This document shows positions 1 through 64,000 of a DNA stretch of 64,000 nucleotides, piece after piece. The number at the start of each line of letters is the position of its first letter. The first letter of the stretch is position 1. The notes under the pieces were generated by a model. The model was not told the origin of the DNA, did no database searches, and worked only from the letters and a program-made list of their open reading frames with translations. Location: NCBI GenBank assembly GCA_043754535.1, contig JAYUUN010000093.1, positions 19,590 through 83,589 on the forward strand, in the 5' to 3' direction. The position numbers and the translations under genes are program-made. This stretch comes from Chloroflexota bacterium (GTDB lineage: Bacteria > Chloroflexota > Chloroflexia > QHBQ01).

Positions 1-7
1 CTCAGGC

Positions 8-1324
8 TTAAACCCAGCCCCGTCGCTTGAAGAAGATGTACATCCCCAGCGGCACTCCGATCAGCGTAGCATAGATCAGGAGGCTGTACCAGGCTGCGTC
101 GTTGGGCAGGCTGGCGAGGTTCATGCCCGCGAAGCCAGTGATTGCGGTGATCGGTAGGGCCAGGGTGGTAATTACCGTCAGCCGCTTCATCACCACGTTG
201 AGGTCATTGCTGACGCTGCTGAGGTAGGCACTCATCACGTTGCTGGCACTGTCGCGCTCGGTGTCTACCATCTCGTAGACAGAGACCATCAGGCTGTATA
301 CATCACGAAAGTAGATCAGGTTCTGCTCGTGGATACCGGGGTACTGGTGGCTGATGATCATGTTCAGCACTTCGCGCATCGGGTTGGTTAGCTTACGCAT
401 CGCCATCAAGTTGTTCTTCAGGGTGAAGATACCATCCAACACCTCGCGGCGGGGGCGTTCGATCACCACGTCCTCCATCTGGTCGATCTCTCCTTCCAGA
501 GCGTCAAGCGTCTCAAAGTAGGAGTCGGCAATGTCGTCGAGCATCGAGTAGAGCAGAAAGTCGAGGCCGCGACTAAAGGCGGGTTCGCCAGCAGGCAGGT
601 TCGCCAGCAGGTTCGCATCTGGGCGCGGGCCGTCGATAATGCCTACCTTCGGCTTGAACTTGATCAGGGTGGGCATCGGGGCCACGCTCACCTTGCTCTC
701 CTTCTTCGGCTTGTTGGGCTGCTGCGGGGCCGGGAGGTCGGCTGGCTCGTCCGCCACCTGCTCCCCCTTTGGGGGGCTGCTGAGCCAAAGGTTATCTTGC
801 ACCTCACCACTACGGGTGTCGAGCAGGTTGACCTTGCTCACGTGGTTGTTGCGGTGGCCGCTGCCGTTGCTGCTGCCGTTGCCCTTGCTACTGGCTGGCG
901 CAGGGCTGGCTTGCTGGCTGCGCTGCACCGCCTGGTCGAAAGTGCGGGCTACGACATTGCAATCCAGATCGTGGACGGTGATCAGGTAGTCGGGGGCAAG
1001 GAAGAAGTGAACCTCCGACGCTTCCAGGCAGGGGACGCTAACCTCAGACTCGCCCTTGTCAGCCTGCAAGCGCAGTTCACGGGTGACCAAGAAGATGTAG
1101 CCCTCATACTCGTCGAGCTTGGGCCGCTGGTTCTCGCCGAGCAGGTCTTCCAGGGCGAGGGGGTGGAAGTGGAACAGTTGGCCCAGCCAGGCCACATCCT
1201 GGGGGCCGGGTTCGGTCAGGTCGAGCCAGAAGGGAACACCCGCCTGCCGCTGAGCCACCCACTGCTGGGCCTCGTCGCCTACCAGCAGTTGGCCTTGACT
1301 GAGAACCTTAATCGCCATTGCCAT
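8..1324 (-). CDS. corA: CorA-family Mg2+/Co2+ transporter, with an extra ~100-aa low-complexity insert in the cytoplasmic domain
   Basis: 438-aa ORF. The C-terminus has two TM helices with the GMN signature (FAGMNLASLP). The N-terminal cytoplasmic domain is interrupted by a Ser/Pro/Lys-rich segment (QQASPAPASSKGNGSSNGSG...KPKKESKVS). Confidence 0.85.
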   Translation of the reverse strand: MAMAIKVLSQGQLLVGDEAQQWVAQRQAGVPFWLDLTEPGPQDVAWLGQLFHFHPLALEDLLGENQRPKLDEYEGYIFLVTRELRLQADKGESEVSVPCLEASEVHFFLAPDYLITVHDLDCNVVARTFDQAVQRSQQASPAPASSKGNGSSNGSGHRNNHVSKVNLLDTRSGEVQDNLWLSSPPKGEQVADEPADLPAPQQPNKPKKESKVSVAPMPTLIKFKPKVGIIDGPRPDANLLANLPAGEPAFSRGLDFLLYSMLDDIADSYFETLDALEGEIDQMEDVVIERPRREVLDGIFTLKNNLMAMRKLTNPMREVLNMIISHQYPGIHEQNLIYFRDVYSLMVSVYEMVDTERDSASNVMSAYLSSVSNDLNVVMKRLTVITTLALPITAITGFAGMNLASLPNDAAWYSLLIYATLIGVPLGMYIFFKRRGWV

Positions 1325-1405
1325 AGCATCTCCAATCTAACTGCACAACAGGAGCGAGTAGAGCTACAATACTGCACCTGATCATTATAACACCGACTGG
1401 CAAGC

Positions 1406-2773
1406 TCAATCGTGGCGCAGTGCTGCTACCGGGTCGAGGCTGGCCGCTCGGAAGGCGGGGTAGAGGCCCGCCAGCAGGCCGATCAGGGCAGCAAAGGCCA
1501 CAGCCCCGATCACCAACGCTGGGTTTAGCTGAAAGAGAGAGAGCTTGCCGACCAGCCCCTCGGACAGGGGGAAGGCCTGCTTCCGCAAGTAGTCGCGGGC
1601 GACGGCGTTGAGTACCTCGTTGAGCAGCCAGCCACCCAGCACCCCAACCAGCCCACCTAGCAGCCCGATCATGCTTGCTTCCAGCATAAAGAGGCCAAGA
1701 ATGTCGCCCCGGTTCGCCCCTAGAGCCTTTAGCACGCCGATCTCCCGCGTGCGCTCGTAGATCGCCATGATCATAGTGTTGACGATGCCCACGCTGGCAA
1801 CGAACAGGGCCAGCAGCCCCACGCTGCTTGCCATAACCTGCAAAATGGTGAAGATGCGGTTCAGCGCGTCGAGCAGAGCCTGCACCGTGTTGCTTCGCAG
1901 GCCGAGGCTGTCGATCTGCGTGCTGAGTCGGGTCGCGTCGCTGATGCTGGCTGCCTTGACCGCCAATGCGTCGTAGCCGTACTTCACCAGGTAGTCTGGC
2001 TCGTGGAACCACCACTGCTTGACCCGCAGCTTGAGGCCGTTGCCCAATTGTGCGCTAACTCCGCGCCCTGGCACTGCTACGCTGGTCACGCCCACGATGC
2101 GGCTGGCAAACTGCTGCTGCTCACCACGAGGGTCGGTGACACTGAGGCTCGCTGCTTGGCCGATCAGGGCGGCAAAGGCGGCTGAGTTGTCCACCAGCGT
2201 GCTGCTGATCACCCCCAATTGGCGCAGGCCGCTGACGCTGATCACCAGCCCGTCCTCGTCGGGGCCGAGATCGCGCCCGGCAACGAGCGGCGATTTGCTC
2301 TCCCCACTATCGCCAGAAAAGAGGTTGGCGAGGTTGAGGTTGCCCGCCCCCGCATCGCTAGTCCCGTTGAACGGGGAGCGGTGGCCCTGCACCTCTAGCA
2401 GCAAGCCGTCAGCGGGGATACCGCTGGGGAGATTGAACTGCCGGGTGACGCTGACTACACCTGGTAGGGCGGCGATCTGGACGATCACTGGCGGGGTGAG
2501 CAGGGTGTTTTGGGGGCGTGCGTCGCTCTGGTTAGTGCGAGGCCGCTGACTACCGAACACGCCGCCGTTGCTCGTCGTCGGGTTAACGTAGATCGTCTCC
2601 AGACCGAGGTTGCTAACCGTGCGGCTGATCTCTGCCTGCACGCCCACACCGAGGCTAACCATGGTCACAATCGTGACGATGCCAATGAACACGCCAACGG
2701 AGGTGAGGCCGGTTCGCACCTTGCGCCGCCCCAGGTTGGCGAAGGCACTGCCGATCATGTCGCGCAGCTTCAT
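1406..2773 (-). CDS. ABC transporter permease, FtsX/MacB-like
   Basis: 455 aa with an N-terminal TM helix, a large extracytoplasmic domain and a C-terminal FtsX-type TM block. It sits immediately downstream of an ABC ATPase, overlapping it by 4 bp. Confidence 0.8.
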   Translation of the reverse strand: MKLRDMIGSAFANLGRRKVRTGLTSVGVFIGIVTIVTMVSLGVGVQAEISRTVSNLGLETIYVNPTTSNGGVFGSQRPRTNQSDARPQNTLLTPPVIVQIAALPGVVSVTRQFNLPSGIPADGLLLEVQGHRSPFNGTSDAGAGNLNLANLFSGDSGESKSPLVAGRDLGPDEDGLVISVSGLRQLGVISSTLVDNSAAFAALIGQAASLSVTDPRGEQQQFASRIVGVTSVAVPGRGVSAQLGNGLKLRVKQWWFHEPDYLVKYGYDALAVKAASISDATRLSTQIDSLGLRSNTVQALLDALNRIFTILQVMASSVGLLALFVASVGIVNTMIMAIYERTREIGVLKALGANRGDILGLFMLEASMIGLLGGLVGVLGGWLLNEVLNAVARDYLRKQAFPLSEGLVGKLSLFQLNPALVIGAVAFAALIGLLAGLYPAFRAASLDPVAALRHD

Positions 2774-3468
2774 GAAGCCACCCCTTCGACGATAGAGCCG
2801 TCACGCATCTGGATCACCTGATCGGCATAGCTGGCAACCTTGGGGTCGTGGGTGACGAGGATCATGGTCAGGTTCTGCTCGCGGTTGAGGCCGCGCAAGA
2901 GGGCCAGCACCTCCGCCCCAGTCTTACTGTCCAGGTTGCCGGTCGGTTCATCGGCAAGCAAAATGGCGGGTTGGTTGGCAAGGGCGCGGGCGATGGCAAC
3001 GCGCTGCTGTTCGCCGCCAGAGAGGATGTTGGGCCGATGATCGAGGCGGTGGCTGAGGCCAACCTGGGTGAGCAGTTCGCGGGCGCGCAGCCGTCGCTGG
3101 GCCGCATTGCTGCCCGCAATCATCAGCGGCAGTTCGACGTTCTCCCAGGCAGTACGGGTGGAGAGCAGGTTGAAGCTCTGGAAGATGAAGCCGATCACCC
3201 GTTGGCGATAGTGGTTGAGCGCGCCGCTCCTGGCCCTGGCAATGTCCTGGCCTGCCACCCACAACTGGCCGCTGGTCGGGCGTTCCAGGCCGCCGAGTAG
3301 ATTGAGCAGCGTACTCTTGCCGCTGCCACTCGCGCCGATGATTGCGGCGAAGCAGCCACGCTCGATCACAAAGCTGATGCCATTCACTGCCGCGACAACG
3401 TTGTTCCCCATCTTGTAGCGGCGCACCAGGTCTACCACTCGAATCAGCGGCTCTGCCTGTCCGTTCAA
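2770..3468 (-). CDS. ABC transporter ATP-binding protein (MacB/LolD-type)
   Basis: Walker A GASGSGKST, ABC signature LSGGEQQRVAIARAL and Walker B ILLADEPTGNLD are all present. Confidence 0.9.
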   Translation of the reverse strand: MNGQAEPLIRVVDLVRRYKMGNNVVAAVNGISFVIERGCFAAIIGASGSGKSTLLNLLGGLERPTSGQLWVAGQDIARARSGALNHYRQRVIGFIFQSFNLLSTRTAWENVELPLMIAGSNAAQRRLRARELLTQVGLSHRLDHRPNILSGGEQQRVAIARALANQPAILLADEPTGNLDSKTGAEVLALLRGLNREQNLTMILVTHDPKVASYADQVIQMRDGSIVEGVAS

Positions 3469-3576
3469 TCTCGCTCCCCCTCCCTAGCAACACTGCTGCA
3501 TTATAAACCTTGTTGGCCCTGGCTGCAAAGCAAAACAGCCTCCCCCCTTGCGGGAGAAGGCTGCGCTGCTGCTTGC

Positions 3577-5238
3577 TTACTTCAGGCCGAAGTAACAGAT
3601 GCTCTTTTTGCTACCGTCGGGGGTCTGGAAGGTCATGGCGTAGACCCCCTTTGGCGCACGGCTGCTGAGACCCCTGGTGGCGCGCAGGCCAACCCGCCCG
3701 CTGCTATCCACCGAGAGGGTAGGCTCCTCGTCAGTGCCGAACAGGTCGCGGGCAGAAACCACGCTCTGATCGGGGGCCGTGAGGTAGAAGCGCACATCGT
3801 CACCGGGGGCGAAGCCAATGCCAACGAAGGCGACGGCAACGCCGGGATCGGCGCAAGGCGGGGTGGCGTTGGTGTTATTGCCGCTTGGCTTCGGCACCTG
3901 GCTACACACGTCGGTGTTCGCCCCAGGGACGGGGGTTGGCTGGCCTGCCCCGCCACCGCTGCCGCTGGCTGGTAGTACCTTGAAGCGAGCGATAGCCGTC
4001 ACCTTGCTGCTTGAGCCATAGAAGGTGTAAGCCCACACGCCGGTAACGTCGAAGATGGCGGGGTCGAGCGGCAGTTCACCGCTGATGCGCCCGCTGGCGG
4101 GTGCTCCACCAGGAACCGGGCGGGAGGTGCCAACTACGTCGCCGTCGGGCGTGGTGATCCAGAAGGAAATGTCCTCACCGCCCTTGAAGCCGTAGAAGCT
4201 GACCTGGATCGTCGTACCCTGGCGGGCGCAGTTGGGACTCACGGTTGCATTCTCGCTGGCGGGGATGCCGCTGCAATCAGGCTGCTGAGCGACCGGGGTA
4301 GGAGGGATCGGGGTAGAACCGGGGGTGGTTGTGCTACCAGCCTGGGTGGGCGGATTGCTCGGCTTGCCTGCGCCGTTGTACACCCAGTCGTAGTAGTGGC
4401 CGCCGATGTTGCCCATCTGCACGCGGTAGGCTGCCTGCTCACCAGGTACGTAGGTGACCACGCGCCGCTCGAAGACCTGGATCAGCACGTCGCTTTGGGT
4501 GCCGCCGATCTTGACGTTGGCCCAGTAAGGCTCGCTGATCGGGAAGCCAGTGGTGTAGAACCAGGGGTCGCTGAGGCGGCCATTGACCGTCTTGCCGCCC
4601 TCGGAAACCGGGCCGCTCTGGTTGAGGAAGTCCCAGATTACGGAGGGGATGTTGTGGCCGGTCTCGCTAGCGAAGTGGACGTACTTAGTGGCAGTCATGT
4701 TGTCATAGGCGAGATTGGCACCCACCTTCGCATCCTTGCTGATCGTCTGTACGGCATAGCCGCCGCTGCGGTCGCCAACCTTGCCAGTCAGAGTGTTGAA
4801 GCTGGCGTAGGTGGGGGCATTTGCGTCGTTGCCGTCGGAGGCGAGCGGGATGTTAGCCGGGTAGATCGTCTTGAAGTTGCCGTCACCAATCTGCTGGCGG
4901 CCCTCAACCATCTCGGCGGCCAGACGGCCATTAACTACGTAGAACTTGCTGCCGGCCTGTTCGCTGGCATTGATCTCCATGCGGCTCTTGTCGAAGTATT
5001 GTACGTCGCGAGCGACCCCATTGTAGGTCTCCTTGACCACGCGGCTGTTCTCGACCGGCCCCCAGTAGTAGCCACGATTGACCCCAGGCTGGCCTACCAG
5101 CGAGTCGGTGCGCTGCCAGGTGGCCTTGAAAGCGTCGTTGGCAAAGGTGGCCTGAGCCTGGGCCTGCACGTTGTAGCCAGGCGCGATCATCGCGCAGAGC
5201 AGAATAGCTACCAATATAGCACTAATACGTTTACCCAT
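3577..5238 (-). CDS. secreted hypothetical protein with a signal peptide and Pro/Thr-rich linkers
   Basis: The track ORF is 3577..5283. I moved the start to the ATG at 5238 (MGKRISAILVAILLCAMIAPG...AQA signal peptide, GAGG/AAGGAG upstream). Two Cys-containing C-terminal modules are separated by PT/PG-rich linkers (NPPTQAGSTTTPGSTPIPPTPVAQQP; GGGAGQPTPVPGANT). Confidence 0.5.
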   Translation of the reverse strand: MGKRISAILVAILLCAMIAPGYNVQAQAQATFANDAFKATWQRTDSLVGQPGVNRGYYWGPVENSRVVKETYNGVARDVQYFDKSRMEINASEQAGSKFYVVNGRLAAEMVEGRQQIGDGNFKTIYPANIPLASDGNDANAPTYASFNTLTGKVGDRSGGYAVQTISKDAKVGANLAYDNMTATKYVHFASETGHNIPSVIWDFLNQSGPVSEGGKTVNGRLSDPWFYTTGFPISEPYWANVKIGGTQSDVLIQVFERRVVTYVPGEQAAYRVQMGNIGGHYYDWVYNGAGKPSNPPTQAGSTTTPGSTPIPPTPVAQQPDCSGIPASENATVSPNCARQGTTIQVSFYGFKGGEDISFWITTPDGDVVGTSRPVPGGAPASGRISGELPLDPAIFDVTGVWAYTFYGSSSKVTAIARFKVLPASGSGGGAGQPTPVPGANTDVCSQVPKPSGNNTNATPPCADPGVAVAFVGIGFAPGDDVRFYLTAPDQSVVSARDLFGTDEEPTLSVDSSGRVGLRATRGLSSRAPKGVYAMTFQTPDGSKKSICYFGLK

Positions 5239-5513
5239 CTGTACCTCTATACTCCTTCTTAAAGATGAGGGTGGCTGACCCACGGTGGCTCATCGCCGGA
5301 GTGGGGACGGATGGTAGGGTACAGAGTGGGCGGACACCACCGCTTGCTCTATACTGACTGGTTGACTGCTGCTGCCAGCGCAGCAAGTGGCTGCCCGCCT
5401 GGTTGGTAGCTACAGTGGTTCAGGAGCGGCTAGCCTCATTGTAACAGATAGCCTTTGTTTAGATCAACCAAAGAACATACGACTCGATCAGCGACAAGGT
5501 TGCACAATCTGGT

Positions 5514-6476
5514 TTATGAAGCTAAATACTGGACGAGGCCAACATCCTCCAACGCCCAGAACAGGCGTGGCCCCCGCGAGGGGACTGGCAGACTGGCTAG
5601 CTCTGGGTGGCTGCGGGCGAGGTGCGCCCGTGCCGCCTGGATTGCCAGGGGTAGGGTGGCATCCACTGCAAAAACACGCTTGTCGGCAAACACACGCTTT
5701 GCCTGGGCCGCGTTCAGCACTACCTCCACCTCGATCACCCCTCGGAATGTCGGCTGCTGGGCGGTCGGCGTGCCAGCGAAGGGCAGCATTGGGGCTGTAG
5801 TGGTCAGCGCAGCCCCCGCAGAGCAGAGGGTGGCTTGCAGCCGCCGATCCTGCCCTTCGCCTACATCTTGGCGCAGGTAGCGCAGGAAGCAGGCGTTGAC
5901 GCTGAGCCTGTAGCTCTGCACAAAGGCGGTGTAGTCGCGCACGGTGAGGGGCTGGGCGAAGACGATCTGCATCGGTGTGCTGCCCTTTACCTGATCCAGC
6001 AGCTTGAGGTTGCGGCTAGCGAAGGCGTTGAGGTCGGCCAGCCCACCGCTGCTGATGTCCGAGGCCAGCCAGTTGATGCTGATCGAGAGGCTATCGCTGG
6101 TCACTGCGGCAGCATAGCTCCAATCGGCGAACTGCTCACCCCAGCCTTCGATCTGTGCGGCAGGGGTTGGCAACCCTGCTGGGGTGGCAGTGACTGTCGG
6201 GCGCGGGGTAGGGGTGGCGGTCGCAGTTGCCCGCATGGTGGGGGTCAGCGTCACCGTCGGGGTGATGGTAGCGGTCGGGGTGATGGTGGGGCTGGCGGTT
6301 GGCGGCACTGGCGTATAGGTTGGCCGTGGGGCAGCCAACTCGGTCAGCACTGCCAGCGAGGGGGTAATATAGGCGACCTGCACCATCGCTGTTTGAGTAG
6401 CCAGACTGGCAGGTGGTGGGGTGCCGCAGCCAGTCAGCAAGCAGCAGATGGCAAGCAGGAGGGGGATGGTGCGCTT
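5514..6476 (-). CDS. lipoprotein (hypothetical) with a Pro/Thr-rich linker
   Basis: AAAGGAG lies 6 nt upstream of a GTG at 6476, giving (M)KRTIPLLLAICCLLTGCG with an LTGC lipobox. A long PT linker follows (PTYTPVPPTASPTITPTATITPTVTLTPT...). The track start at 6506 is probably too far upstream. Confidence 0.5.
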   Translation of the reverse strand, partial: KRTIPLLLAICCLLTGCGTPPPASLATQTAMVQVAYITPSLAVLTELAAPRPTYTPVPPTASPTITPTATITPTVTLTPTMRATATATPTPRPTVTATPAGLPTPAAQIEGWGEQFADWSYAAAVTSDSLSISINWLASDISSGGLADLNAFASRNLKLLDQVKGSTPMQIVFAQPLTVRDYTAFVQSYRLSVNACFLRYLRQDVGEGQDRRLQATLCSAGAALTTTAPMLPFAGTPTAQQPTFRGVIEVEVVLNAAQAKRVFADKRVFAVDATLPLAIQAARAHLARSHPELASLPVPSRGPRLFWALEDVGLVQYLAS

Positions 6477-6550
6477 CACGCAGCACTCCTTTCGGGCAGG
6501 ATGCAACTATTATAACGGATCAGCCGCCAACAGGTTGCAGGTCAGCCGTT

Positions 6551-6561
6551 TGTGGTAAAAT
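6551..6561 (+). promoter_or_regulatory. extended -10 promoter element TGTGGTAAAAT; the start codon lies 9 nt downstream (leaderless-type)
   Basis: It matches the recurring TGTG(G/C)TATAAT motif of this window. The ATG of the PxpC-like gene is at 6570. Confidence 0.45.
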
Positions 6562-6569
6562 CAGCTACC

Positions 6570-7463
6570 ATGCTAACCATCCTTTCCGGCTGGGCCAGCG
6601 TGCAGGATAGCGGGCGGCCCGGCTACGCTGCTCTCGGTCTGCCCGCCAGTGGTCCGCTCGATCCCTACGCCCACGCCGCCGCTAATCGGCTGCTCGACAA
6701 CCCCACTGGAGCCGCCGCGCTGGAGGTGATTGGCGTGGCTGCCTTCAGCTTGCGCGTAGCGACGAAGTGCGTGCTGGCAGTAACAGGGGCCGACCTACAA
6801 CTGTGGGTGGAAGGTCGTCCGTTGCCAGCCTGGTACAGCATCTTCCTACGTCCTGGCAGTGTGCTGGAACTGCGGGGACGGCGCAGGCTGGCTGGCAACG
6901 GTGGGGTAGCTTACCTGGCAGTCGCTGGTGGCCTCCAATGCCCCCCTTACTGCGGTTCCCAGAGTACATACGTGGGGGCGGCTGGGGCATTGCCGGGTCT
7001 CTGTGGGCGGTTGCTGCGCCCAGGCGACGAACTAGCCTGCGCTAGCAGCGGCTCGGCTCAAGCGGGACGGCGGGCGGCAGCATGGCACGAAATCTACCCT
7101 GGCCCTGCCAGCCTCGCTGTCGAATGGGGGCCACACGCGGGGCTGCTGGGGCGCAAGGGACGGGCGGCATTGCTTGCCAGCGAGTATACAGTAGCAGAAG
7201 GCAACCGCATGGGTTGGCGGCTGGCGGCCCCGCTCGCTATCCCCCAGCGGGCCGGGGGCGGAGAGATGATCTCGGCCCCAACCCTGCGCGGCGGCATCCA
7301 GTTGCCCCCTGGCGGCCAGCCGATCATCCTCGGCCCCGACCAGCAAACCAGCGGTGGCTACCCGCTCGTCGCTGTCGTCCACCCGACAAGCTGGCCCGCC
7401 CTCGGCCAACTGCTGGCGGGCGACCGACTGCGCCTGGTGTATCGGGGGGCGGGGGGCGGATGA
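6570..7463 (+). CDS. pxpC: 5-oxoprolinase subunit C / allophanate-hydrolase-subunit-2 family protein (KipA/PxpC-like)
   Basis: The N-terminus MLTILSGWASVQDSGRPGYAALGLPASGPLD matches the TVQDxGRxG...G.P.SGxxD signature of the biotin-dependent carboxyltransferase (AHS2) family. No pxpA/pxpB partner lies next to it. The track GTG start at 6552 lies inside the -10 element. Confidence 0.65.
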   Translation: MLTILSGWASVQDSGRPGYAALGLPASGPLDPYAHAAANRLLDNPTGAAALEVIGVAAFSLRVATKCVLAVTGADLQLWVEGRPLPAWYSIFLRPGSVLELRGRRRLAGNGGVAYLAVAGGLQCPPYCGSQSTYVGAAGALPGLCGRLLRPGDELACASSGSAQAGRRAAAWHEIYPGPASLAVEWGPHAGLLGRKGRAALLASEYTVAEGNRMGWRLAAPLAIPQRAGGGEMISAPTLRGGIQLPPGGQPIILGPDQQTSGGYPLVAVVHPTSWPALGQLLAGDRLRLVYRGAGGG

Positions 7464-7477
7464 TGGTTCCGCTAATT

Positions 7478-7506
7478 TTGACTTTTGTTGCAGCGGCGTG
7501 CATAAT
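7478..7506 (+). promoter_or_regulatory. sigma70-type promoter, TTGACT-17-CATAAT
   Basis: The -35 box is 7478..7483 and the -10 box is 7501..7506. The downstream gene starts at 7603. Confidence 0.45.
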
Positions 7507-7602
7507 TGAGCTAGTAGCAGGGCAAGAACAAGCGTGCCAACCGTAACTTTTGGTGGCTGCCCCCGTATATATGTAGAGATGGGTTTAGAGAAGGAGATAG
7601 CG

Positions 7603-8754
7603 ATGGGCGAGCAGCGCGACGATGAGGATGTTGACCTGCGCGACTCGGAGCGCGATGATGGCACGGTGGAACAGGATCGCTACAGCAGCGAGTACGAAAG
7701 CCGCCGCACCACCCGTGGGCAGCGGGCGATCCGCCGCACCAGCAATGAGGTGCAGGATGGCGAGTACCGGGTGATCAGCGAAGGGCGGGCTGACCCAGAG
7801 CCTACGCGCAACCCCCAGTATGCCCGCCCCAGCACGCGCCCCCACCCGGCCACTGCCGAGCAGTACGATGACCTGGCAACAGTGCGCCCCCGCCAACCGC
7901 GCAGACGTGGCCCCGACGAGTACGACGACTACGAGCCGCAACCCCGCCGCGCTAGCCGCTCGCGCAGCCTGGATGAGGAGCCTGAGTTGGAGCGCGGCTA
8001 TGCTACGCCGCCGCCCCGCCGCCCCGCCAACTACGACCGCCCTTATGCTGGGGCGCAGCCAGCGGCAGCCCGCTTCAGTGGCTGGTCGCTGGTAGGGGTT
8101 GGCTGCTTTGGCGTGATGGTAGCGGTGATCATCCTGATCGCCGTCACTGCGGCAACCGGGGTCAACATCGTAAGCAGCATCGGCAGCTTCTTCGGCAGTG
8201 CCTTCAACACCAAAGTGACGACTGGTGTTGACCTCAGCAGCCAGACTGTAGTACGAGGGTTGGCCGCCCAGAACCAGCTAGTCAGCGTTAAGATGACCCT
8301 GGAGAAGGTAGTCACTGGCACACAGACAGGCGATGGGATGCTGGGTGGCTTGCGCAATGCCGAGGTGCTGTTCATTGCGCGGGGAGAAGTGCAGGCGGGC
8401 GTAGACTTGAGCAAGCTAAAGGAGAATGACGTGGTAGTTAGCCGATCAGTGAGTGGCACTACCTCGCTGAACGTCGCCACTATTCACCTGCCACCCGCCG
8501 AGATCATCTCCTTCAAGCTGGATGAGCAGAAAAGTCACGTCTTCGACGTAAAGACAGACAGCCTCCTGCCATTCCTCGCCAGCCCGATCCCAGAACTCTA
8601 CGACTACGTGCGGCGGGAGGCGGAGACAGCGATCAAGCAGGCTGCTATTGAGGATGGTATCCTCAGCACGGCCAATGACAACGCCCGCCGCGACGTGGAG
8701 TTGCTGTTGCTACGGCTTGGCTTCCAAGAAGTACGCTTCAGGTTAGTAGCATAG
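7603..8754 (+). CDS. membrane-anchored protein with an acidic disordered N-terminus and a DUF4230-like C-terminal domain
   Basis: AGAAGGAG lies 5 nt before the ATG at 7603. The protein has a highly charged N-terminal ~190 aa, one TM helix (LVGVGCFGVMVAVIILIAV), then a beta-rich region (GEVQAGVDLSKLKENDVVVS...IHLPPAEIISFKLDEQKSHVFD) that I recall as DUF4230-like. That recall is from memory and unverified. Confidence 0.5.
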   Translation: MGEQRDDEDVDLRDSERDDGTVEQDRYSSEYESRRTTRGQRAIRRTSNEVQDGEYRVISEGRADPEPTRNPQYARPSTRPHPATAEQYDDLATVRPRQPRRRGPDEYDDYEPQPRRASRSRSLDEEPELERGYATPPPRRPANYDRPYAGAQPAAARFSGWSLVGVGCFGVMVAVIILIAVTAATGVNIVSSIGSFFGSAFNTKVTTGVDLSSQTVVRGLAAQNQLVSVKMTLEKVVTGTQTGDGMLGGLRNAEVLFIARGEVQAGVDLSKLKENDVVVSRSVSGTTSLNVATIHLPPAEIISFKLDEQKSHVFDVKTDSLLPFLASPIPELYDYVRREAETAIKQAAIEDGILSTANDNARRDVELLLLRLGFQEVRFRLVA

Positions 8755-8757
8755 ACT

Positions 8758-8794
8758 GCCCCTGCTCTTTCTATCGGAGCGGGGGCTTTTTGTT
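8758..8794 (+). terminator. intrinsic terminator (10-bp stem, T-tract)
   Basis: gcccctgctc-tttctatcg-gagcgggggc followed by tttttgtt. Confidence 0.6.
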
Positions 8795-8821
8795 GGCGGC
8801 AAGAGAAGTTGGCAGGCAAAA

Positions 8822-8856
8822 GAAAAAGCCCCCGCTGGTGCAGGGGCTTCTCGGAG
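8822..8856 (-). terminator. intrinsic terminator for the leftward LysM operon
   Basis: On the minus strand: gcccctg-caccag-cgggggc followed by tttttctttt. Confidence 0.55.
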
Positions 8857-8875
8857 GGCATCACGGGCGGCAGCC

Positions 8876-8923
8876 TTAGAGGCTGACGACCTCTGTGATG
8901 CCCTGTTGCTTACTACTGTCCAT
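8876..8923 (-). CDS. tiny ORF (15 aa, MDSSKQQGITEVVSL) with a near-perfect Shine-Dalgarno sequence
   Basis: AAGGAGGTGA is followed 8 nt later by the ATG. The ORF lies between the LysM gene and its terminator, and a TATAAT-like box on the minus strand sits near 9024..9029. I cannot tell whether it is coding. Confidence 0.25.
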   Translation of the reverse strand: MDSSKQQGITEVVSL

Positions 8924-9108
8924 TGGCATCACCTCCTTTATCCTATACGGCTCTAGAGGATTTCGTTGTATTGGCTCGCGGGCGGCGTTAACCACTCGCT
9001 AACCTGTTGTGATTATACAACACTCCTGGCCCGCTGTCAACAGTTGCGCTCTACATCTTTAGGCCGATCCGCAGGCTCTAATCTTCGTTTAATCCTACGT
9101 TCTATAGT

Positions 9109-9519
9109 TTAGGGGATACGGGTTGCAGTCGGGCCAGCGGGGGCAGCAGTAGGCTTGACCGGGTTGTTGCCCCGCCGTGGGGGGATGATCAGCTTCTGGC
9201 CGATGCTCAGGTTATTGGGGTCACTCAGGTTATTGGCAGCCACCAGATCGTCAACCGTCACATCGAACTTGAGCGCAATTGCACCGAGCGTGTCGCCCGC
9301 CTGCACCGTGTAGTAGGTGGCGGCGATGGTTGGTGCAGAGACCGGGCTGGTAGTTGGCGTAGGTAGCGGATTAACCTCGTTGACCTGTACGTAGTTGGCG
9401 GGCGTGCCAGGGCCGGGGCCACTGCCGCCGCTGCAACCCGCCAGCAGCAGGCAGAGCAGGAGGGCGAGGGGGGGTTGCCAGCCCAAAGGTGTCTTCTTGC
9501 GGGTCACGCTGTGCCTCAA
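9109..9519 (-). CDS. LysM-domain lipoprotein
   Basis: The signal peptide has an LLAGC lipobox. The C-terminal LysM motif is YYTVQAGDTLGAIALKFDVTVDDLVAANNL...GQKLIIP. Confidence 0.75.
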   Translation of the reverse strand: MRHSVTRKKTPLGWQPPLALLLCLLLAGCSGGSGPGPGTPANYVQVNEVNPLPTPTTSPVSAPTIAATYYTVQAGDTLGAIALKFDVTVDDLVAANNLSDPNNLSIGQKLIIPPRRGNNPVKPTAAPAGPTATRIP

Positions 9520-10091
9520 TGCTCGCTAGAGTATTCGCCAGTGGATGGTAGGCCAGGTGTAGGCTGCGGTGGGCCGTTGGTTAGTGGCACCTGCAAGATC
9601 AGGCCAGGGTAGATCGCGGGGTTGTTGCGGTCAAGCTGCGGGTTAACCGCCAGGATGTCGGCGGGAGTCGTCCCCAGGTTTGCGGCAATACTTGCCAGCG
9701 TGTCGCCTTGCTCGACAACGTAAAGCAGGGTAGAGGGGTAGATCAAGATTGGCTCTTGACCAGCAATGTAGGCAGTAGTCTCCGCCCCACCTCCACCAGT
9801 GGCATTGCTGCTAGGCTGTGGATTGACGCTGACCCCAGCGAGAGGCACTACCGCTGCCTGCCTTTGCGGGGTGGCAGTTACCTTTGCTGCTGGCCGGTTA
9901 GCCACCGTAGCTGCCTGGCCGACGGTGACGATTTGCAGCCCCTTGCCCCAGTTGCTGATCACGGTCGTCACCGCGATGGTGCCAACTACCAGCAGGATAG
10001 ATAGCACTGCGACGTTGCCGAGGCAGCTACTCAGTAGACTCTTTCTCTTTGACTTGGGCTTGCCGCCGCCACCGCCGCCATGTTCAGCCAT
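9516..10091 (-). CDS. LysM-domain membrane-anchored protein
   Basis: It has a basic N-terminus, one TM helix and a LysM motif (YVVEQGDTLASIAANLGTTPADILAVNPQL...GLILQVP). It overlaps the downstream LysM gene by 4 bp. Confidence 0.7.
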   Translation of the reverse strand: MAEHGGGGGGKPKSKRKSLLSSCLGNVAVLSILLVVGTIAVTTVISNWGKGLQIVTVGQAATVANRPAAKVTATPQRQAAVVPLAGVSVNPQPSSNATGGGGAETTAYIAGQEPILIYPSTLLYVVEQGDTLASIAANLGTTPADILAVNPQLDRNNPAIYPGLILQVPLTNGPPQPTPGLPSTGEYSSEH

Positions 10092-10226
10092 TGCCTTGCT
10101 CCTCTAGATCGGGTCGCGTCTGCTCACAATTGGTAACGATCCCACCTGCTGCCATGTTATGTCTATCAGAGATGATTGTAGCAGAGAACAGGCCACCATG
10201 TCAATAGGTATGAGGCCGCACTTTGC

Positions 10227-10255
10227 TTGACAGCTTTGATGGTTGAGGGTACACT
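10227..10255 (+). promoter_or_regulatory. sigma70-type promoter, TTGACA-17-TACACT
   Basis: It lies 36 nt upstream of the asnB ATG at 10291. Confidence 0.5.
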
Positions 10256-10290
10256 TTGGCAGGCTTTCTTTAGCTGAGAGGAGCAAGGCG

Positions 10291-12237
10291 ATGTGTGGCA
10301 TTGCGGGGGTCTACAACTTGGGCGGCGGGCAGGCGACAGCCGCGCAACTGGCAGCAATGAGCGGGGTGATCCGCCACCGGGGGCCGGACGACGAGGGCTT
10401 CTACCAGTCTGCTGAAGGGCGGCTAGGCTTTGCCTTTCGGCGGCTGGCGATCCTTGACCTTTCGCCCAGCGGCCACCAACCAATGGCCGCCGCAGGTGGT
10501 CGCTATCGGATCATCTTCAATGGAGAGTTTTACAACTACAAGGAGGTTGCCGCTGAACTTGCGCGCAAGGGCTATAGCTTCCGCTCCACTGGCGACACCG
10601 AGGTGCTGGTCAACGCCTATGCCGAGTGGGGGCCAGCCTGTCTCAGCCGCCTGAACGGGATGTTCGCGTTCGCCCTCTGGGACGAGCAGCGGCAGCATCT
10701 GCTGATCGCCCGTGACCGCATGGGCATCAAGCCACTCTACTACTGGTACGACGCGGCCAGCCAATCATTGGTCTTCGGCAGCGAGATCAAGGCGATCCTG
10801 CAAGATTGCCGCGTGCCACGCGAGCCTGACCCCGCCGCCATTGCCGAGTACGCCCGCTTCATGTATGTTACTAGCGACCGCACCTGGTTCGCGGGCATCC
10901 GCCAGTTGCCGCCCGGTTGCTACCTCGAACTGGGGCCGGAGACCGAGGGCTTGCAGGTGCGCCGCTGGTGGGACTTGCCGAGCGAGGAGGACGGGCAAAA
11001 TCTACGAAGCGAGGATGAGTACATCACCGACCTGCGCGCTCTCCTACGCGACGCGGTGAAGTTGCACCTGCGGAGTGACGTGCCAGTGGGCGCGCACCTC
11101 AGCGGCGGGCTGGACAGCAGCAGCATCGTCGCCCTGGTCAGCAACCAGTTGCAGGCAAGTGGGGCTGGGCCGCTCAAGACCTTCTCTGGTGCCTTCGCCG
11201 AGGGAGCAGCCTACGACGAGCGAGCTTACATCAACCTGGTTGCCAACCGTTACCAGACCGACCACCACGAGACCATCCCCAGCGCAGCCGACCTGCCCGC
11301 TGTGTTCGACAAGCTGATCTGGCACATGGACTACCCGACTGTCGGCCCAGGACTGCTGCCCCAATACTTCGTCTGCAAACTGACGGCGGAGAACGGGGTA
11401 ATCGTGGTCAACGGTGGGCAGGGCGGTGACGAGTTGTTCGCAGGCTACTTCCGCTACGTGCCACCCTACCTGCGCGGCAAGCTAGCAACCCTGCGCCAAC
11501 ATCCCGCTGCTGCCGCCGGCTTGCTAGCCGACGCGGGCCGCATCGCCAGCCGCGCAGCACTGCGCGACCTGGCCCTCAATCGCACTCGACGCAAGATAGT
11601 GAATGAGGGCAATATGGCCCTGCTGGTCGCCGAGGCCCAGGCAGCCTTGCCAGAGCGCGACCCTGGCAGCAACCCTGGCAGCAACCCGCTGCAACGCGCC
11701 CTTTATTGGGATATGCGTAACTACCTGCCCGCTCTCTTGCACGTAGAGGATCGCACCAGCATGAGTGTTTCGCTTGAGAGTCGGGTACCGCTGCTCGACT
11801 ACCGCATCGTAGAGTTGGCAGCACGCATCCCTGCTGCGCTCAAGCTCAAAGGTTTGGAGACGAAGCGGATCATGCGGCGAGCGGTCGCTCCCCTACTCCC
11901 CCCGCAGATCGTACAGCGGCGCGATAAGAAGGGCTTCCCCACCCCGATTGATCTTTGGTTCAGCGGCCCGCTCTACGAGTGGGTATGCGACCAGCTAACC
12001 GACCTCAGCCCCACCGCCGCCGCGTTGCTCGACCAGCAGCACTTGCGCCAACTCCTACGTGAGCAGCAGCAGCATGACCACAGCCGCGCCCTCTGGATGG
12101 CCCTCAGCATCAACGCCTGGTGCCGCCAGTTTATAGACGACTTTGTGCCATTCAGCCCCACTTTGCTCCCGACGAAGGGGGGGCAAGAAGAGAGCTACCC
12201 CTTTGAAGGAGAGGAGAGGATGACTGCTGCGCGATGA
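10291..12237 (+). CDS. asnB: asparagine synthetase B family (glutamine-hydrolysing) amidotransferase
   Basis: The protein must start MCGIAGV, because the class-II glutaminase needs an Ntn Cys2; GAGGAG lies 7 nt upstream. The synthetase domain has the SGGLDSS PP-loop. The track start at 10243 is an upstream extension. Its position next to glycosyltransferases suggests a glycan-amidation role. Confidence 0.9.
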   Translation: MCGIAGVYNLGGGQATAAQLAAMSGVIRHRGPDDEGFYQSAEGRLGFAFRRLAILDLSPSGHQPMAAAGGRYRIIFNGEFYNYKEVAAELARKGYSFRSTGDTEVLVNAYAEWGPACLSRLNGMFAFALWDEQRQHLLIARDRMGIKPLYYWYDAASQSLVFGSEIKAILQDCRVPREPDPAAIAEYARFMYVTSDRTWFAGIRQLPPGCYLELGPETEGLQVRRWWDLPSEEDGQNLRSEDEYITDLRALLRDAVKLHLRSDVPVGAHLSGGLDSSSIVALVSNQLQASGAGPLKTFSGAFAEGAAYDERAYINLVANRYQTDHHETIPSAADLPAVFDKLIWHMDYPTVGPGLLPQYFVCKLTAENGVIVVNGGQGGDELFAGYFRYVPPYLRGKLATLRQHPAAAAGLLADAGRIASRAALRDLALNRTRRKIVNEGNMALLVAEAQAALPERDPGSNPGSNPLQRALYWDMRNYLPALLHVEDRTSMSVSLESRVPLLDYRIVELAARIPAALKLKGLETKRIMRRAVAPLLPPQIVQRRDKKGFPTPIDLWFSGPLYEWVCDQLTDLSPTAAALLDQQHLRQLLREQQQHDHSRALWMALSINAWCRQFIDDFVPFSPTLLPTKGGQEESYPFEGEERMTAAR

Positions 12238-13466
12238 AAATCCTTTACCTCAGCCAGTACTTCCCGCCCGAAGTGGGGGCGACCCAAACCCGTGCCTACG
12301 AGATGGCTCGCTACCTGGCCGCACAGGGGCATCAGGTGACGATGCTCACCGAGGTGCCGAACCACCCCAGCGGCATCATCCCAGCAGAGTATCGGCGGAC
12401 GGTAGCCGACTTCAGCACGCTAGAAGGCATCCGCGTAGTGCGCCTCTGGGTGCTAGCCAGCCCCAAAAAGAGCTTCTTGCGCCGCATCAGCTTCTATCTC
12501 AGTTACACCGCCATGGCGACCTGGGCTAGCCTGTTCCTGCGCGGCAAGTACGACGTGATCGTGGCAACCTCACCGCCCCTGTTTGTCGGGCTGGCGGGGG
12601 TGCTGGTCAGCTACCTGAAGCGGACGAAGCTGGTTTTTGAGGTGCGCGACATCTGGCCGGAGTCGGCGGTGATCCTGGGGGAACTGAACAACCCACGAGC
12701 GATCAAGCTGTCCGAAGCTATCGAGCAATGGTGCTACCGCCGCGCCCGCCAGATCGTAGTCGTCACCGAGGGCATCCGCCAGCGTCTCATTGCACGTGGC
12801 CTGTCGGCAAAGAAGCTGCACCTGATCATGAATGGCGCAAACGTCAGCCAGTTCCAGCCGCAGCCAGAGCAAGCCGCCGTCCTACGCCACAAGTTGGGGC
12901 TGGAGGGTAAGTTCGTTGTCCTCTATGCGGGCATCCACGGCATTGCACAGGGCATGGAGACGCTAGTAGAGGTTGCACGGCTACTGCGCGATGAAAGCAG
13001 CATCCACTTTCTTTTTGTTGGTGAGGGGCCGAAGAAGGAGGAAACTACCGCCCTGGTACGCGCCCTGGCCCTACCCAATGTCACTCTGGTGGGCGAACGT
13101 CCGCGTGAGCAGATGGCAGCCTACCTTAGCCTGGCTGACAGCAGCCTGGTGCCGCTAAAGAAAGTAGCCTTGTTCGAGGGAGCCTTGCCGAGCAAGATGT
13201 TCGAGGCACTGGCCTGCTCCACCCCAGTCATCCTCAGCGTAGGTGGCGAGGCTACTCGCGTGCTGGGGGAGATGCAGGCGGGGATCGCAGTTGAGCCAGA
13301 GAGCGCAGCCCAGATCGTCGAGGCGATTCGCTGGCTGCAAGCCCACCCGAACGAGGCGCGCTTGATGGGCGCAAGGGGCCGCGCCGCAGTCACTGCCCAC
13401 TATTCGCGGCAGGCGCAGGCCGCCGAGTTGACCTCCCTGCTAGAACAGGTAGTGGCCGAACGGTAA
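12234..13466 (+). CDS. glycosyltransferase family 4 (WcaI/WbuB-like)
   Basis: The N-terminus MKILYLSQYFPPEVGATQTRAYEMARYLAAQGHQVTMLT and the C-terminal GT4 EX7E-type region (VPLKK...FEGALPSKMFEALACSTPVI) are both present. It overlaps asnB by 4 bp. Confidence 0.85.
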   Translation: MKILYLSQYFPPEVGATQTRAYEMARYLAAQGHQVTMLTEVPNHPSGIIPAEYRRTVADFSTLEGIRVVRLWVLASPKKSFLRRISFYLSYTAMATWASLFLRGKYDVIVATSPPLFVGLAGVLVSYLKRTKLVFEVRDIWPESAVILGELNNPRAIKLSEAIEQWCYRRARQIVVVTEGIRQRLIARGLSAKKLHLIMNGANVSQFQPQPEQAAVLRHKLGLEGKFVVLYAGIHGIAQGMETLVEVARLLRDESSIHFLFVGEGPKKEETTALVRALALPNVTLVGERPREQMAAYLSLADSSLVPLKKVALFEGALPSKMFEALACSTPVILSVGGEATRVLGEMQAGIAVEPESAAQIVEAIRWLQAHPNEARLMGARGRAAVTAHYSRQAQAAELTSLLEQVVAER

Positions 13467-13477
13467 GCGGTGATGGA

Positions 13478-13488
13478 TGTGGTATAAT
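13478..13488 (+). promoter_or_regulatory. extended -10 element TGTGGTATAAT
   Basis: It lies directly after the GT4 stop, about 100 nt upstream of the 1410-aa gene. Confidence 0.45.
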
Positions 13489-13591
13489 GGCGGCAAGATG
13501 ATGGCAGTTTGTAGAGGCAGGCTTAGCCTCCCCAGGAGTGGGATCAGTATGGTTGAGCATGGCACGAGCAGCTTGAAGGAGATGATTGTAG

Positions 13592-16500
13592 ATGAGCCAA
13601 CGTGTCCGCGTCTCAGCGGTCAAACATTATGACCCCGCCAGCCCCGACCCAACAGATGAGGAGGAGCTAGCTGTCCTGCCAATAGAGGCTGGCCCACCCG
13701 TCAGCGAGCTAGAAGCTAGCAATGCGGCTAGCGAAGCTAATCAGCCCGCTGCGCACGCTGACCTGGATGCAACCACTGCCACAGTCGCCGAGCAGGTTGC
13801 CAGCCCCGAACTGGTTGAGGTCGAGACCACACCCACCAGCGAGTCGCTTGGGGCTGAGGTCACCGCCGAGCAAGTGCATCGCTCCTTGCTACCGGCTATC
13901 GTCATCCCCGCCCAATTCACCTGGCCGCTCTGGGTAGTGCGTCTGCTGCTGGTCGCGAGTGGGATTGGGCTTGGCATCTTCGGCCAGCTACGCTTGGAGC
14001 AGGCGCGGGCCGTCGCTTCGGTGCTGCCAGAGAACGCCTGGCTGCCCTTCATCGCTGGGGCGGTGCTGCTCGTCCTCGGTGCCTGGAACACGCCCACGCT
14101 GCTAACCGCAGTGCCAGCCCCCGCCCGCACCCTCTTTGGCGGCAATAGCCTCTGGTGGCTGGCGGGCGTGATGCTGGTCGCCGCGATTGCCTTCGTTGGC
14201 AACAGCCTGGTCTTCTTCAACAAGCTGAACACCATCACCGCCGACCCAGTGCAGACTCCAATCGACAGCGACCCTGGCACTCCCGCCTGGCTGTTCTTCC
14301 TGGCGGGTCTTGCCTGCTTTGGCCTGGCCCTGATCATCTGGGAGATCGGGGCGGGGCGGCGCGGTGGCGCACTCTCCGCCGACCCCGGCCCTGATCAGCT
14401 ACCGCGCTGGCTAGAAGGGTTGGTGCTGGCAGGCTTCTTCCTTGCTGCCCTCTTTGTGCGCTTCAACAACCTGGACAATGCCCCCCCTGGCCTCTGGTTT
14501 GACGAGGCGCAGAACGGCATCGTGGGCCAGCAGATCGTGGCTGGGGCCGCCGCGCCCCACCCGCTGTTCATCACCGGCTACACGCAGATGGGCGCGTTGT
14601 TCTTCTACCTGCAAGGGTTGCTGCTCAAGTTCTTTGGTGCGCAGATTTACCTGCTGCGGGTGTTGCCTGCCTTCGCTGGTGCAATCGCCGTGCCAATCAT
14701 CTACGTGCTGGCCTCGCGGCTCTACGGCTGGCGGACAGGCCTCGCTGCCGCCGCCTTCCTTTGCTTCAGCATCTGGAGCATCACCATGAGCCGCTTTGGG
14801 GTCGCCACCATCGTCACCACCACTCTCGACCTGGCGGTGATCACCTGCCTGGTGCTGGCCCTCCGCAGCGGGCGGCTGGGCTGGTATGGGCTGGCGGGGC
14901 TGCTGCTGGGCCTCAACCTGCATATGTACTATGGCGCACGGGTGCTGCCGCTGGTGATCGTCGCCGTCTTTGCCCACAAGCTAGTCAGCGAACGGTGGCG
15001 GTTCATCAAGGGCATCCGCTATGGGGTGCCGCTGTTCGTGATCGGCGCGCTGCTAGGCTTCGCCCCAATGGGCCTCTACGCCCTGCAACACCCTGGCGAG
15101 TTCTGGGGGCGCATCAACACCGTGGTCGCGGGGGGTGGTTCGGGAGCGGCAGGCATCTTCGCCAGCTTCCAGACTCCTGACGTGCAGATGAGCTTGCAGA
15201 AGCATCTGCTGATGTTCAACTGGGTCGGCGACGCGAACCCACGCCACAACTTCGCAGGGCTACCGATGCTGGACACAGTGGTGGCGGGCCTGTTCCTACT
15301 CGGCCTCGGCTACTGCGTCGCCCACTTCTGGCGGTGGCAGTACTTCTTCCCTGTCGTTTGGCTTGGCACTGAGATGCTGGGTGGTATCCTCTCGGTCTCC
15401 TTCGAGGCCCCGCAAGGCCACCGCACGATGGAGAATATGGTGACAACTGCGCTCCTGGCGGGCATTGCCGCTGGTGCCGCCCTCAATGCGCTGCGTAGCC
15501 CCTGGCTGGCCCGTCTTCGCACGCCACAACCAGCAGACCTCAGCCTCAAGCGGGTTGCCGCCGTTCCGCCAGTGGTGGTCGTTGACCAGCCACGCCGTCT
15601 GCGCCTGCGGATCGGGCAGGGGGTGGCAGCAGTGTTGGTGCTGGTGATGGCGGTGCAACTGGCGGGTACTGCCCTCGCCCGTTACGATCGCCAATCGCGC
15701 GCAACCCCTACCTGGCTTGAGATGTATGGCACCCAGTTGAGTGTCGCCCGCTTGCTGCTCAAGTACGACAAGGCTTATGAGTTCTACGTTTCGCCCCGCT
15801 ACATCGGCCTGCCACCGCAAGCCTTCCTTGCTCCAAATATCAACCCGCCGCGTACCTACGATGGTGCTTGGGCCTTGCCCTTCGATATCACAGGCCGCGA
15901 TGTAGGCATCATTGCCGACTTGGAAAGCTCGGCGGACATGGCCCGGATGTACAAACTCTACCCCAACGCCAGCTACACCGTCATCTACCCACCCAGCGAC
16001 CAGAACCCAGTGCAGTACGTGACCCTGCTCAAGGAGAGCGACCTGAACGCGATCAGGGGTGTTCATCTGCTTACCTACGCTGCCGACGCGGGCGCAGACC
16101 CTAAACCTACTAGCGACAAGTACGAGCCGAGCCTGAAGCACCAGTGGCTAGCGGCAGACGGTAAGTTCCCCCTGCGCGCGCGCTTTGAGGCCACTATGCG
16201 CCTGGCGAACAGCAGCACCGCCAGCTTCTATCTGGAAGGTGCGCCGGTCAGCGCGACAGTGACGGTGGATGGCTTCCCTGGGGGGACTGCTCGCTACGTC
16301 GCGGCTGGCTTGCACACTGTTGTGGTCGAGCAGACGGTAGCGGCGGCGGGTGGTCAGACGCACTTGCTGATGGATGCGAACGGCAGCGTTGGCCTGGAGA
16401 TAGCCCCGGAAAGCCTGTTCAAGCCGTCGGTGGAAGTTCGTGGCCTGACCGGCAACTACTACGCTGGCGGCAACGTGGCTGGCCCGCCGACGCTAGCGCG

Positions 16501-17824
16501 GATTGACCCGTTTATCTCCTTCTACTATCACCTGACCCCGATGGGCCGACCCTACGCCATCCAGTGGACGGGTAAGCTGTACATCCCAACCGACGGCAGC
16601 TACAACATCGCCACTGAGCAGATCAGCCGCTCGACCCTCGAAGTGGATGGACAACTGGGTATCACCAACAACGCCTTCAACAGCCTGGCCGAACAGTCCT
16701 TTACTCTCAAGCGCGGCTTCCACGACATTCGCCTAACCTTCTACGACACAGATGGTGGTTCGCATATGTTCCTCTACTGGACACCGCCCAGCGGCGAACG
16801 GACGATCATCCCTTCGGCCTTCCTCTGGCCGGTGCAAGGCAGCTACCCTGCGCTGGATGCACCAGGGTTGCCGACGCTGGCCGAGGCTACTGGCCGCCTG
16901 CCCCAGGACAAGCTGGCGAAGGATATGCCGCCCGCACCTACCCCTGTGCCGCAGCCAGCCCAACAGCCCCAGCAGCCCAGCGGACAGCCAACCCAGCCGC
17001 CAGCGGGCGAGAAGCTCGATCTACCCGCCGCCACTGTCCTTACTGCGCGGGCCACGATCAATCTTGAGGGAGAAGCTCCCGTGCGTGGGGTGGCGGCTGA
17101 CACGAAGGGTAACATCTATGTGCTAGCTGGTGGCGAGAGCAAGATACACAAGTACGACGCTGGTGGCAAGGAGCTAACCTCCTGGACGGTGGAGAAAGGA
17201 GGGCAGGTGGCTAAAGACCCCACAGCTATCTCCATTGCTGGCGAGCGCGTGGTGGTGCTGGACGCAGCGACCGCCAACCTCCTCAGCTACGACCTGAACG
17301 GCAAGCCGCTTTCGGTGGTGCAAGCCTGCGCCTGCTTCAACCCGCGCGACATGATCGCCCTGGTGGACGGTAGCTACTGGCTGGCGGACACCGGCCTCAA
17401 CCGCCTGATCCACGTGGACAACCAGGGCAAGGAGCTTGGCGTTGTCGGCCAACAGGGGAGTGAGGGCGGCCAGTTGCTCGAACCAGCCGCCGTCTGGCAA
17501 GACAGGGAGGGCAACCTCTACAGCTACGACAGTGGCAACAAGCGGCTGCAACGCTTCGACCGTAGCGGTCACTTCCTAGCCCAGTGGCCCTTCTACCCCA
17601 GCCCACCGCTAAACGGGACGCGCATCAGCGGCAACGACAAGTACATCTTTGTTACCGCCCCAGGCCAGAGCATGATCGTCGGCTATGACCACGAAGGCAA
17701 GGGGCCAGTGACCTGGCAGCCGAGCGGCAAGAGCGCACAACCGAGCGCGATCACCGCCACTGGCAGCGGCTTTGCCGTCGCTTACCCGAAGGAGCAGCGG
17801 GTTTTGCTATTCGACTTGCCCTGA
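13592..17824 (+). CDS. giant membrane glycosyltransferase: PMT/ArnT-like GT-C multi-TM domain + PA14 domain + NHL-repeat beta-propeller
   Basis: 1410 aa. The acidic N-terminus is followed by about 12 TM helices, with the GT-C 'DE' motif in the first external loop (GLWFDEAQNG). A PA14-like segment follows (GLTGNYYAGGNVAGPPTLARIDPFISFYYHL...IQWTGKLYIPTDGSYNIA...LYWTPPSG). Then comes a Pro/Gln linker and C-terminal NHL repeats (GNIYVLAGGESKIHKYD; GNLYSYDSGNKRLQRFD). Confidence 0.8.
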   Translation: MSQRVRVSAVKHYDPASPDPTDEEELAVLPIEAGPPVSELEASNAASEANQPAAHADLDATTATVAEQVASPELVEVETTPTSESLGAEVTAEQVHRSLLPAIVIPAQFTWPLWVVRLLLVASGIGLGIFGQLRLEQARAVASVLPENAWLPFIAGAVLLVLGAWNTPTLLTAVPAPARTLFGGNSLWWLAGVMLVAAIAFVGNSLVFFNKLNTITADPVQTPIDSDPGTPAWLFFLAGLACFGLALIIWEIGAGRRGGALSADPGPDQLPRWLEGLVLAGFFLAALFVRFNNLDNAPPGLWFDEAQNGIVGQQIVAGAAAPHPLFITGYTQMGALFFYLQGLLLKFFGAQIYLLRVLPAFAGAIAVPIIYVLASRLYGWRTGLAAAAFLCFSIWSITMSRFGVATIVTTTLDLAVITCLVLALRSGRLGWYGLAGLLLGLNLHMYYGARVLPLVIVAVFAHKLVSERWRFIKGIRYGVPLFVIGALLGFAPMGLYALQHPGEFWGRINTVVAGGGSGAAGIFASFQTPDVQMSLQKHLLMFNWVGDANPRHNFAGLPMLDTVVAGLFLLGLGYCVAHFWRWQYFFPVVWLGTEMLGGILSVSFEAPQGHRTMENMVTTALLAGIAAGAALNALRSPWLARLRTPQPADLSLKRVAAVPPVVVVDQPRRLRLRIGQGVAAVLVLVMAVQLAGTALARYDRQSRATPTWLEMYGTQLSVARLLLKYDKAYEFYVSPRYIGLPPQAFLAPNINPPRTYDGAWALPFDITGRDVGIIADLESSADMARMYKLYPNASYTVIYPPSDQNPVQYVTLLKESDLNAIRGVHLLTYAADAGADPKPTSDKYEPSLKHQWLAADGKFPLRARFEATMRLANSSTASFYLEGAPVSATVTVDGFPGGTARYVAAGLHTVVVEQTVAAAGGQTHLLMDANGSVGLEIAPESLFKPSVEVRGLTGNYYAGGNVAGPPTLARIDPFISFYYHLTPMGRPYAIQWTGKLYIPTDGSYNIATEQISRSTLEVDGQLGITNNAFNSLAEQSFTLKRGFHDIRLTFYDTDGGSHMFLYWTPPSGERTIIPSAFLWPVQGSYPALDAPGLPTLAEATGRLPQDKLAKDMPPAPTPVPQPAQQPQQPSGQPTQPPAGEKLDLPAATVLTARATINLEGEAPVRGVAADTKGNIYVLAGGESKIHKYDAGGKELTSWTVEKGGQVAKDPTAISIAGERVVVLDAATANLLSYDLNGKPLSVVQACACFNPRDMIALVDGSYWLADTGLNRLIHVDNQGKELGVVGQQGSEGGQLLEPAAVWQDREGNLYSYDSGNKRLQRFDRSGHFLAQWPFYPSPPLNGTRISGNDKYIFVTAPGQSMIVGYDHEGKGPVTWQPSGKSAQPSAITATGSGFAVAYPKEQRVLLFDLP

Positions 17825-17843
17825 ACCGCAGCGCGCAACTAGC

Positions 17844-17883
17844 AAAAAGAAACCCCGTCCCTCAACCAGGGAACGGGGTTTCG
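17844..17883. terminator. bidirectional intrinsic terminator between convergent genes
   Basis: aaaaaga-aaccccgtccc-tcaacc-agggaacggggtt. The T-tract is on the minus strand. Confidence 0.55.
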
Positions 17884-17893
17884 CTTGCCGCTA

Positions 17894-18961
17894 CTAAGCC
17901 TCACGCTCCGTCTGCTTCTCCGCGTAGATGGTGAGCGTCGCACCCTGGCGCAGGGCAGCGGCCAGTAGGGTTGCTGGTATGCTGACCACGCCTAGCAGGC
18001 CACCGAGCAGGATGGTAGCGGCCACCTGGGGCGCAAGGTTGCCAGCCCCCTCGTCGGCCCCGATCACCTTTGCGGTACGCCCACGCAGGAGATTGTAGAG
18101 CAGATTAGGGCGTAGGCCGAGGCGGTTGAGGGTCGATTGCACAAAGCTGAAGCTATCAAACTCCGGGGCGAAGAACTGCATCCTTCGTACCCGCAGGCCC
18201 GTGCGCTTGAGGGCGCGTCGCAGCGAGTGGGGGGTGAAGTGGTTGAGGTGGCGCGGCACATCCAGGTGGAACCACTTGTCGCCGCTGACCCGCGCTTCGA
18301 GGCTGGCGAAGTTCGGCACACCGATCAGGAAGATACCGCCAGGGCGCAGCAGTCGGTTGACCTCGCGCATGGTGGCGGCGGGGTCGATCACGTGTTCCAG
18401 CACGTGCCACATTACTACCGCGTCAAAGTGGCCGCTAGGGAAGTGCTGATCGGCAAGGTCGCCAACCTGCACTGGCAGGCCCAGCACCTCGCGGGGGTAG
18501 CTAGCTGATCCCTCGCTCAACTCCGTTCCCACAACATCCCAGCCCAGCTTCTGCAATTGGGCGAGCAAGAGACCACGCCCGCAGCCGACATCTAGCACCC
18601 GCCCTGGCTGGCCGCCGTTCATCAGCGTCAACTGGCGCGCGCGGTAGCGATAGAGGGCATCTTGCAGCCGCTCGATCACGCTGGGGAAGCGTTTGTCGCG
18701 GTGGGTGCCGTAGTAGCCAGCCGGGTAGTAGGCGGCCAGTTCTTTCGGCGCAGGGGTGGGCTGAGTCTGCGCCCAGCCATGCTCCGCATTGACCACGATC
18801 TCGAACTGCTCGTGAGTGATGTAGTCGGTGGCAGCGAACAGCCGCCGCGGGCTGGGGGTCTGCGGCTGGCTGGCCTCTTGCCTGGCACCGCTGCTCTCTG
18901 GGCTAGCCGCATCCGCTTCACTTAGGTTCATCGTTGCTTCCTCTGGTATGCTACTGATCAT
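17894..18961 (-). CDS. class I SAM-dependent methyltransferase (Methyltransf_11/23-like)
   Basis: Motif I is VLDVGCGRGLL and the acidic loop is DAVVMWHVLEHV. Its start codon shares one nucleotide with the stop of the upstream GT2 gene (TAATG). It is a paralog of the methyltransferase at 39740..40525. Confidence 0.8.
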   Translation of the reverse strand: MISSIPEEATMNLSEADAASPESSGARQEASQPQTPSPRRLFAATDYITHEQFEIVVNAEHGWAQTQPTPAPKELAAYYPAGYYGTHRDKRFPSVIERLQDALYRYRARQLTLMNGGQPGRVLDVGCGRGLLLAQLQKLGWDVVGTELSEGSASYPREVLGLPVQVGDLADQHFPSGHFDAVVMWHVLEHVIDPAATMREVNRLLRPGGIFLIGVPNFASLEARVSGDKWFHLDVPRHLNHFTPHSLRRALKRTGLRVRRMQFFAPEFDSFSFVQSTLNRLGLRPNLLYNLLRGRTAKVIGADEGAGNLAPQVAATILLGGLLGVVSIPATLLAAALRQGATLTIYAEKQTEREA

Positions 18962-19839
18962 TATTGGCTGATGGCGGCGGTATCGCGCCCCTCCACCTTG
19001 TTCAAGTCATCACCAGGGGGGGTGGCGGTGCCACCGGGGGTAAAGAGGCCCACACTATGATAGCGACTGACGATCTGTGAGAGCTTCTTGCTGAAGATCG
19101 GGTAGCGCATCAGGTGCAGCCGCTTGTGCAGCAGAAACTTACGCATCACGTCCAGGGTTGCCAGACCGTAAACTACGCTGCGGCGGAAGTTGACCGAGGA
19201 GGCTTCCTTGAAGTAGCGGGTCGGCACTGCGATTTCGGCGATACGGAAGTCGAAGGCGCGGGCCTGGGCGATCACCTCACTATCAAACACAAAGTCGTCG
19301 GAGTTGAGCAGGAAGGGGATCGTCTGCAACATCTGGCGAGTGTAGGCGCGGAAGCCGGTGTGCGCCTCGGAGAGACTAGTACCCATCACCAGGTTCTCGG
19401 TAGTGGTTAGGAAGCGATTGGAGATGTACTTCCAAATTGGCATTCCCCCGGCCAGAGCCTCGCCACTGAGCAGGCGCGAACCCAGCACCATGTCGGCGCG
19501 CCCCTCCAGCAGCGGCTGGATCATCTGCGGCACCAGGTCGGCGGCGTACTGGTTGTCAGGATGCAGCATCACTATGATGTCTGCCCCATCACGCAGAGCC
19601 TCGAAGTAGCAGGTCTTCTGGTTGCCGCCGTAGCCCCGATTCTGGATGTGGGTGATCACCTTGAGGCTGAGGCGGCGGGCGATTTCTACCGTCTCGTCGC
19701 TACTTACATCGTCCACCAGGATGATCTCGTCCACCACATCGGGGGGGATGTCGGCGACAGTGCGCTCCAACGTCTTCTCTGCGTTGTAAGCGGGCATCAC
19801 GACGACGACTTTGAGCTTGTTGCTGTTCATGGGCTGCAA
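18961..19839 (-). CDS. glycosyltransferase family 2, Dpm1/GtrB-like polyprenyl-phosphate sugar synthase candidate
   Basis: VVVVMPAYNAEKTLERTV...IILVDDVSSDET (DxD context) ...RGYGGNQKTCYFEA. Confidence 0.85.
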   Translation of the reverse strand: MQPMNSNKLKVVVVMPAYNAEKTLERTVADIPPDVVDEIILVDDVSSDETVEIARRLSLKVITHIQNRGYGGNQKTCYFEALRDGADIIVMLHPDNQYAADLVPQMIQPLLEGRADMVLGSRLLSGEALAGGMPIWKYISNRFLTTTENLVMGTSLSEAHTGFRAYTRQMLQTIPFLLNSDDFVFDSEVIAQARAFDFRIAEIAVPTRYFKEASSVNFRRSVVYGLATLDVMRKFLLHKRLHLMRYPIFSKKLSQIVSRYHSVGLFTPGGTATPPGDDLNKVEGRDTAAISQ

Positions 19840-19868
19840 ACTGTGTCCTTTCTGCGCAAGGCCGAAGC

Positions 19869-22679
19869 CTATTGTGGAGGGAAGACCTGGACGCGGCGGC
19901 TGTCCGACTCCAGGGTATAAACCTTGCCGCCTGGATCGGTAGCCACGTCGACCAGGCCCTGGAACTGCCCGGCCCCGCCACCAGGCAGGCCGAGGATGCG
20001 GGCGTTACCATTGTCGGTATTGATCGCTATCAGTCTGTTGCGCTCTGAACTGGTGACGTAGAGGATGTTGCCGTGGGCGGCTAGGTGTAGGCTGGTCTCC
20101 TGCTCGAAGCCGAGCAGGGGCCACTCGCGCTGAAAATTGCCCGCCCTGTCGAACTGAGCGATCCGCCGCTTGAGGTCGCTGACGTAGATTTGGCCGTTGC
20201 TACCAACCGCGCAATCTATCGGCTGGTAGAGTTGCTTTGGCACCGTGCGTTCCAGGTTATCGTTGCCGAACTGAGCGATCAACTTGCCAGTGTTGTCCAA
20301 CTTGATCACCCGATTGCCGCCGGTGTCGGCCAGGTAGATGTTACCTGTTGGGTCAGCGCAGAGGCCACGTGAGCCGTAACTCTGGGCGGCGTTGTTGAGG
20401 TTGAGGTTGCCCAGCAGCTTGCCGTCTGGGTCGTAGACAGCCATGCCACCGTTGGTGTTGAGGGCGATCAGGTGGCCCTGGGTAAAGAGCAGCGACACCA
20501 GCCGTCCGCGCTCGCTCTCACTCAACTCGGCGAACAGCCGCCAGTGGGCTGCTGGCTTGCCGTCAACGTTGATGCGCGTCACAGTGAAGTTCTCGCGGTC
20601 AGCAGTGTAGGCGTTACCCTGATCGTCGGCGGCAATCGCCAGCGGGATCGGGATCGCGTAGTCACCTTGAGGGACGGTGGTGGTCAGCGGCACAAACTGC
20701 GCGGGCGGCACCTCGCTGATCTGGGCGTAGGCATCCTTCAGGCCGAAGGTGTAGCTGTAGAACAGGTAGCTGCCGATCAGCAGCCCTAGCCCAGCCAGCA
20801 GGCTGATCAGCGAGTGGCGCAGCCCCCAGCGTGGTGGGATTGGGATGGTCGCAGGCAGCACGTAGGTCGCTGGTTCAGCCTCCACCACCGCTGCCCCCGC
20901 TGCCCCTGCTGTTTCGCCCAGGCTGGCTGCTACCCCCGGCTGAACCATCGGCACTAGCTGGGTGGCGGCTGGCACATCAGGCAGGCTCCCAGCACTAGCC
21001 ACCCTACTGGAAGCGAGTTGCGGACGGTAGCTGCGTTGCGCCCACCAGTAGAGTAGCAACCCCAGTAGCAGCACCGCCGCAATCGAGGTGAGGGCAGGAA
21101 CGCTCTCCTGCACGGCATTGCGGGCCGAGTAACCCTGACTGAGGAAACCCGCCTTGCTGCGGGCGAACACAAAATCGGGCAGCAGGCCGTTGCTGGGGAT
21201 CGTCTCGATCCACTGCTGTAGCCCTGGGTTGGGGATGCGCAGCAGTAGGCTCTTAAACAGGTCGAAGCCGTTGAGGGCGAAGCTAAACGAATCCTGGGGG
21301 TTGAAAATGAAGGCGGCGGTTTGTACCAGGCTGACTGCCAGCAAGCCAGCATAGGTCAGCTTGTAGATCAGCGAGGGGAGTAGAGTGCTAATGCGGGCGA
21401 AGCCGAGGGCGAAGGGTAGGGCGAACAGCGGCAGGATAGCAATGAAATAGCGGGCTGGTGGAGCCCAGATGCCCCACCAGTACTTGAAATTGGCGAGCAG
21501 GCCGAGGTAGGGAATGGCTACCGCCAGGATCACGATCAGGTCTAGCCGCCACCGCTTCTCCAGGCCCATGATGATTAGCCCTACCCCAGCAAGCAGGAAG
21601 ACCGGGGCGGTGGTGAGGAAGCCGAAACGCTGGTCGATGAACAGGCCGAGGCCAGAGAGGATGGTATCGGTCGCATCATTGCGTTCTAGATAGCCCGCCT
21701 TGATCGTGAACTCGTGAAAGAGAGTGTAGCTCCAACCGAAGATGCCCAGGGCAGAGACGAGCAGCACCAGCGGCAGGGTAGCATAGTGGCGCAACCAGGT
21801 AGCTAGCTTTGGCTTGCCACGCACGCTCATGTAGAAGTAGAATAGGGTGAGGATGCCAGCAAGCGGAATGTAGCGATAGTGTAGCCAGGGCAGTGAAGCA
21901 ATGCTGAGGGCGACCAGTGCAGTCTGCACCCCGGTGTTTTGCCAGAGGCGGATGCGACGAAAGGCGTAGATCACCAGCAGGGCGGCGGGCAGTTCGGTGA
22001 AGATCAGGTAGATGAAGGGGAAGATGGGCAGGGTAAGCATGAAGGTAGCAACAGTGAGGATAGCGATCCATCGCTTGTTGACCGTTTCGCGCACCAGCAG
22101 GTAGATGTTGGCGGCCAGCAGTGCGCCGAGCAGGTTGAGGAAGAAGACTACCGCCAGCCGCCCACCCAGGGCATAGGCAGGGGCGATCAGGATGCTAAGG
22201 CCAAGGCCATGCCAGGTGTAAGCCTCGTTCTGGCTACCATCGGCAGGCAGCGGCGTGGCAGGGTCGGTGCTGATGCAACGGCGACTGAGCGGCTCAATCT
22301 GCTCCCATTGCACTGGCAGTGGGTAGGTCATGTTCGGCCAGCCCTGGTAGCCCTGCGGACGGGCCACACCTTGCTGCCAGTAGGAGGGAGGATAGAAGCC
22401 TTGCTCGTCGCGCTGGCGGAAGTTATTGCACTCGTTGAAATCACCATCCTTGAGCAGGCTGATCGTAGTCATCAGGTAGGTTGGCTCGTCGCCAGAAACC
22501 GGGTCGAGGATGGTAGTGAGGCGGGGGGTGAGAGCGGCAAAGAGGGCAAGGGCGATTAGAAAGACGATAGCCATCTCCACGAAGCTGGGGCTGGCACTCG
22601 TCGCGGTGGGGTGGGAGCGCGCAGCAGGTGGGCTGGGAGCGGCCATGATGGTTATGCTGCTCTCTTGCGAAACACTCAT
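19869..22679 (-). CDS. GT-C (PMT/ArnT-like) membrane glycosyltransferase with a C-terminal NHL-repeat beta-propeller
   Basis: 936 aa. The 'DE' motif follows TM1 (DPVSGDEPTY). There are about 12 TM helices, and the C-terminal NHL repeats include GNIYLADTGGNRVIKLD, GQIYVSDLKRRIAQFD and GKVYTLESDSRRVQVF. Confidence 0.8.
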   Translation of the reverse strand: MSVSQESSITIMAAPSPPAARSHPTATSASPSFVEMAIVFLIALALFAALTPRLTTILDPVSGDEPTYLMTTISLLKDGDFNECNNFRQRDEQGFYPPSYWQQGVARPQGYQGWPNMTYPLPVQWEQIEPLSRRCISTDPATPLPADGSQNEAYTWHGLGLSILIAPAYALGGRLAVVFFLNLLGALLAANIYLLVRETVNKRWIAILTVATFMLTLPIFPFIYLIFTELPAALLVIYAFRRIRLWQNTGVQTALVALSIASLPWLHYRYIPLAGILTLFYFYMSVRGKPKLATWLRHYATLPLVLLVSALGIFGWSYTLFHEFTIKAGYLERNDATDTILSGLGLFIDQRFGFLTTAPVFLLAGVGLIIMGLEKRWRLDLIVILAVAIPYLGLLANFKYWWGIWAPPARYFIAILPLFALPFALGFARISTLLPSLIYKLTYAGLLAVSLVQTAAFIFNPQDSFSFALNGFDLFKSLLLRIPNPGLQQWIETIPSNGLLPDFVFARSKAGFLSQGYSARNAVQESVPALTSIAAVLLLGLLLYWWAQRSYRPQLASSRVASAGSLPDVPAATQLVPMVQPGVAASLGETAGAAGAAVVEAEPATYVLPATIPIPPRWGLRHSLISLLAGLGLLIGSYLFYSYTFGLKDAYAQISEVPPAQFVPLTTTVPQGDYAIPIPLAIAADDQGNAYTADRENFTVTRINVDGKPAAHWRLFAELSESERGRLVSLLFTQGHLIALNTNGGMAVYDPDGKLLGNLNLNNAAQSYGSRGLCADPTGNIYLADTGGNRVIKLDNTGKLIAQFGNDNLERTVPKQLYQPIDCAVGSNGQIYVSDLKRRIAQFDRAGNFQREWPLLGFEQETSLHLAAHGNILYVTSSERNRLIAINTDNGNARILGLPGGGAGQFQGLVDVATDPGGKVYTLESDSRRVQVFPPQ

Positions 22680-22804
22680 TCTGGCAAAATCCTCACGCTA
22701 GTCCGCGAAGCACCGATGGCATGGGGCTATGGGCTGCTGGCCGATGACCAATAACCAACAGCACAAGGCCAGAGTGAGATGAAGCCTCAAGCCCTAGCGA
22801 TAAT

Positions 22805-22815
22805 ATTATAGCACA
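22805..22815 (-). promoter_or_regulatory. extended -10 element TGTGCTATAAT on the minus strand
   Basis: It lies about 125 nt upstream of the GT-C/NHL gene start at 22679. Confidence 0.4.
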
Positions 22816-22966
22816 CTAGCCCGCTAGAAGCCGAGTCCTGTCGTACTACCGCTAATGCAGGATAAGAGGACAAATGGGGTTTGGTAAGGGGTTGGTAAGG
22901 CGATTTGGGCTGGGCCAAGCAAGCGGCAGCCTCAGCGCAACTAGTTAGTGGGTGGCTGCTTTCTGG

Positions 22967-24463
22967 CTAGCGACCTACCTTGTTGGGGCCGAGGCTGACG
23001 CGCTGGGCGCGGCTACCGTCGTGCGAGAGTAGTATGCGCTCGTCGCCAACCACAGTCTCTAGATGCACAGGCCGCCCCCACAGTTGGTGGATGTACTGCA
23101 AGACCTTCTCCGCATAGCTCGCATCCAATTCCTGGCCCTCGTAGTGGTGGCGCAGGTAGAGTTCGTGGTTGCGGTTGTAGTCGCCATCGTCAACGGTGAT
23201 GTAGGGCTGGCCGAAGTTGGTCATGCTAGCAACGATGCCATCGCGCACCTTCTCCCAGTTCTTCTCGACGATCACCCACTCGTTGCCCTGCTTGGCGTAG
23301 AGGTAGAGGTCTAGCTCGGCGATCAGTTCTTTGGTCAGGTAGTTGCGGAGGAAGGATACATCATTGTCCATCTCGCGCACCTCGAATATCTTGGCCCGAC
23401 CCTGGCCGGGAACGCGCTTGAGGCGGTCACGCTCCTCCTCGGTCGGTGCGTCCCAGCGGCGTTCGATGGACTCGTAGAGTTTGAGGCCCAGGTAGTAGGG
23501 GTTGAGTTGGAAGCGCGAGTGATGCATCACGCCCGCATTAACTTTGGCGTACTCAGTGTAGTCGTCGCTACTCATCTCAAACTCGCGCATGATGCTCTGG
23601 TGGTGGTAAGCGGCCCAGCCCTCGTTCATAATCTTGGTCTGCATCTGCGGCACAAAGTAGAGCATCTCCTGATGCACGATGCCGATCACGTCACGCTGCC
23701 AATCCTCAAGGTGGCGGGCGTGCTGCTGGAGAAAGAGGAGCAAGTCCTTCTCTGGCTGGGCCGGGAAGCGGCGACGCTCGCTCTCCTTCTTCTCCTTCTC
23801 TTTCTCCTTCTCACTCTTGAGCGGCAAAGCGGCTTGCTGGGCCGCCTCTGCCTCAGTCGGCAGCCCTGGTAGCGACCAGAGGTCGTCGTAAGCAGACTCA
23901 GCCACGTGCGGCTTCACCTGCTCGCGGCGGTTGCCCTCGCTCTCCTCACCCGCTGTGGCGAAGCTCTGGTGCGGATCGATGTGTTCGGAGATCGAGAGTA
24001 CCGCGTCCAGGAACTCCTCCACCTTCTTGCTGCCATGCTGGTACTCATATTGGCGGATACGCTCGGCATTGAGGCTGGCGGTCTCGATCATGTGGCGGTT
24101 GGTGCGCTGGAAGTAGATGTTGTTCTTAAAGAAGTCCACATGGCCGAGGACATGGGCGGCAACCAGTCGGTTGGCGGTCAGGCTGTTGTTCTCCAAGAGG
24201 AAGGCGTAGGCAGGGTTAGTGTTGATCACCATCTCGTAGATGATGCTCAGACCAAAGTCGTACTGCATCTTCATCTTGTTGTACGCCTTGCCATGCGTCC
24301 AGTGGCTGAAGCGACCGGGAATGCCATATGCACCGAACTCGTACATGATGCTGGCAGGCACCACCTCGAAGTGGACGGGGTAGAAGTCCAGCCCGTTGGC
24401 TTTCGCCATCTCGACGATCACCTCAATATCTTTGGTTAGCTGCTCGTAGTCTTGTTCGTTCAA
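22967..24463 (-). CDS. spoVR: SpoVR-family protein
   Basis: It aligns residue for residue with the B. subtilis SpoVR N-terminus (GLDFYP...FGAYGIPGRFSHWTHGKAY). It has a TTG start with AGAGGGT 6 nt upstream. Confidence 0.9.
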   Translation of the reverse strand: MNEQDYEQLTKDIEVIVEMAKANGLDFYPVHFEVVPASIMYEFGAYGIPGRFSHWTHGKAYNKMKMQYDFGLSIIYEMVINTNPAYAFLLENNSLTANRLVAAHVLGHVDFFKNNIYFQRTNRHMIETASLNAERIRQYEYQHGSKKVEEFLDAVLSISEHIDPHQSFATAGEESEGNRREQVKPHVAESAYDDLWSLPGLPTEAEAAQQAALPLKSEKEKEKEKKESERRRFPAQPEKDLLLFLQQHARHLEDWQRDVIGIVHQEMLYFVPQMQTKIMNEGWAAYHHQSIMREFEMSSDDYTEYAKVNAGVMHHSRFQLNPYYLGLKLYESIERRWDAPTEEERDRLKRVPGQGRAKIFEVREMDNDVSFLRNYLTKELIAELDLYLYAKQGNEWVIVEKNWEKVRDGIVASMTNFGQPYITVDDGDYNRNHELYLRHHYEGQELDASYAEKVLQYIHQLWGRPVHLETVVGDERILLSHDGSRAQRVSLGPNKVGR

Positions 24464-24467
24464 TGGT

Positions 24468-25080
24468 TTACCCTCTGGTTAGCCTCTGGTAGGCGGCACG
24501 AACTGCTACTTCTAGTTCGCTAGCTTGAACTTCGTAGCGAGCAAAGTTTTGTATGTTGTCTGGCTTCATGTGAATCTGGCCTTCGCCTACGTTACCTCGG
24601 TGCTGACCTTTTGAGTAGCCTCTAATCTGGGTTAGCTCATCTGCCTTGATCACCCAGAACCGGGCAACATCAAGCCAGACAGCTATAAAGACAAAAACTG
24701 AAGCCTGTGCAACCTTCAATTGCTGAAAGTTCATGTCGAAGTAATAGCCAGAAGTTGACAGGAGTGGAACACTCGCACCTTTATCCCCTTGCGGGGCTTG
24801 CCCCATGCTCTACTGGTTTTGACTTCTACTTTAATATTATCTAGAGTAGTATCGTAGCTGTTGCCCAAAGGTGGTGTCATGCCAGGAACGTTGCTCATTA
24901 CTTGCATAACCCCCACTTGCCAGTGTCGGTTGGAGCGGAGAACGCAAAAACGTGAGCGTAGGTCTGACTTTGATCAGCCATGTACTCCTGCTTCAGCCGC
25001 TCATACGCCGCTATGACCGCTGGATCAGCCAGTTGCTCAAACAGCGCATCCAGCCTTTGCCACAGTTCGTCAATCGTCAA
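24468..25080 (-). other. low-GC (~48%) 613-bp segment with three overlapping small ORFs in three different frames (60, 61 and 112 aa)
   Basis: Windows of ~60 nt here have 42-53% GC, against ~62% in the flanks. The three ORFs overlap by 19 bp and 76 bp. The first has a TTG start 9 nt after the methyltransferase stop and no Shine-Dalgarno sequence. The third ends 5 nt before spoVR, inside the spoVR Shine-Dalgarno sequence. The middle frame carries a D-x9-EVK pattern (SYDTTLDNIKVEVK). Confidence 0.3.
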
Positions 25081-25089
25081 GTGCTTGCC

Positions 25090-26064
25090 TCAATCGAACA
25101 ATGATAGCTGCCCACTATCATCCACAATGCTGTCAATGGTGCCGTCAAGTTCAGCCGCAAACGGATTACTGTTCTGCCAGCCGCGCTTGCCGCTAGCTCG
25201 CCAGCGTTCCAACCTGCGGATCGTGATCTCGCAGAAGACCGCATCGTTGTCCATCGTGAAGCAGCGGCGGCCCGATAGTTCAGCTTGCAGCAGGGTCGTG
25301 CCAGAGTGAGCGAAGAAGTCCAGCACGGTGTCGCCTGGCTGCGAACTGGCGTTGATGATCCGCTCGATAGCCTTGAGCGGCTTCTGTGCGTAGCAACCGT
25401 TGACGTTTTCTTCCAGCCGGTAGAAGACCTGCTGGACATCGAACCAGACGTTGCCTGCCCGGATGTAAGGCGACTTGCCACGCTCGGTGTTCTCGGTCAG
25501 TTCGCCTTCAACTTCCTTGTAGTAACCCTTGACTGCCTTCGGTATCTCGGTGTACTGCGGCGTGAAGAAGGGCTTGCCCAGCGTGTAGTAAAGCAACTCC
25601 TGCCGAACAGCCATCCAGTTGTGTTGCGTGCCGTAGCCACGCTGGTTACGCATGGTGATGAAGCTGCGTGAAGAAAACGGCGTGTTGCTCATCATCAGCA
25701 TAAACTGCGGCAACGGCTGATAGTGGTTGTCCTGATCCGCCCCCAGCCAAACATAGAGGCTGCTAGTAGGCAGCAGCACAGCAGCGGTGTTGTCCACCCA
25801 CTGCCGACACCATGCAGCGTACTCGTCGGCTGAACGGCTGGCGAAGGCAACGAGGTTGTAGGGTAGGTCCTGCACCGCCAGAGCCGCTTTGTCGTTGCCG
25901 CACAGCTTACTAACATCAGCGGCGGATGCGGCATCCAGGCAGCCAACGCGGTGGCCGCCAACGGCATCCACCCACACCTCGCCCGGACGCAGACGGCAGA
26001 AGTCGAGCAAGCGGATGCGTAGCTCCTGCTCCTTGTCCAAGCGTGGTAGTGGATTAGCGATCAT
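25090..26064 (-). CDS. beta-class N6-adenine/N4-cytosine DNA methyltransferase (motif IV before motif I)
   Basis: Motif IV is DLPYNL, a variant of DPPY. Motif I is QPGDTVLDFFAHSGTT, followed by ...AQKPLKAIERII.... The start overlaps the yeaH stop (ATGA at 26061..26064). No intact restriction enzyme gene lies adjacent. Confidence 0.8.
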   Translation of the reverse strand: MIANPLPRLDKEQELRIRLLDFCRLRPGEVWVDAVGGHRVGCLDAASAADVSKLCGNDKAALAVQDLPYNLVAFASRSADEYAAWCRQWVDNTAAVLLPTSSLYVWLGADQDNHYQPLPQFMLMMSNTPFSSRSFITMRNQRGYGTQHNWMAVRQELLYYTLGKPFFTPQYTEIPKAVKGYYKEVEGELTENTERGKSPYIRAGNVWFDVQQVFYRLEENVNGCYAQKPLKAIERIINASSQPGDTVLDFFAHSGTTLLQAELSGRRCFTMDNDAVFCEITIRRLERWRASGKRGWQNSNPFAAELDGTIDSIVDDSGQLSLFD

Positions 26065-27254
26065 CTTTGGGCAGCCTCCGGCATCCCCAGCGTGGGGTCG
26101 AAGAACTTCTTGAGGGCGGGGTAGACATCGCGCTTGTCGGTGATCGTCACGTTGATGAAGTGCTTGTTCTGCAACTTACTGAAGGCCGACATCAGCGTGC
26201 TGCTGCTGCCCCGGTAGCCTTCACGTATCTCGCCATAGCCGAAGATGTTGCAGATTTCGAGTAGCTTGTTGACCTGCTGCACACACAGTTCGTTGTCCCA
26301 GGGTAGGTTGTCACCGTCACTGAAGTGGAAGGGGTAGATGTTCCAGTCTTGTGGTGGATAACGGTCGGCAATCACCTTGAGGGCCAGTTCGTAGGCCGAG
26401 GAGACCTGGGTGCCGCCGCTCTCACCCTTGTGGAAGAAGTCATCCTCGCTAACTTCATGCGCTTCGGTGTGGTGGCTGATGAAGACGACACGCACGTTAT
26501 TGTACTTGGTTCGCAAGAAGCGCACCATCCAGAAGTAGAAGCTGCGGGCAATGTACTTCTCGAACTCGCCCATGCTGCCGCTCACGTCCATCATGGCGAT
26601 TACCACCGCGTTGGACTGGTAGCGCACTTGCTGCTCCCAGGTCTTGAAGCGCAGATCCTCCTTACGCACGTCATGAAAGTGGGCATCACCATGTGCGGCG
26701 TTGCGCTTGATATTCTCGCGGATCGTACGCCGCTTGTCGAGATTAGGCATCATGCCAGTGCGTCGCACGTCGGTAAACTTGATCGTCTCCGACTCCATCT
26801 CCTGCTGCTTGCGCTCCTCCAGGTAGGGGAGGCCGAGGTCGGCAAAGAGCAGGGCCGCCAGTTCATCGAGGCTAACTTCGGCCTCAAAGTAGTCGTAGCC
26901 TGGCTGGTCACCCGCTTCGCCCTGACCCTTGCCTGCGCCCTTGCCCTTCTTATCGCCCGCCTGCCCGATCACATCGCCGACGCGGGACTCGCCCTCTCCA
27001 CCACCCGCGTGCTGACCCGTGCCTGGGTCGTAGCGGAAGCGATACTCGTCGAGGCTGCGGATCGGCACCTTGACCGTCTTCTTGCCGTCGCTGAGGATGA
27101 TACTTTCGTTGGAGACAATATTGCCGAGGTTCTTCTTCAGAGCCTCCTTGATCTTCTCCTTGTGGCGTTGCTGATCAATCGGCCCCTTGCGATGCAGCGA
27201 CCAGTCGTGCTGCGAAATACTGGTGCTGCCAGGGGGGAGAAGGTTGTTGCTCAT
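26061..27254 (-). CDS. yeaH: YeaH/YhbH family protein (DUF444, vWA-like)
   Basis: Its position between prkA and spoVR, its length and its conserved C-terminal vWA-like region (MMDVSGSMGE...) all fit. The ATG at 27254 is the likely start; the track TTG at 27272 has no Shine-Dalgarno sequence. Confidence 0.85.
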   Translation of the reverse strand: MSNNLLPPGSTSISQHDWSLHRKGPIDQQRHKEKIKEALKKNLGNIVSNESIILSDGKKTVKVPIRSLDEYRFRYDPGTGQHAGGGEGESRVGDVIGQAGDKKGKGAGKGQGEAGDQPGYDYFEAEVSLDELAALLFADLGLPYLEERKQQEMESETIKFTDVRRTGMMPNLDKRRTIRENIKRNAAHGDAHFHDVRKEDLRFKTWEQQVRYQSNAVVIAMMDVSGSMGEFEKYIARSFYFWMVRFLRTKYNNVRVVFISHHTEAHEVSEDDFFHKGESGGTQVSSAYELALKVIADRYPPQDWNIYPFHFSDGDNLPWDNELCVQQVNKLLEICNIFGYGEIREGYRGSSSTLMSAFSKLQNKHFINVTITDKRDVYPALKKFFDPTLGMPEAAQR

Positions 27255-27348
27255 AACATACCTGCCTTGCAAAGGGGCGAGTAGCCACCCACCCCACGTA
27301 GAAGTTGCGTTTGACAGAGGGTACTGCCAAGCTCTGGTGGCTGCCCAG

Positions 27349-29244
27349 CTAGCGGTTCAGCAGGCTGCCAACGTACTTGAGCAGTTCGTTCGCGCTGGCG
27401 GGGGTGTAGCCGTGCTGCTCGACCAGACGGCTAACTACCTCGTTGACGCGCTTCAGTTGCTCTGGGTCGGGCGTGCGACTGTTGGTGGTGATCTTCACGA
27501 TGTCGCGCAGATCGGCGAACAGCTTGCGCTCAATCGCTTCCTTCAGCCGCTCGTGCGAGGTGTAGTCGAAGCTCTGCCCACGCCGCGCCAGGGTGGAGAT
27601 ACGGATCAGGATTTCTTCGCGGAACGCCTTCTTCGCGTTCTCGCTCACCCCGATCTGCTCCTCGATGCTCCGCATCAGTTGCTCGTCGGCATCCATCTCC
27701 TCCTCGGTGATCGGGTCCTTGAGCTTCTGCTTGTTGCAATATGCCTCTACGTTGTCCAGGTAGTTGTTCAGCACCGTCTTGGCCGACTCCTCGAACGAGT
27801 AGACGAAAGCCTTCTGCACTTCCTTCTTGGCGATCTCGTCGTACTCCTTGCGGGCCTCGGCGATGAAGTTGAGGTACTGCTCGCGTTCTTCCTTGTTAAT
27901 GCTAGTGTGCTGCTCGAAGCCGTCACGCAAGGCACGCAGAGCGTCAATCGGGGTGATGAACTCGATCCCCTCCTTGACTAGCGCGCTACTCAGGCGGTTG
28001 ATCACGTAGCGCGGGCTGATACCGCTCATCCCCTCGCGTTGGGCCTCCTCCTGCAACTCGCGCACATCCTTGCCCTTGAAGTCATCAAGCTCCTCACCAT
28101 CATACAGCTTGAGCTTCTTCATCAGGCTCATACCATTCTTCTTCGATGGCTCAAGCCTGGTCAGCACCGCGAAGATGCTGGCGACCCGCAGCGTGTGTGG
28201 GGCGATATGCACACCTTTGAGTGCGCTCTGCTGGATCAGCTTCTCGTAGATACGCACCTCGTCGCTGACTCGCAAGTTGTATGGCACCTTGACCAGGATG
28301 ATGCGGTCTTGCAACGCTTCGCTCTTGCGGTTGCCAACGAAGCTGCTGTACTCGCTCTCATTAGTGTGGCTGACCACTACTTCATCAGCGTAGATCATAC
28401 TGAAACGACCCGTCTTGATGTTCTGCTCCTGCGACAAAGTTAGCAGCACGTAGAGAAACTTCTCATCGCTCTTAAGGATTTCGATGAACTCCATCATGCC
28501 CCGGTTGGCAATGTTCAGTTCACCGTCGAAGCGATAGGCGCGAGGGTCGCTCTCACTGCCCACCTCACCAATGGTGCTGAGGTCAATCGAACCGACCAGT
28601 TCGGAAATGTCCTGCGACTTCGGATCGGAGGGGGTGAAGGTGCCGATGCCAATGCGTGCCTTCTCGCTGAAGGAGAGGCGGCGTACTGGCACCTTCTCCA
28701 TGCGTCCCTCGTAGGTATGTTCCAGGTCGTAGGCGCAGCGGGGGCAGAGATCGCCCTCGATGTAAACCCCATACTCGCGCTCGATGTCGGCGCGCAGTTC
28801 GCGCGGGATCAGGTGCAGCGGCTCCTCGTGCATCGGGCAATCGCGGATGGCATAGACCGACCCCTGCTCGCTGCGGGTATAGCTCTCCAGCCCACGCTTG
28901 AGCAGGCTGACCAGGGTAGACTTGCCGCCGCCCACCGGCCCCATCAACAGGAGGATGCGCTTACGCACTTCTAGCCGTTGCGCGCCGCTGCTGAAGTATT
29001 CCACGACCTGCTGCAACGACTTGTCCAGGCCGAAGATTTCGTCGTCGAAGAACTTGTAGTGCGCTTCACCCCGCTTGTTGGTCTCCACCCCACCGTTGAT
29101 GATCATGTCGTAGATGCGGGCGTGCGAAAGTTGCGCAGCACGTGGGTTTTTGGTGACAACCTCGAAGTATTCGGAGAACGTTCCCTCCCAGTTTAGAGCC
29201 TTCTCGATCGCCCGGAACTCTTCCAGCTTCTTGATGATGTCCAT
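27349..29244 (-). CDS. prkA: PrkA/YeaG serine protein kinase (AAA+ N-terminal domain)
   Basis: The ATG at 29244 with AAGGAG 8 nt upstream gives MDIIKKLEEFRAIEKALNWEGTF, which matches the B. subtilis PrkA N-terminus. Walker A is GPVGGGKST. Confidence 0.9.
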   Translation of the reverse strand: MDIIKKLEEFRAIEKALNWEGTFSEYFEVVTKNPRAAQLSHARIYDMIINGGVETNKRGEAHYKFFDDEIFGLDKSLQQVVEYFSSGAQRLEVRKRILLLMGPVGGGKSTLVSLLKRGLESYTRSEQGSVYAIRDCPMHEEPLHLIPRELRADIEREYGVYIEGDLCPRCAYDLEHTYEGRMEKVPVRRLSFSEKARIGIGTFTPSDPKSQDISELVGSIDLSTIGEVGSESDPRAYRFDGELNIANRGMMEFIEILKSDEKFLYVLLTLSQEQNIKTGRFSMIYADEVVVSHTNESEYSSFVGNRKSEALQDRIILVKVPYNLRVSDEVRIYEKLIQQSALKGVHIAPHTLRVASIFAVLTRLEPSKKNGMSLMKKLKLYDGEELDDFKGKDVRELQEEAQREGMSGISPRYVINRLSSALVKEGIEFITPIDALRALRDGFEQHTSINKEEREQYLNFIAEARKEYDEIAKKEVQKAFVYSFEESAKTVLNNYLDNVEAYCNKQKLKDPITEEEMDADEQLMRSIEEQIGVSENAKKAFREEILIRISTLARRGQSFDYTSHERLKEAIERKLFADLRDIVKITTNSRTPDPEQLKRVNEVVSRLVEQHGYTPASANELLKYVGSLLNR

Positions 29245-29786
29245 TGCTCTGTCTCCTTCGCAAGCGGGACGGTTGCCCAAAACCGCCGCGCTCACCTGCC
29301 TTGACTGTTGGGGACGGCCCCGCTGAACGGTATAATAATTATACGCCAGCTTGCCGACCGGGGTTGCACAACACTGCCTACCAACAATGCCACGAAGTTA
29401 AAGATCAGGTTAGAATTGCCTTGACCAGGTACAGAAAGAGGACACTGCCGCGCCACTGAGCGGCTCTTGCGAACCGTCGGTTGGCGACACTGCCCTCCTT
29501 ACCAAACTACTATACAGCGATCTTGCGGGCGCATACGCTTTGCCCTTCTAGCTGCCACTGCTGTGTTTCAAGGTTAAGATCATCTGGCTCTTTTACCCAT
29601 TCTTTGGCAAGGGGGCAGCTTAGGGACTGCCTACGTTACTCTTATCTTACCATACGCTGCAAATCTTGACAATAGCGCATTGGTACCGCCAGCTAGCAGC
29701 CAACTGATGACAATATGCAGGGAACGTGCCAGACGCAAAAGCCGCCCCGATGTTGCAGGGCGGCTGCGATGGGCCAAAAGCCGCAC

Positions 29787-30557
29787 CTACACATCCAACT
29801 CCATGTCCTCGTGGCTGATGATCAGCATATCTGCGCCAAGCTCCTCGATATGGGGGGCTAGCTCAGCTCGAATCTCGTCCTCATAATGCGGGTTGATGTG
29901 GGTGATCACGAAGGGAACGTAGTGACCGACCACCCGCTTGAACTCCTCCATCTCGCGGCGCACAAAGGTGGGGGTGAGGTGGCAAAAGGCAACCGCCGAC
30001 CCCTCCATGCGGTTGGGGTAAGTACATTCGGTGATCACCATCTGCGGCCTGATCCGCTCCCAGATCGGGGCCATGTAGCCCGCCGTATCGCTGCTGAAGA
30101 AGACGTTGTGTTCGCCGTACTCGACGAAGAAGCCGGTACTCGGCACTGCATGGATGGTAGGGTAGGAAGTGATGCGGTAGCCGTCAAACTCAACTGACTG
30201 GTAGGGTTCCAGGTCGTGGAAGATCAGGCTAGGAGACTTTGGCGAAGGTATCTCAACCAGCTTAGGCCAAACCGACTCGTTGAAGATGTGAGCCATCATC
30301 ACATCTTTGACCACTGGCAGGCAGTACACGTCAATCGTGGTGCTGTAGAGAGTGTTGAAGCCGATAATCGGCACATCCTTTATGTGATCGTAATGGTAGT
30401 GGCTGAGGAAGATGTAGCGTACCTGCTCCTGCTCGGCCAGGGTCAAGCCAGAAGCGATGCTACCTGCATCAAGGGCGATATGGTCGTCTACAAGAACAGA
30501 GAGGAAGCGACAGCCCTTTGCCTCACCCTGGTGTGCGCCAACGATCTTGAGCCTCAT
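29787..30557 (-). CDS. MBL-fold metallo-hydrolase
   Basis: It has the HYHYDH (HxHxDH) motif and the downstream His/Asp ligands. Confidence 0.75.
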   Translation of the reverse strand: MRLKIVGAHQGEAKGCRFLSVLVDDHIALDAGSIASGLTLAEQEQVRYIFLSHYHYDHIKDVPIIGFNTLYSTTIDVYCLPVVKDVMMAHIFNESVWPKLVEIPSPKSPSLIFHDLEPYQSVEFDGYRITSYPTIHAVPSTGFFVEYGEHNVFFSSDTAGYMAPIWERIRPQMVITECTYPNRMEGSAVAFCHLTPTFVRREMEEFKRVVGHYVPFVITHINPHYEDEIRAELAPHIEELGADMLIISHEDMELDV

Positions 30558-30727
30558 TCGTAGTTACGACCTTTCTGCAAGCTGCGTCTATTATAGCAGG
30601 ATCAGCATCTTGATGCAACGATCATGCCACCGCTTGCAGATCGTCAAGCGTAAATCCAACCTGGGCCGAGCAGAGTATTACTGGCAGCAAAGCAAAACCG
30701 CCGAAGCGGTTAGACTTGGCGGTGAAG

Positions 30728-30804
30728 TGGTAGCGCATAGGGGATTCGAACCCCTGGTCTCATCCTTGAGAGGGATGTGTCCTAGGCCGCTAGACGAATG
30801 CGCC
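30728..30804 (-). tRNA. tRNA-Glu (anticodon CUC)
   Basis: I folded the 77-nt cloverleaf by hand. The acceptor is GGCGCAT/ATGCGCT, then A, then CCA. The D-arm is GTCTAGCGGCCTAGGAC. The anticodon stem is CATCC/GGATG with loop CTCTCAA (anticodon CTC). The T-arm is AGGGG-TTCGAAT-CCCCT. Confidence 0.75.
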
Positions 30805-31095
30805 ATAACGTGCTGTATTATACCCGCTGAGTTGGCCGCTTGTCAAGCCTTAGCACAGCCACCCTACCAGTACCTTACCGCTGCTACTAGAGCAGTACAG
30901 CCTTCTTGCAGCAGGCGAGCGTATATTGTACAATACGGCCAAAGCGTAGTGAGCGCAGCCTTGCCACGCCCGCAATTGCAAACAGGTTTGCCGATGCCCA
31001 CAACTCGGCGCAGAATGGCATAGAGTTGGCCCAACAAGAGCGCAGGCCAGCGGATAGTAATTTGTAGATAGCAATGTGCGATCCAGGGAGAAAAG

Positions 31096-34000
31096 ATGAA
31101 CACACAAGGTGATAAGCAACATGGTGCAGAGCAAGTAGCAGAGGCCACCCCCCAACGTAGCTTTGGCACGGTGCGTACCCGCCATAGTGGCGCAGGCAGC
31201 AGCACCCAGGTAGAGAGCGTAGAGTTGGCGAAGGATGATGCCAGCCTCATCCGCCGCCGCGTGCGCGTAGCTCGTGCTAAGGACGATCTGCTGTTGGACG
31301 GTGGCCCGGTGCCACAGGGCAGCAGCGTCGCACTGGTCCAGCCAGTCAGTGGGCAGTCCTGGTTGACGGTGGAGAACTGTCTCTACCTTCTTTTCCTGAT
31401 CCTGACCTTGTTTAGCCGCTTTTGGGATTTGGGCCGCATGGCTTTGCACCATGACGAGAGCCTACACGCTACCTACAGTTGGTACTTCTTCAAGGGCAAC
31501 GGCTACACCCACGATCCGATGATGCACGGCCCCTTCCAGTTCCACCTCTGGGGGCTGTTCCAGTATATGTTTGGTAGCAGCGAGGCCGCGGTGCGCTCTG
31601 TTTCGGCCACTCTCGCTATCTTCGTGGTCATGTCGCCCTTCTTTCTACGCCGCTATATTGGGCGGCTGCCAGCATTGGCGACGACCTTCCTCTTTCTTGT
31701 CTCCCCTGGCTTCCTATACTTTGGCCGCTTTGCCCGCGAGGATGCCTTCCTGATGTTCGCCGAGGCTCTGCTGCTAGTCGGCTTGATCGGCTACATCGCC
31801 AGCCGCAAGACTCCCTACTTCTACACCTTCATCGTCGCCCTCAGCCTGTTGTTCTCGATTAAGGCGACCGCTTACATCACCACCCTGATTTTCATCATCG
31901 TGCTGGTCGGGCTATTTGCCTGGCAGTTCAGCAAGCGGTTGTTCTTCGCGGGTGCAGCCTACCTGGGCTTCGCTGCTGTGGTCTTCAAGTGGATGCAAGG
32001 GCAGACCTTCCTCAACGTCGCAACTGGCAAGGAGGAGTTCAAGTACGCCCTGCCCCCGCTCCCTTCTGGCTCGAACCCGACCATTCAGCTAATCCTCGGC
32101 TACTTCGGCAGCCTCTTTAGCTCCCCCCTTGCCCTGGTCCAGTTTGGGCTGTTCGGCCTGTTCCTGGTAGTCATGGGTGGCCTCGTCTACCAGAAGCGAC
32201 GCGCCTACTTCGGCGACCCCAACAACGCCTTCCTCAAGCGGATCGGCTTTAGCGTGGCAGCCATCTTCGGGGGCGCACTGGTCGGCGTAGTAGTCCTCGG
32301 CAACATCATGAAAGCCTTCACCCCGTTGCAGATCGCTGGGGGCGAAGTGTTCAACTACGTGATTGGCGGGGTGGTCGGCCTGTTCTTCGGCATCTGGCTG
32401 GCCCATTTCCTCTCGCGGCGAGCGAGCGTAGCAGGTGAGGAGCAGCAGAGCATCCTGCTGCAATACCCCACTGGCAGCATCCCCAACGTAGTCGGTTCGA
32501 TCACCAGCCGCCTGCACCTGCTCTACACTGGGCTGGCCGCCTTCTTCCTGATCTGGTCGTTCCTGTTCACCAGTATGTACGAAAACATCCCACAGGGTCT
32601 CGGCACCGGCAGCTTTGGGCTGATTGGCTACTGGCTATCACAGCACGATATACGGCGCGGCAACCAACCCTGGTTCTACTACCTGCTCCTGGTGCCACTC
32701 TACGAAATGCTGGCCGTCTTCTTCACCGTCGTGTCTATTTTCTGGGCCAGCTACGTTGGGATCAAGGGCCGCCGCGACCGCTTCATCAAGGCAGGGCTGA
32801 TCCTTTGGGTCGCCGCCTTGCCAGTTCTTTTCTTCGCCGTCGCCCAGGGTTCGAGCAATACGGGCGGCAAACTGCTGCTTGGTCTCGCTGCTGCACTGCT
32901 GGTGGCGGGTTTCGGCCTCTTTGCTTACACCTGGTATAGCGAATGGCGCGCCAATCGGGGTGATCGTGCCAGCATCGTGCCACAACACGTCCCCTTCAGC
33001 GACACCCGCTCGTTCCTGGTACTGCTCTCCTTCGTCTGGTTCCTCGGCACCTTCGCCATCTACAGTTGGGCTGGAGAGAAGATGCCCTGGCTGTTGGTTC
33101 ACATTGCCCAGCCCGCGATCATCGCCGGTGGCAGCTTCCTCGGTGGCCTGTTCCTTAGCATCTACGCCTGGCACAAGGTGCAGGCCGCCCAGCAAGTGCC
33201 GCTGGCAGAACCCATAGCTACTCCCACAGATGCACTCGGTGGCCGCCGTCCCAAGGCTGCCCTCGGTTTCGCAGCGGCTATGCCAAAAGCGATCAGCCGC
33301 CCACGCCAGTTGATGGCAGACGATGATGAGGAGAGCCGCGTCCTCTACGCCTGGCTAGCCCCTGGCTCCTACCGCCCTCTGGTCGCCTACGTCTTCCTCT
33401 TTACCATCCTGGTCTTCGGCTTCGGGGTGACAATGGCCGCCCGCAGCTACAGCCTGACGGTGGATCGCCAGACCCCAGAGTGGGGCGGGACCATTGTCTT
33501 CCCAGCCCTGATTTTGGTGCTGACTGTTGCCTACGCAATCTGGCGCGGGGTCAAGCCAGCCCTGCAAGCCTTGCTGATGGGTATCTTCCTGGTGCTGACC
33601 ATCTACTCGGTTCGCAGCGCAGTCGCCCTCAGCTTCCAGAACAACGATGTGGCTCCAAAGGAGATGGCAGTTTACACCCAGTCTTCGCCCGACGTAACCC
33701 ACGTGGTCAATCAGATCGAGCAGTACAGCCGCTATGCTTTTGGCGACAACTCGGTTCGCATCATCTACGACAGCGACACTTCCTGGCCGATGACCTGGTA
33801 TATGCGGAAGTTCCCCAACGCCCGCTTCATGCCCAGTGGCCCCAGCAGCCTGGCCGACGCGAAAGCTAGCAACGCCAAGCTACCAGAGTTCATTATCGTC
33901 GGTTCCTCCTACGCCGACCCTGCGCTGGGCAAGGGGGCCGACCTCTCGATAGACGCGAACTACATCAAGCAGAAGTACGTGCTGCGCTGGTGGTTCGACG

Positions 34001-34233
34001 AGTCGTTCTACCGCGTGTTCGCCCCCGACAATGCCACCCCAACCCAGACGATCAACGCGATGTGGGGGACGGTCTCGACCCTCAAAGACCCGGAGTACCA
34101 AAGCAAGCTGTGGCGTTACCTGCTCTACCGCGACGCGCCGATTGTCGGCAGCGGTGGCAGCTTCGACTTCCAGCTACTCGTCCGCCGCGACATCTACGCC
34201 AGCTACAACGAGCTAGCCAGAGGCAACAACTAA
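31096..34233 (+). CDS. large GT-C-fold membrane protein of the Chloroflexi/Archaea 'YYY'-type family
   Basis: 1045 aa with AGGGAG upstream. It has an HDE motif after TM1 (ALHHDESLHATY), more than 14 TM helices and the aromatic motif NQPWFYYLLLVPLYEMLAVF. It has no C-terminal propeller. Confidence 0.75.
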   Translation: MNTQGDKQHGAEQVAEATPQRSFGTVRTRHSGAGSSTQVESVELAKDDASLIRRRVRVARAKDDLLLDGGPVPQGSSVALVQPVSGQSWLTVENCLYLLFLILTLFSRFWDLGRMALHHDESLHATYSWYFFKGNGYTHDPMMHGPFQFHLWGLFQYMFGSSEAAVRSVSATLAIFVVMSPFFLRRYIGRLPALATTFLFLVSPGFLYFGRFAREDAFLMFAEALLLVGLIGYIASRKTPYFYTFIVALSLLFSIKATAYITTLIFIIVLVGLFAWQFSKRLFFAGAAYLGFAAVVFKWMQGQTFLNVATGKEEFKYALPPLPSGSNPTIQLILGYFGSLFSSPLALVQFGLFGLFLVVMGGLVYQKRRAYFGDPNNAFLKRIGFSVAAIFGGALVGVVVLGNIMKAFTPLQIAGGEVFNYVIGGVVGLFFGIWLAHFLSRRASVAGEEQQSILLQYPTGSIPNVVGSITSRLHLLYTGLAAFFLIWSFLFTSMYENIPQGLGTGSFGLIGYWLSQHDIRRGNQPWFYYLLLVPLYEMLAVFFTVVSIFWASYVGIKGRRDRFIKAGLILWVAALPVLFFAVAQGSSNTGGKLLLGLAAALLVAGFGLFAYTWYSEWRANRGDRASIVPQHVPFSDTRSFLVLLSFVWFLGTFAIYSWAGEKMPWLLVHIAQPAIIAGGSFLGGLFLSIYAWHKVQAAQQVPLAEPIATPTDALGGRRPKAALGFAAAMPKAISRPRQLMADDDEESRVLYAWLAPGSYRPLVAYVFLFTILVFGFGVTMAARSYSLTVDRQTPEWGGTIVFPALILVLTVAYAIWRGVKPALQALLMGIFLVLTIYSVRSAVALSFQNNDVAPKEMAVYTQSSPDVTHVVNQIEQYSRYAFGDNSVRIIYDSDTSWPMTWYMRKFPNARFMPSGPSSLADAKASNAKLPEFIIVGSSYADPALGKGADLSIDANYIKQKYVLRWWFDESFYRVFAPDNATPTQTINAMWGTVSTLKDPEYQSKLWRYLLYRDAPIVGSGGSFDFQLLVRRDIYASYNELARGNN

Positions 34234-34346
34234 ACCAGACCATGCCAGCCTGCCTCCTCCACAGTGGGGAGGCTGGCAGCAGCAAAGCAACAGTGAGTGC
34301 GTAACGCAGATATATTTCACCAAACAGGAAGCAAGGAGAGCTAGTT

Positions 34347-37300
34347 TTGGACATTACCAGCCCCCGGCCCGGTGGCGGCCAGCCGCACGATGATGGGCAG
34401 CAGCCTACTGCCGAGCCTGCGCTGCTCGACCGTTACCTCAGTCTCGCCCGCGTCAATTGGGAGGTCGTCTACTTTGTCGCGCTGCTGGTAGTGGTGGTAC
34501 TCACCCGCCTGCTAGCCCTTGACAACCGTGCGCCGCACCACGACGAAGGCATCCACGCTGTCTACAGCTACGGCGCATTCACGGGCCATGCACCTTACAC
34601 CTACGACCCAGTCTATCATGGGCCGTTCCTCTACCTGATGACCCAGATTGCGTTCCTTTTCTTCGGTGCATCTGACTACACAATGCGCCTGGCTCCAGCC
34701 ATCTTCGGCATCATCCTGGTGCTGCTGGTCTGGCAGTTCCGCATCTTCATCGGTAAGTGGGGAGCTTTGGCTGCCGCAACGCTGGTCACCTTCAGCCCCA
34801 GCATCAGCTACTACTCGCGCTCGCTGCGCCACGATATCTTCGCTACCGTCGCCACTGCCGTACTGATCCTGGCGATCTTCAACTTCATCCGCACCCATCA
34901 GAGCCGCTACATCTACTGGGCAGCAATCGGGGCGGCGGTGGGCATCAGCAGCCATGAGATGATGTGGCTCAACGGCTTCATCTTCGTCAGCTTCTTCGCC
35001 TTCGCTGCGATCTTCGAGATGGTTTACAACAGCCGCAAGCCAGTGGAGCAACGCCCGCTATTGCTCGCTGGGCAGGCATTGCTGCGCCAACCACGCATGA
35101 TCGCCGGGGCGGTAATCACCTTCGTTACCCTGATCGTCCTGTTCTTCAGCAACCTGCTGACCAACTTCGATAGCCTGGGCAAGTTCTTCAGCGGCCTAAC
35201 TTACTGGAATGGGCAGCAGGTGGAAGCGCGAGGCGGCCAGCCCTGGTACTACTACTTCATGCTCCTGTTCATCTACGAAATCCTGCCGCTCACATTTGGC
35301 ATTGCTGGTGGGGTCTACCTGCTCATTCGCCAATTGCGGCACCAGGTTGAGCCAGACGACAGCTACCCCAATCTGACCGACCCCGACGTGGCAACCGGCC
35401 CCAACCTGCCCACCCCGCGCTCGGTAATCGAACTGGTACTACCTGCCCTCGGCTACTGGAGCTTGAGCGCACTGATCGTCTACACGCTCGCGGGCGAGAA
35501 GATGCCCTGGCTGACCATGCAGATTGCCTTGCCGCTCTGCCTGATGGCGGGTATGGCGATTGGTCGTCTGCTCAAGGGGATGGATTGGCGCGGCTTCTTC
35601 AACGCGGGCGGCCTGTGGCTGGGCCTCGTCTTCATCGCTCTTGCCTTCGCCTTCATTGCCTTTGGCGACGCGTTGCGGGTGGTAGTGCCAGTAGACGCGA
35701 GCGGCACCGTGACCGATCAGGCGGCGCAGGCAGCCAAGCTGTGGCGATCACTACTCACTGCTGCCTTCATTGTTGCCCTCGTCGCCCTGATCCTCAGCTT
35801 CAGCAGCCGCCTGGGGCTGAAGCAGAGCGTGCTGGCCTTCAGCTACGCCCTCTGCGGGGTGCTATTGGTCTATACCGTCCACTCGACGATCAACCTCAAC
35901 TTCTACAACACCGCTACACCTGTGGAGATGTTGATCTACACCCAGTCCTCGCCCAGTACCGGCCAAGTAGCCGGGCAGATCAGCCGCCTCAGCCGCGACG
36001 TGACCGCCTTCACCAAGCGCGGCCCAGACGATCCGCTTGGTGGCCGCAGCTTGGACATCGCTATCGACAACTCGGTGGAATGGCCCTTCGACTGGTACTT
36101 CCGCGACCAGCGTGGCCTCTCCTACTTCAACGAGCGTTCGCCGCTGGCCCGCAATACTAGCGTGATCCTATCCCGCGTGGAGACGAATGGGGCAGATGTG
36201 GCTGGTGACAAGATGGTGGCCGACCTCAAAACCCGCCTCGGCACGGAGTACGTGGTGCGCCGCTACCCCCTGCGCTGGTGGTTCCCAGAGGAACTCTACC
36301 GCGACGCTAACTACAAGCCCCGCGATCTCGGCAGTGTAGCGGGCGAGTTGTTCAAGGGTGAGAACCTGCCCAAGTTCGCCAAATACTTCTTCTACCGCGA
36401 CCCCCAGTTCCAACTGGGTAGCACTGACTTCTACCTGTTTGTCAAGAACGACTACGCCCAGATGATCGGCTTCGTGCCAGAGGGTACTGTAGCCAGTTCA
36501 CCCGTAACCAGCGACACAGGGGGTGTCAAGCCGCCGACCGGCAAGACCTACGGGATGCTCGATCTGGGGGCGGAGGGTAGCGACAATGGCGCATTCAGCC
36601 AGCCGCGCCAGATCGCTCTTGCCCCCGATGGCACCTACTACGTGTTGGATACCAACAATGGCCGGGTTGAACACTTCACCGCCGACTACAAGTACATCGG
36701 CCAGTTTGGCAAGAAGGGGACGGCCAGTGGTGAGCCGAAGGATGCCGACCCTGGTACCGCCGATGGCGACACCCTCGGTGTGCTGGCGAACGGTGGCGGC
36801 GGCCCGAATGGGATGGCGGTGGACAAGGATGGCAACATTTACATCGCCGACACCTGGTTCCATCGCGTGCAGAAGTTCGACAAAGACGGCAAGTTCGTCC
36901 TCAGCTTTGGTGGCTTCGCGGCCACTGGCGGCAAGACGAGCGACAACAACAACGCGCCTGGCAAGTTCTGGGGGCCACGTGGCGTGGCGACCGACGCGCA
37001 GGGCAGCGTCTACGTGACCGACACTGGCAACAAGCGCGTGCAAATCTTCGACGGCACGGGCAAGTTCCTTCGCACTATCGGCGGGGTAGAGACGATTGAC
37101 GAACCAATCGGGGTTGCAGTTGACCAGGCAGGTAACGTCTACGTTGGCAGCACCCGCACACAGAGCATCGTCAAGTTCGACGCGGCTGGCAACAAGCAGG
37201 CCGCCTGGCGGCTGCCCGACAACGGCTGGCAGCCGGGTGCCTACATGGAGCCGCAGATCGCCCTCGACGCGGCGGGCAACATCTACACTACCGATCCCAG

Positions 37301-37472
37301 CAACGCCCAGGTAGTCAAGTTCCGGCCCGACGGCACAGTGGCAAGCAAGAAGGCGAAGGAGGCAGGGGTCAGCCTCAAGACTCCAACTGGCATCGTCCTA
37401 GACAAGGCTGGCAACATCTACGTGGTGGATACGACACAGCAGGGGGTGATCCGCTTCACCGCTATGCAGTAA
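34347..37472 (+). CDS. 'YYY'-type GT-C membrane protein with a C-terminal NHL-repeat beta-propeller
   Basis: 1041 aa with a TTG start and AAGGAG 8 nt upstream. The motifs are HHDEGIHAVY and GQPWYYYFMLLFIYEILP. The NHL repeats are GNIYIADTWFHRVQKFD, GSVYVTDTGNKRVQIFD and GNIYVVDTTQQGVIRF. Confidence 0.75.
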   Translation: MDITSPRPGGGQPHDDGQQPTAEPALLDRYLSLARVNWEVVYFVALLVVVVLTRLLALDNRAPHHDEGIHAVYSYGAFTGHAPYTYDPVYHGPFLYLMTQIAFLFFGASDYTMRLAPAIFGIILVLLVWQFRIFIGKWGALAAATLVTFSPSISYYSRSLRHDIFATVATAVLILAIFNFIRTHQSRYIYWAAIGAAVGISSHEMMWLNGFIFVSFFAFAAIFEMVYNSRKPVEQRPLLLAGQALLRQPRMIAGAVITFVTLIVLFFSNLLTNFDSLGKFFSGLTYWNGQQVEARGGQPWYYYFMLLFIYEILPLTFGIAGGVYLLIRQLRHQVEPDDSYPNLTDPDVATGPNLPTPRSVIELVLPALGYWSLSALIVYTLAGEKMPWLTMQIALPLCLMAGMAIGRLLKGMDWRGFFNAGGLWLGLVFIALAFAFIAFGDALRVVVPVDASGTVTDQAAQAAKLWRSLLTAAFIVALVALILSFSSRLGLKQSVLAFSYALCGVLLVYTVHSTINLNFYNTATPVEMLIYTQSSPSTGQVAGQISRLSRDVTAFTKRGPDDPLGGRSLDIAIDNSVEWPFDWYFRDQRGLSYFNERSPLARNTSVILSRVETNGADVAGDKMVADLKTRLGTEYVVRRYPLRWWFPEELYRDANYKPRDLGSVAGELFKGENLPKFAKYFFYRDPQFQLGSTDFYLFVKNDYAQMIGFVPEGTVASSPVTSDTGGVKPPTGKTYGMLDLGAEGSDNGAFSQPRQIALAPDGTYYVLDTNNGRVEHFTADYKYIGQFGKKGTASGEPKDADPGTADGDTLGVLANGGGGPNGMAVDKDGNIYIADTWFHRVQKFDKDGKFVLSFGGFAATGGKTSDNNNAPGKFWGPRGVATDAQGSVYVTDTGNKRVQIFDGTGKFLRTIGGVETIDEPIGVAVDQAGNVYVGSTRTQSIVKFDAAGNKQAAWRLPDNGWQPGAYMEPQIALDAAGNIYTTDPSNAQVVKFRPDGTVASKKAKEAGVSLKTPTGIVLDKAGNIYVVDTTQQGVIRFTAMQ

Positions 37473-37490
37473 GCAGCAAGCCTGAGCGCG

Positions 37491-37526
37491 CCCCCCTCCT
37501 GCTTGCAGGAGGGGGGTGTTCTTTTA
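37491..37526 (+). terminator. strong intrinsic terminator (11-bp GC stem, U-tract)
   Basis: cccccctcctg-cttg-caggagggggg followed by tgttctttta. Confidence 0.7.
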
Positions 37527-37532
37527 CCCAAA

Positions 37533-37541
37533 TGGTATAAT
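37533..37541 (+). promoter_or_regulatory. extended -10 element TGGTATAAT, 6 nt before the ATG (leaderless-type start)
   Basis: TGGTATAATcagcacATG. The shared AATCAGC sequence after the -10 box also appears at the pxpC promoter. Confidence 0.45.
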
Positions 37542-37547
37542 CAGCAC

Positions 37548-39743
37548 ATGAGAGATCGTCGCTTGCTCCTGCTACTCGTCCCGCTACTGCTCCTACTCCT
37601 GCTCTGGTGGGCAGGCACTGGCAGCACAGTACTGCGCGTAGCCAGCGGGTCAGCGGGCAGCAGTGCGCGCATCCTTGACCAGAAGGTTGGCCTCGCTGCC
37701 AGCCTCGACCTGGGCCAGCCGCCCGTCCTCTATCAGGCTGACGCACTGCTACACGGCAGTGGCTGGCTCGGCTGGCTGGCACGGGCGCAGGCACTACGCC
37801 CCAGCCTCGCCTGGCAAGATCGCGGGGCCGGGCTGGCTGAGGTGAGCGGGGTCGATCTCGCAGGCGGGGGGGTAGCGACTGGGCTGGTGTACGCTGGACT
37901 GGACGGTCGCCAGTACTTGCTGCTGCTGCAACCGGATGATCGCAGTGTCGCCTGGTGGTCACTGGTCAATGGTAAGCCTGCGGAGCAGCTAGCCAGCGCA
38001 ACCTACACCCCTAACTTTCTGCTGGCCCTACAAACGCTGCTGGGCGAAGTGGCCCTGGTCGGCCTCTACGCCTGCCTGCTGCTGCTGCTAGTGTTGCTAG
38101 TCGGTGGGCTGCTGCGGTTGGCTGGGGCGGGGAGTTGGTCGCTAGCGGCTAAACCACAATGGCAGCAGTGGGCGTGGCTTGTGCCATTGCTCATCTTCGC
38201 CGTCGCCTTGCTAGCTACGGGCTATGTCGCATACAACGTACTGGAGGCGGTGCCACACGTGCAAGACGGTGCAGCCTACCTGTTCCAGAGCCGCATCTTC
38301 GCTGAGGGCCGCCTGCGCGTTCCTGACCCCGGCCTGCCACTGCACGCTGCCCTCGACCACGCCTACGTCCTGTTCTACGACGGCGCGTGGTTCAGCAAGT
38401 ACCCGCCCGGCTACCCACTGGTACTGGCGGTCGGCACCCTGCTGGGCCAACCCGCGATTGTCGATCCGTTCTGCACTGCCGCCGCCCTGGTCTTCGTCTA
38501 CCTCAGCGGCAAGAGCTTGGTGGGGGTAAGGGTGGGGCTGCTGGCAACGGGGTTGGGCCTGACCTCACCCTTTCTACTCACCATGTCTGGCTCCTTCCTC
38601 TCCCACAGCCTGGGCTTGCTCTGTACTGCTGCCTTCCTCTACTTCTTCATCCAGGCAACGCACCTGGGTGCAGGCACGGTGATTGACCAGCCAACAACCC
38701 TGCAAGGTGGGCGGAGGGCCTGGCCCAGGCTGCAACCAGCCCTCTACCCACTACTCGCTGGCCTCAGCATAGGCTGGCTGGCGATCACCCGCGAACTGAC
38801 AGCGGTTGGTGTCGCTGCGCCGTTCGTCGTCTACGCCGTCGCCGACCTCTTGCGCCAGCGCGATGGACTGACCCTACGCCGCTACCTGTTGATGGTGGCG
38901 GGCGCGTTGCCACCAATCATCTTCCTCCTGCTTGACAACCGGGTATTGACCGGCGGCTTCCTAACCTTTCCCCACGACTTGCAGGGCGACTTCGACAAGC
39001 TCGGCTTCGGCCCTGGCATCGGCGGCACCGCTGGGGGCCACACCCCCGCCCTCGGCCTGGTCAACGCCGCCACCTACCTGCGGACGCTAGCCGAGGTACT
39101 TTTTGGCTGGCCCGCTCCCTTCACTTTCAGCTTTGCGCTGCTGGGTCTCTGCCTGCCCCCACTGGCAAGCAGAGCAAGTAGGTCGCAATGCAGCCTGGTG
39201 CGACCCGAAATCCTGCTGTTCGCCCCGATCCTCAGCCTGGCAAGTGGCTACTACTTCTGGTGGGCAGCAGCGCGGGTGTTCGGCCCCCGCTACTGGTACG
39301 AGATGCTACCCTTCCTCTGCATCCTCACCGCCCTCGGCGTATGCAAGCTGGCCGCCCTGTTCCCGGCGCAGAGGGGGAGGGGGACAGCCTGGGCAGCAGG
39401 GCTGCTGCTGGCCCTGCTGATCAGCTACAACCTGAGTGGCTATTTGCCTACTTACCTGGAGGGCTACCGGGGCTACAATGACCTAAGCGGGCTGGCACGC
39501 GATACAGTGCAAAGGGCAGGGCTGCGCCGCGCAATAGTCTTCGTCACCCTCGACCGTGATGCGCCGCGCAAGGATTACAGCAAGGTGTTTTGGCTCAACG
39601 ACCCGCTGCTGAACAAGGGGGGCGACGCAGTGATCTACCTGCGCGACCTGGGTGACGAGCAGAACCAGGCCGCCGCCCGCGCCCTCCCCGGCTGGCCCAG
39701 CTATCGGCTGGACGGCGACAGGTTGACCGCAATCACTCGCTAG
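37548..39743 (+). CDS. GT-C (PMT_2/ArnT-like) membrane glycosyltransferase
   Basis: 731 aa. I moved the start to the ATG at 37548 because the track start at 37503 lies upstream of the -10 element and overlaps the terminator. The motifs are YYFWW...RYWYEMLPFL and an Asp-containing first loop (HVQDGAAY). Confidence 0.7.
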   Translation: MRDRRLLLLLVPLLLLLLLWWAGTGSTVLRVASGSAGSSARILDQKVGLAASLDLGQPPVLYQADALLHGSGWLGWLARAQALRPSLAWQDRGAGLAEVSGVDLAGGGVATGLVYAGLDGRQYLLLLQPDDRSVAWWSLVNGKPAEQLASATYTPNFLLALQTLLGEVALVGLYACLLLLLVLLVGGLLRLAGAGSWSLAAKPQWQQWAWLVPLLIFAVALLATGYVAYNVLEAVPHVQDGAAYLFQSRIFAEGRLRVPDPGLPLHAALDHAYVLFYDGAWFSKYPPGYPLVLAVGTLLGQPAIVDPFCTAAALVFVYLSGKSLVGVRVGLLATGLGLTSPFLLTMSGSFLSHSLGLLCTAAFLYFFIQATHLGAGTVIDQPTTLQGGRRAWPRLQPALYPLLAGLSIGWLAITRELTAVGVAAPFVVYAVADLLRQRDGLTLRRYLLMVAGALPPIIFLLLDNRVLTGGFLTFPHDLQGDFDKLGFGPGIGGTAGGHTPALGLVNAATYLRTLAEVLFGWPAPFTFSFALLGLCLPPLASRASRSQCSLVRPEILLFAPILSLASGYYFWWAAARVFGPRYWYEMLPFLCILTALGVCKLAALFPAQRGRGTAWAAGLLLALLISYNLSGYLPTYLEGYRGYNDLSGLARDTVQRAGLRRAIVFVTLDRDAPRKDYSKVFWLNDPLLNKGGDAVIYLRDLGDEQNQAAARALPGWPSYRLDGDRLTAITR

Positions 39744-40525
39744 TCCTTCTTGCCGATAGCTACGATGGAGAGGCCCAGCGGCAGGTTGAGCTTCTCCTCC
39801 AGGCGGAAGATAGGCATCAAGAAGTTAAAGAGGCGCAACTGACCGCTAGGCAGCAAGGGACGGCGCAAGATGCGCGCGTTCAGCCACCAACCAAGGATAC
39901 CAGGGAGGTTCATCCGCCACGAGGTTTCGATGCGGAAACCTGCCCGCTCCATCAAAGCAACCACCTCGCTGTACTTGTAGCGACGATAGTGGTCAAGGTA
40001 GTAGTCCAACGTGCCATAGAGCCAGCGGCCAGCGGGGACGAGCAGTAGCAGGCGGCCACCCGGCTCCAGCACCTCATACATATGGCGCAGGGCTAGTTCG
40101 TCGTCGGGGATGTGTTCCAGGACGTTGACGCAGATCACCGTATCGAAGCGCAAGGGCTTGAGGCTGGCGACGAGTTCTGGGTTGAGGATGTCTCCAACAG
40201 CGGGTAGCACGTGGTCGGTATGCAAATAGCGGGTTTGCAGCGACTCGATGGCCTCTGGCACCGGGTCAACCGCCACCACCTTCTCGCGGTCTACAAAGTA
40301 GTAGGTGAAATTACCGATGCCGCAGCCCACTTCAAGGATGCGCTGCCCTGCATATGGGCGCAGCCGCTGCCAAATGAAATCGTTGTAGCGGCTGACCGAG
40401 GCCATACGCCGCAGCGTCTCTGAGCCAACCTGAAGATCGGCAACCGACTTCCCTTCGCGCAGTCGCCGCGCCCGCAGTTCCTCCGCTCGCTCCTGTTCGC
40501 GCAGATAAGCACGCAAGGCCCGCAT
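39740..40525 (-). CDS. class I SAM-dependent methyltransferase, paralog of 17894..18961
   Basis: Motif I is ILEVGCGIGNF, with ...VICVNVLEHIPDD. I set the start at the internal Met at 40525 because the track N-terminus would overlap the GT2 gene. Confidence 0.7.
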   Translation of the reverse strand: MRALRAYLREQERAEELRARRLREGKSVADLQVGSETLRRMASVSRYNDFIWQRLRPYAGQRILEVGCGIGNFTYYFVDREKVVAVDPVPEAIESLQTRYLHTDHVLPAVGDILNPELVASLKPLRFDTVICVNVLEHIPDDELALRHMYEVLEPGGRLLLLVPAGRWLYGTLDYYLDHYRRYKYSEVVALMERAGFRIETSWRMNLPGILGWWLNARILRRPLLPSGQLRLFNFLMPIFRLEEKLNLPLGLSIVAIGKKD

Positions 40526-40563
40526 CTTCACTGTTGATCGCTCCTCTCCGCCAGTTGTCTGGC

Positions 40564-41277
40564 TCAACCGACGAAGCGGTACTTGACCAACGCCCACAAA
40601 GCCTGCGGGCCGTCGCGCCAGATGTTCAGCTTCTTGCCCTCCTGAATATCGCGGCCATAGTAGGAGATCGGCACCTCGTAGATGCGGTAGCCACGCTTGA
40701 GCAGCTTGGCAGTGATCTCCGGCTCGAAGTTGAAGCGTTCGCACTGAATGTCGATCCCCTGGATCACCTCGCGGCGGAATGCCTTGTAGCCAGTCTCCAT
40801 GTCGGTGAGGATCGTATTGTAGAGGATGTTGGTGATCAGGTTCAACACCTTGTTGCCCATATAGTTGGCGAAGGCGAAGGCGCGGTGGGTGCCGAGGAAG
40901 CGCGAACCATAGACTACCTGGGCATTGCCGCGCATAATCGGGGCGATCAACTGGGGGTAGTCGGCGGGGTCGTACTCAAGGTCGGCATCCTGCACGATCA
41001 CGATCTCGTTGCTCGCGTACTTGAAGCCGGTACGCAGAGCCGCCCCTTTGCCGCGATTGCGGGCCTGGAAGAAGATACGCACGGGGGTCGCGTCGTCAAG
41101 GGGGAGATTACGCAGGATGTCGCGGGTGCCGTCGGTCGAACAATCATCTACGATGATGATTTCCTTCTCGAACGGGGTATCTTTGACCCGCTGGATAATC
41201 TGCTCGATAGTATCTCTCTCGTTGTAGCAGGGGATGACGATAGATAGACGCATCAGCGGCTTCGCTCCTCTTTGCAA
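40564..41277 (-). CDS. glycosyltransferase family 2, Dpm1-like polyprenyl-phosphate sugar synthase candidate
   Basis: LSIVIPCYNERDTIEQII...IIIVDDCSTDGT...VQDADLEYDP are the GT2 DxD/ED motifs. Confidence 0.85.
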   Translation of the reverse strand: MQRGAKPLMRLSIVIPCYNERDTIEQIIQRVKDTPFEKEIIIVDDCSTDGTRDILRNLPLDDATPVRIFFQARNRGKGAALRTGFKYASNEIVIVQDADLEYDPADYPQLIAPIMRGNAQVVYGSRFLGTHRAFAFANYMGNKVLNLITNILYNTILTDMETGYKAFRREVIQGIDIQCERFNFEPEITAKLLKRGYRIYEVPISYYGRDIQEGKKLNIWRDGPQALWALVKYRFVG

Positions 41278-41359
41278 TCATGAAAATAGCAGCGTTGTTG
41301 GGCTGCAATCGCAACAATGCGGCAATGATATACAATCTGGCTACTGGCTGTCAAGCCTG

Positions 41360-41791
41360 TTAGCCCGCCGCCAACTCTCGCGTGGCCTTGTAATTGGCAG
41401 GCAGCCTGCGGCCCTCTGCCGTCAGCAAGTGGCTCAGTTCGTCTACGGCCTGGCGCAGCAGCGTCTTGAGCAAGCCAATGTGGGTGCGCTTGCTAGACAT
41501 CACGATCAGCGTCCACTGGCCGCCAACCGGCTCGGCGATGATGTTCTCCTCTGCGCCATGCTGAAAGAGGACACGAAAATCCTTCTCCTTCAACAGCCGC
41601 CCCACCGCCTGCGAACTAGCAACTGTCGAGGCGAGCAGAGCCGCCAGACTGGCGACCTCCTGGCGGTAGTCGTCGCCCTGCGAGGAGACTACCTGGCCCT
41701 CCCCATCTAGCAGCATCACGTGGCTGGCCCCGGTATCATCTACCAGCCGCTTCAGATAAGCCGCCACCAAAGTGATGCGTTCCACTTCCAT
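41360..41791 (-). CDS. Roadblock/LC7 (MglB-like) domain protein
   Basis: AGGGGG lies upstream of the ATG at 41791 (MEVERITLVAAYLKRLVDDTGASHVMLLDGEGQVV...). The fold-family assignment rests on pattern similarity. Confidence 0.55.
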   Translation of the reverse strand: MEVERITLVAAYLKRLVDDTGASHVMLLDGEGQVVSSQGDDYRQEVASLAALLASTVASSQAVGRLLKEKDFRVLFQHGAEENIIAEPVGGQWTLIVMSSKRTHIGLLKTLLRQAVDELSHLLTAEGRRLPANYKATRELAAG

Positions 41792-41840
41792 CAGCTTCCA
41801 CCCCCTGCCCTTTCGCTCCGCACAACGTAGCCTCATTATA

Positions 41841-42650
41841 CTACTTTTGGCGCACCAGGTGTGGAAGCGGCACTCCCCCACCTGCGGGGCTGTTGTGCGC
41901 CCATAACTCCACCACCCAGTCTGTGCTGCCCACGAAGACGAATTCGCCGTTAGCTAGGCTGGGGTTGGCAGCGGCAGCGACTATCGCCTCGGCGAACTGG
42001 GCGACAGTGGGCAGGCCGCCAGCCTGCTCCTTGCGGGCGGCGATCAGGCCGGGATTCTGGCGTTGCATCAGCTTGGGGGTAATAGTCCCCTCGATCAGGT
42101 CGCCACTGACAAAGAGCAGACGCAGGCCAAGGCTGCTGAACTCGCCCAGGCGCGCTTGCAGGGCGCGTTCGCCCGCCTGCTTGCTCTCGGCCACCGCCTC
42201 GTAGCCAGGGTAGACTGGCTTCTCGCCGTAGAAGTGAGCCAGGTGGCTGGTGACGAAGATGATGGTGCTACCTGCGACCAGCAGTGGCAGAGCGAGGTCA
42301 ACCGCCCGCATCTGCCCCACCACGTTCAGCTTCATCGCGTAATCTGCCCCCTTATCCTTCTCCAGGCCACCGCTGGCGTTGAGGATCAGCAGATCAAGGC
42401 GGCCAAACTGGGCGGCAACGGCGGCGTACATGGCGGCCATCTCGCCCGCAGCGGTCAGGTCGGCCCTGACGACGAGCGCACGGCGACCAGCGGCCTCTAT
42501 CTCGCCAGCCACCTCCTCAGCCCGCGCCCGCTTGCTGCGGTAGTTGACCACCACATCTGCACCACGCCCCGCGAGCAGGCGAGCCACCTCTGCCCCGATT
42601 CCCCGCGACGCGCCAGTAACCAGGGCTATCTTGCCAGCAAGTTCGTTCAT
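41841..42650 (-). CDS. SDR-family oxidoreductase
   Basis: The cofactor motif is TGASRGIG and an N...Y...K catalytic region follows. Confidence 0.85.
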   Translation of the reverse strand: MNELAGKIALVTGASRGIGAEVARLLAGRGADVVVNYRSKRARAEEVAGEIEAAGRRALVVRADLTAAGEMAAMYAAVAAQFGRLDLLILNASGGLEKDKGADYAMKLNVVGQMRAVDLALPLLVAGSTIIFVTSHLAHFYGEKPVYPGYEAVAESKQAGERALQARLGEFSSLGLRLLFVSGDLIEGTITPKLMQRQNPGLIAARKEQAGGLPTVAQFAEAIVAAAANPSLANGEFVFVGSTDWVVELWAHNSPAGGGVPLPHLVRQK

Positions 42651-42663
42651 CCTCCCCTTCCTT

Positions 42664-43224
42664 TCAACAGCATACTAGCAACAAAGATAATCCTCCGCGC
42701 AAGCGATCCTGTCCGCAGAGGTCCAGATACTCGCAGCCACGGCAGCGGGCGGGCGCATCATGGTTGGGGGCCACGTCGACGGCGTGCTGCTCAGCCCGCA
42801 AGTCAGCCAGGGTCTCAAGCACCCACTCGCGCTCTGCTGCGCCATATTCTAGCTCGAAAGTCCGCTCTGGATAGCGCAGGATGCCGTATGGTGGGGTCAC
42901 ACCGTACTCCTCCTCCACCAACAGGCAGTAGACGAACAACTGGATGCGCTGGCTGTCGTAAGGTTCGCGGGGAGTGCGGCCCGTCTTGACCTCCACCGGG
43001 ATGATCGTTGCGCCGTCGCGCACCAGGTAGTCTGGCTTGCCACTCAGACCGTAGCGGCGGGAAACGAGGGGGGGAGCGGCTTGCTCTCCCGCGCGCACTG
43101 TGTCCTGATAGATGACCGCGCCAACCGGCAGACCGCTCGCCCGCTGCCCCAGCCCCGTCCGCAGGGCGAAGTAGAGGGCGGCGGCCAGCAGCAGCAAGGT
43201 GATAGCCAGCAGCAGGTTAGCCAC
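42664..43224 (-). CDS. standalone Cas4-like PD-(D/E)xK nuclease (DUF83-type) with an N-terminal TM anchor
   Basis: The N-terminal helix is LLLAITLLLLAAALYFAL. The nuclease motifs are D...EVK (IIPVEVKTG) and a QxxxY-like region (SQRIQLFVYCLL). Four Cys in the Cas4 pattern C...Cx2Cx5C (CRGCEYLDLC) fit an Fe-S cluster. No CRISPR array or other cas genes are present in the window. Confidence 0.6.
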   Translation of the reverse strand: MANLLLAITLLLLAAALYFALRTGLGQRASGLPVGAVIYQDTVRAGEQAAPPLVSRRYGLSGKPDYLVRDGATIIPVEVKTGRTPREPYDSQRIQLFVYCLLVEEEYGVTPPYGILRYPERTFELEYGAAEREWVLETLADLRAEQHAVDVAPNHDAPARCRGCEYLDLCGQDRLRGGLSLLLVCC

Positions 43225-43226
43225 CG

Positions 43227-43856
43227 CTATTCCCCCACCCGGCGGCTGAAGGCAGCCAGGACGCGGGCGACGACCATCTCGATTGCCACCCGATTGTGGC
43301 CGCCACGAGGGATGATCACGTCAGCGTAGCGTTTGCTCGGCTCCACAAAGTCCAGGTACATTGGGCGCACTGTCTTGAGATATTGCTCTATCACCTGCTC
43401 CGGGTCGCGCCCTCGCTCGCGCAAATCGCGTTGCAGGCGGCGGATGAAGCGCAGGCCTGCGTCGGTATCTACGAACACCTTGATCGCAAACAGGTCGCGC
43501 AGAGCGGGATCAGCGAAGATCAGGATACCCTCTACCAGGATCACCGGGCGCGACTCGATCCGTTCGCTCTGCTCTAGCCTAGTGTAGTTGGTGTAGTCAT
43601 AGCGTGGTCGCTCTATGGTCGCCCCCGCTTGCAGGGCGCGCACATGAGCGGCCAAGAGGTCAGTCTCCAACGCCGAGGGGTGGTCATAGTTGATATTGCG
43701 TCGCTCGTCCAGGGGCAGGTGGCTGTAGTCGCGGTAGTAGAGGTCGTGGGGTAGCAAGGCGACGTTCGTCTCGCCGACGGCAGCAACGATGGCCCGGCTC
43801 ACCGTTGTCTTGCCGCTGCCACTGCCACCCGCTACCCCGATCACCAATGGTTGCAT
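43227..43856 (-). CDS. udk: uridine kinase
   Basis: The P-loop is GVAGGSGSGKTT and the udk-type core follows. I set the start at the ATG at 43856 (MQPLV), because the -10 box lies at 43883..43888. Confidence 0.85.
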   Translation of the reverse strand: MQPLVIGVAGGSGSGKTTVSRAIVAAVGETNVALLPHDLYYRDYSHLPLDERRNINYDHPSALETDLLAAHVRALQAGATIERPRYDYTNYTRLEQSERIESRPVILVEGILIFADPALRDLFAIKVFVDTDAGLRFIRRLQRDLRERGRDPEQVIEQYLKTVRPMYLDFVEPSKRYADVIIPRGGHNRVAIEMVVARVLAAFSRRVGE

Positions 43857-43882
43857 CGTCCACACTACCTCCAAGATGGCGC

Positions 43883-43893
43883 ATTATACCACA
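43883..43893 (-). promoter_or_regulatory. extended -10 element TGTGGTATAAT for the leftward udk operon
   Basis: It is the left arm of a 16-bp inverted repeat whose partner is the divergent promoter at 43951..43966. Confidence 0.5.
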
Positions 43894-43950
43894 GCTCAGC
43901 GGCGGCGTGGGGCCAAGGTGCTACGAACGGGCGGCCAAAAAGCTGGGTGG

Positions 43951-43961
43951 TGTGCTATAAT
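43951..43961 (+). promoter_or_regulatory. extended -10 element TGTGCTATAAT for the comB-like gene
   Basis: GGTGTGCTATAATGCGCC is the mirror of GGCGCATTATACCACA at 43879..43894. Confidence 0.5.
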
Positions 43962-43991
43962 GCGCCATAGTATGAGAAAGGAGTATCTAGC

Positions 43992-45068
43992 TTGAACATC
44001 GAAATGGCCCTGCTCCCCAGTCTGGTACGCGAGGCCGACCAGCAGGTTTGCATCGTAGTAGATGTACTGCGAGCGACCAGCACCATCTCCGCCTTCTTCG
44101 AGCGTGGCATCAGCGAGGTCTACATTGGCAGCGACCTGGACGAGGTGGCAGCGATAGCAGATAGCATCCCTGGCTGCGTCAAGGGGGGTGAGCGCGGGGG
44201 GATGGCCCCGCCCGGCTTCCAATTCTCCAACTCGCCGACGCAGATTCTGGCTAGCCAGCTTGACCTGACTGGCCTCAGTGCGGCCTTCAGCACCACGAAC
44301 GGCACGCGAGCGATGGTCGAACTCTACCGCGCCGGTGCGCCAGTCGTCTTTTCGGGCTGCGTGCGGAACGGCCCTGCGGTCGCGGCGGCGGCTCTCCAGG
44401 CGGCCCGCGAGCGGGGCTGCCACGTCACAGTGGTTGCCAGTGGGCGCGAACATGGCAGCAAGATTTGCCTCGAAGATGTGATCGTCGGGGGCTACCTCGT
44501 CTACCTGTTGCGGCAAGAGGCGAAGCTAGACAATCGCCCAGCCAGCATGATCGCTCAACTGATCGCCCAGGACGACGACCCCGACTATGTAGCCCTTGAC
44601 CACTCGCCAGTCAAGGCCCGCCACTTCGTCGGCGACGAGGTAGCCGCCGAGTTGGAGGAGGAACAGCATGGGGCGATCACCCGCTACCCCTTCATCCCCT
44701 TCAATGCCGTGCCAGCCAGCCCCGCTAAGGACGCAGGTCAGGACAAGCAGAGCAAGGCTCCGTTCAAGTGGCGCAAGGGCAGTGCGGCAGCGCGGATGGT
44801 GGAGGAGGGCGCAACGCTGGCCCTGCGTCTCTACTTCAGCTACGTAGGTGAATATAATGACAACCCGGCCCGCCCATCGCGGCGCGCTCTGCTGGCAGCG
44901 ATCAACGAGTGCAGTGGGGGCCACCACCTCTTGCGCTACGGTTGGGCTGCCGACAGCGTAGCCGTCTCCGATGCTGGGGTATGCGAGGTCGCGCCCTACC
45001 TGACCGCCGAAGCTGGCCGCCTGGTATTGCGCCCCTACCAAGCCACCCCCGTCGAAACCCCGCAGTAA
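43992..45068 (+). CDS. 2-phosphosulfolactate phosphatase (ComB) family protein with a ~120-aa C-terminal extension
   Basis: The N-terminus is ...VDVLRATSTISAFFERGI...FSNSP.... It has a TTG start with AAAGGAG 9 nt upstream. Confidence 0.65.
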   Translation: MNIEMALLPSLVREADQQVCIVVDVLRATSTISAFFERGISEVYIGSDLDEVAAIADSIPGCVKGGERGGMAPPGFQFSNSPTQILASQLDLTGLSAAFSTTNGTRAMVELYRAGAPVVFSGCVRNGPAVAAAALQAARERGCHVTVVASGREHGSKICLEDVIVGGYLVYLLRQEAKLDNRPASMIAQLIAQDDDPDYVALDHSPVKARHFVGDEVAAELEEEQHGAITRYPFIPFNAVPASPAKDAGQDKQSKAPFKWRKGSAAARMVEEGATLALRLYFSYVGEYNDNPARPSRRALLAAINECSGGHHLLRYGWAADSVAVSDAGVCEVAPYLTAEAGRLVLRPYQATPVETPQ

Positions 45069-45239
45069 CTCCCCTATCTTCCCCTGGAGCGTCGCCGCCC
45101 CAACCCGCACGCCGCAGTGCGTCCCCTCTCCACCTGGCTATCAGCCTGCTGAGTGGCAGCAAGTACCGCATGATCTCTAGCCGCCGAGCCACTAGCCCTT
45201 GCACTCAGCACCCCTAACCGACTTCTAACCTACCGCAAC

Positions 45240-45269
45240 TTGACCAGGCGCAGGTGGGGCGGGTATAAT
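45240..45269 (+). promoter_or_regulatory. sigma70-type promoter, TTGACC-18-TATAAT
   Basis: It lies upstream of the PBP gene. Confidence 0.5.
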
Positions 45270-45413
45270 TAGCTGCGCTTTGCTTCAGTGTAGGGGCAAA
45301 CGTGCGCCACAAAGTAGCAGATTGGTTGCCAGTAGCTAGTCAGCTAAAATAGACGATGCTGTTTAGTGCTGTCGGGCCGTGCAAATTGAGCAGAGCAGAG
45401 CAGAAAAGGTTAA

Positions 45414-48344
45414 TTGATGAGCAAAGCAAGCAACAAGAAGGGTAGCAGCCAGAGTAAGCGCGCCCTCACCCAGCCGATCACCGCCGCTCACCCCAGCCCT
45501 ACCTTCGCGGCGACCAATGGTAACGGCCACCACGATGTCCCCTCCAACGGGGTTGACAGCAAGGGCGTGAACGGCCACCACGATGCCGCCCCTGAGGGGG
45601 TTAGCAGCAACAGCGTGAACGGCAACGGCCACCACGATGCCGCCAACCTTGCTGCTCAGCCCGAAATCCAGGCTGCCGCCCGCGAAGCTGGGGTAGAGAC
45701 GCTCACCTACCTGCCCGCACGTCGGCCCATGCGTCCGCAGGTTGGGCGCAGCCGCGGCGGGCGGCTGACTACTGCGCGCCACCCCCACCTTGAGCAGCGG
45801 TTGGAGGGTGCCTACGCCCGCCTGTCCCTGGACGACGGCCAGCAGGCCGCACCGCTGGCGGGGGCTGGTGGCCGCGGGCCGAACGGTAGCGGCAGCCGCC
45901 AGTACAGCCCCCGCCCGCAGAGCAGCAAGCAGCGCAGCAGCGGCCACAACTATCCACTCTTTCTCCTACGCGGGCGAGCCACGGCTAGCAACCGGCGTGG
46001 CGCACACAAGGGCGGGGGCGCAGTTGGCCTCCGCATCTTCATCATCCTACTGCTACTCGGTGGCGTGGGCGGCATTGGCATGATTGGTGGCAGCGTCGGC
46101 GGCTTCATGGCCTACGCCAATACCCTACCCTCGGTGGAGAAGCTCAAGAGCCTCGGTTTTGAGACCACGCGCATCTATGACCGCAATGGCGTGCTGCTCT
46201 CCGAACAGTTCGATGAAGGGCGGCGTACCTACGTGCCGCTGGCAAACGTCTCCAAGAACCTGATCTCAGCAACGATCTCGACTGAAGATGCCAACTTCTA
46301 CGACAACATTGGCATTGACCCTACCGCCCTGGTGCGTGCCGTCTTCATCAACTTCAGCGGCAAAGGCAGTTCGGGCGCGAGTACGATCACCCAGCAGGTT
46401 GTCCGCATGGTGATCATCCCAGAGGAGAAGTACAAGCAGAGCTACGACCGCAAGATCAAGGAAGCGATCCTGGCGATCCAGCTAAACCGGGCCTATACCA
46501 AAGACCAGATTTTGGAAATGTACCTCAACGAAATCTACTACGGCAAGCTGGCATACGGTATCGAAGCCGGGTCGCTGACCTACTTTGGCAAGCACGCCAA
46601 CGAACTTAGCCTACCAGAGGCCGCCTACATCGCTGGCCTCGGTCAGCTACCTGACTACTACGCCAACCACCCCGACGTGGCTAAAGACCGCCAGCGCATC
46701 GTCCTTGACCTGATGGCTAAGACTGGCAAGATCAGTTCAACGCAAGCCGACCAGGCTTTCAACACCGAACTGATCTTCAAAGAGGCGCGAGCCGAGGTTA
46801 AGGCTCCCCACTTCACCCAGTACGTGAAAGAGTATCTGGAGACTAAGTATGGGAGCGACTACATCCGCAAGGGTTGGACGGTCACGACTACCCTCGACCT
46901 GCGTATGCAGCAGGAGGCAGAGAACATCGCCCGCAATCGTATTGATGCCCTGCGCGAACTATCAGCCACTAACGCCGCTCTGGTCGCTATGAAGCCAGAC
47001 ACTGGCGAAATCCTGGCGATGCTCGGCAGTGTGGACTACAACGACGACAAGATCGACGGACAGGTGAACGTCGCCACTTCGCTGCGCCAGCCCGGTAGCT
47101 CGATCAAGCCAGTCACTTACGCCCAGGCGTTCACCAAAGGCTGGCTGCCCGCCACCTCGATCCTCGACGTGGATACGATCTTTGGCTACAAGGCGGCCAA
47201 ATCTTACCGCCCAAAGAACTACGACAAGGACGATCACGGCTGGGTGACAGCGCGGGTGGCTTTGGCGAACAGCTTCAACATCCCTGCTGTCAAAGCCCTG
47301 CAATACGCTGGGATCAAGGAGACGATTGCGCTGGCTCGTGCGATGGGCGGCAAGGATGCCTTCCCCAACCCACCCGAATACTATGGCCTCAGCCTGACAC
47401 TGGGTGGCGGTGAGGTGACGCTGCTTAATATGACCAACATCTACTCCACCTTCGCCAACATGGGCCGCGAGGTGGATGCCAACCCGATCCTCAAGATCAC
47501 CGACAGCCTGGGCAGTGTAGTGGAGGAGTTGAACCCGAAGCCAGAGAGCAAGCAAGCTGTCAGCCCCGAAGTCAGCTACCTGATCGCCGACGTACTGAAG
47601 GACAATGACGCACGCACTCGGATGTTCGGTGCGAACAGCCCCCTGCGCCTCATCTTTCCCGCTGCGGTCAAGACCGGCACGACCGACAACAACCGCGATA
47701 GCTGGACGATGGGCTACACCCCCAACTTTGCAGTTGGTGTCTGGGTGGGCAACAGCAACAACAAGCAGATGCAGGCAGTTACTGGCGCGAAGGGTGCCGC
47801 CTTCATTTGGCACGACTTCATGGAGGCAGTCTACAAGCGGGCCGACTTGCGGGCCATGATCGCCTACAACCTGCCTGGTAACACGCTGGCTAGCGACTTC
47901 AGCCGCCCTGCCAACATAGTCACCACCTCGATCTGCACCGTCTCGAAGGGGACGATCACCGATATTGCGATCAAGGGTCGGGTGCCTACCGGCTGCAAGG
48001 GCTACAAGGACCCGCCAGACAACAAGGTTATGGGTGACGCAGGCAGCGGTGACGGCAGCAAGACCACCACTGGCACGACTACCCGCCGCAAACCAACCGC
48101 CACGCCAACTCCAGCCGGTGGCAGTACTACTGGCGGCAGCACCGTCGGCAATGGTGACAGCAACAATAGCGGTGGCACCGTCTACGGCAATAGCAGTGGC
48201 AGCACGGGCGGCACCGTCAACGGCAGTAGCACTGGTGCGCCGCAACCAGCAGCCCCACCCCTGCTTCCTACCCCTGTTGAGCAGCCACAACCGCAACCCC
48301 AGGAGCAACCGCAACCGCAGCCCCAGGAGCAACCGCAACCGTAG
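45414..48344 (+). CDS. class A penicillin-binding protein (transglycosylase + transpeptidase) with a His-rich N-terminal tail and a Pro/Gln-rich C-terminal tail
   Basis: The transglycosylase motif is EDANFYDNIGID. The transpeptidase motifs are SSIK, SFN and KTGTT. The N-terminal repeats are NGHHD x3. The C-terminus carries (EQPQPQPQ) repeats. Confidence 0.85.
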   Translation: MMSKASNKKGSSQSKRALTQPITAAHPSPTFAATNGNGHHDVPSNGVDSKGVNGHHDAAPEGVSSNSVNGNGHHDAANLAAQPEIQAAAREAGVETLTYLPARRPMRPQVGRSRGGRLTTARHPHLEQRLEGAYARLSLDDGQQAAPLAGAGGRGPNGSGSRQYSPRPQSSKQRSSGHNYPLFLLRGRATASNRRGAHKGGGAVGLRIFIILLLLGGVGGIGMIGGSVGGFMAYANTLPSVEKLKSLGFETTRIYDRNGVLLSEQFDEGRRTYVPLANVSKNLISATISTEDANFYDNIGIDPTALVRAVFINFSGKGSSGASTITQQVVRMVIIPEEKYKQSYDRKIKEAILAIQLNRAYTKDQILEMYLNEIYYGKLAYGIEAGSLTYFGKHANELSLPEAAYIAGLGQLPDYYANHPDVAKDRQRIVLDLMAKTGKISSTQADQAFNTELIFKEARAEVKAPHFTQYVKEYLETKYGSDYIRKGWTVTTTLDLRMQQEAENIARNRIDALRELSATNAALVAMKPDTGEILAMLGSVDYNDDKIDGQVNVATSLRQPGSSIKPVTYAQAFTKGWLPATSILDVDTIFGYKAAKSYRPKNYDKDDHGWVTARVALANSFNIPAVKALQYAGIKETIALARAMGGKDAFPNPPEYYGLSLTLGGGEVTLLNMTNIYSTFANMGREVDANPILKITDSLGSVVEELNPKPESKQAVSPEVSYLIADVLKDNDARTRMFGANSPLRLIFPAAVKTGTTDNNRDSWTMGYTPNFAVGVWVGNSNNKQMQAVTGAKGAAFIWHDFMEAVYKRADLRAMIAYNLPGNTLASDFSRPANIVTTSICTVSKGTITDIAIKGRVPTGCKGYKDPPDNKVMGDAGSGDGSKTTTGTTTRRKPTATPTPAGGSTTGGSTVGNGDSNNSGGTVYGNSSGSTGGTVNGSSTGAPQPAAPPLLPTPVEQPQPQPQEQPQPQPQEQPQP

Positions 48345-48362
48345 CCACTGCGGGCAAGAGGA

Positions 48363-48400
48363 GAGGGTATCGCTATCACGCGATCCCCTCTTTGCGTTGT
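48363..48400 (+). terminator. intrinsic terminator between the convergent PBP and asnS genes
   Basis: gagggtatcgc-tatcac-gcgatcccctc followed by tttgcgttgt, with one mismatch. Confidence 0.45.
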
Positions 48401-48420
48401 GCTTGCAGAGCCGCCAACGG

Positions 48421-49851
48421 CTATGGGTACATCCGCTCCATCATCCGCGGGAAAGGGATCGTCTCGCGCAGGTGTGGTGCCTGGGTAATCCAGGCTACGC
48501 AGCGTTCGAGGCCCATGCCAAAGCCGCTGTGGGGGACGCTGCCGTAGCGACGTAGGTCGAGGTACCACTCGTAGGCTTCGCGGGGCAACTTGTGTTCGGC
48601 CATCCGCTGTAGGAGCAGGTCGAAGTCGTGGATGCGCTGGCTGCCGCCAATAATCTCGCCATAGCCCTCTGGGGCGAGCAGGTCGGCGGCCAAAGCCAGT
48701 TCGGGGCGGTCAGGGTCAGGCTGCATATAGAAGGCCTTGATGCTGGCGGGATAGCGGGTGACAAATACCGGGCGGTCGTATTGGCTGGCAAGGATCGTCT
48801 CCTCATCGCCACCAATGTCGTCGCCCCAGATTGCTGGGTTGCCCGCCGCTTGCAGCACCTTGATCGCCTCGTCGTAGGCCAGGCGCGGGAAGGGAGCCTT
48901 GACATTACGTAGCACTGCGAAGTGCTGCTCCAACCGCTCCGCCTGGGCCGCGTCCTCGTCCAGCTTCGCCACCTGCACCAGCGCATCCAACTCGGCCTCA
49001 CACTTGTCGAGCGTAGTCTGCACCACGTAGCTGACAAAGTTCTCCTCAAGCTCCAACAGTTGGTCGAACTCCATGTAGGCAGCCTCTGGCTCAACCATCC
49101 AGAACTCGGCCAGGTGGCGGCGGGTCTTGCTCTTTTCAGCGCGGAAGGTGGGGCCGAAGGAGTAGACCTTACCCAGCGACATCATCGCCGCTTCGATGTA
49201 GAGTTGCCCCGTCTGGGCAAGGTAGGCAGGCGCACCAAAGTAGTCTACGGTAAAGAGGTTGCCGCTACCCTCGGCGGCGGTGGGGGTAATGATCGGCGAG
49301 TCCACGCGGGTGTAGCCCTGCCCGTTGAGGAAGTCCTGGATTGCCCACTCCACGGTCGCCCGCACGCGGAGCAACGCCCGCTGGCGACGACTCCGCAGCC
49401 AGAGATGGCGTTCGTCCATCAGGAAGGCTACGCTATGCTTCTTTGCGCTGATTGGGTAGTCAGCAGCCTGCTGCACGATCTGGAAGTCCTTGACCGCCAG
49501 TTCGTAGCCGCCCACCGCCCGACTGTCTTCTTTGACCAGACCGCGCACTATGATAGAGGTCTCGTCACTCGCCTGCTCGGTGGCGGCCCAGACTTCTTCT
49601 GGCAGGTCGGGCTTGTAGGCCACCGCCTGAGCCAGACCACTACCATCGCGGACGATCAGGAAGGTGAGCTTCCCCTTACCGCGCTTGTTGTAGAGCCAGC
49701 CCCGCAGCGTTACTTCTGCGCCAACGTGCTGACCGAGGTCGGCAATGCTGCTGGTGGGCGCGGTGGGCGCAGCGGGCAGGCGCACCTTCGCCACTTGCGC
49801 GTCGGCAATGCGCGTCATCTCAATCTCATGCTGATCCTTCTGCTCGTCCAT
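48421..49851 (-). CDS. asnS: asparagine--tRNA ligase
   Basis: It has the class IIb core with FRAEKSKTRRHLAEFWMVEPE and a C-terminal GFGMGLERCV. Confidence 0.9.
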   Translation of the reverse strand: MDEQKDQHEIEMTRIADAQVAKVRLPAAPTAPTSSIADLGQHVGAEVTLRGWLYNKRGKGKLTFLIVRDGSGLAQAVAYKPDLPEEVWAATEQASDETSIIVRGLVKEDSRAVGGYELAVKDFQIVQQAADYPISAKKHSVAFLMDERHLWLRSRRQRALLRVRATVEWAIQDFLNGQGYTRVDSPIITPTAAEGSGNLFTVDYFGAPAYLAQTGQLYIEAAMMSLGKVYSFGPTFRAEKSKTRRHLAEFWMVEPEAAYMEFDQLLELEENFVSYVVQTTLDKCEAELDALVQVAKLDEDAAQAERLEQHFAVLRNVKAPFPRLAYDEAIKVLQAAGNPAIWGDDIGGDEETILASQYDRPVFVTRYPASIKAFYMQPDPDRPELALAADLLAPEGYGEIIGGSQRIHDFDLLLQRMAEHKLPREAYEWYLDLRRYGSVPHSGFGMGLERCVAWITQAPHLRETIPFPRMMERMYP

Positions 49852-49970
49852 ACTGACCCTCGCTCTGTCCTATATTGTGCTGGGCGTATTGTAGCATATG
49901 GTGGCTGGCAGGCACAAGCAAAGGGCCGGACGGCGTGCCATCCAGCCCCTTTACTTGCTTGTGGCTAAGA

Positions 49971-52337
49971 CTATTGGCCGATGATCGCCCTGTGGACGAT
50001 CTTGGCCGTCTCGCCACGCTTCACATTGTCGTTAGGTCGGTAGCAGAGGCTCGTGCCGCAAGCTGCACCGTTGATGATGCCCGCATGGTTAGCTGCCTCG
50101 ATATACGAGTAGAAGGTGCTGTTGCTCGGCACGTCGGCGAAGGTTGGTGAGGTCGGGGTGAAGGCTGGCACCGCCGCACTGATCACCACGATCTTAGCGA
50201 TCTGGCCGCGACTAGCCGTGCTGTTGGGGGCGAAGGAGCAGGTGGGGTTGCAACCAAAGCCGCTGATCACCCCAGCGTGATAAAGCGTCTCAATGTAGCC
50301 GTAGAAGGGGCTGCTGGGCGGCACATCGGCGAAGGTTGGTGAGGTCGGGGTGAAGGCTGCGATGCCTAGACCCAGGACGACGATCTTCGACAACTCACCG
50401 CGCCGCACGCTGGCATTTGGCTGGAAGCTGCCATTGGGGAAGCCGCTGACCACCCCGCGACAGGCAAGGAACTGGATGTCGCCATAGAAGATGTTGCTAG
50501 TTGGCACATCGGTGAAACTGATCGCGCAAGGGGTTGGGCTACCAGCAGCCGCAGTCGCAGTTGGGCTACCAGCAGGAGCAGTGGCGGTCGGGCTACCAGG
50601 GGCAGTGGTCGCGGTTGGGCTACCAGGGGCAGTGGTCGCGGTTGGGCTACCAGCGGCAGCGGTCGCGGTCGGGCTACCAGCGGCAGCGGTCGCGGTTGCA
50701 GTGGAGGCGGCAGCGGTTGCAGTCGCGGTGGAGGCGGCAGCGGTCGCAGTCGGGCTGGCGGGGCTTGCCGTGGGAGTGCTGGGAACAGGGGTGGGGATCG
50801 GCCCGCCGTTGAGAGTGAAGGCAGTCAGGCGCGAGGTGCCGCCACTATTGGCCGAGCCGTCGGTCATGTAGACGGTGCCATTGACTACCAGCGGTGACTG
50901 CCAGTGGATGCCGCCGATGCTACCCGTCCACAGCCGCTGGCCGGTGATTGGATTGAGGGCGTAGACGCTGTTGCTGCGAGCGTAGTAGAGGACGTTGTTG
51001 GCAACGAGCGGGGTGAAGCCAGCAGTGCTGGTAGTCCAACCAGTCGCCAGGATTGGCACCGTTCCGCTGAGGACGACCTTCAGGCCGCTGAGGCCGTTGG
51101 TGTTGGCAACGAAGACCCAGCTATCGTTGTTAGCCGGGTTGACCCAGCTTGCGGGCTGGCTGAGAACTACGCCCGTACCCTGCGGCAAGGCCATACGGTA
51201 GAGTTCGCCACCGACATTGCCGGGGCCACCCTGCCCACTAAGGTTGTCGAGGTTGAGCAGCATCACGTAGCCCTCTTTGCCACCCTGCACTACCAGGTTC
51301 TGGTAAGTGCTACCAGCAGGGGCGGCGACGATGGAGGGAGCGGTACTACCCAGGTCTTTGTCGGTGTTGTTGAGGTAGACGTAGTTGCTAGGCGTGTAGG
51401 TGTCTAGCGGCTGGCTGCTGCTGTTGCCTGTGCCATCTGGGTTGAGCGCAAACACGGTGTCAGCCCAGTCGCGGTTGCTTGCACCAGGGCTGAAGGGGCC
51501 GTTGCCAGTGGTCATGTAGACTTTGCCAGTAGCAGGGCTGTAAACCACACCAGGCCGCGCCCAGATTGCTGTCTGCACGCTAGCGCAGTCGTTCACCCCA
51601 GGGATGCCATTCTCAACGAAGTGGATGGTCAGGTTGCTGCAATTGGCGTTGAAGACCTTCTGCACCCCTGTGTTGAGGTTGATCGTTGTCACGTGGCCCT
51701 GGTAGTCGCCACCGTCACCAGGGTATCCACCGTTGACCACGTAGAGGTAGCTGGTGCCACTGATCGTGTTGACTGCCAGAGCCGAAGCACTCTTTTCCAC
51801 GCCCGGCTTGAGGGTGGCAACCTGGGGCCAGGAGTTGGTGATCGTGCCAGTGGTGGTGATCTCTACACCGTTGAAGACGTTGTGCTTGTGTACCTTGCCG
51901 TCTACGCCATAGCTGTAGACAAATTGGCGGTTGGGGTCAACAGCGGGCTGTGAGGTGGTGTAGCGCGGCCCAGTCTGCGAGGCCGCCGCCCAAACTTGCT
52001 GACCATTGCTGGCATCAAGGGCCAGCAGTTGGGAGCGGTGGGTGCTATCGCTACTGACTGTCAGGAACAGGATGTTGCGGGTACCGCTGATCGTATTGGC
52101 GGCCTCAAGGAAGACAGGCGCACTACCGTCGGCCACATCGGGCAGCGTCACCTGGAAGCGTTGCTGCAACTGGCTGACATTGGCGGTGGTTAGCGTGGTT
52201 TCCAGCGTGTTGTTGCCACGCTTGGTCGCGTCACCGTTAAACTGCGTCCAGTCGTAGGCCGAAGCCAGGGCCGGAACGAACACAAGGGTCAGGACGATGA
52301 ACAGCAGAGTAGCCCGCAGCTTGCTCTTATGGGACAT
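49971..52337 (-). CDS. secreted beta-propeller (PQQ/BamB-like repeat) protein with a Pro/Thr tandem-repeat linker and three C-terminal SLH domains
   Basis: The signal peptide is MSHKSKLRATLLFIVLTLVFVPALASA, with the ATG at 52337. The linker is (GSPTATxAxx)n. There are three SLH-like modules (FTDVP...F/Y...I..L...GVISG...F.PN...RG). The track start at 52397 has no signal peptide. Confidence 0.7.
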   Translation of the reverse strand: MSHKSKLRATLLFIVLTLVFVPALASAYDWTQFNGDATKRGNNTLETTLTTANVSQLQQRFQVTLPDVADGSAPVFLEAANTISGTRNILFLTVSSDSTHRSQLLALDASNGQQVWAAASQTGPRYTTSQPAVDPNRQFVYSYGVDGKVHKHNVFNGVEITTTGTITNSWPQVATLKPGVEKSASALAVNTISGTSYLYVVNGGYPGDGGDYQGHVTTINLNTGVQKVFNANCSNLTIHFVENGIPGVNDCASVQTAIWARPGVVYSPATGKVYMTTGNGPFSPGASNRDWADTVFALNPDGTGNSSSQPLDTYTPSNYVYLNNTDKDLGSTAPSIVAAPAGSTYQNLVVQGGKEGYVMLLNLDNLSGQGGPGNVGGELYRMALPQGTGVVLSQPASWVNPANNDSWVFVANTNGLSGLKVVLSGTVPILATGWTTSTAGFTPLVANNVLYYARSNSVYALNPITGQRLWTGSIGGIHWQSPLVVNGTVYMTDGSANSGGTSRLTAFTLNGGPIPTPVPSTPTASPASPTATAAASTATATAAASTATATAAAGSPTATAAAGSPTATTAPGSPTATTAPGSPTATAPAGSPTATAAAGSPTPCAISFTDVPTSNIFYGDIQFLACRGVVSGFPNGSFQPNASVRRGELSKIVVLGLGIAAFTPTSPTFADVPPSSPFYGYIETLYHAGVISGFGCNPTCSFAPNSTASRGQIAKIVVISAAVPAFTPTSPTFADVPSNSTFYSYIEAANHAGIINGAACGTSLCYRPNDNVKRGETAKIVHRAIIGQ
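50535..50760. repeat. imperfect ~33-bp tandem repeats (6-7 copies) encoding the GSPTATAAP-type linker
   Basis: ggttgggctaccag[cg]ggcagcggtcgcg units are visible directly in the sequence. Confidence 0.7.
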
Positions 52338-52652
52338 GGTACTATTCCTTTCTGTAAGCCCCTTCTGTAGGTAAAAGGGGCAATTAACGTCTGCCAAGTT
52401 TGATTATAGCCGCTGGCAGACCTGAGTGCAATGGCCTATTTGGGTGAATTGTCCAAGATTGCAGCAACGGTTGCAGCTTGTGGGGCGTGGAGGCAGTGGG
52501 CATATTGCAGCCAGCTAGCCAATCCGTCCGGTGGGGCGCAGCTAATCGCCGATCAGCCGTAGCCCATGCAGCCGCGCACGCCGCTAGCCCCGGCCTGAGC
52601 GCGACCGTGAACCCTCACCCACGGCGGCTGGCTTTGGAGGGCAGAGAGAGGA

Positions 52653-52663
52653 TGTGGTATAAT
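52653..52663 (+). promoter_or_regulatory. extended -10 element TGTGGTATAAT
   Basis: It lies about 45 nt upstream of the fnr-like TTG start. Confidence 0.45.
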
Positions 52664-52709
52664 AAAGGCACGATTGTGAAGGCTTTAACAGACCAGAGGA
52701 GGAAGCGGG

Positions 52710-53750
52710 TTGGACACAGCAGTGGTCGAACAGCAGGCGACGCAGCCTGCCACCGAGCGAGACGTTTACGACATCATCATCCTGGGCGGCGGGCCGACCG
52801 GCCTCTTTGGCGCGTTCTACGCGGGCCTGCGCGAGATGAAGACCAAGATCGTTGAGGGGCTGCCAGAGTTGGGCGGCCAGCTTACCGCGCTCTACCCAGA
52901 GAAGTTCATCTACGACGTGCCGGGCTACCCGAAGGTGCTGGCCCGTGACCTTGTAGCCCAGTTGGTTGAGCAGACTTTGCAGTTCGACCAGACCGTTTGC
53001 GTCGGCGAGCGCGCGATCAAGCTGGAGCGCGATGAGGCGAACAACCTTGTGGTGCTGACCACCGATAAGGCCGTCCACTACGCCAAAACAGTGGTGATCG
53101 CTGGGGGCGTGGGTGCATTTTCTCCTACTCGCCTGGACGCGCCGGGGGTGGGCGACTATGAGGGCAAGGGTGTCTACTTCTTCGTCAAGGAGAAGGCTCC
53201 TTTCGCGGGTAAAGAGGTGCTGATCGTCGGTGGCGGCGACTCGGCAGCAGACTGGTCGCTGGCCTTCAAGGACATTGCGAAGGTAACGTTGATCCACCGC
53301 CGCGACCACTTTCGCGCCCACGAAACCAGTGTGCGCGCAATGGCGGCAGCGAAGGAGGCGGGCGAACTGGACATCCGCACCTTCCACGAACTGAAGGAAG
53401 TACATGGCGACGGCGAGCGGATCACCGAAGTGGTGCTGCTCAACAACCAGACCCAGGAGACGATGACCATCCCGTGCGAAGTGGTGCTGCTCAACCTCGG
53501 TTTCAAGGCCGACCTCGGCCCGATCAAAGAGTGGGGTTTGGAGCTTGAGAAGCGGGCAATCCGGGTCAACGAGCGGATGGAGACCAACATCCCTGGCGTG
53601 TACGCGGCGGGCGACATCGCAGGCTCCAGTGTCAAGCTCAACCTGATCGCCACTGGCTTCGGCCAGGCAGCGACGGCGGTGTGCATCGCCAAGAACTACA
53701 TCGATCCTAAGTCCAGCATCTTCCCCGGCCACAGCAGCGAGAAGGAGTAA
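52710..53750 (+). CDS. ferredoxin--NADP+ reductase, thioredoxin-reductase-like (YumC-type)
   Basis: The two dinucleotide-binding motifs are IIILGGGPTG and LIVGGGDSA, with a C-terminal GDIAG. It has a TTG start with GAGGAGGAAG upstream. Confidence 0.85.
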   Translation: MDTAVVEQQATQPATERDVYDIIILGGGPTGLFGAFYAGLREMKTKIVEGLPELGGQLTALYPEKFIYDVPGYPKVLARDLVAQLVEQTLQFDQTVCVGERAIKLERDEANNLVVLTTDKAVHYAKTVVIAGGVGAFSPTRLDAPGVGDYEGKGVYFFVKEKAPFAGKEVLIVGGGDSAADWSLAFKDIAKVTLIHRRDHFRAHETSVRAMAAAKEAGELDIRTFHELKEVHGDGERITEVVLLNNQTQETMTIPCEVVLLNLGFKADLGPIKEWGLELEKRAIRVNERMETNIPGVYAAGDIAGSSVKLNLIATGFGQAATAVCIAKNYIDPKSSIFPGHSSEKE

Positions 53751-53843
53751 CCTCTCCGCGTAGGCGCACCGTGGTTGGCGCGGGGCAGTGGCCTGAAGGC
53801 TACTGCCCCTTCTTCGTACTGCAATCTCGGCTAATGGCACGTT

Positions 53844-54743
53844 GACTGTCACTGGCAGGTGGGTGAGCAGGAAGGAGCGGAGGGCGCGACCTGCTCGGCT
53901 AAGGTAGTGGTCGCGCCGCCAGAGCAATACGACTTCGCGGCTCAGGCGTTGGTCGCTGACGCTGAGGGGGGCAAGGTCGCCCACGCCAGTGAGGGCCAGG
54001 CGGGGAACGAGGGCGATGCCCAACCCCGCTGCTGCCGAGCGCAATGCCGTGTCAGTCTCTGCTCCATCAAGCGAGATGTGGGGGCTGAATCCAGCCTTGC
54101 GGCAAGCATCCAGGGTAGCGGCCCGCAGTTCGTAGCCGACTGGAAAGAGAATGAACGACTCCTGGCGCAGATCGGTCATCGCCACCCCCGGCTGAGCAGC
54201 AAGTGGGTGTTCGCGGCTGACGGCAATCACCAGTTCTTCGCTGAACAGGCTGGCAACTTCGAGGCTGGCATCTTCCTCACCGGGTGGGGGTGGGCCGGGG
54301 CGGGTAACGACCGCAAGATCGAGACTGCGCTCCTGCACCATGCGCTGCAGACGTTGCGCTCCAGCCTCGTAGAGTTGCAGTTCGACAGCTGGGTACTGGC
54401 GGTTGAACTGGGCGAGAGTGCGCGGCAACAGGTGGCTGCCAACCGTCGGGGGCGCACCAATCGCCACCCGGCCACGCGGCTCCCCCTCCCGCTCACTGAC
54501 TGCCTGCTCTGCCTCGGCGACCAGGGCGAGGATGCGGCGGGCATAGGGCAGCAGGGCTTCACCCGCCGCAGTAAGGCTAGTCAGCCGCCCACGCCGCTCG
54601 AACAGTGGCACCCCCAACCGCGCCTCCAACGCACGCACCTGCTGGCTGAGCGACGGCTGGGCCAGCCCCAGTTCCTCACCCGCCCGCGTGAAGCTGCCCA
54701 GCCGGGCGACCGTCTCAAAGTAGCGCAGGTAATGCAGTTCCAT
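53844..54743 (-). CDS. LysR-family transcriptional regulator; the 3' end is undefined because there is no in-frame stop until 52584
   Basis: The helix-turn-helix is MELHYLRYFETVARLGSFTRAGEELGLAQPSLSQQVRALE and a LysR substrate-binding domain follows. The reading frame stays open for another ~1.25 kb, running antisense through the fnr gene. The end coordinate is only the expected ~300-aa domain boundary. Confidence 0.6.
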
Positions 54744-54860
54744 CGCAGCTCCCACCTTCGCTCCACTGTGGAGAAGATGGCGCAATTATAGCACAAATCA
54801 GACTTCCCGACGACAGGTACAAGAAGAACTTTGCGAGTTCCTTACTCAACCACTCGGCCA

Positions 54861-54890
54861 TTGACGCAAGCGGGGGCGGTGTGCTATAAT
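54861..54890 (+). promoter_or_regulatory. sigma70-type promoter, TTGACG-18-TATAAT with a TG extension
   Basis: GGTGTGCTATAATG lies upstream of the thrS leader. Confidence 0.55.
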
Positions 54891-54896
54891 GTTGGC

Positions 54897-55223
54897 AATA
54901 AGTAAGCGATCACGTCGGACGAGTAGCCGCACCACCCGCGTCAGAGAGGGGCAGCCATTGGCTGTAAGCTGCCCCCGCGAGAGTAGCCGCCAAAACCACC
55001 GGCCAGCAGTGAGATGAACCCACTACTCCAACCGCCTTGCCCTTGCGCGGTACAGAGGGTGCTACTACTTTCACCGCCTTGACCCCGATAGAGGTCACAT
55101 TTGAGGGGCCACTTCTGTCCACTCCTGTCAGGAGCAGCAGGGTGCGCCCGAACGAGGGTGGAACCACGTCAGCTAGCAGCTTTCGTCCCTTGCCAACAGG
55201 CGAGGACGGGAGCTTTTTGTTTG
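54897..55223 (+). promoter_or_regulatory. T-box riboswitch leader with its terminator, upstream of thrS
   Basis: A T-box consensus-like sequence AACGAGGGTGGAACCACG lies at 55151..55168. The terminator hairpin is gctttcgtcc...ggacgggagc followed by tttttgttt at 55179..55223. The leader is about 330 nt long. I did not identify a specifier loop (ACC/ACU) with certainty. Confidence 0.6.
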
Positions 55224-55252
55224 CTCCGCAACAACCAGGAAGGAACTAGAGG

Positions 55253-57088
55253 ATGAACGCACAACAGGTGGGTGGCCTCAACGCCCAGGATATGGAGAAC
55301 AAGCATCTTGACCCGCTAGCTAGTGAGGATGTGGCCGATTACGCAAAGGACGAGCTAGGCAAGCTGCGCCACTCGGCGGCCCACGTGCTGGCGGGCGTGC
55401 TGAAGGAGTTGTACCCCGACATTCAACTGGCGATTGGTCCAGCTATCGAGAACGGCTTCTACTACGACGTAGATTTGGAACACCGCTTCACCGAGGAGGA
55501 CTTTGCCGCTATCGAGGGTCGGATGCGCGAGGTGATCGCTGGGGACTACCCCTTTGAGGGGCGCGTGGTCAGCCGAGCCGAGGCGTTGGAACTGTTCAAG
55601 CACGCCCCCTACAAACTGGAGATCATCAACGACCTGCCCGCCGACGCAGAGTTGCGCGTCTACCACCACTACAACTTTGAAGACCTCTGTCGGGGCGGCC
55701 ACACTGCCACCACTGGCGGCATCGGGGTAGTCAAGTTGATGAGCGTGGCGGGCGCATACTGGCGCGGCGACGAGAAGCGACCAATGCTGCAACGGCTCTA
55801 CGGCACCGCCTGGCGGGCGCAGGAGGAGCTTGACCAGTACCTCTACCGCATTGAGGAAGCGAAGCGGCGCGACCACCGCAAGCTGGGTAAGGAGCTTGGC
55901 CTCTTTATCATCAGCGACTTGACGGGGCCAGGCCTGCCGCTGCTGCTGCCGAAGGGCGAGGCGATCCGCTACGAGATGGAGCAGTATGTGCGCGAGGTAC
56001 AGCGCAAGTATGGCTATCAGTTCGTGCGTACCAACAACATTGGCCGCAAGGAGCTTTACATCCAGTCGGGCCATCTTGAGCATTACAAGGATAGTATGTA
56101 CCCGCTGATGGAGGACCCAGAAGACCCGGATGAGTCCTACGCACTCAAGCCGATGAACTGCCCTCACCACTTCGTCCTCTACAAGTCGAGCCTGCACAGC
56201 TACCGCGACCTGCCAGTGCGCTACGCCGAGTTCAGCACCCTCTACCGCTACGAGCGGAGCGGGCAGTTGACTGGCATGGCTCGCGTTCGCAGCCTCACCC
56301 AGGATGACGCGCACATCATCTGCCGCGAAGACCAGGTGGCTGCCGAGTTCGAGCGGCGGCTGAAGGTGGTGCGTGAAGTGCTGGCGACCTACGGCCTCTA
56401 CGACTACTGGCTGCGCCTCAGCCTGCACGACCCGAAGGATGCCAACAAGTACGGCGATACCACAGTCTGGCAGCAGGCCGAGGACACCTTGCGCGAGGTG
56501 ATGGATCGCCTGGGTATCCAGTACATCGCGGTTGAGGGCGAGGCGGCCTTCTATGGCCCGAAGATGGACTTGATGGTACGTGATGTGCTTGGTAGGGAGT
56601 GGCAGATGTCAACCATCCAGCTTGACCTGGTGCAGCCACGCCGCTTCAATATGGAGTATATCGGCGAGGATGGGCAGCCGCACATCCCGGTGGTGATCCA
56701 CAGTGCGGTGACCGGCTCGGAGGAGCGCACGATGGCGATGCTGATCGAGCATTACGCCGGGGCGTTCCCCCTCTGGCTAGCCCCGGTGCAAGCAGTGCTG
56801 ATCCCCATCTCCGACCTCAAGCATGGCGACTACGCCCGCGAGGTGGCCGAGAGGATGCTGCAAGTGGGCTTCCGGGCCGAGGTGGATGACCGTAAGGAGC
56901 GGATGCAAGCTAGAATCCGTGACGCGCAGTTGCAGAAGGTTCCCTATATGCTTATAATGGGTGACAAGGAGCGGGATGCTAACGCTGTGGCGGTGCGCCT
57001 TCGCAGTGGCGAAGATCTCGGCCCCGTCCCTCTCGACCAACTGATCGAACGGATGACCCAGGAAGTACGCGAACGTAAGCACAACTAG
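55253..57088 (+). CDS. thrS: threonine--tRNA ligase (catalytic core + anticodon-binding domain, no N-terminal TGS/editing domains)
   Basis: It has the class II motifs with ...CRGGH...VKLMSVAGAYWRGD... and the Zn-binding context. At 611 aa it is shorter than E. coli ThrRS. Confidence 0.9.
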   Translation: MNAQQVGGLNAQDMENKHLDPLASEDVADYAKDELGKLRHSAAHVLAGVLKELYPDIQLAIGPAIENGFYYDVDLEHRFTEEDFAAIEGRMREVIAGDYPFEGRVVSRAEALELFKHAPYKLEIINDLPADAELRVYHHYNFEDLCRGGHTATTGGIGVVKLMSVAGAYWRGDEKRPMLQRLYGTAWRAQEELDQYLYRIEEAKRRDHRKLGKELGLFIISDLTGPGLPLLLPKGEAIRYEMEQYVREVQRKYGYQFVRTNNIGRKELYIQSGHLEHYKDSMYPLMEDPEDPDESYALKPMNCPHHFVLYKSSLHSYRDLPVRYAEFSTLYRYERSGQLTGMARVRSLTQDDAHIICREDQVAAEFERRLKVVREVLATYGLYDYWLRLSLHDPKDANKYGDTTVWQQAEDTLREVMDRLGIQYIAVEGEAAFYGPKMDLMVRDVLGREWQMSTIQLDLVQPRRFNMEYIGEDGQPHIPVVIHSAVTGSEERTMAMLIEHYAGAFPLWLAPVQAVLIPISDLKHGDYAREVAERMLQVGFRAEVDDRKERMQARIRDAQLQKVPYMLIMGDKERDANAVAVRLRSGEDLGPVPLDQLIERMTQEVRERKHN

Positions 57089-57156
57089 CTGAGCAGGCTG
57101 TGGTGGGGGTTAGACCGCCCCCACCGCTACTCAGCACTTTATGAGGAGAAACAACG

Positions 57157-57444
57157 ATGTTTGGTAAGCTCATCCGCTTTACGCTCGGTGTGGTGATTGG
57201 TGGAGGGATCGGGGTGGCGACTGCCATGCTGCTCGCCCCCGCCAGTGGCGACGAGACCCGCGACACGGTGAAGGGCCGCCTCTCAGAACTAGGCGATAGC
57301 TTCCGCCAGGCGCAACTGGAGAAGGAACAACAGATGCGCGCCGAGTGGGAGGAGAAGATCAAGCTGGAGGAGATGCGCGAGCGCGAGGAGAAACACGAGA
57401 CTGCCCGCACCGCCAAGGCCAGCGCGAACGGCAATCGCGGCTAG
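57157..57444 (+). CDS. YtxH-like (DUF948) small membrane-associated protein
   Basis: One N-terminal TM helix is followed by a coiled, charged region (ETRDTVKGRLSELGDSFRQAQLEKEQQMRAEWEE). Confidence 0.55.
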   Translation: MFGKLIRFTLGVVIGGGIGVATAMLLAPASGDETRDTVKGRLSELGDSFRQAQLEKEQQMRAEWEEKIKLEEMREREEKHETARTAKASANGNRG

Positions 57445-57574
57445 TTCCAGCGGTGATTGGCCCCGGTCATCCAAAGACGCACAGAAGTGGGGAGCCAACC
57501 CGCCCCGCTCTTTGTAACCCAGACGCACTGTTTGTCGCTCAGCCGAGGAGTGAGCCAGGGGTAGGAGACGAACA

Positions 57575-58210
57575 ATGGCTGATGAACAGAGTAACCAGCC
57601 GCTTGACGTAGAGCGACTGACGATCAATACGCCAGAGGAGCGACGGGCGCAACGCCAGCACGAGCAGCAGGAAGCCCTGCGCCAGGGTATCCTACTTGGC
57701 ACCAACGCAACCGAACGCTGGGGCAGCCTTGCGGAGAAGCGCATCCACGACGCAATAGAGGCGGGCGCGTTCAACAAGCTGAAGGGTGAAGGCGCGCCGC
57801 TGCCACCCAGCGAGTATGACAACCCACTCTGCCCTGACGACCAGAAGATGGCCTTCTCTCTGCTCCGCAACAACGGGGTTGTTCCCGACTGGGTACAGCT
57901 TGCCCAGGAGATCGAGCGCGACCGTGAGGCAGCCACCAGCTTCGCCGACGATCACTTCGCCATGCTCCGTCAGCGGCTGGCGAACCTTAGCCGCCTACCA
58001 ATCCTCAAGATGCGGAACGAGGTGGATAGCCTCAAGCGCAGCCATGCCGCCGCTACAACCAACTACCGCACCCGCCTTGTCAACCTGAACGAGAAGATCA
58101 ACCGCTTCAACGCGATCTGCCCGGTTGCCAGTCTGTCGCAGGCTACCTGCGTGCTGGATACGCAGTTGCGCGATTGGGATCGCCGCACCCCCGCCTACCT
58201 GGAATACTGA
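57575..58210 (+). CDS. DUF1992 (DnaJC28-like) domain protein
   Basis: AEKRIHDAIEAGAFNKLKGEGAPLP resembles the ERRI.EA...G.FDNLPG.GKPL signature of DUF1992; the match is from memory. Confidence 0.5.
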   Translation: MADEQSNQPLDVERLTINTPEERRAQRQHEQQEALRQGILLGTNATERWGSLAEKRIHDAIEAGAFNKLKGEGAPLPPSEYDNPLCPDDQKMAFSLLRNNGVVPDWVQLAQEIERDREAATSFADDHFAMLRQRLANLSRLPILKMRNEVDSLKRSHAAATTNYRTRLVNLNEKINRFNAICPVASLSQATCVLDTQLRDWDRRTPAYLEY

Positions 58211-58211
58211 C

Positions 58212-58661
58212 CTACAGCAGACCTGCTGCCCTTGCCATCGGCTCATAAAGTTCTGGGTGATCGCGCAGGCGCAGGGGTCGCCCCTGCTTGTCGGCGAAGG
58301 CGTGGACGGTGAAGCCCTCGGCCACCCTTTGGCCGCTAGCCTGGTTGATGATCTCATACTCCATCCGCAGGCGCACGCGGCCCATCTCAGCCACCCAGGT
58401 ACGCACCGTCAGTTCGTCCTCGTAGGTACAGGGGAGAATATAGTGGCAATAGCACTCGGTGGCGGGCAGCAGGAGGCCGCGTTCCTCTAGCACACCGTAG
58501 GACACGCCACCAAAGTCGCGGATCAACGCACTACGCCCCACCTCGAACCAGATGAAGTAGTTGGCCTGGTAGACACGGCCCATGCGGTCAGTCTCAGCGT
58601 AGCGTACCCGCACCGTTGCTTCGCTAACCTGCTTGCCTACGCTCGAAATCGCCTGTTCCAT
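58212..58661 (-). CDS. acyl-CoA thioesterase, 4HBT/YbgC-like hotdog fold
   Basis: VRVRYAETDRMGRVYQANYFIWFEVGR is a typical 4HBT N-terminus with the catalytic Asp. Confidence 0.75.
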   Translation of the reverse strand: MEQAISSVGKQVSEATVRVRYAETDRMGRVYQANYFIWFEVGRSALIRDFGGVSYGVLEERGLLLPATECYCHYILPCTYEDELTVRTWVAEMGRVRLRMEYEIINQASGQRVAEGFTVHAFADKQGRPLRLRDHPELYEPMARAAGLL

Positions 58662-58757
58662 CTATACTCCTTCGCAGGGGGCGCAGAGGGAAAGCGAAAA
58701 GAGGAAAGGTGGGCTGGGCAGCAGCTACCTTCCCTCTCTCAGACTGCCCCTTTGCGC

Positions 58758-59849
58758 TCACAAGGCTGGCTGGGCCAGTTTGACATAGCGGCGCACGCTG
58801 TTGCGGTTGCGGGCATCGGGGGCGAGGCCCAACAGCAGCAGCAACTTCTCCACGTCTGCCCCCTCCTTCGATTGGTTGATCGCGTAGGTGTCGCGCAGGG
58901 TTTGCGGCGTGACTAGCTTCTTGAGGTCGGCATCGGTGGCGACGCGGGCTACCAACTTGTTGACCGACTGTGGCATCATCTCAAAGAGGTGGTCGCGGGG
59001 CTGGTACTCATCCTGGTAGCGTCTGAGGTCGGCTCCGAACTCCGCATCGGCGGCCAGCTTGCGCTCCTTGCCCTGCTTGCGCTGCTCGTCGTAGAAGACG
59101 TAGATGATCGGGCGGCTGGGGTCACTCATATCAACATGCTCGGCCTTGAGGCTAAGTAGCTCTCCCCGCGTCAGGCCCAGGCGCAGCAGGCAATAGACGA
59201 TCAGGTAGGTACGCAAGCTCTCCTCGCGGGCCATCAGCAAAATGCTGTCTTGCTCGTTGTCAAAGAGTGGCTGAGGGGTCTTAAGCGGTATGTAGTCGGG
59301 GTAGTAATTCGCGCTGGGGTCGTAGGTGAGGACGTGGGCGATTTTGATCAGGAAGCGGAACAGGCCACCAATGCTGGTCAGCCGCCGCTTGCGCGTAGAC
59401 TTGTTGGTGCTGAGGGAGAGGAAGTTGCCAATCTCAGCCGGGTTGATCTTGTCAATCGTTTTTGCGCCCACGTAGTCCTGAAAGAGCGCGAGGTCGTACA
59501 TATAGCTAGCGACGGTATTGTAGGGCCGCTTCTCCTGCTCAAGTTGCCGCCGATACCACCAGCGGGCCACTTCGAGCGAGGAGTTCGCTTCGAGGTTTGG
59601 CACGTCGGCAATAGGGCGCAGCATCTCCCCTTTGGGGCCAATAGTAAACAACTCTGGCTGGAAGTCCTGCATGGTAACGGATCGCTCTGGGATCGGCTGG
59701 CGGCCCTCTAGTACGCTCATATCTGGGGCGGGGCCAGGGGGCGGCGCGCCAGCGGCAGTGCGGCGCAACCGCTGCGGGCGACTGCCAATCACCACCAGAT
59801 CATCTTCTTTTGGCTGCGCCCGCTTGGGACGCAGATCGTCGCTGCTCAT
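58758..59849 (-). CDS. tyrosine-recombinase (Xer/phage-integrase)-like protein lacking both conserved catalytic His residues
   Basis: The C-terminus aligns to XerD box II: KLVTPQTLRDTYAI...GADVEKLLLLLGLAP...VRRYVKL. The Arg and Tyr are retained. His244 is replaced by Gln and His270 by Leu. About 100 aa at the N-terminus are disordered. Confidence 0.55.
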   Translation of the reverse strand: MSSDDLRPKRAQPKEDDLVVIGSRPQRLRRTAAGAPPPGPAPDMSVLEGRQPIPERSVTMQDFQPELFTIGPKGEMLRPIADVPNLEANSSLEVARWWYRRQLEQEKRPYNTVASYMYDLALFQDYVGAKTIDKINPAEIGNFLSLSTNKSTRKRRLTSIGGLFRFLIKIAHVLTYDPSANYYPDYIPLKTPQPLFDNEQDSILLMAREESLRTYLIVYCLLRLGLTRGELLSLKAEHVDMSDPSRPIIYVFYDEQRKQGKERKLAADAEFGADLRRYQDEYQPRDHLFEMMPQSVNKLVARVATDADLKKLVTPQTLRDTYAINQSKEGADVEKLLLLLGLAPDARNRNSVRRYVKLAQPAL

Positions 59850-59935
59850 CGTTCTACCTCCTCTTTACATAATTATACCCGACTTTCGGGATATGTCAAG
59901 GGGGGGCGAACAGAATTGCTGAATCTTCGGCTGGC

Positions 59936-62518
59936 TCAGGCTGGGCGGCGTAGGCGGCTGCTACGTGGTGGGTTGGGGATGATGCGCTGCTGGTTGCTGC
60001 TGCGTAGCGGGTTGCTTCGTAGCGAGCCACCACGGGCAGGCGTGGCTGGCGGAGGGCTGGCGGAGGGGGTGCTGGGCCGCTGGCCGCTACGCTGGGTGGT
60101 AGGCTGCGGAGGTCGGTTACTGCTACCGCTCTCGTTGGTCAGGCGGGTAGCAGAGTAGACCTCCTTGATCGCGCTGATGCGGGCCAACACCTGGCGCAGT
60201 TGCGACACGCCGCTCACCTCCAACGTCACCGTGACGCTGACTGTGCCGCGCCGTTCCTCGCGGGCGGTGTTGATCATCGCAATGTTTACCTTCTCCTCGG
60301 AGATGATGCCAGTGATCTTGTGCAGCACGCCCGAACTGTCGAGTGCATTGATCATCACGGCCACTGGGTAGCGTTGGCCGTGGGTTCCCCACTCTACCTT
60401 GAATAGGCGATCCGGGTCGAAGCCGCCGACGTTGGCACAGTCGGCGCGGTGGATGGTGATCTTGCTCACTTTGGTCGAGTAGGCTGTCACCTCATCGCCG
60501 GGCATGGGGTTGCAGCAATGGGCAGGCGACCAGGCGATGCTGCGCGAACCGTCAATGACCAGCTTACCCTGCTCCTCGCTGGGCAGCGATAGCTTGCTGA
60601 TCTTCTCCTTCGCCTCCTCCTCCTGTTCCCCTTCAGCCCGATCAAGCACAGTCTTGGGGAACTTATCGCTGATCATCTGGCCGGTGATCTCGCCATAGCC
60701 GATGGCAGCAAGGAACTCATCCGTGGTACGGAAGCGGGTGCGCGAGAAGTAGGAGGCGATATCTTCGTAGCTCAGGCGGGTAAGGCCCAGGCTTCGCAGT
60801 TCTGCGTCAAGGATGCGCTTACCTTCGGTGATGTTCTCGTCACGCTGCTGACGACGGAACCATTGCTTGATTTTAGCCCGCACCGAGGGGGATTTGACGA
60901 AGTTCTTGCTCTCGTCCAGCCAATCGCGGGTAGGGCCGGGACGTAGCACCTTGTTGGTGATCACCTCCACCACCTGGCCGTTCTGCAAGGGGGTACTAAA
61001 GCTCGCCGTCTTGCCATCCACAATCGCCTGGATCATGTGGTTGCCGATGTCGCTGTGGATGTGGTAGGCAAAGTCAACCGGGGTCGAGCCAGCAGGCAGT
61101 TCGCGCACATCACCGTTAGGGGTGAAGACGTAGATATAGTCCTGGAAGGCCTCCGATTTGAAGTCCTCAACAAACTGGCTGGGGCTACTCACGTCTTTCA
61201 TCCAGTCGATCAGGCGGCGCAGGCTAGCGATCTTGTCCAGCAGCTTTTCGTCAGCGGGTGAGTCCTCTTTGTACCGCCAGTGGGCAGCAAGACCGTACTC
61301 TGCCTCCTCGTGCATATTGCTGGTGCGAATCTGAATCTCCACCGAGCGACCGTCTGGGCCATGCACTGCCGTGTGCAGCGAGCGGTAGATGCCGTTGCGA
61401 GGCGAACCCAGGTAGTCGTCGAACTCAGCAATAATTGGCCGCCAGATGCTGTGGATGATGCCCAGTGCGGTGTAGCACTTGCGCCAGCCGGGGCTACTTT
61501 TGCCCACAGCAGAGCTTTCCAGGTCGCCCTCCTCCGAGGGGATGATCACCCTAATACCTAGCACGTCATAGATTTCGTCCGCGGGGCGGTTCTTACGCTG
61601 CATCTTGCGCCACACACCAAACAGGTGCTTGCTACGCCCCTTGACCACCACATCAATGCCGATGTCGGCCAGGCTGCTACGAATCTCAGCAATCATCTGG
61701 GCCAGATAGCGGTCGTCACCCGCCTTGCGCCGTTGCAGGTCGCTCTGCACCTGGGCGTAGGCTTCGGGTTCGAGGTAGCGGAAGCAGAGGTCTTCCAACT
61801 CGTTCTTGATCGCCGACATACCAAAGCGGTTGGCAAGGGGAGCGAAGATGTCAAGCGTCTGGTTGGCGATCCGCTTGTGCTTGTGGGCAGGCTGGGCGGC
61901 TAGCGTCCGCATATTGTGCAGGCGGTCGGCCAGCTTGATGAAGACGACCCGCAAATCTTCCGCCATAGCAAGGAACATCTTCCGCATATTCTCGGCTTGC
62001 TGATGTTCCTTTACCATCTCAGCCTGCCGCTCGGCACTGACTTCGGGGCCAGAGCCAACCCCACTGTGTTCGCCAAACTGCGACTTCTCCAGCTTGGTCA
62101 GCCCATCCACCAGTTCTGCAATGCGGGTGCCAAACTCCTTCTCAATGTGTTCCTTCGTGCAGGGAGTATCCTCGATCACGTCATGCAACAGGGCTGCCGC
62201 CAAAGCTTCGCGGTTGACCAGATGGACATCGCGCACCACGATCAGAGCAACCTCCAGCGGGTGCTGGATGTACGGCTCTCCACTACGGCGCGACTGGCCC
62301 TCATGGGCGGCGCGGGCGAAGTTGTAAGCCTGCTCTACTACGCTGAAGTCGGCATCTGGCTCGAACTGTTGGATTGCGGCGCGCAGGTCGTCAATGGTGG
62401 CGTGGCTGACTGGCACCAAGGGAAGGGGGAGGTCGTGCTTGACCTGATTGTGACTTGTTACCATCGCTGCACCTGCTTGCTGAGGGGGTAGCCAGAAGCG
62501 AGACAATGCCATAAGCAC
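59936..62518 (-). CDS. rel: bifunctional (p)ppGpp synthetase/hydrolase Rel with a ~75-aa Ser/Pro-rich C-terminal tail
   Basis: It has the HD hydrolase motif (HDVIEDT), the synthetase motif (DVLGIRVIIP), and the TGS and ACT regions. The start could be 62518 or 62464. Confidence 0.85.
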   Translation of the reverse strand: MLMALSRFWLPPQQAGAAMVTSHNQVKHDLPLPLVPVSHATIDDLRAAIQQFEPDADFSVVEQAYNFARAAHEGQSRRSGEPYIQHPLEVALIVVRDVHLVNREALAAALLHDVIEDTPCTKEHIEKEFGTRIAELVDGLTKLEKSQFGEHSGVGSGPEVSAERQAEMVKEHQQAENMRKMFLAMAEDLRVVFIKLADRLHNMRTLAAQPAHKHKRIANQTLDIFAPLANRFGMSAIKNELEDLCFRYLEPEAYAQVQSDLQRRKAGDDRYLAQMIAEIRSSLADIGIDVVVKGRSKHLFGVWRKMQRKNRPADEIYDVLGIRVIIPSEEGDLESSAVGKSSPGWRKCYTALGIIHSIWRPIIAEFDDYLGSPRNGIYRSLHTAVHGPDGRSVEIQIRTSNMHEEAEYGLAAHWRYKEDSPADEKLLDKIASLRRLIDWMKDVSSPSQFVEDFKSEAFQDYIYVFTPNGDVRELPAGSTPVDFAYHIHSDIGNHMIQAIVDGKTASFSTPLQNGQVVEVITNKVLRPGPTRDWLDESKNFVKSPSVRAKIKQWFRRQQRDENITEGKRILDAELRSLGLTRLSYEDIASYFSRTRFRTTDEFLAAIGYGEITGQMISDKFPKTVLDRAEGEQEEEAKEKISKLSLPSEEQGKLVIDGSRSIAWSPAHCCNPMPGDEVTAYSTKVSKITIHRADCANVGGFDPDRLFKVEWGTHGQRYPVAVMINALDSSGVLHKITGIISEEKVNIAMINTAREERRGTVSVTVTLEVSGVSQLRQVLARISAIKEVYSATRLTNESGSSNRPPQPTTQRSGQRPSTPSASPPPATPARGGSLRSNPLRSSNQQRIIPNPPRSSRLRRPA

Positions 62519-62869
62519 TGCCTCACACTACGTTGTATGAGCCAGAAATCGAGGGGAGGAGCGGAGAGCGGGAGACCAGCAGCAATCTGCTATGCTGGTG
62601 GCTCACCTATATAATAGCGCAACTAATTGCAAATGTCAACTTGTTTTCCACCAAAACCGCTAGGCAGCCGTCAGAACTAGGTTGCGAGCAGTTTTGGCAC
62701 ACGAAATCGGGTGGTTGAGGCTCTCTCACCATTCTCACACTCAAAGATCATGCCCAGCCCTTGACATTTGACCAGATTGTGATTAAAATAACTATTGGAG
62801 CGGCCAGGTTGTACAGCGTCTGGGCAGACGCTCCGCCATTATGACAGTGCGTAAGGAGAGGATTTTGCG

Positions 62870-63406
62870 ATGAACAGCCAGCAAGTTGAGGAATTGACAC
62901 GTATTCTTAGCCAGCACAACACCTTCTTTGTTGCCACCAGCGACGACAACCAGCCCTGGATCACCGGCCTCTACATGGGCTTCGAGTTCTTCCCAGTGGC
63001 GGGTGAGAGCGACCAGTTCGGCTTGCGCTTCTACGCTTCGGTGCTAAGCGACAGCCGCAAGCGCAAGAACCTGGCGATCAACCCCAAGGTCAGCTTCTAC
63101 ATCGGCCCCGATCAGCCCAGCGAGTGCATCCAGGGCATGGGTGAGATGTACATCATGGAGCAAAGCGAGCAGGAACACGCCTATCAAGTGTTGACTAGCA
63201 ACGCTCCCGCCGCCCAGTTCTTCATTGACAACCTGCCAGTCAGCCCAGCGATCATCAAGGCCACCGAGGTCAAGCTCGCCAATTACTACGAGGCCGACAA
63301 GAACCGCCGCTACTTCCTGGATGCCGAGACGGGCCACGAACTGCTCAACCCCTGGACGGGTGGTGGAGTGAACGCCGCCGAGGTGATCGAGGCCGCCGCC
63401 CACTAG
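62870..63406 (+). CDS. pyridoxamine 5'-phosphate oxidase-like FMN-binding split-barrel family protein
   Basis: The pattern FFVATSDDNQPW...YF resembles the PNPOx-like fold family. This is a weak pattern assignment. Confidence 0.5.
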   Translation: MNSQQVEELTRILSQHNTFFVATSDDNQPWITGLYMGFEFFPVAGESDQFGLRFYASVLSDSRKRKNLAINPKVSFYIGPDQPSECIQGMGEMYIMEQSEQEHAYQVLTSNAPAAQFFIDNLPVSPAIIKATEVKLANYYEADKNRRYFLDAETGHELLNPWTGGGVNAAEVIEAAAH

Positions 63407-63478
63407 CAGCAAGGGCGGGGTGGCCCACGCCAGCAGTACAGCGCAGCACAGTTTGCGCCAGCCGAAAGAGGTATCACA

Positions 63479-64000
63479 ATGAACGAGAACACGCAGAACG
63501 AGAATGCCGCTAGCGATCTCAACACCGCCGTCGCGCAGGCAGCGCAGGCAGGCAGCGAGCAGCCGAAGTTCAAGCCTGCCGCTGGCAGCGGCTTTGGCTG
63601 GATTAACGAGAGTGGCAAGGTAGAGAACAAGACGCTAGGCGAGCAGGTGCGCTTGCTGGCGAAGGCGACCCGCTCTGGGGTGGTACTGGTGATGATCCTA
63701 CCGGTGGTGCTGGGTACGTTGCTGGCAACCGCCGTCACCCACCAGTTCAACTTCTTCACCTTCGTGCTGACCGTAGTCGGCGCAGCGGCGGCCCACCTGG
63801 CCTCCAATACAGTCAACGACTACTGGGATTACAAGAGTGGGGCCGACACCCTGGCGACGGAGAGCGAAGGTGAAGTTGCCACCCACAGCGGCGTGCTGGT
63901 CAGCGGGGTGATGACCACTGGGCAGGTTGGCCTGCTCACCGCTATCCTCTTTGCGGTCGCCCTGGCCTGCGGGGTTGGTCTTGCTTTCCTCACTGGCTGG
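63479..64000 (+). CDS. UbiA-family prenyltransferase (MenA-like), truncated at the window end
   Basis: TM helices are followed by the NDYWDYKSGAD motif, which is the aromatic-prenyltransferase Asp-rich motif 1. It is not in the ORF track because there is no stop before the window edge. Confidence 0.55.
   Translation, partial: MNENTQNENAASDLNTAVAQAAQAGSEQPKFKPAAGSGFGWINESGKVENKTLGEQVRLLAKATRSGVVLVMILPVVLGTLLATAVTHQFNFFTFVLTVVGAAAAHLASNTVNDYWDYKSGADTLATESEGEVATHSGVLVSGVMTTGQVGLLTAILFAVALACGVGLAFLTGW

Follow-up and report, generated by a model that had tools for sequence, protein, structure and literature searches.

In the synthesis of lipomannan, LAM and arabinan in mycobacteria and corynebacteria (Ppm1 with PimE, MptA-D, EmbA-C and AftA-D) one GT2 polyprenyl-phosphate-sugar synthase, a polyprenyl-phosphate-mannose synthase in the described precedent, supplies several wall-glycan GT-C glycosyltransferases outside the membrane (PMC3485146). 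Some of these GT-Cs hold the acceptor glycan by an extracytoplasmic CBM (EmbC, PMC3044687; AftD and Emb, PMC11127046). The three-component systems (GtrA/GtrB/GtrV, CsbB/YfhO and GT136 ORF12; PMC11127046) share the logic of a GT2 lipid-phosphate-sugar synthase combined with an extracytoplasmic GT-C, and GT136 ORF12 is itself a GT-C with a C-terminal acceptor-binding CBM. From the archaeal Agl22/Agl23 system of Haloarcula hispanica, Agl23 is a putative hexose-P-Dol flippase which flips lipid-linked glycans in vitro (PMC11182771). ArnT (GT83) and PMT (GT39) enzymes carry an acidic first-loop motif after TM1.

The window analysed here is a stretch of 64,000 nucleotides from a Chloroflexota bacterium. 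An earlier note on this DNA had read six consecutive genes at 10291–22679 as a complete lipid-carrier-dependent glycosylation pathway. In profile searches all six ORFs are present with the predicted domains, and they are arranged as two convergent operons (asnB, GT4 and gtc1 on the plus strand; gtc2, GT2 and MT on the minus strand). Chance features can be excluded because the ORFs are long, their profile matches are strong and their orthologues are conserved. The region comprises:

10227–10255, plus strand: promoter-like site TTGACA-17-TACACT upstream of asnB (consensus match only)
10291–12237, plus strand: asnB, AsnB-family glutamine amidotransferase of 648 aa; lineage-specific, outside the conserved cluster
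12234–13466, plus strand: GT4 (GT-B) glycosyltransferase, WcaI-like, overlapping asnB by 4 nt; lineage-specific
13592–17824, plus strand: gtc1, putative GT-C glycosyltransferase with added modules, 1410 aa
17849–17882, no strand assigned: hairpin terminator with a 13-bp stem (8 of the pairs G-C), where gtc1 and MT converge
17894–18961, minus strand: MT, class I SAM methyltransferase with one C-terminal TM helix (aa 308–337, from hydropathy); conserved cluster member
18961–19830, minus strand: GT2, 289 aa as called in public assemblies, with HPDNQY (19546–19563) replacing DADxQ
19869–22679, minus strand: gtc2, 936 aa; GT-C-fold membrane domain joined by a cytoplasmic linker to TM helix 13, then the NHL propeller

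We favour, with little more than even confidence, the reading that these two operons specify the central part of a glycosylation system that works outside the cytoplasm, depends on a polyprenyl-phosphate sugar and likely has an envelope glycan as its acceptor. An SLH-domain protein is encoded in the same window at 49971–52397.

The gtc1 protein starts with a cytoplasmic N-terminus and a 4-TM extension, followed by a PMT_2/ArnT-like core, an alpha/beta domain, two PA14 domains, a P/Q/T-rich linker and an NHL-type propeller. Its main modules are:

13898–14356, plus strand: N-terminal extension of four TM helices (aa 103–255) before GT-C TM1, from hydropathy and AF2 helices
14399–15700, plus strand: GT-C membrane core (aa 270–703) with first-loop motif WFDEAQNG, D304/E305 at 14501–14506
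16112–16831, plus strand: tandem PA14 domains (approximately aa 841–950 and 951–1080)
17039–17821, plus strand: C-terminal six-bladed NHL-type beta-propeller (aa 1150–1410)

The core matches Pfam PMT_2 (PF13231) over aa 336–478 with 36.5 bits (cutoff 26.1) and has the GT-C membrane fold. Homologues are mostly 35–49% identical to gtc1; D304/E305 are conserved to at least 90% across 47 sequences and do not vary in alignment A3, which contains 44 sequences. The topology of the 4-TM extension, which matches neither GtrA nor any other Pfam model, is kept in most of 46 homologues examined. Top structural matches include Pmt4 and Pmt2, and ArnT, ALG12, AglB and STT3 score equally well or better. By these features gtc1 is a GT-C-fold enzyme with a conserved first-loop Asp/Glu, and it would act as a transferase. 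A match to PMT_2 or to GT39/GT83 had been expected; the PMT_2 match was found, whereas membership of gtc1 in GT39 (PMT) or GT83 (ArnT) is ruled out by the specific models of these families. Neither gtc1 nor gtc2 matches the PMT-specific PF02366 / PMT_4TMC or the MIR domains, although PF02366 is present in some gtc1 homologues. No ArnT model is among the NCBIfam matches, and the likeness to ArnT is structural only. gtc1 also differs from ArnT and PMT by four additional TM helices at its N-terminus and by ectodomains that total about 700 aa.

The PA14 region of gtc1 reaches 32 bits in Pfam (cutoff 24) and has the PA14 fold; both copies match sugar-binding PA14 structures. The propeller obtains 17 bits with the Pfam NHL model itself (cutoff 20) and is recognised through NHL domains in the PDB (Thin 1.8e-14, TRIM71 2e-11), the NHL domain of ScyF (7e-14) and the family profile (2e-37).

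In gtc2 two parts can be delimited:

21018–22679, minus strand: GT-C domain (aa 1–554) with first-loop motif GDEPxY, D64/E65 at 22485–22490
19872–20612, minus strand: NHL beta-propeller (aa 690–936), following TM13 (aa 622–642)

GT-C homology, which had been claimed for both large proteins, is confirmed by profiles for gtc1 but not for gtc2. Residues 1–554 match no Pfam or NCBIfam model and no PDB entry, even the family profile retrieves nothing from the PDB at E≤10, gtc2 shows no detectable sequence similarity to PMT_2, and only 4 of 33 gtc2 relatives touch DIE2_ALG10 (best value 0.0015). The fold instead became apparent from an AF2 model (pLDDT 86.8), for which the top 15 Foldseek matches were GT-C enzymes without exception (15/15). 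As with gtc1, Pmt4 and Pmt2 are among the top structural matches, with ArnT, ALG12, AglB and STT3 scoring as well or better. Structure prediction and fold search, not profiles, thus confirm a GT-C fold for the modelled membrane domain. AftD, AftA, AftB, PimE and EmbA are also found among the structural matches of gtc1/gtc2, yet there is no relationship to the mycobacterial system at the sequence level.

The claim of a conserved first-loop Asp/Glu in both large proteins is borne out. Among 146 representatives of the gtc2 family, D64 is present in 146/146, as is R410 (within WWGxWxPPxRY), while at position 65 120 of them have E and 24 have Q. In the alignments A1 and A2 D64 is invariant; E65 is invariant in A1 and conserved to at least 90% in A2. 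D80, H157, D349 and G353 are likewise conserved, and the invariant residues D64, D349, G353 and R410 are sharply defined and suited to mutagenesis. The family counts at least 2,876 representatives at E≤1e-30, from Chloroflexota, Acidobacteriota and others, and is missed entirely by Pfam. The sole NCBIfam model to reach some of its members is distant and uncharacterised: NF047440 (LA_3751/LA_3752 of Leptospira, putative glycosyltransferase), on which no paper was found, matches 24 of 33 family members weakly (about 300 residues, 17–53 bits, cutoff 200), but gtc2 of the window not at all.

The propeller of gtc2 matches Pfam NHL (PF01436) with 57.8 bits (cutoff 20) and the NHL structures of Pizza, TRIM71 and PknD with 5e-15 to 4e-9. 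As the earlier note had placed them, the C-terminal propellers of both gtc1 and gtc2 are predicted to be extracytoplasmic, for gtc2 from the AF2 helices and the positive-inside rule.

The GT2 matches Glycos_transf_2 (6e-25), as had been expected. Its top three NCBIfam matches all lie below cutoff: AglJ (1.6e-23, 83.6 bits, cutoff 325), PpgS (2.7e-21, 76 bits, cutoff 370) and Dol-P-hexose transferase (3.5e-18, 65 bits, cutoff 375). The best PDB matches are DPMS (5mlz, 2e-9) and then ArnC. In the alignment HPDNQY lies opposite DADLQH of DPMS and DADLQN of ArnC; it shares their second Asp and their Gln, but has His for the first Asp. No hydrophobic segment reaches the TM threshold, and the C-terminal TM anchor of GtrB, PfDPMS and ArnC is absent. 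Soluble or peripheral relatives are known in human DPM1 and PpgS. A Dpm1/GtrB-type enzyme, as had been suggested, is therefore correct in so far as the protein is nearest to polyprenyl/dolichyl-phosphate glycosyltransferases and recurs near GT-C genes; it is not a canonical Dpm1/GtrB, because it lacks the TM helices of GtrB and HPD replaces DAD (HPDNQY for DADLQ). Orthologues within the cluster described below are 67–74% identical, compared with 39–48% for the gtc2 membrane domain in the same loci and mostly 35–49% for the gtc1-family homologues; all of them have HPDNQY, which is invariant in 7 orthologues. A GT2 of this type adjoins or shares a cluster with gtc1/gtc2-type genes in loci L005, L006, L009, L011, L014, L015, L016 and L019. 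Homologues also adjoin PMT_2 genes in L087–L089, in L087 and L089 together with a gene containing an LPG_synthase_TM domain. The GT2 is probably a polyprenyl-phosphate hexose synthase. Because its scores are far below every equivalog cutoff, His stands for the first Asp and TM helices are absent, the lipid-phosphate acceptor is deduced solely from similarity ranking and neighbourhood.

The MT matches Methyltransf_23 (3e-32). In 13 of 16 syntenic Chloroflexia loci an orthologue (46–50% identity) neighbours a gtc2-like gene, and one is also found beside a gtc1 homologue.

These 16 loci (L006–L021), together with L005, define the cluster. The conserved unit in the 16 loci consists of MT, gtc2, gtc1 and GT2 and extends into the window genes at 31096–39743. 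The relatives carrying it are Chloroflexia MAGs and not, as had been supposed, Ktedonobacteria; the cluster was not seen in any cultured relative with known wall chemistry. The clusters contain two to five GT-C-like paralogues and one or two lipid-sugar synthases. In the source genome a SpoVR/DUF444/PrkA operon splits the cluster, and gtc1 and gtc2 sit in separate operons. Other Chloroflexia have the two orthologues side by side, with a 4-nt overlap (L011, L019) or fused into a single ORF (4 loci: L007, L009, L010, L012), and gtc1 and gtc2 therefore probably act as a pair. MT, gtc2, gtc1 and GT2 are the conserved core of what is probably an uncharacterised Chloroflexota cell-surface glycosylation system.

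The remaining two genes behave differently. AsnB belongs to the AsnB/asparagine synthase family: it has the N-terminal catalytic Cys and matches Asn_synthase (7.8e-94), GATase_7 (1.3e-47) and TIGR01536 (487 bits, cutoff 267). Its longest ORF begins with TTG at 10243, but the start at 10291 yields the obligatory N-terminal MCGIAGV and agrees with the promoter-like site. The GT4 matches Glyco_trans_4_4 (2.7e-25) and Glycos_transf_1 (7.4e-21), and reaches 183 bits with the WcaI subfamily model (cutoff 276). It is rather improbable that all six genes form one pathway in which AsnB, by amidation, and the GT4 are dedicated tailoring or priming enzymes of the same glycan. The arrangement in the window would fit such a pathway, since asnB, GT4 and gtc1 are co-oriented, the first two overlap, and a terminator was searched for and not found in the 125-bp gap between GT4 and gtc1. 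In addition a different GT4 lies directly 5’ of gtc2-family genes in about nine Thermomicrobiales-type loci. However, AsnB and GT4 are missing within 10 kb of the cluster in 16/16 Chloroflexia loci and in L005, as well as beside a 47%-identical gtc1 homologue, and occur at the cluster only in assemblies of the source species (L001, L002). AsnB furthermore passes the generic asparagine-synthase model and stays far under the cutoffs of the NCBIfam models for EPS-associated amidotransferases. AsnB and GT4 are thus lineage-specific additions and not conserved partners, with no more than a putative link to the system. The claim of a complete six-gene pathway cannot be upheld on this ground, nor with respect to flipping: profile searches found no GtrA, Wzx, MATE or MprF-like flippase gene within 10291–22679.

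The conserved unit continues instead, beyond these six genes, at 31096–39743 (the first three entries below; the last two are further genes of the window):

31096–34233, plus strand: Agl23-family (TIGR03663) GT-C-like membrane protein (169.6 bits, cutoff 126.25)
34347–37472, plus strand: Agl23-family (TIGR03663) GT-C-like membrane protein with NHL propeller (265.5 bits, cutoff 126.25)
37503–39743, plus strand: 746-aa membrane protein with no family match
39740–40744, minus strand: second methyltransferase
40564–41277, minus strand: second GT2, AglJ-like

Orthologues of the Agl23-type proteins are found in the cluster in 10 of the 16 syntenic loci, the 34347-type in 10 and the 31096-type in 6, and the 746-aa protein has an orthologue in L009, L012 and L018. 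The similarity to the archaeal Agl22/Agl23 system is therefore twofold: the GT2s match the haloarchaeal Dol-P-hexose transferase and AglJ models, and the full form of the cluster has bona fide Agl23-family proteins, encoded beyond 10291–22679. By their family assignment, these proteins at 31096–37472 are the only and best candidates for the flipping step. gtc1 (26.9 bits, 2.3e-6; cutoff 126.25) and gtc2 (no match) are not members of TIGR03663, and the context here is bacterial, with NHL fusions. This bears on the possibility that gtc1 and/or gtc2 are themselves flippases or scramblases of lipid-linked sugars, or non-catalytic scaffolds like the GT-C-like PIGU/GAB1 subunits. The in vitro activity of the GT-C-like Agl23 (PMC11182771), the weak gtc1 match to its family and an interval otherwise devoid of a flippase would speak for such a role. 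The true Agl23-family members, however, are encoded separately in the cluster, and the invariant first-loop Asp with the other residues in the extracytoplasmic loops (D64, D349 and R410 of gtc2, D304/E305 of gtc1) is the signature of catalytic GT-Cs, making this role very unlikely.

Returning to a glycosyltransferase function of gtc1 and gtc2, the following sequence of events can be proposed. On the cytoplasmic side the GT2, a soluble or peripheral protein with the HPDNQY motif, would load polyprenyl phosphate with a hexose taken from a nucleotide sugar. The membrane-anchored MT may act in the cytoplasm, most plausibly, if weakly so, on the lipid-linked sugar or on a cytoplasmic acceptor precursor. 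The lipid-linked sugar would then be flipped by a protein encoded outside the interval, possibly one of the Agl23-family pair. Outside the membrane gtc1 and gtc2, given their fold and residues, would transfer the sugar to the acceptor via the first-loop Asp/Glu, and the tandem PA14 and NHL ectodomains may hold the acceptor in the way of the CBMs of EmbC, AftD and GT136 ORF12. Differences from the described systems are evident as well. Compared with mycobacteria, the ectodomains are PA14 and NHL and not CBMs of the Emb/AftD type, and the cluster, from a different phylum, adds a membrane-anchored methyltransferase and Agl23-like proteins. Unlike the three-component systems, the interval lacks a GtrA, MATE or Wzx flippase, and there are two to five GT-Cs, not one.

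For the acceptor, the earlier note had left protein, polymer and lipid side by side; the tandem PA14 domains and the several GT-C paralogues favour a glycan over protein O-mannosylation. Given as many as five GT-C-like paralogues, the presence of one or two lipid-sugar synthases and PA14 domains of the sugar-binding type, the acceptor is, by analogy, most likely a cell-envelope glycan (wall polysaccharide or lipoglycan) that would be assembled or modified step by step on the outer side of the membrane. The known roles of NHL propellers are more often protein/ligand binding or catalysis than sugar binding as lectins, so that on this feature a protein acceptor fits equally well. In a PMT-like protein O-glycosylation the polyprenyl-phosphate hexose made by the GT2 would be transferred by gtc1/gtc2 to Ser/Thr of secreted, S-layer or PT-linker proteins recognised by the propellers. 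Besides the propellers, the PMT_2 match of gtc1, the high rank of Pmt4 and Pmt2 in the structural searches with either protein, the SLH-domain protein of the window and the P/T/Q-rich linker of gtc1 itself can be adduced for it. We nevertheless regard it as unlikely: PF02366 is not matched by gtc1 of the window, the other GT-C enzymes named above score at least as high structurally as the PMTs, and both PA14 copies resemble sugar-binding ones. Furthermore the clusters carry three to five GT-C-like paralogues and a methyltransferase, while bacterial protein O-mannosylation uses one Pmt. That a membrane lipid (glycolipid or headgroup), and not a polymer or protein, is modified in the manner of ArnT appears extremely improbable, since large lectin-like ectodomains (two PA14 domains and a propeller on long linkers) are unnecessary for a lipid headgroup, no ArnT or ArnC equivalog was matched at cutoff, and every cluster has several GT-C paralogues.

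The logic of a GT2 lipid-sugar synthase serving a GT-C is already well established, and no concept is overturned here. Chloroflexota envelope chemistry, however, is poorly known and the envelope architecture is debated, and the cluster gives genetics a concrete point of entry to a glycan or glycoprotein of this envelope. From the naturally occurring fusions of gtc2 with gtc1, two different GT-Cs may function as one complex, as in Pmt1-Pmt2 and EmbA-EmbB. Taking the envelope-glycan reading further, we tentatively consider, as a doubtful extension, that MT, gtc2, gtc1 and GT2 together with the Agl23-like genes might be the assembly line of a Chloroflexia-specific envelope glycopolymer, built wholly outside the membrane from one, possibly methylated, polyprenyl-phosphate hexose by the physically coupled gtc2-gtc1 pair and further GT-C paralogues. 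Such a pathway would parallel mycobacterial lipomannan/arabinan synthesis as an independent system outside the Actinobacteria. If this holds true, gtc2 would be the founding member of a new glycosyltransferase family, and the PA14/NHL ectodomains would represent a new class of acceptor-holding modules.

The interval 10291-22679 contains six long ORFs arranged as two convergent operons. ORF calling together with Pfam and NCBIfam searches recovered all six with the domains that the earlier note had assigned to them:

10291 (start), plus strand: asnB, AsnB-family amidotransferase (Asn_synthase and GATase domains), N-terminus MCGIAGV, with a promoter-like site upstream at 10227-10255
12234-13466, plus strand: GT4, glycosyltransferase (GT4/GT-B domain), overlapping asnB by 4 nt
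13592-17824, plus strand: gtc1, large predicted GT-C membrane protein, 1410 aa (PMT_2 and PA14 domains)
17849-17882: strong hairpin terminator between the convergent operon ends
18961-17894, minus strand: MT, SAM methyltransferase (Methyltransf_23 domain)
19830-18961, minus strand: GT2, lipid-phosphate-sugar-synthase-type enzyme, called gene of 289 aa (Glycos_transf_2 domain)
22679-19869, minus strand: gtc2, large predicted GT-C membrane protein, 936 aa (NHL domain)

The called GT2 gene begins 9 nt downstream of a TTG start, which is why the version starting at the TTG was absent from the records in an exact-sequence look-up. Divergent from asnB lie two small LysM-domain proteins (9109-10091), and the shared intergenic region carries a mirror-image promoter-like site (TTGACA-18-TACAAT, 10204-10175).

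The window derives from a metagenomic contig, and identical proteins are found on contigs from ENA and JGI, the longest of them 131 kb. Local gene order is the same on a 90% identical MAG contig (L086). The closest relatives of every large protein belong to “Chloroflexia bacterium” MAGs, so that the initial assignment to the phylum Chloroflexota holds, but not that to the class Ktedonobacteria. We found no sign that the “island” had been acquired horizontally: G+C is 0.59-0.64 over 10-23 kb, the same as in the flanks.

The window proteins were compared with the ORFs of the best 80 loci retrieved with a gtc2-family profile. Sixteen Chloroflexia loci (L006-L021) share a common order: homologues of the genes at 31096 and 34347 (the latter PMT_2 and NHL), sometimes of that at 37503, followed by MT, gtc2-like, gtc1-like and GT2 genes, with MT on the opposite strand and the gtc1-like gene sometimes twofold. 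L005, a locus further removed (35% identity), holds a gtc1-like gene, an NHL-only protein, gtc2 with NHL, GT2 and a PMT_2/NHL protein. The genes at 10291-22679 and those from 31096 onwards had been treated as separate; in the other Chloroflexia loci they form one cluster, and window positions 31096-41277 are its second half. In the window genome and its 90% relative the cluster is broken up by another operon:

22967-29295: SpoVR / DUF444 (YhbH-like) / PrkA stress-kinase operon, splitting the glycosylation cluster in the window lineage
25090-26064: N6/N4 DNA methyltransferase gene inside this operon, where G+C falls to 0.55
31096-34233 and 34347-37472: two Agl23-family membrane proteins
40564-41277: second AglJ-like GT2, 237 aa

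In L086 the place of the DNA methyltransferase is taken by a 186-aa protein and an S8/SLH protease. The second half of the cluster also holds a 746-aa membrane protein without family match and a second SAM methyltransferase. AsnB and GT4 were not found in the 16 syntenic loci or in L005, and the proposal that the six genes make up one complete pathway could therefore not be upheld.

For gtc1, the Pfam PMT_2 model scored 36.5 bits against a gathering score of 26.1. D304 and E305 of its first-loop motif WFDEAQNG are conserved in at least 90% of 47 sequences and invariant in a 44-row alignment of the family, confirming gtc1 as a GT-C protein with a conserved first-loop Asp/Glu. Since PMT-specific and ArnT-specific models did not match, we filed gtc1 as a putative PMT_2-type GT-C and not as GT39 or GT83. 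Of the matches expected for the transmembrane parts (PMT_2 or GT39/GT83), PMT_2 was thus obtained for gtc1 and the family-specific ones were not, while no model matched the membrane domain of gtc2. Four additional TM helices precede TM1 of the GT-C domain, a topology that most homologues share, even at about 25% identity. A fused GtrA-type flippase is unsupported as an explanation of this extension, which matched no known family, GtrA included, in Pfam at E<=10. Outside the membrane domain, gtc1 has PA14 copies resembling sugar-binding PA14 domains, and, behind a P/Q/T-rich linker, a six-bladed NHL-type propeller (1.8e-14 against PDB NHL domains; Pfam NHL model sub-threshold at 17 bits). The PMT_2, PA14 and NHL architecture recurs in dozens of Chloroflexia proteins under NCBI's generic label “glycosyltransferase family 39 protein”. 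Such ectodomains fit poorly with an ArnT-like lipid modification, which we regard as very improbable.

The membrane domain of gtc2 matched nothing in Pfam or NCBIfam. Against solved structures the single sequence gave NHL matches only, and a 33-sequence family profile gave nothing at E<=10, so that structure prediction was needed. The best 15 Foldseek matches of the AF2 model (pLDDT 86.8, pTM 0.90) were all GT-C proteins, and the predicted fold of the membrane domain is clearly GT-C. The expected GT-C homology was therefore borne out by the predicted fold but not by profile searches. The AF2 helices, combined with the positive-inside rule applied to the sequence, suggest 12 TM helices, a cytoplasmic linker, a thirteenth TM helix and an NHL propeller outside (PF01436, 57.8 bits). 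The first-loop motif is GDEPxY. Among 147 family representatives with at most 50% mutual identity, D64 is present in 146 of 146, 120 have E and 24 have Q at position 65, and D80, H157, D349, G353 and R410 are essentially invariant; the first-loop acidic residue is thus conserved, as had been proposed. Comparison of the family profile with gtc1 and the 34347 and 37503 proteins (hhalign) revealed no significant relation, with probabilities of about 1% or less.

At E<=1e-30 the gtc2 family comprises 2,876 cluster representatives, a number that rises to 7,681 at E<=1e-10, and in GTDB species genomes it yielded no fewer than 481 loci. The best 80 of these loci fall into Chloroflexia, Thermomicrobiales, Acidobacteriota/Vicinamibacteria, Aminicenantes, Dehalococcoidia and others. 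Stand-alone proteins of 500-750 aa make up most of the family; fusion to NHL occurs only in the lineage of the window (P0001-P0005). Pfam searches of members at E<=1 returned four weak DIE2_ALG10 matches only. The sole named relative is NCBIfam NF047440, “LA_3751/LA_3752 family putative glycosyltransferase”, matched by 24 of 33 gtc2 relatives at 17-53 bits (cutoff 200 bits) and not by the window gtc2; a literature search on LA_3751/LA_3752 found nothing relevant. In nine loci mostly labelled Thermomicrobiales or Thermomicrobia (L022, L026, L027, L029, L030, L032, L034, L035, L038) a GT4 gene directly precedes, and often overlaps, a shorter gtc2-family gene (~490-525 aa), a conserved pairing distinct from the Chloroflexia cluster.

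Within the Chloroflexia cluster, two loci (L011, L019) show a 4-nt overlap of the gtc2-like and gtc1-like genes. In four others (L007, L009, L010, L012) a gtc2-type GT-C and a gtc1-type GT-C/PA14/NHL protein are joined by a 200-300-aa low-complexity linker in a single uninterrupted ORF of ~1,200 to 2,137 aa (e.g. L009, 5101-11514); those of L007, L010 and L012 reach the contig end. A further family member (P0130, 2094 aa) is as long as such a fusion would be. These ORFs would encode double GT-C proteins, whose topology is consistent, as both ends at the junction lie in the cytoplasm. By the Rosetta-stone argument, gtc1 and gtc2 probably act together.

The top three NCBIfam matches of GT2, all to the catalytic domain and far under the cutoffs, are AglJ, PpgS and a haloarchaeal dolichyl-phosphate hexose transferase; among solved structures the closest are DPMS (2e-9) and ArnC. 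In alignments with the latter two, HPDNQY replaces DADLQ(H/N): His stands for the first Asp, with the metal-binding Asp and the Gln unchanged. HPDNQY is invariant in seven cluster orthologues, whose identity to the window GT2 is 67-74%, far above the conservation of their GT-C partners. No TM helix was predicted. The subfamily is very large, with 8000 of 8000 scored candidates passing E<=1e-10 and the best 120 all 65-77% identical. Homologues about 70% identical are flanked by PMT_2 GT-C genes in three unrelated contexts (L087, 8001-11518; L088, 2042-12176; L089, 2686-4542). There the partners are ordinary PMT_2 proteins, and gtc2-family genes were not found. This recurrent coupling of GT2 and GT-C genes is the best evidence for what we consider the best reading, that GT2 makes a lipid-linked sugar. 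In L087 and L089 the GT2 homologue is followed by an LPG_synthase_TM-domain gene, presumably flippase-like by analogy to MprF, and in L087 a PMT_2 GT-C comes next. The homologues of L087 and L088 lie amid radical-SAM and epimerase genes, L088 with further PMT_2 genes. One of the three contigs is labelled Nitrososphaerales archaeon, possibly a binning error.

MT belongs to the class I SAM enzymes and has one TM helix, at its C-terminus. Of the 16 syntenic loci, 13 contain an orthologue (46-50% identity), and another lies beside a 47% identical gtc1 homologue; MT is a true member of the cluster. As SAM is cytoplasmic, we infer that it must act prior to export. Chloroflexus sacculi have been reported to contain a polysaccharide with O-methyl sugars, which would fit such an enzyme.

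Nothing resembling a GtrA, Wzx, MATE or MprF-like flippase was found in 10291-22679. The 31096-34233 and 34347-37472 proteins match TIGR03663 (“flippase activity-associated protein Agl23”) at 169.6 and 265.5 bits (cutoff 126.25), and one of the two carries an NHL propeller. In other Chloroflexia both genes directly adjoin the gtc2/gtc1/GT2 genes, as does the 746-aa gene in three loci. Agl23 of Haloarcula hispanica is a putative hexose-P-dolichol flippase, and the purified protein moves lipid-linked oligosaccharide across proteoliposome membranes (PMC11182771). With Agl23 and PIGU as suggestive precedents, one of the GT-C-fold proteins could itself serve as flippase or scaffold, although the invariant catalytic-type residues of these proteins make this improbable.

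We propose that GT2 would make a polyprenyl-phosphate-hexose, that the Agl23-like proteins or another factor would flip it, and that gtc1 and gtc2, probably paired, would transfer the hexose outside the membrane, where the PA14 dyad and the propellers may hold the acceptor. We somewhat favour a glycan as acceptor, because of the likeness of the gtc1 PA14 copies to sugar-binding domains and because polymer-building GT-Cs characteristically carry extracytoplasmic glycan-binding modules, as do EmbC, AftD and GT136 ORF12 (PMC3044687; PMC11127046). In addition, the 3-5 GT-C paralogues and 1-2 lipid-sugar synthases of the Chloroflexia cluster parallel lipomannan/arabinan synthesis, where several GT-Cs likewise occur per lipid-sugar synthase (PMC3485146). 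Proteins are common ligands of NHL propellers, and PMTs are among the close structural matches; a protein O-glycosylation system nevertheless appears rather unlikely to us beside a glycan acceptor.

Further genes of the window include a 256-aa metallo-beta-lactamase-fold protein (29787-30557), whose precomputed Pfam matches in public assemblies include PF23023 (Anti-Pycsar_Apyc1, cyclic-nucleotide phosphodiesterase type), a Roadblock/LC7 ORF (41360-41881) and a stand-alone Cas4/PD-(D/E)XK nuclease-like ORF (42664-43224). Two envelope proteins are a class A penicillin-binding protein (45414-48344) and an SLH-domain protein with PQQ-like beta-propeller repeats (49971-52397); the latter could be a candidate glycosylation substrate.

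The combination of a GT2 lipid-sugar synthase with GT-C transferases follows textbook logic. Literature searches on GT-C proteins with NHL or PA14 and on GT39 with a beta-propeller found nothing relevant, and no publication on any of the architectures listed next turned up. New here are a very large GT-C-fold family (gtc2) without Pfam model, a PMT_2 enzyme (gtc1) bearing a 4-TM extension, PA14 dyad and propeller, and the conserved Chloroflexia cluster including Agl23-family proteins, as well as the predicted natural gtc2-gtc1 fusions and the putative HPDNQY lipid-sugar-synthase subfamily. The cluster holds no conceptual surprise and is a solid lead into the envelope biology of Chloroflexota and into an unannotated enzyme family.

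Follow-up and report, generated by a model that had tools for sequence, protein, structure and literature searches.

A Chloroflexota-wide family of predicted GT-C glycosyltransferases with a PA14-dyad/NHL ectodomain

Acceptor recognition inside a GT-C glycosyltransferase is a known principle, with EmbC, AftD and GT136 ORF12 as precedents. It was studied on the carbohydrate-binding module (CBM) of EmbC (PMC3044687) and on those of AftD and ORF12 (PMC11127046). The CBMs of GT-C enzymes have the acceptor glycan as ligand (PMC11127046, PMC3044687), in the case of ORF12 the unmodified acceptor polysaccharide (PMC11127046). In the mycobacterial arabinofuranosyltransferases EmbA/B/C and AftD, which use decaprenyl-phosphate-arabinose as donor, the C-terminal carbohydrate-binding modules are CBM-type jelly rolls. 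The MIR domains of PMTs (GT39; Pmt1/2/4, eukaryotic and actinobacterial), which are beta-trefoils in loop 5, represent a further case. ArnT (GT83; Cupriavidus metallidurans, 5F15/5EZM) has 13 TM helices, its periplasmic domain is small, and it uses lipid A as acceptor. With ORF12 of Citrobacter youngae and in the three-component systems for extracytoplasmic glycosylation (Gtr type; also Arn and PpgS-Rv3779) the GT-C enzyme works together with a flippase and with a polyprenyl-phosphate sugar synthase of GT2 type.

The window, the whole 64,000-nt stretch of DNA that was analysed, comes from an uncultured Chloroflexota bacterium; the closest relatives of the protein described here are labelled Chloroflexia. 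The gene and its flanking signals are as follows:

13592..17824, (+): whole gene, encoding a predicted 1410-aa GT-C glycosyltransferase with PA14-dyad/NHL ectodomain (ORF listing)
13480..13488, (+): TGGTATAAT, perfect extended -10-like element (sequence reading)
13576..13581, (+): Shine-Dalgarno AAGGAG, 10 nt 5' of the ATG (sequence reading)
17849..17882, (-): 13-bp GC-rich hairpin with T-tail, intrinsic terminator-like, between convergent genes

The ORF runs from ATG to stop and codes for one protein. TGGTATAAT lies in the 125-nt gap between the GT4 gene and the GT-C gene and could possibly serve as the latter's own promoter; the promoter scan demands a -35 match, hence did not report it. The hairpin starts shortly 3' of the stop codon. 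An independent ENA assembly (L001) contains the same 4233-nt ORF uninterrupted, with 26 substitutions and no indels, and the domain architecture is unchanged in relatives of 25-50% identity. The 1410-aa fusion is therefore not an artefact: the original prediction of a single polypeptide was confirmed, and the check for a frameshift or assembly error left the fusion standing.

The membrane part comprises the following elements:

13592..13891, (+): aa 1-100, acidic low-complexity N-terminus, predicted cytoplasmic, poorly conserved
13910..14353, (+): aa 107-254, four accessory TM helices ahead of the GT-C core (AlphaFold model, hydropathy)
14405..15682, (+): aa 272-697, 11-TM GT-C core (Pfam PMT_2)
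14501..14506, (+): D304-E305, putative catalytic acidic pair (LWFDEAQNG) in the first extracytoplasmic loop
15203..15274, (+): aa 538-561, long outer-loop motif H..MFN..GD.N.RHN......D (column counts; outer by predicted topology)
15401-15424, (+): aa 604-611, second outer motif FEAPQxHR (column counts; outer by predicted topology)

Residues 1-102 include 19 D/E versus 4 K/R, and the homolog alignments start near the first TM helix; 37 of 43 relatives can be aligned over the accessory helices. The polytopic core has the helix arrangement of the GT-C_A fold. Pfam PMT_2 (PF13231) matched aa 336-478 with 36.5 bits (cutoff 26.1, E 7.4e-9), which places the protein in the CAZy GT39-GT83 neighbourhood; it may belong to GT39, to GT83 or to a new family. 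The NCBIfam scan yielded only weak matches to Agl23 (26.9 bits) and archaeal STT3 (18.2 bits) and none to an ArnT model, the Pfam scan detected no MIR or PMT_4TMC domain at E<=0.01, and phmmer found zero matches among PDB chains. GT-C enzymes have an acidic residue at a canonical position after core TM1. The D304-E305 pair, 13 residues past core TM1, occupies this canonical GT-C position (PMC11127046) and is invariant in 43/43 aligned relatives. G546-D547..R551-H552-N553 and E605..P607..R611 are likewise invariant or nearly so. We infer from the sequence that the protein is an extracytoplasmic-acting ArnT/PMT-like GT-C glycosyltransferase, its activity being predicted.

The topology is a prediction built on hydropathy, charge and fold homology. 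The AlphaFold model and hydropathy give 4 + 11 TM helices. The loops aa 463-476 and 633-671 are K/R-rich, the latter preceding the last TM helix, and of the 23 polar core residues that are conserved, 20 are placed on the outer side. From the helix parity, the K/R-rich loop aa 633-671 and the outer polar residues, the PA14 and NHL parts are predicted to be extracytoplasmic, in agreement with the original prediction.

The ectodomain, of ~710 residues, forms the C-terminal part of the protein:

15698..16036, (+): aa 703-815, alpha/beta juxtamembrane ectodomain (secondary structure; pLDDT ~85-95 in both models)
16043..16426, (+): aa 818-945, degenerate PA14-like module A, not detected by Pfam
16427..16846, (+): aa 946-1085, PA14 module B, detected by Pfam, without DcisD calcium/sugar site
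16847..17032, (+): aa 1086-1147, linker, of which aa ~1111-1140 are Pro/Gln-rich and predicted disordered
17033..17821, (+): aa 1148-1410, six-bladed NHL beta-propeller (Foldseek, family profile)
17327..17335, (+): C1246-A-C1248, followed by F-N-P-R; the sole cysteines in the 711-aa ectodomain

All three domains listed originally (GT-C, PA14 and NHL) are present, but that list had left out the second PA14 module, the juxtamembrane domain, the four N-terminal TM helices and the Pro/Gln linker. The juxtamembrane domain has no Pfam match and is kept alongside the PA14 dyad in relatives. Pfam PA14 (PF07691) matched aa 951-1074 with 32.0 bits (cutoff 24), the fold is the beta-sandwich typical of PA14, and the four sequence strings cited earlier as canonical for PA14 are all found in the translation. 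Module A was matched by hhalign to the family PA14-B profile with a probability of 99.4% (E 2e-20). Foldseek aligned the dyad with that of RsgI3 (6qe7) over ~298 columns. The two AlphaFold models had pLDDT values of 88.5 and 86.9. The arm formed by the juxtamembrane domain and the two PA14 modules probably packs against the GT-C core, a placement taken from the pTM of 0.86 only.

The sugar-binding site of lectin-type PA14 domains (Flo5, Epa1, MpIBP, RsgI3/4) consists of a DcisD(N) pair and an Asn, which hold the Ca2+ that binds the sugar (PMC6852018). The PA14 dyads of RsgI3 and RsgI4 (Clostridium thermocellum, C. clariflavum; 6QE7, 6QDI) belong to anti-sigma factors, signalling proteins and not enzymes, and sense pectin/xylan through DcisD/N calcium; PA14B of RsgI3, which is without the DcisD site, holds no calcium and does not bind pectin alone (PMC6852018). 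The modules described here differ from the RsgI dyads in lacking the motif. D86-D87 of RsgI3 and D87-N88 of RsgI4 align to I1011-S1012 of module B, where T-E-Q at 1008-1010 is conserved. In the family these two columns contain I/L and S/D, and D-D is possible in at most 3 of 43 relatives. The family alignment shows that module A likewise lacks the conserved acidic pair, so neither module has the DcisD/N calcium-sugar site, nor do ~40/43 relatives. Because this site is missing, carbohydrate binding by the PA14 modules is an assumption, and the earlier reading of PA14 as glycan-binding was not supported here. The proposal that recognition is built into the transferase is partly supported, by the single polypeptide with its predicted outer ectodomain; the principle was already known from EmbC, AftD and ORF12.

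In model 2 the pLDDT was below 50 at residues 412-441, marking ~30 aa of the linker as disordered. The pTM falls to 0.59 with the propeller, which in all likelihood hangs on a flexible tether. The Pfam scan of the propeller was sub-threshold (NHL not significant; Mala_s_1-like 26.5 versus 27.5), therefore the NHL assignment was based on the family profile searched against the PDB and on the modelled fold. The profile matched the NHL domains of TRIM71 (E 1e-41) and PknD (E 2.9e-24). Foldseek superposed the modelled propeller (model 2) on the NHL domains of Thin, Brat and TRIM2 with TMt 0.79-0.83 over ~280 columns, and on the PknD sensor (1rwl) with TMt 0.78. The PknD sensor (Mycobacterium tuberculosis, 1RWL) is also a bacterial, extracytoplasmic six-bladed NHL propeller on a membrane enzyme, but it is joined to a Ser/Thr kinase via a single TM helix; we know of no ligand for it. 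The cysteines of C1246-A-C1248 are kept in 21/23 and R1252 in 23/23 propeller-bearing relatives. NHL propellers bind proteins or RNA more often than glycans.

The combination of GT-C, PA14 and NHL is not rare, being the dominant architecture of a Chloroflexota-wide family. In 86 related loci from different classes ~75 ORFs have the same architecture in one frame. Relatives confirmed by tblastn in GTDB species representatives number 508, and among the best 80 of these loci the match reaches through the PA14 region in 76. The ectodomain was matched at E<=1e-30 by 158 clusters (50% identity), and in most representative clusters a GT-C-sized N-terminus precedes the match. Tandem arrays of 2-4 paralogs with differing ectodomains also occur. 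Family members already carry pipeline names ('glycosyltransferase family 39 protein' or 'PA14 domain-containing protein'), and no studied member was found in the literature, as had been supposed. From ArnT the protein differs by its PA14/NHL ectodomain, and the two sequences are only 15% identical. The likeness to Emb/AftD, which belong to other CAZy/Pfam families and have neither PA14 nor NHL, is architectural and not close homology (TM-scores ~0.25). The PMTs differ in having MIR in loop 5 in place of a C-terminal PA14 dyad.

The neighbouring genes are the following:

18961..19839, (-): GT2 glycosyltransferase, 292 aa (Pfam Glycos_transf_2); candidate polyprenyl-phosphate sugar synthase, donor supply
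17894..18961, (-): SAM methyltransferase, 355 aa (Pfam Methyltransf_23, 112 bits), co-oriented with GT2
19869..22679, (-): polytopic membrane protein of 936 aa carrying an NHL propeller; its gene opens the convergent unit that includes GT2
10243-12237, (+): AsnB-type amidotransferase, upstream of and co-directional with the GT-C gene
12234-13466, (+): WcaI-like GT4, directly upstream of and co-directional with the GT-C gene

The class of the GT2 was assigned from its best matches, which are all polyprenyl-phosphate glycosyltransferases: AglJ, PpgS, Dol-P-hexose transferase and ArnC in NCBIfam (all below the equivalog cutoffs), DPMS 5mlz and ArnC in the PDB. In 8 other loci of several classes, GT2 orthologs (250-400 bits) are the immediate neighbours of family GT-C genes, with gaps of 16-167 nt and co-directionally in 6/8; within 6 kb an ortholog occurs in only 10 of 84 other family loci. 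At locus L002, genes for a flippase-like LPG_synthase_TM membrane protein and BacA come after that of the GT2. This sequence context suggests that the GT2 next to family members is the donor source. The arrangement would resemble that of ORF12/Gtr in logic; a sequence relationship was not detected, the GT2 of the window is convergent and not co-operonic, no flippase was identified beside the GT-C gene, and the ectodomain folds are different. At the near-identical locus L001, none of the genes called up to 10 kb to either side had a Pfam match to a flippase family of GtrA/SMR/MATE type.

The window GT2 is 1.1 kb from the GT-C gene. Since it is convergent with that gene and co-operonic with the gene of the 936-aa membrane/NHL protein, it may serve the latter instead. 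The 936-aa protein has an NHL match of 57.8 bits (Pfam), and its propeller is 24% identical to that of the GT-C protein. Its membrane domain had no Pfam or PDB sequence match; G-D-E-P-x-Y after TM1 is nearly invariant, and the hhalign match to the GT-C core was weak (probability 10.5%). It is possibly a divergent GT-C. The SAM methyltransferase has a hydrophobic C-terminal segment in its translation, and 3 other loci have a homolog of it close to family genes; its tie to the GT-C gene is uncertain. The AsnB/GT4 pair (10243..13466), as judged by sequence, provides a polysaccharide-biosynthesis context; the relatives do not share the pairing (GT4 at 1 other family locus, AsnB at none). An SLH-domain surface protein is also encoded in the window.

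We lean slightly towards a GT-C enzyme that transfers a polyprenyl-phosphate-linked sugar to an envelope acceptor, with the arm and the propeller as binding modules. A rather less probable function is that of a PMT-like protein O-glycosyltransferase, the core of which would attach sugar to Ser/Thr residues of proteins that are secreted or belong to the surface layer, with the propeller as docking platform for the protein substrate and the PA14 dyad in the role of MIR domains. PMTs carry a DE pair in outer loop 1 and Pmt1/2 have 11 TM helices; the protein has both features. The Pfam PMT_2 match, the precomputed PF02366 (PMT) matches of several relatives, their NCBI name 'glycosyltransferase family 39', the macromolecule-binding platforms that NHL propellers (the structural matches) typically are, and the SLH-domain protein point in the same direction. 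The fold does not discriminate in favour of PMT, because ArnT, STT3 and AglB score equally high or higher, and MIR and PMT_4TMC are missing at E<=0.01. The tandem paralog arrays with varied ectodomains are more like polysaccharide assembly lines such as those of the emb/aft type, and the upstream AsnB/GT4 context is of polysaccharide type.

An ArnT-like modifier of lipids or glycolipids, which would use a membrane lipid or lipoglycan anchor and not a polymer as acceptor, and its ectodomain for regulation or localisation, appears improbable. JGI pipelines label relatives 'ArnT-like glycosyltransferase', but no NCBIfam ArnT model was matched, a conserved 710-residue ectodomain that includes two modules of lectin fold plus a tethered propeller is ill-suited to an acceptor within the membrane, and Chloroflexota are, to our knowledge, not known as makers of lipid A. 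That a frameshift or misassembly has fused an independent PA14/NHL gene to that of the GT-C core, or that the core is a decayed non-catalytic scaffold, is hardly credible: support for either was not found, and against them stand the L001 ORF with substitutions only, the one-frame domain order of the ~75 ORFs in different classes, the GT-C-sized N-terminus ahead of the ectodomain in most clusters and the invariant catalytic-loop residues.

In the favoured scheme of sugar transfer to an envelope acceptor, the linked GT2 (DPM1/AglJ/PpgS class) would make the polyprenyl-phosphate-sugar donor on the cytoplasmic face, and the donor would then be flipped across the membrane. Outside, the GT-C core would take the sugar from this donor and pass it to an acceptor in the cell envelope, for which a polysaccharide of the wall or surface is the likeliest candidate. 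The juxtamembrane-PA14-PA14 arm would hold or select the acceptor chain, as do the CBMs of EmbC, AftD and GT136 ORF12, for which it would need a non-canonical, calcium-independent surface. The tethered propeller may give the enzyme a further binding module of longer reach, directed at a component of the envelope.

The open reading frame at 13592-17824 (+) comprises 1410 codons from ATG to stop, in exact agreement with the coordinates given beforehand. It encodes a GT-C enzyme with an outward-facing predicted active site and a conserved four-part ectodomain. The domain layout was taken from hydropathy and from two AlphaFold2 models made from family alignments (aa 96-1100: pLDDT 88.5, pTM 0.86; aa 700-1410: pLDDT 86.9, pTM 0.59).

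Domain layout of the 1410-aa protein
aa 1-100: acidic region, poorly conserved
aa 107-254: four accessory TM helices
aa 272-697: 11-TM core
aa 703-815: alpha/beta juxtamembrane domain without family match
aa 818-945: degenerate PA14-like module (module A)
aa 946-1085: PA14 module detected by Pfam (module B)
aa ~1111-1140: Pro/Gln-rich linker, pLDDT <50
aa 1148-1410: all-beta domain, a six-bladed NHL propeller by model fold and family profile
aa 1246-1248 (window 17327-17335): C-x-C (C1246 and C1248), the sole cysteines of the 711-residue ectodomain

Pfam detected PMT_2 at aa 336-478 (36.5 bits, cutoff 26.1) and PA14 at aa 951-1074 (32.0 bits, cutoff 24), and gave only sub-threshold matches to the propeller. 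The propeller belongs to the NHL class both by fold and by profile: TM-scores of the model were 0.79-0.83 against the NHL domains of Thin, Brat and TRIM2 and 0.78 against the extracellular PknD sensor, and the family profile matched the TRIM71 NHL domain with an E-value of 1e-41. Because pTM is high for the core plus arm (juxtamembrane domain and both PA14 modules) and low once the propeller is included, the models suggest that core and arm form a rigid unit, to which the propeller is flexibly tethered.

All PA14 strings quoted in the original prediction were found in the translation, and the claim that GT-C, PA14 and NHL parts are fused in a single polypeptide withstood the check for frameshift or misassembly. 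The near-identical locus in an independent ENA assembly (L001) carries the same 4233 nt with 26 substitutions and no indels, and the one-polypeptide domain order is kept in proteins with 25-50% identity to this one. A Shine-Dalgarno sequence, AAGGAG, was read 10 nt 5′ of the ATG, and the gene is flanked by two further signals.

Flanking signals
13480-13488: perfect extended -10-like element, TGGTATAAT, read from sequence in the gap between the GT4 gene and this gene, ~100 nt 5′ of the ATG
17849-17882: 13-bp perfect GC-rich hairpin with T-tail, in the 69-nt gap to the convergent methyltransferase gene

The -10-like element and the hairpin suggest that the gene can be transcribed as its own unit.

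The membrane core has the GT-C_A fold and belongs to Pfam PMT_2; it falls outside both the ArnT and the PMT equivalogs. A phmmer search of the PDB with aa 255-703 returned zero matches even at E<=10, so the core assignment rests on Pfam and fold. In a 43-sequence family alignment D304-E305 (LWFDEAQNG, directly after core TM1) is invariant, as are R290, S400-R401, Y446, R507, G546-D547, P607 and R611, and H538, N549, H552, N553, D561, E605 and Q608 are at least 90% conserved. From this conservation the core looks like a catalytically competent GT-C enzyme.

TM1 of GT-C enzymes runs from inside to outside. Four preceding helices place the N-terminus inside, and the 11 core helices place the C-terminus outside. 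Arg/Lys residues are abundant in the loops at aa 463-476 and 633-671 (seven in the latter), in agreement with the positive-inside rule, and 20 of the 23 core polar residues conserved at 90% or more lie on outer loops or outer helix halves. Helix parity, the positive-inside rule and the outward-lying polar residues together predict an extracytoplasmic position for the DE loop and for all residues beyond ~aa 700; as a prediction, this bears out the earlier placement of PA14 and NHL outside the cytoplasm.

The role proposed for PA14, glycan binding, fared less well. In the closest solved PA14 relatives sugar binding needs a calcium ion held by a D-cis-D or D-cis-N pair together with an Asn; in the PA14B module of RsgI3 the pair is missing, calcium is absent, and the module is unable to bind pectin by itself (PMC6852018). 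HMMER alignment placed I1011-S1012 of our protein at the position of RsgI3 D86-D87 and RsgI4 D87-N88. In the family alignment the two columns are occupied by I/L and S/D, D-D being possible in at most 3 of 43 members, and no conserved acidic pair was found in module A in the family alignment. The modules have the PA14 fold and, on this evidence, lie outside the lectin-type PA14 class. Canonical lectin function was rejected for the D-cis-D mechanism, and glycan binding is not demonstrable here. Two residues upstream of the I1011-S1012 region a T-E-Q triplet (aa 1008-1010) is conserved in 29, 30 and 34 of 43 members, respectively; speculatively, it may mark a remodelled site.

Of 23 propeller-bearing relatives, 21 conserve the cysteines of the propeller C-x-C, and the motif precedes [FY][FY]-P-R with an invariant Arg. 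It could be a metal, redox or disulfide site. A reading that goes beyond an acceptor clamp would combine a remodelled PA14 site with either a C-x-C..P-R centre in the propeller or an envelope anchor; we regard the combination as doubtful, with a small chance of being right. In it the tethered propeller might act as a second centre, active or metal/redox, or might instead attach the enzyme to an outer envelope layer (S-layer or sheath). If true, glycosyl transfer at the membrane would be linked with a further chemical step or with a structure lying tens of angstroms off, the PA14 dyad with its calcium-independent T-E-Q site would represent a new mode of PA14 ligand binding, and the family would be a Chloroflexota-specific envelope-assembly machine without characterised counterpart.

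A pattern scan of GTDB species representatives, followed by tblastn confirmation, yielded 508 relatives, some of them in MAGs of the genera Caldilinea and Longilinea. The match extends through the PA14 region in 76 of the best 80 loci, which come from MAGs of Chloroflexia, Anaerolineae, Caldilineae, Thermoflexales and Dehalococcoidia; three of the 80 (L020, L021 and L066) carry the MAG labels Binatia, Actinomycetes and Acidobacteriota, reflecting either mis-binning or lateral transfer. In an exhaustive phmmer search of 1.84 billion representatives the ectodomain (aa 703-1085) matched 158 clusters at E<=1e-30. Matches to the full-length ectodomain occupied roughly residues 540-1000 in proteins of 900-1400 aa, so that an N-terminus of GT-C size precedes them; in other contexts the match ran through PA14 repeats only. 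The profile search of the family gave MAG and metagenome proteins only, with no cultured or named host. The source databases carry automatically assigned names ('glycosyltransferase family 39 protein', 'PA14 domain-containing protein', 'ArnT-like glycosyltransferase/sugar lactone lactonase YvrE').

The 86 loci that were fetched were surveyed with family-derived HMMs. About 75 ORFs combine GT-C, juxtamembrane domain, PA14 dyad and NHL, and in about 33 the propeller is absent; labels such as 'PA14a-PA14b-PA14a' arise from cross-matches of two related HMMs and do not denote three modules. Tandem arrays of 2-4 GT-C paralogs are frequent. The tandem paralogs of seven loci (L003, L014, L022, L033, L045, L056 and L069) differ in the presence of the juxtamembrane, PA14 and NHL parts, and in another, L005, a 1652-aa PMT_2-DUF2298-NHL protein is followed by a PMT_2-PA14 protein. 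These differences suggest that, within Chloroflexota, ectodomains have been shuffled as modules among GT-C cores.

Immediately 5′ of the gene, and in the same orientation, lie genes for an AsnB-type amidotransferase and a WcaI-like GT4, which lend the site a polysaccharide-biosynthesis flavour. Conserved synteny was rejected as a guide to function: neighbourhoods vary, only the GT2 recurs, and the AsnB/GT4 pair does not. This GT2 (18961-19839, 292 aa) belongs to a convergent downstream unit of three genes, together with a 936-aa membrane/NHL protein and a SAM methyltransferase. Among NCBIfam models it scores best against AglJ, mycobacterial PpgS, Dol-P-hexose transferase and ArnC, all below the equivalog cutoffs and hence indicative of the class and not of the sugar; among PDB entries it scores best against Pyrococcus DPMS and ArnC. 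In 10 of 84 other loci an ortholog (250-400 bits) occurs no more than 6 kb from a family GT-C gene; in eight of the ten the gap is 16-167 nt, and six of these eight are co-directional. At one related locus, L002, genes for a flippase-like LPG_synthase_TM protein and for BacA come after the GT2; within ~10 kb of our gene no flippase candidate was found. The linkage agrees with the three-component scheme for extracytoplasmic glycosylation that PMC11127046 reviews and extends. The GT2 of the window could equally serve its co-operonic 936-aa neighbour.

Other genes in the window
19869-22679 (-): 936-aa protein, polytopic membrane domain and NHL propeller, sharing a unit with the GT2 and methyltransferase
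22967-29295 (-): SpoVR - DUF444 - PrkA triad, with an N6_N4 DNA methyltransferase gene (25090-26064) between SpoVR and DUF444
31096-34233 (+): large membrane protein, NCBIfam TIGR03663 'Agl23' (169.6 bits, cutoff 126.25)
34347-37472 (+): large membrane protein, 'Agl23' (265.5 bits, cutoff 126.25) with PMT_2 and NHL (120 bits)
37503-39743 (+): 746-aa ORF without family match, following the two tandem Agl23-matching genes
49971-52397 (-): 808-aa protein, three SLH domains and a PQQ-like beta-propeller segment
52584-54785 (-): 733-aa ORF, LysR HTH and substrate-binding domains at aa 18-310 only

The membrane domain of the 936-aa protein had no match in Pfam or by sequence in the PDB, and its homologs are without exception named 'hypothetical protein'. 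The family has a nearly invariant G-D-E-P-x-Y directly after TM1, and 3 of 31 members match DIE2_ALG10 weakly; it is probably a divergent, unannotated GT-C family. It was rejected as a paralog of our protein: the propellers alone are related (24% identity), and hhalign gave the membrane domains a probability of 0.3% (single sequence) or 10.5% (profile versus profile). The number of GT-C-type genes in the window is therefore three or more and may reach five; three of these genes have NHL propellers. From the SLH protein it would follow that surface proteins are anchored to a secondary cell-wall polymer, and this polymer is a candidate acceptor class for the GT-C enzymes. The remaining ~420 residues of the LysR-type ORF are without family match; either the protein has an unusual extension at its C-terminus or the ORF was called too long.

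In the model that we favour, by a modest preference, the linked GT2 would make a polyprenyl-phosphate donor, from which the enzyme would transfer a monosaccharide to an envelope acceptor; the juxtamembrane-PA14-PA14 arm would guide or select the acceptor, and the tethered propeller would provide a second contact of longer reach. We prefer a glycan acceptor for three reasons: the kind of fold seen in the arm, the occurrence of paralogs in arrays, and the polysaccharide genes nearby. A PMT-like protein O-glycosyltransferase, for which GT39-type names, the DE pair, the 11-TM core and an NHL domain acting as a protein-docking platform all speak, is unlikely but deserves attention; MIR and PMT_4TMC domains are both absent. 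An ArnT-like lipid modifier, a label met among the automatic names and an equivalog outside which the core falls, receives little credence. That the protein is an artefact or a decayed scaffold is scarcely credible.

In its proposed way of working the protein resembles EmbC/AftD and the GT136 enzyme ORF12, GT-C enzymes whose added modules bind the acceptor (PMC3044687, PMC11127046). PMTs with their MIR domains are a further parallel. A GT-C enzyme with built-in acceptor-recognition modules is already established as a general design principle. The combination of a PA14 dyad and a tethered NHL propeller on a GT-C core is uncharacterised, yet common in Chloroflexota and databased under generic names. 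Open-access literature searches (PA14 with GT-C/GT39; Chloroflexi with GT-C/NHL/GT39) found no study of such a protein, in keeping with the earlier remark that no studied member with this domain combination was known to its author.

Little is understood of how the cell envelope of Chloroflexota is composed and put together, and we know of no ligand of an extracytoplasmic bacterial NHL propeller, even for PknD of M. tuberculosis. At least five Chloroflexota lineages conserve the family, often as tandem paralog arrays, and none of its members has been characterised. Its acceptor, if identified, would point to a major envelope glycan or glycoprotein of Chloroflexota, and the family is a natural test case both for ligand recognition by PA14 folds without a calcium site and for the binding partners of extracytoplasmic bacterial NHL propellers.

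Follow-up and report, generated by a model that had tools for sequence, protein, structure and literature searches.

Two cognate glycosyltransferase-methyltransferase gene pairs beside GT-C-type genes in a Chloroflexota bacterium suggest a route for methylated sugars to the cell surface

Gene organisation of the locus

The window, that is the whole 64-kb stretch of Chloroflexota DNA analysed (64,000 nucleotides), contains two pairs of open reading frames on the minus strand, each composed of a GT2 glycosyltransferase and a class-I methyltransferase in identical gene order and each adjoining polytopic GT-C-type genes. The first pair consists of GT2_1 (18961..19839, minus strand, 292 aa) and MT1 (17894..18961, minus strand, 355 aa), and the second of GT2_2 (40564..41277, minus strand, 237 aa) and MT2 (39740..40525, minus strand, 261 aa). 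All four reading frames were found where the first-pass annotation, which described the pairs as two copies of a duplicated module, had placed them. The nucleotide said to be shared by stop and start at the MT1/GT2_1 junction is real for the longest reading frame (TAATG) but depends on the start that is called, because a near-identical assembly calls MT1 at 345 aa and GT2_1 at 289 aa. In that assembly MT1 begins at the second ATG, at position 18931, with the Shine-Dalgarno sequence GAGGAAG upstream, and the protein is probably the 345-aa product of this start. For MT2 the more likely start is the GTG at 40531 (263 aa, as in P0121), with AGAGGAG 9 nt upstream.

GTC_B (19869..22679, minus strand) is the first gene of a GTC_B-GT2_1-MT1 operon, separated from GT2_1 by a 29-nt gap. 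It encodes a polytopic protein of 936 aa with about 10 TM-like segments, a GDE motif after TM1 and a C-terminal NHL propeller (57.8 bits), and gave no PMT_2 match in Pfam and no sequence match in the PDB. Convergent with MT1 lies GTC_A (13592..17824, plus strand), a GT-C protein of 1410 aa with PMT_2 (36.5 bits), PA14 (32 bits) and NHL domains; a GT4 gene and an AsnB-like gene are located upstream of it. The convergent gap holds an intrinsic-terminator-like hairpin (17849..17882, minus strand; 13 pairs, 8 GC, T-run) 12 nt past the MT1 stop.

Three genes for polytopic proteins lie at lower coordinates than the second pair. GTC_C (31096..34233, plus strand; about 18 TM-like segments) and GTC_D (34347..37472, plus strand) scored 169.6 and 265.5 bits, respectively, with the Agl23-family model TIGR03663, above its cut-off of 126 bits, and GTC_D carries in addition a PMT_2 match (44 bits) and a C-terminal NHL propeller (120 bits). 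GTC_E (37503..39743, plus strand) encodes a polytopic protein of 746 aa with 9 TM-like segments, and its 3' end overlaps that of MT2 by 4 nt; its PMT_2 score of 17 bits is below the cut-off passed by GTC_A and GTC_D, and it gave no other significant family match and no PDB sequence match. A sigma-70-like promoter match (41325..41354, minus strand; TTGACA-18-TATCAT, 11/12, a consensus match only) is located 48 nt upstream of GT2_2. The GT-C neighbours named at first reading are thus confirmed: three of the five polytopic neighbours are above the PMT_2 and/or TIGR03663 cut-offs, and GTC_B and GTC_E are polytopic proteins without a significant match to those families. No dedicated small flippase of the GtrA or ArnE/F type was present among the window reading frames scanned, the two Agl23-family proteins being found instead.

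The glycosyltransferases

Both GT2s exceed the PF00535 gathering cut-off of 23.3 bits (88.5 bits for GT2_1 and 124.8 bits for GT2_2). Their top PDB match is the Pyrococcus DPMS 5mlz, followed by ArnC and then by GtrB (for GT2_2, E 4.5e-23 with DPMS and 1e-18 with ArnC, GtrB being matched as well). In NCBIfam GT2_1 was matched best by the models for AglJ, PpgS and Dol-P-hexose transferase, none of which reached its cut-off, and ArnC is also among the top models for the GT2s; the AglJ model gave 148.7 bits with GT2_2 and 83.6 bits with GT2_1, less than half of its cut-off of 325. No equivalog-level NCBIfam match to AglJ, ArnC or PpgS was obtained for either protein, all scores being far below the cut-offs, and by these scores GT2_1 and GT2_2 are new subfamilies, not named orthologs. 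PgaC and similar processive models scored lower and matched the N-terminal third alone. A processive synthase identity was rejected, since the best matches are characterised polyprenyl-phosphate transferases (DPMS, ArnC, GtrB, AglJ and PpgS). The Dpm1/GtrB-like character claimed at first reading thus stands, and both proteins are best matched as Dpm1/GtrB/ArnC-type polyprenyl-phosphate glycosyltransferases.

Neither GT2 has a TM helix, the maximal Kyte-Doolittle hydropathy over 19 residues being 0.8-1.0. GT2_2 and 64 orthologs keep the canonical QDADLEY, with the DAD metal-binding motif, and in GT2_1 the DxD is replaced by an HPDxQY that is invariant in 20/20 sequences (GT2_1 and 19 orthologs). 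GT2_1 has at least 8000 homologs, of which the best 120 are 65-77% identical to it.

The methyltransferases

MT1 and MT2 match Pfam Methyltransf_23 with 112 and 67 bits, respectively. Each is above the cut-off of at least five Pfam methyltransferase models, is predicted to form a seven-strand sheet, and presents the Rossmann-like fold, the GxGxG motif I and the acidic residue after strand 2 that characterise class I. The invariant residues are D124, G126, G128, G130 and E147 in the alignment of the MT1 family (A1) and E65, G67, G69, G71 and D87 in that of the MT2 family (A2). Neither alignment shows any variation at the SAM-binding residues or at a conserved D/H pair, so that catalysis is under selection.

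In the MT1 family the class-I fold is preceded by a zinc ribbon (CxH...CxxC) at the N-terminus; in the window copy the ribbon fold is degenerate and the zinc ligands, present in relatives, are lost. In the AF2 model of MT1 (pLDDT 87) a hydrophobic helical insertion (residues 266-336) lies between the last two strands. The MT2 model (pLDDT 89) has no zinc ribbon, and at the equivalent place, between its last two strands, it has an amphipathic two-helix insertion (residues 208-246). The hydrophobic stretch near the MT1 C-terminus was considered as a true transmembrane anchor and rejected, as the model puts it between β6 and β7; for the same reason the insertions of both enzymes would be unable to span the bilayer and return. 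The modelled helices would fit a monotopic, membrane-facing lid.

Sequence and fold searches found no characterised homolog of MT1 or MT2, and the fold searches with both models returned generic small-molecule methyltransferases only, with TM-scores of about 0.5-0.6. By rmsd, the structures nearest to the MT1 model are those of TcaB9, KijD1 and MtmC (3.5-3.9 Å over 221-250 columns), NDP-sugar C-3 methyltransferases that also appear among the sequence matches. However, MT1 gave no Pfam match to Methyltransf_13/14, and the four-ligand zinc ribbon with C-terminal Methyltransf_14 of TcaB9-type enzymes is not found in it. UbiG and phospholipid N-methyltransferases are also among the sequence and structure matches of the methyltransferases. 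At source, both families are annotated as ubiquinone-type methylases, which are automatic COG labels.

Relation between the two pairs

The first-pass annotation had called for alignment of the pairs at protein and DNA level. Homology was seen between the proteins: GT2_1 and GT2_2 are 30% identical (E 9e-28), and MT1 and MT2 are 25% identical over 149 columns (E 1e-9). Profile-profile comparison of the methyltransferases gave 99% probability and E 1.6e-18 over 190 columns, a score that indicates homology and that would be expected to be about equal for any two Methyltransf_23 enzymes over their core. The methyltransferases did not turn out to be unrelated after proper alignment, and the motifs WFHLDVPRHLNHF and LDYYLDHYRRYKY, quoted at first reading from their C-terminal halves, do align with each other. 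No DNA similarity was detected by blastn beyond chance 14-23-mers, with no match at E < 0.03, and the GC3 and codon usage of both pairs are native. The word "duplicated" is therefore not sustained in the sense of a recent tandem, segmental or local event, given the absent DNA similarity, the 25-30% protein identity and the native GC3. The sequences indicate instead two ancient, separately co-evolving cognate families rather than copies of one module.

Conservation of the pairing in other genomes

Locus counts were made with methyltransferase coordinates obtained by tblastn and neighbouring reading frames picked in a strand-anchored manner. A same-strand GT2_2-type neighbour accompanies the MT2-type gene in 68/80 metagenome loci, in both gene orders. 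Of the 39 full-length MT1-type loci, 12-13 include a GT2_1-type neighbour; the two genes stand in convergent or in tandem order, and at least eight lineages are represented (Dormibacteraeota, Opitutales, Gammaproteobacteria, Omnitrophica, Acidimicrobiia, Acidobacteria, Planctomycetes and others). The pairing is always cognate, MT1-type with GT2_1-type and MT2-type with GT2_2-type, and by its recurrence in other genomes it is far above chance; chance adjacency was excluded by these comparative counts. Single-chain fusions also occur, as in P0205 and, for a third lineage, in L170, where the fused gene lies between PMT_2 genes; in the fusions the membrane element of the methyltransferase stands at the C-terminus of the GT2.

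The association with GT-C or polytopic genes, for which a survey across genomes had been suggested, is likewise kept in many lineages. The closest MT1 relatives lie directly upstream of orthologs of GTC_A (PMT_2+PA14+NHL; 47-51% identity) and are GT-C-linked rather than GT2-linked, and PMT_2 or TPR-polytopic neighbours occur in L017, L020, L031, L032, L038, L047 and L051. The GT-C link is independent of the GT2. GTC_E homologs follow MT2-GT2_2 pairs in L105, L108, L122, L126, L138 and L157. Other polytopic neighbours of such pairs, (F/Y)DD proteins of about 500 aa, gave no useful Pfam or NCBIfam family match, and their homology to GTC_E was not detectable (hhalign probability 1%). GT2_1 orthologs adjoin BacA and PMT_2 genes. 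Genes for LPG_synthase_TM or for MOP flippases are found in related loci; in L106 the pair is bordered by Wzx/MOP flippase genes, as is the fusion P0205, and a Wzy_C+TPR protein is encoded near the pair in L024. Most of the conserved cassettes comprise GT2, methyltransferase and a single polytopic protein and lack additional glycosyltransferases of the cytoplasmic kind.

Chloroflexi orthologs of GT2_1 with about 70% identity are often without an MT1-type gene, and many Chloroflexi orthologs have GT-C neighbours in its absence; the closest relatives of MT1 and MT2 (50-64% identity) are often without an adjacent GT2. The methyltransferase is therefore accessory, or able to work with an unlinked GT2. 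Thus, the idea of a conserved two-gene module survives in that the pairing recurs widely, but it refers to two separate families, and in the first of them the GT2 does not depend on having the methyltransferase beside it.

A proposed donor-editing methyltransferase

Bacteria and archaea often display methylated sugars at their surface, and in the known routes it is nucleotide sugars or cytoplasmic polymers that are methylated. The recurrence of the pairs across many bacterial phyla suggests an undescribed route by which methylated sugars reach the cell surface; the literature searched held no description of a GT2, methyltransferase and GT-C system. In our judgement the chances are about even that the genes form a three-component extracytoplasmic glycosylation system with the methyltransferase as a fourth, donor-editing component. 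The gene content, the family assignments, the conserved pairing of cognate partners, the fused chains, the linkage to GT-C genes and the architecture of the models are shown above; we infer which lipid, sugar and methyl acceptor are involved and in what sequence the steps occur. At the cytoplasmic face, the soluble Dpm1-like GT2 would charge polyprenyl phosphate with a sugar taken from a nucleotide sugar, and the cognate methyltransferase, docked on the membrane by the hydrophobic insertion beside its active site, would methylate the lipid-linked sugar prior to flipping. The methyl-sugar-phosphopolyprenol would then cross the membrane, the candidates for flipping being the Agl23-family proteins GTC_C and GTC_D, and would be taken as donor by the adjoining GT-C enzymes, whose extracytoplasmic PA14/NHL domains may bind the acceptor glycan or protein.

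SAM is cytoplasmic, and therefore methylation that feeds a GT-C step must come before flipping; methylation of the sugar after its transfer, also raised in the first-pass annotation, would place a SAM enzyme at an extracytoplasmic site, which is topologically implausible. Agl23 has been described as a putative hexose-P-dolichol flippase (PMC11182771). The only precedent named at first reading was the methyl-mannose pathways of actinomycetes, and no curated model of the methyltransferases for methyl-mannose or methyl-glucose polysaccharides appeared among the NCBIfam matches. Closer precedents are WbdD and ArnD, the latter editing a lipid-linked monosaccharide before the GT-C step. The same kind of editing is done by the ORF13 epimerase and by DprE1/E2 (PMC11127046), and AglP (PMC3871713) is also closer.

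Several other explanations have to be weighed. The methyltransferase could act earlier, on a soluble nucleotide sugar (by O-, N- or C-methylation), with the GT2 then loading the methylated sugar on the lipid. The MT1 family shares the zinc ribbon and class-I layout with TcaB9, KijD1 and MtmC, as this explanation would have it, but a hydrophobic helical insertion takes the place of the C-terminal NDP-sugar-binding domain of TcaB9-type enzymes, the zinc ligands are lost in window MT1, MT2 has no ribbon, and a soluble substrate needs no membrane-facing helices; such an order of events seems unlikely. Similarly improbable is that the GT2, like AglJ, initiates or lengthens an oligosaccharide on the lipid carrier, that the methyltransferase modifies or caps the glycan cytoplasmically in the manner of AglP or WbdD, and that the polytopic neighbours are of oligosaccharyl-transferase, ligase or polymerase types and not monosaccharide GT-Cs. 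AglJ being the top NCBIfam match of both GT2s, the methylation by AglP of a sugar in a dolichol-phosphate-linked glycan (PMC3871713), the Wzx/MOP genes at L106 and P0205, the Wzy_C+TPR protein near the L024 pair and the GT4 and AsnB-like genes upstream of GTC_A would agree with it; against it stand AglJ scores under half of the equivalog cut-off and the lack of other cytoplasmic glycosyltransferases in most of the conserved cassettes.

We also consider it rather unlikely that the methyltransferase leaves the sugar untouched, its substrate being a different lipid of the membrane (quinone, phospholipid or polyprenol) or its main task being to hold the TM-less GT2 at the membrane, in the way that DPM3 serves DPM1 and Rv3632 serves PpgS. 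In favour are the annotation of both families at source and the UbiG and phospholipid N-methyltransferase matches, yet the ubiquinone names were assigned automatically. The GT2s also lack a hydrophobic segment that the methyltransferases have, and the fusions set the membrane element at the GT2 C-terminus; nevertheless, the invariant SAM-binding residues and D/H pair mean that catalysis is under selection, and the GT-C linkage of the closest MT1 relatives, with no adjacent GT2, argues against a pure GT2 anchor. Finally, genes for GT2s and for class-I methyltransferases abound, and the pairs could be chance neighbours or products of a recent local duplication; with cognate partners side by side in dozens of genomes that are unrelated, with fusions of the two, and with the divergence between the pairs given above, this is extremely improbable.

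Returning to methylation of the lipid-linked donor, a broader proposition is advanced here only tentatively, as somewhat doubtful: methylated polyprenyl-phosphate monosaccharides would be an unrecognised donor class, made by obligate GT2/methyltransferase complexes, some of them fused, in at least three independent lineages and at least ten phyla, and the methyltransferase would also tether the TM-less synthase and pass its product directly to the cognate GT-C. If true, methylation of polyprenyl-phosphate monosaccharides would be a new editing step in the GtrB/ArnC/Dpm1 paradigm, beside deformylation, deacetylation and epimerisation. Thousands of genes that now bear the name of ubiquinone methylase or of generic GT2 in Chloroflexi, Acidobacteria, Dormibacteraeota, Planctomycetes and other groups would acquire a function, and glycoengineering would gain simple two- or three-gene cassettes. 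Given the fusions and the strict cognate pairing, two recombinant proteins would be enough for a direct test of the idea.

Comparison with known systems

In three-component systems (GtrA/GtrB/Gtr-type; Citrobacter ORF15/14/12 with the ORF13 epimerase; PMC11127046) a single sugar is placed on polyprenyl phosphate by an enzyme of the cytoplasm, and the product serves a GT-C on the outer side of the membrane, as proposed here; some of them have an extra enzyme that edits the lipid-linked sugar; in the literature searched no SAM methyltransferase has been reported in that function. The Citrobacter GT-C has a C-terminal glycan-binding domain comparable to the PA14/NHL domains of the window GT-Cs. 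However, the window reading frames scanned include no GtrA-type flippase gene, and the TM helices at the C-terminus of GtrB have no counterpart in GT2_1 and GT2_2.

The Arn pathway (ArnC GT2, ArnD deformylase, ArnE/F flippase and ArnT GT-C) is similar in that the GT2 makes an undecaprenyl-phosphate sugar, a membrane-associated enzyme edits the product in the cytoplasm and a GT-C transfers it. It differs in the deformylation, where methylation is proposed here, in the lipid A acceptor, not expected here, and in its GT-C, the window GT-Cs being much larger and having propeller domains. In the archaeal Agl pathway (AglJ/AglD, AglP, AglS GT-C and Agl22/Agl23), AglJ is the best curated model for both window GT2s, two window neighbours pass the Agl23 cut-off, and AglP is a SAM methyltransferase within a dolichol-phosphate-linked pathway (PMC3871713). 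Nevertheless, the AglP substrate is the hexuronic acid of a tetrasaccharide and not a monosaccharide donor, the window host is bacterial to judge by its Chloroflexi-like relatives, and the AglJ model falls well short of its equivalog cut-off with both GT2s.

The GT-A catalytic domain is common to the window GT2s and to Pyrococcus DPMS (their top PDB match), Dpm1 and mycobacterial Ppm1, and, as in human DPM1/DPM3 and in Ppm1/Ppm2, a TM-less catalytic subunit would need a membrane partner. In contrast to those enzymes, GT2_1 has an invariant HPD for the DxD, and the partner proposed here is a methyltransferase. TcaB9, KijD1 and MtmC share the zinc ribbon and class-I fold with the MT1 family but have their own C-terminal sugar-nucleotide-binding domain, absent from MT1, which has the hydrophobic insertion and, in the window, no zinc ligands. 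[quoted passage not shown] It differs from MT1 and MT2 in its domain layout and in having no Dpm1-like GT2 or GT-C partner, and it caps a long Und-PP-linked polymer that is exported by an ABC transporter.

Organization of the two modules

All four genes of the two modules, each made up of a Dpm1-like GT2 and a class-I SAM methyltransferase, were found on the minus strand where the first-pass annotation had placed them, and all four products match Pfam families. Module 1 comprises GT2_1 (18961-19839, 292 aa; PF00535, 88.5 bits) and MT1 (17894-18961, 355 aa; Methyltransf_23, 112 bits), and module 2 comprises GT2_2 (40564-41277, 237 aa; PF00535, 124.8 bits) and MT2 (39740-40525, 261 aa; Methyltransf_23, 67 bits). 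The shared nucleotide noted in module 1 exists for the longest MT1 ORF, whose start has a single base in common with the GT2_1 stop (TAATG), but this overlap depends on the start call, since GAGGAAG precedes the second ATG of MT1. It is lost if MT1 starts there (345 aa), as called in a near-identical public assembly, in which GT2_1 has 289 aa. The more likely start of MT2 is the GTG at 40531, which would give 263 aa as in P0121, with AGAGGAG 9 nt upstream.

The genes of module 1 follow GTC_B (19869-22679) in the same direction and end the run GTC_B > GT2_1 > MT1. A strong terminator-like hairpin (17882-17849) closes this run, on which GTC_A (13592-17824) converges. A promoter-like site (41354-41325) precedes module 2, whose 3' end overlaps by 4 nt that of GTC_E (37503-39743), the final gene of the run GTC_C > GTC_D > GTC_E. 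The five neighbours, GTC_A to GTC_E, are all polytopic, with 9-18 TM-like segments each. Matches to PMT_2 exceed the cut-off in GTC_A and GTC_D, and those to TIGR03663 (Agl23 family) in GTC_C and GTC_D; GTC_B and GTC_E gave no significant family match.

The remainder of the window is ordinary chromosome, with PBP1, two aminoacyl-tRNA synthetases, RelA/SpoT and a PrkA–DUF444–SpoVR set. The last of these (PrkA, 27349-29295; DUF444, 26061-27272; SpoVR, 22967-24463) separates the GT-C groups from each other, and its DUF444 and SpoVR genes are themselves separated by one for an N6/N4 DNA methylase (25090-26064), in the same order as in the near-identical contig L167. Rfam models matched the window once, at a single tRNA-Glu (anticodon CTC, 30728-30804, minus strand) just upstream of the GTC_C–GTC_D–GTC_E run. 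Directly upstream of GTC_A, a glutamine-dependent asparagine-synthase-like gene and a GT4 glycosyltransferase gene (10243-13466, plus strand) overlap by 4 nt; L024 and L031 likewise have AsnB-like genes in the vicinity of their MT1+GT2_1 pairs. One gene (49971-52397, minus strand) encodes an 808-aa surface protein anchored to the cell wall, which has three SLH repeats, matches a propeller-like family (PQQ_2) weakly and could serve as an acceptor for glycosylation. Other minus-strand genes include a stand-alone Cas4/PD-(D/E)XK nuclease-like gene (42664-43224), with no other CRISPR-associated gene among the window ORFs scanned, and a 733-aa ORF (52584-54785) in which LysR HTH and substrate-binding domains account for no more than the N-terminal ~310 residues; no family matches the other ~420, and the ORF may be a fusion or over-extended. 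Two ORFs without a Pfam match (3577-5283, 568 aa; 5514-6506, 330 aa; both minus strand) adjoin an ABC/FtsX transporter pair.

Relationship and features of the enzymes

The modules had been described as duplicated, a term that does not hold. GT2_1 and GT2_2 are 30% identical (E 9e-28) and MT1 and MT2 25% identical over 149 columns (E 1e-9), while blastn detected only chance 14-23-mers between the modules; a recent duplication is thereby ruled out. Module GC3 (0.75-0.81) is in line with that of housekeeping genes. The paralogy proposed for the methyltransferases, C-terminal halves included, is nevertheless confirmed, with an ancient divergence, by a profile-profile match of the two families that reaches into the C-terminal region (99% probability, E 1.6e-18, 190 columns) and by the layout common to their AF2 models (pLDDT 89 for MT2 and 87 for MT1). 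This unusual layout has a helical insertion between the last two sheet strands. In the models, the MT2 insertion (residues 208-246) is amphipathic and rich in Trp and Arg, and that of MT1 (residues 266-336) contains a 31-residue hydrophobic helix of mean hydropathy 1.57. Family alignments indicate that the SAM-binding residues are all kept in both enzymes, and no curated NCBIfam family names either of them.

Assignment of the GT2s to the Dpm1/GtrB type was borne out, their best matches being polyprenyl-phosphate glycosyltransferases: AglJ, PpgS, Dol-P-hexose transferase and ArnC in NCBIfam, all below equivalog cut-offs, and Pyrococcus DPMS, followed by ArnC and GtrB, in the PDB. Neither protein has a hydrophobic segment. 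GT2_2 and its family retain the canonical motif (QDADLEY in GT2_2). In GT2_1 (residues 91-97, window 19549-19569) and all 19 orthologs examined, HPDxQY aligns with the Dpm1-like DxD (DADLxY), which by alignment is a family-specific departure. It may constitute a His-containing metal site marking a very large GT2 subfamily, strongly conserved and Chloroflexi-centred (the best 120 of at least 8000 matches are 65-77% identical).

Conservation of the gene neighbourhoods

Searching metagenomes with the MT2 family alignment gave 80 loci. At 68 of these, a same-strand GT2_2-type gene (44-60% identity) lies no more than 300 nt away, in the order MT>GT2 (42) or GT2>MT (26); contig ends account for 5 of the other 12. 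Scanning species-representative genomes with the MT1 alignment also gave 80 loci, 39 with a match covering the C-terminal insertion. Among these 39, an adjacent GT2_1-type gene (46-62% identity) occurs in 12-13, and at several further loci one lies within about 2 kb. The paired loci come from Dormibacteraeota, Opitutales, Gammaproteobacteria, Zixibacteria, Omnitrophica, Acidimicrobiia, Acidobacteria, Planctomycetes and Halieaceae, and are arranged in tandem in either order, some with 4-nt overlaps, or convergently. No crossed pair (MT1-type with GT2_2-type, or MT2-type with GT2_1-type) occurs among the scanned loci. GT2_2-like and MT2-like domains form a single 455-aa chain in P0205, whose gene adjoins one for a Wzx-type flippase, and a third, more distant Dpm1-like GT2–MT fusion (L170 104-1402, 432 aa, DADLSH motif) is flanked by two PMT_2 genes. 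The L170 cluster also encodes radical-SAM enzymes, an epimerase, further GT2s and four ~545-aa polytopic proteins.

In other phyla, GT2_1+MT1 pairs adjoin genes for PMT_2 proteins (L017, L020, L032, L038), polytopic proteins with C-terminal TPR (L031, L047, L051) or a Wzy_C+TPR protein (L024). The three closest MT1 relatives (62-64% identity; L172 1780-7346, L173 2651-5355 and the P0007 contig) have no adjacent GT2, and directly downstream of them lie GTC_A orthologs (47-51% identity; PMT_2+PA14+NHL where full-length). Hence the methyltransferase is linked to the GT-C independently, and among near relatives the conserved MT1 partner is the GT-C rather than the GT2. Sampled members of the GT2_1 family, not always with an MT1-type gene nearby, adjoin PMT_2 genes, a GTC_A-like PMT_2+PA14+NHL gene, LPG_synthase_TM genes and, once, BacA. 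In L169 (8001-11518) and L171 (4244-10892), a Chloroflexi GT2_1 ortholog is followed by a gene for LPG_synthase_TM (MprF flippase-domain-like), a candidate flippase for the lipid-linked sugar, and in L171 also by BacA (undecaprenyl-diphosphatase); the window has no LPG_synthase_TM gene.

MT2>GT2_2 pairs are usually followed by a co-directional polytopic protein, at six loci a GTC_E homolog. The alternative (L097, L102, L109, L131, L136, L146-L151, L160-L164) is a protein of ~500 aa that has 7-9 TM-like segments, the first of them closely followed by a conserved (F/Y)DD. Neither Pfam nor NCBIfam assigns it to a family, and no homology to GTC_E was detected. In L097 (382-1758), L160 (8574-9974) and about 20 similar loci, many of the soil-metagenome MT2>GT2_2>polytopic operons have the gene of a sigma-54-dependent NtrC-type response regulator immediately upstream, and many GT2>MT pairs converge with a gene for a Cache-domain sensor.

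Proposed function

With SAM in the cytoplasm and GT-C action on the outside, the methyltransferase, if it belongs to the GT2/GT-C pathway, must act before flipping. Class-I methyltransferases usually form their substrate lid where the MT1 and MT2 insertions sit, and a membrane-facing insertion at this position points to a lipid-linked acceptor. In the reading that we favour, which has about an even chance of being correct, the enzyme would methylate a polyprenyl-phosphate sugar at the cytoplasmic face, the methylated lipid-linked sugar would be flipped, with Agl23-family proteins as candidates, and the GT-C would transfer it outside, its PA14/NHL domains binding the acceptor.

Fold searches of the methyltransferase models returned generic small-molecule methyltransferases only, and the lowest-rmsd matches of MT1 were TcaB9, KijD1 and MtmC, zinc-ribbon NDP-sugar C-methyltransferases. 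The MT1 family has a CxH...CxxC ribbon with C31, H33, C58 and C61 nearly invariant in 26 relatives. The window MT1 lacks all four zinc ligands (QTPSP... and NAEHG; residues 1-65, window 18770-18961), despite which AF2 still predicts the three-strand ribbon. Action on a nucleotide sugar seems unlikely. Capping of a lipid-linked oligosaccharide is to be regarded as just as improbable, and so is the possibility that the methyltransferase uses a non-sugar lipid as substrate or serves mainly as a tether.

No description of a GT2, methyltransferase and GT-C system was found in the literature searched, and the cassette is small, widespread and directly testable. Methylation of a polyprenyl-phosphate sugar would have parallels in known systems. 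ArnD and NaxD edit lipid-linked monosaccharide donors, and WbdD carries out SAM methylation of a lipid-linked glycan at the cytoplasmic face. Donors of the former kind are also edited by the ORF13 epimerase and DprE1/E2 (PMC11127046), and AglP methylates a lipid-linked glycan with SAM at the cytoplasmic face (PMC3871713). Flippase evidence for the Agl23 family (PMC11182771) makes its members possible flippases here. In the Citrobacter GT-C, a C-terminal carbohydrate-binding module binds the acceptor (PMC11127046), and in the GT-C proteins of the window PA14/NHL domains would play a like role.
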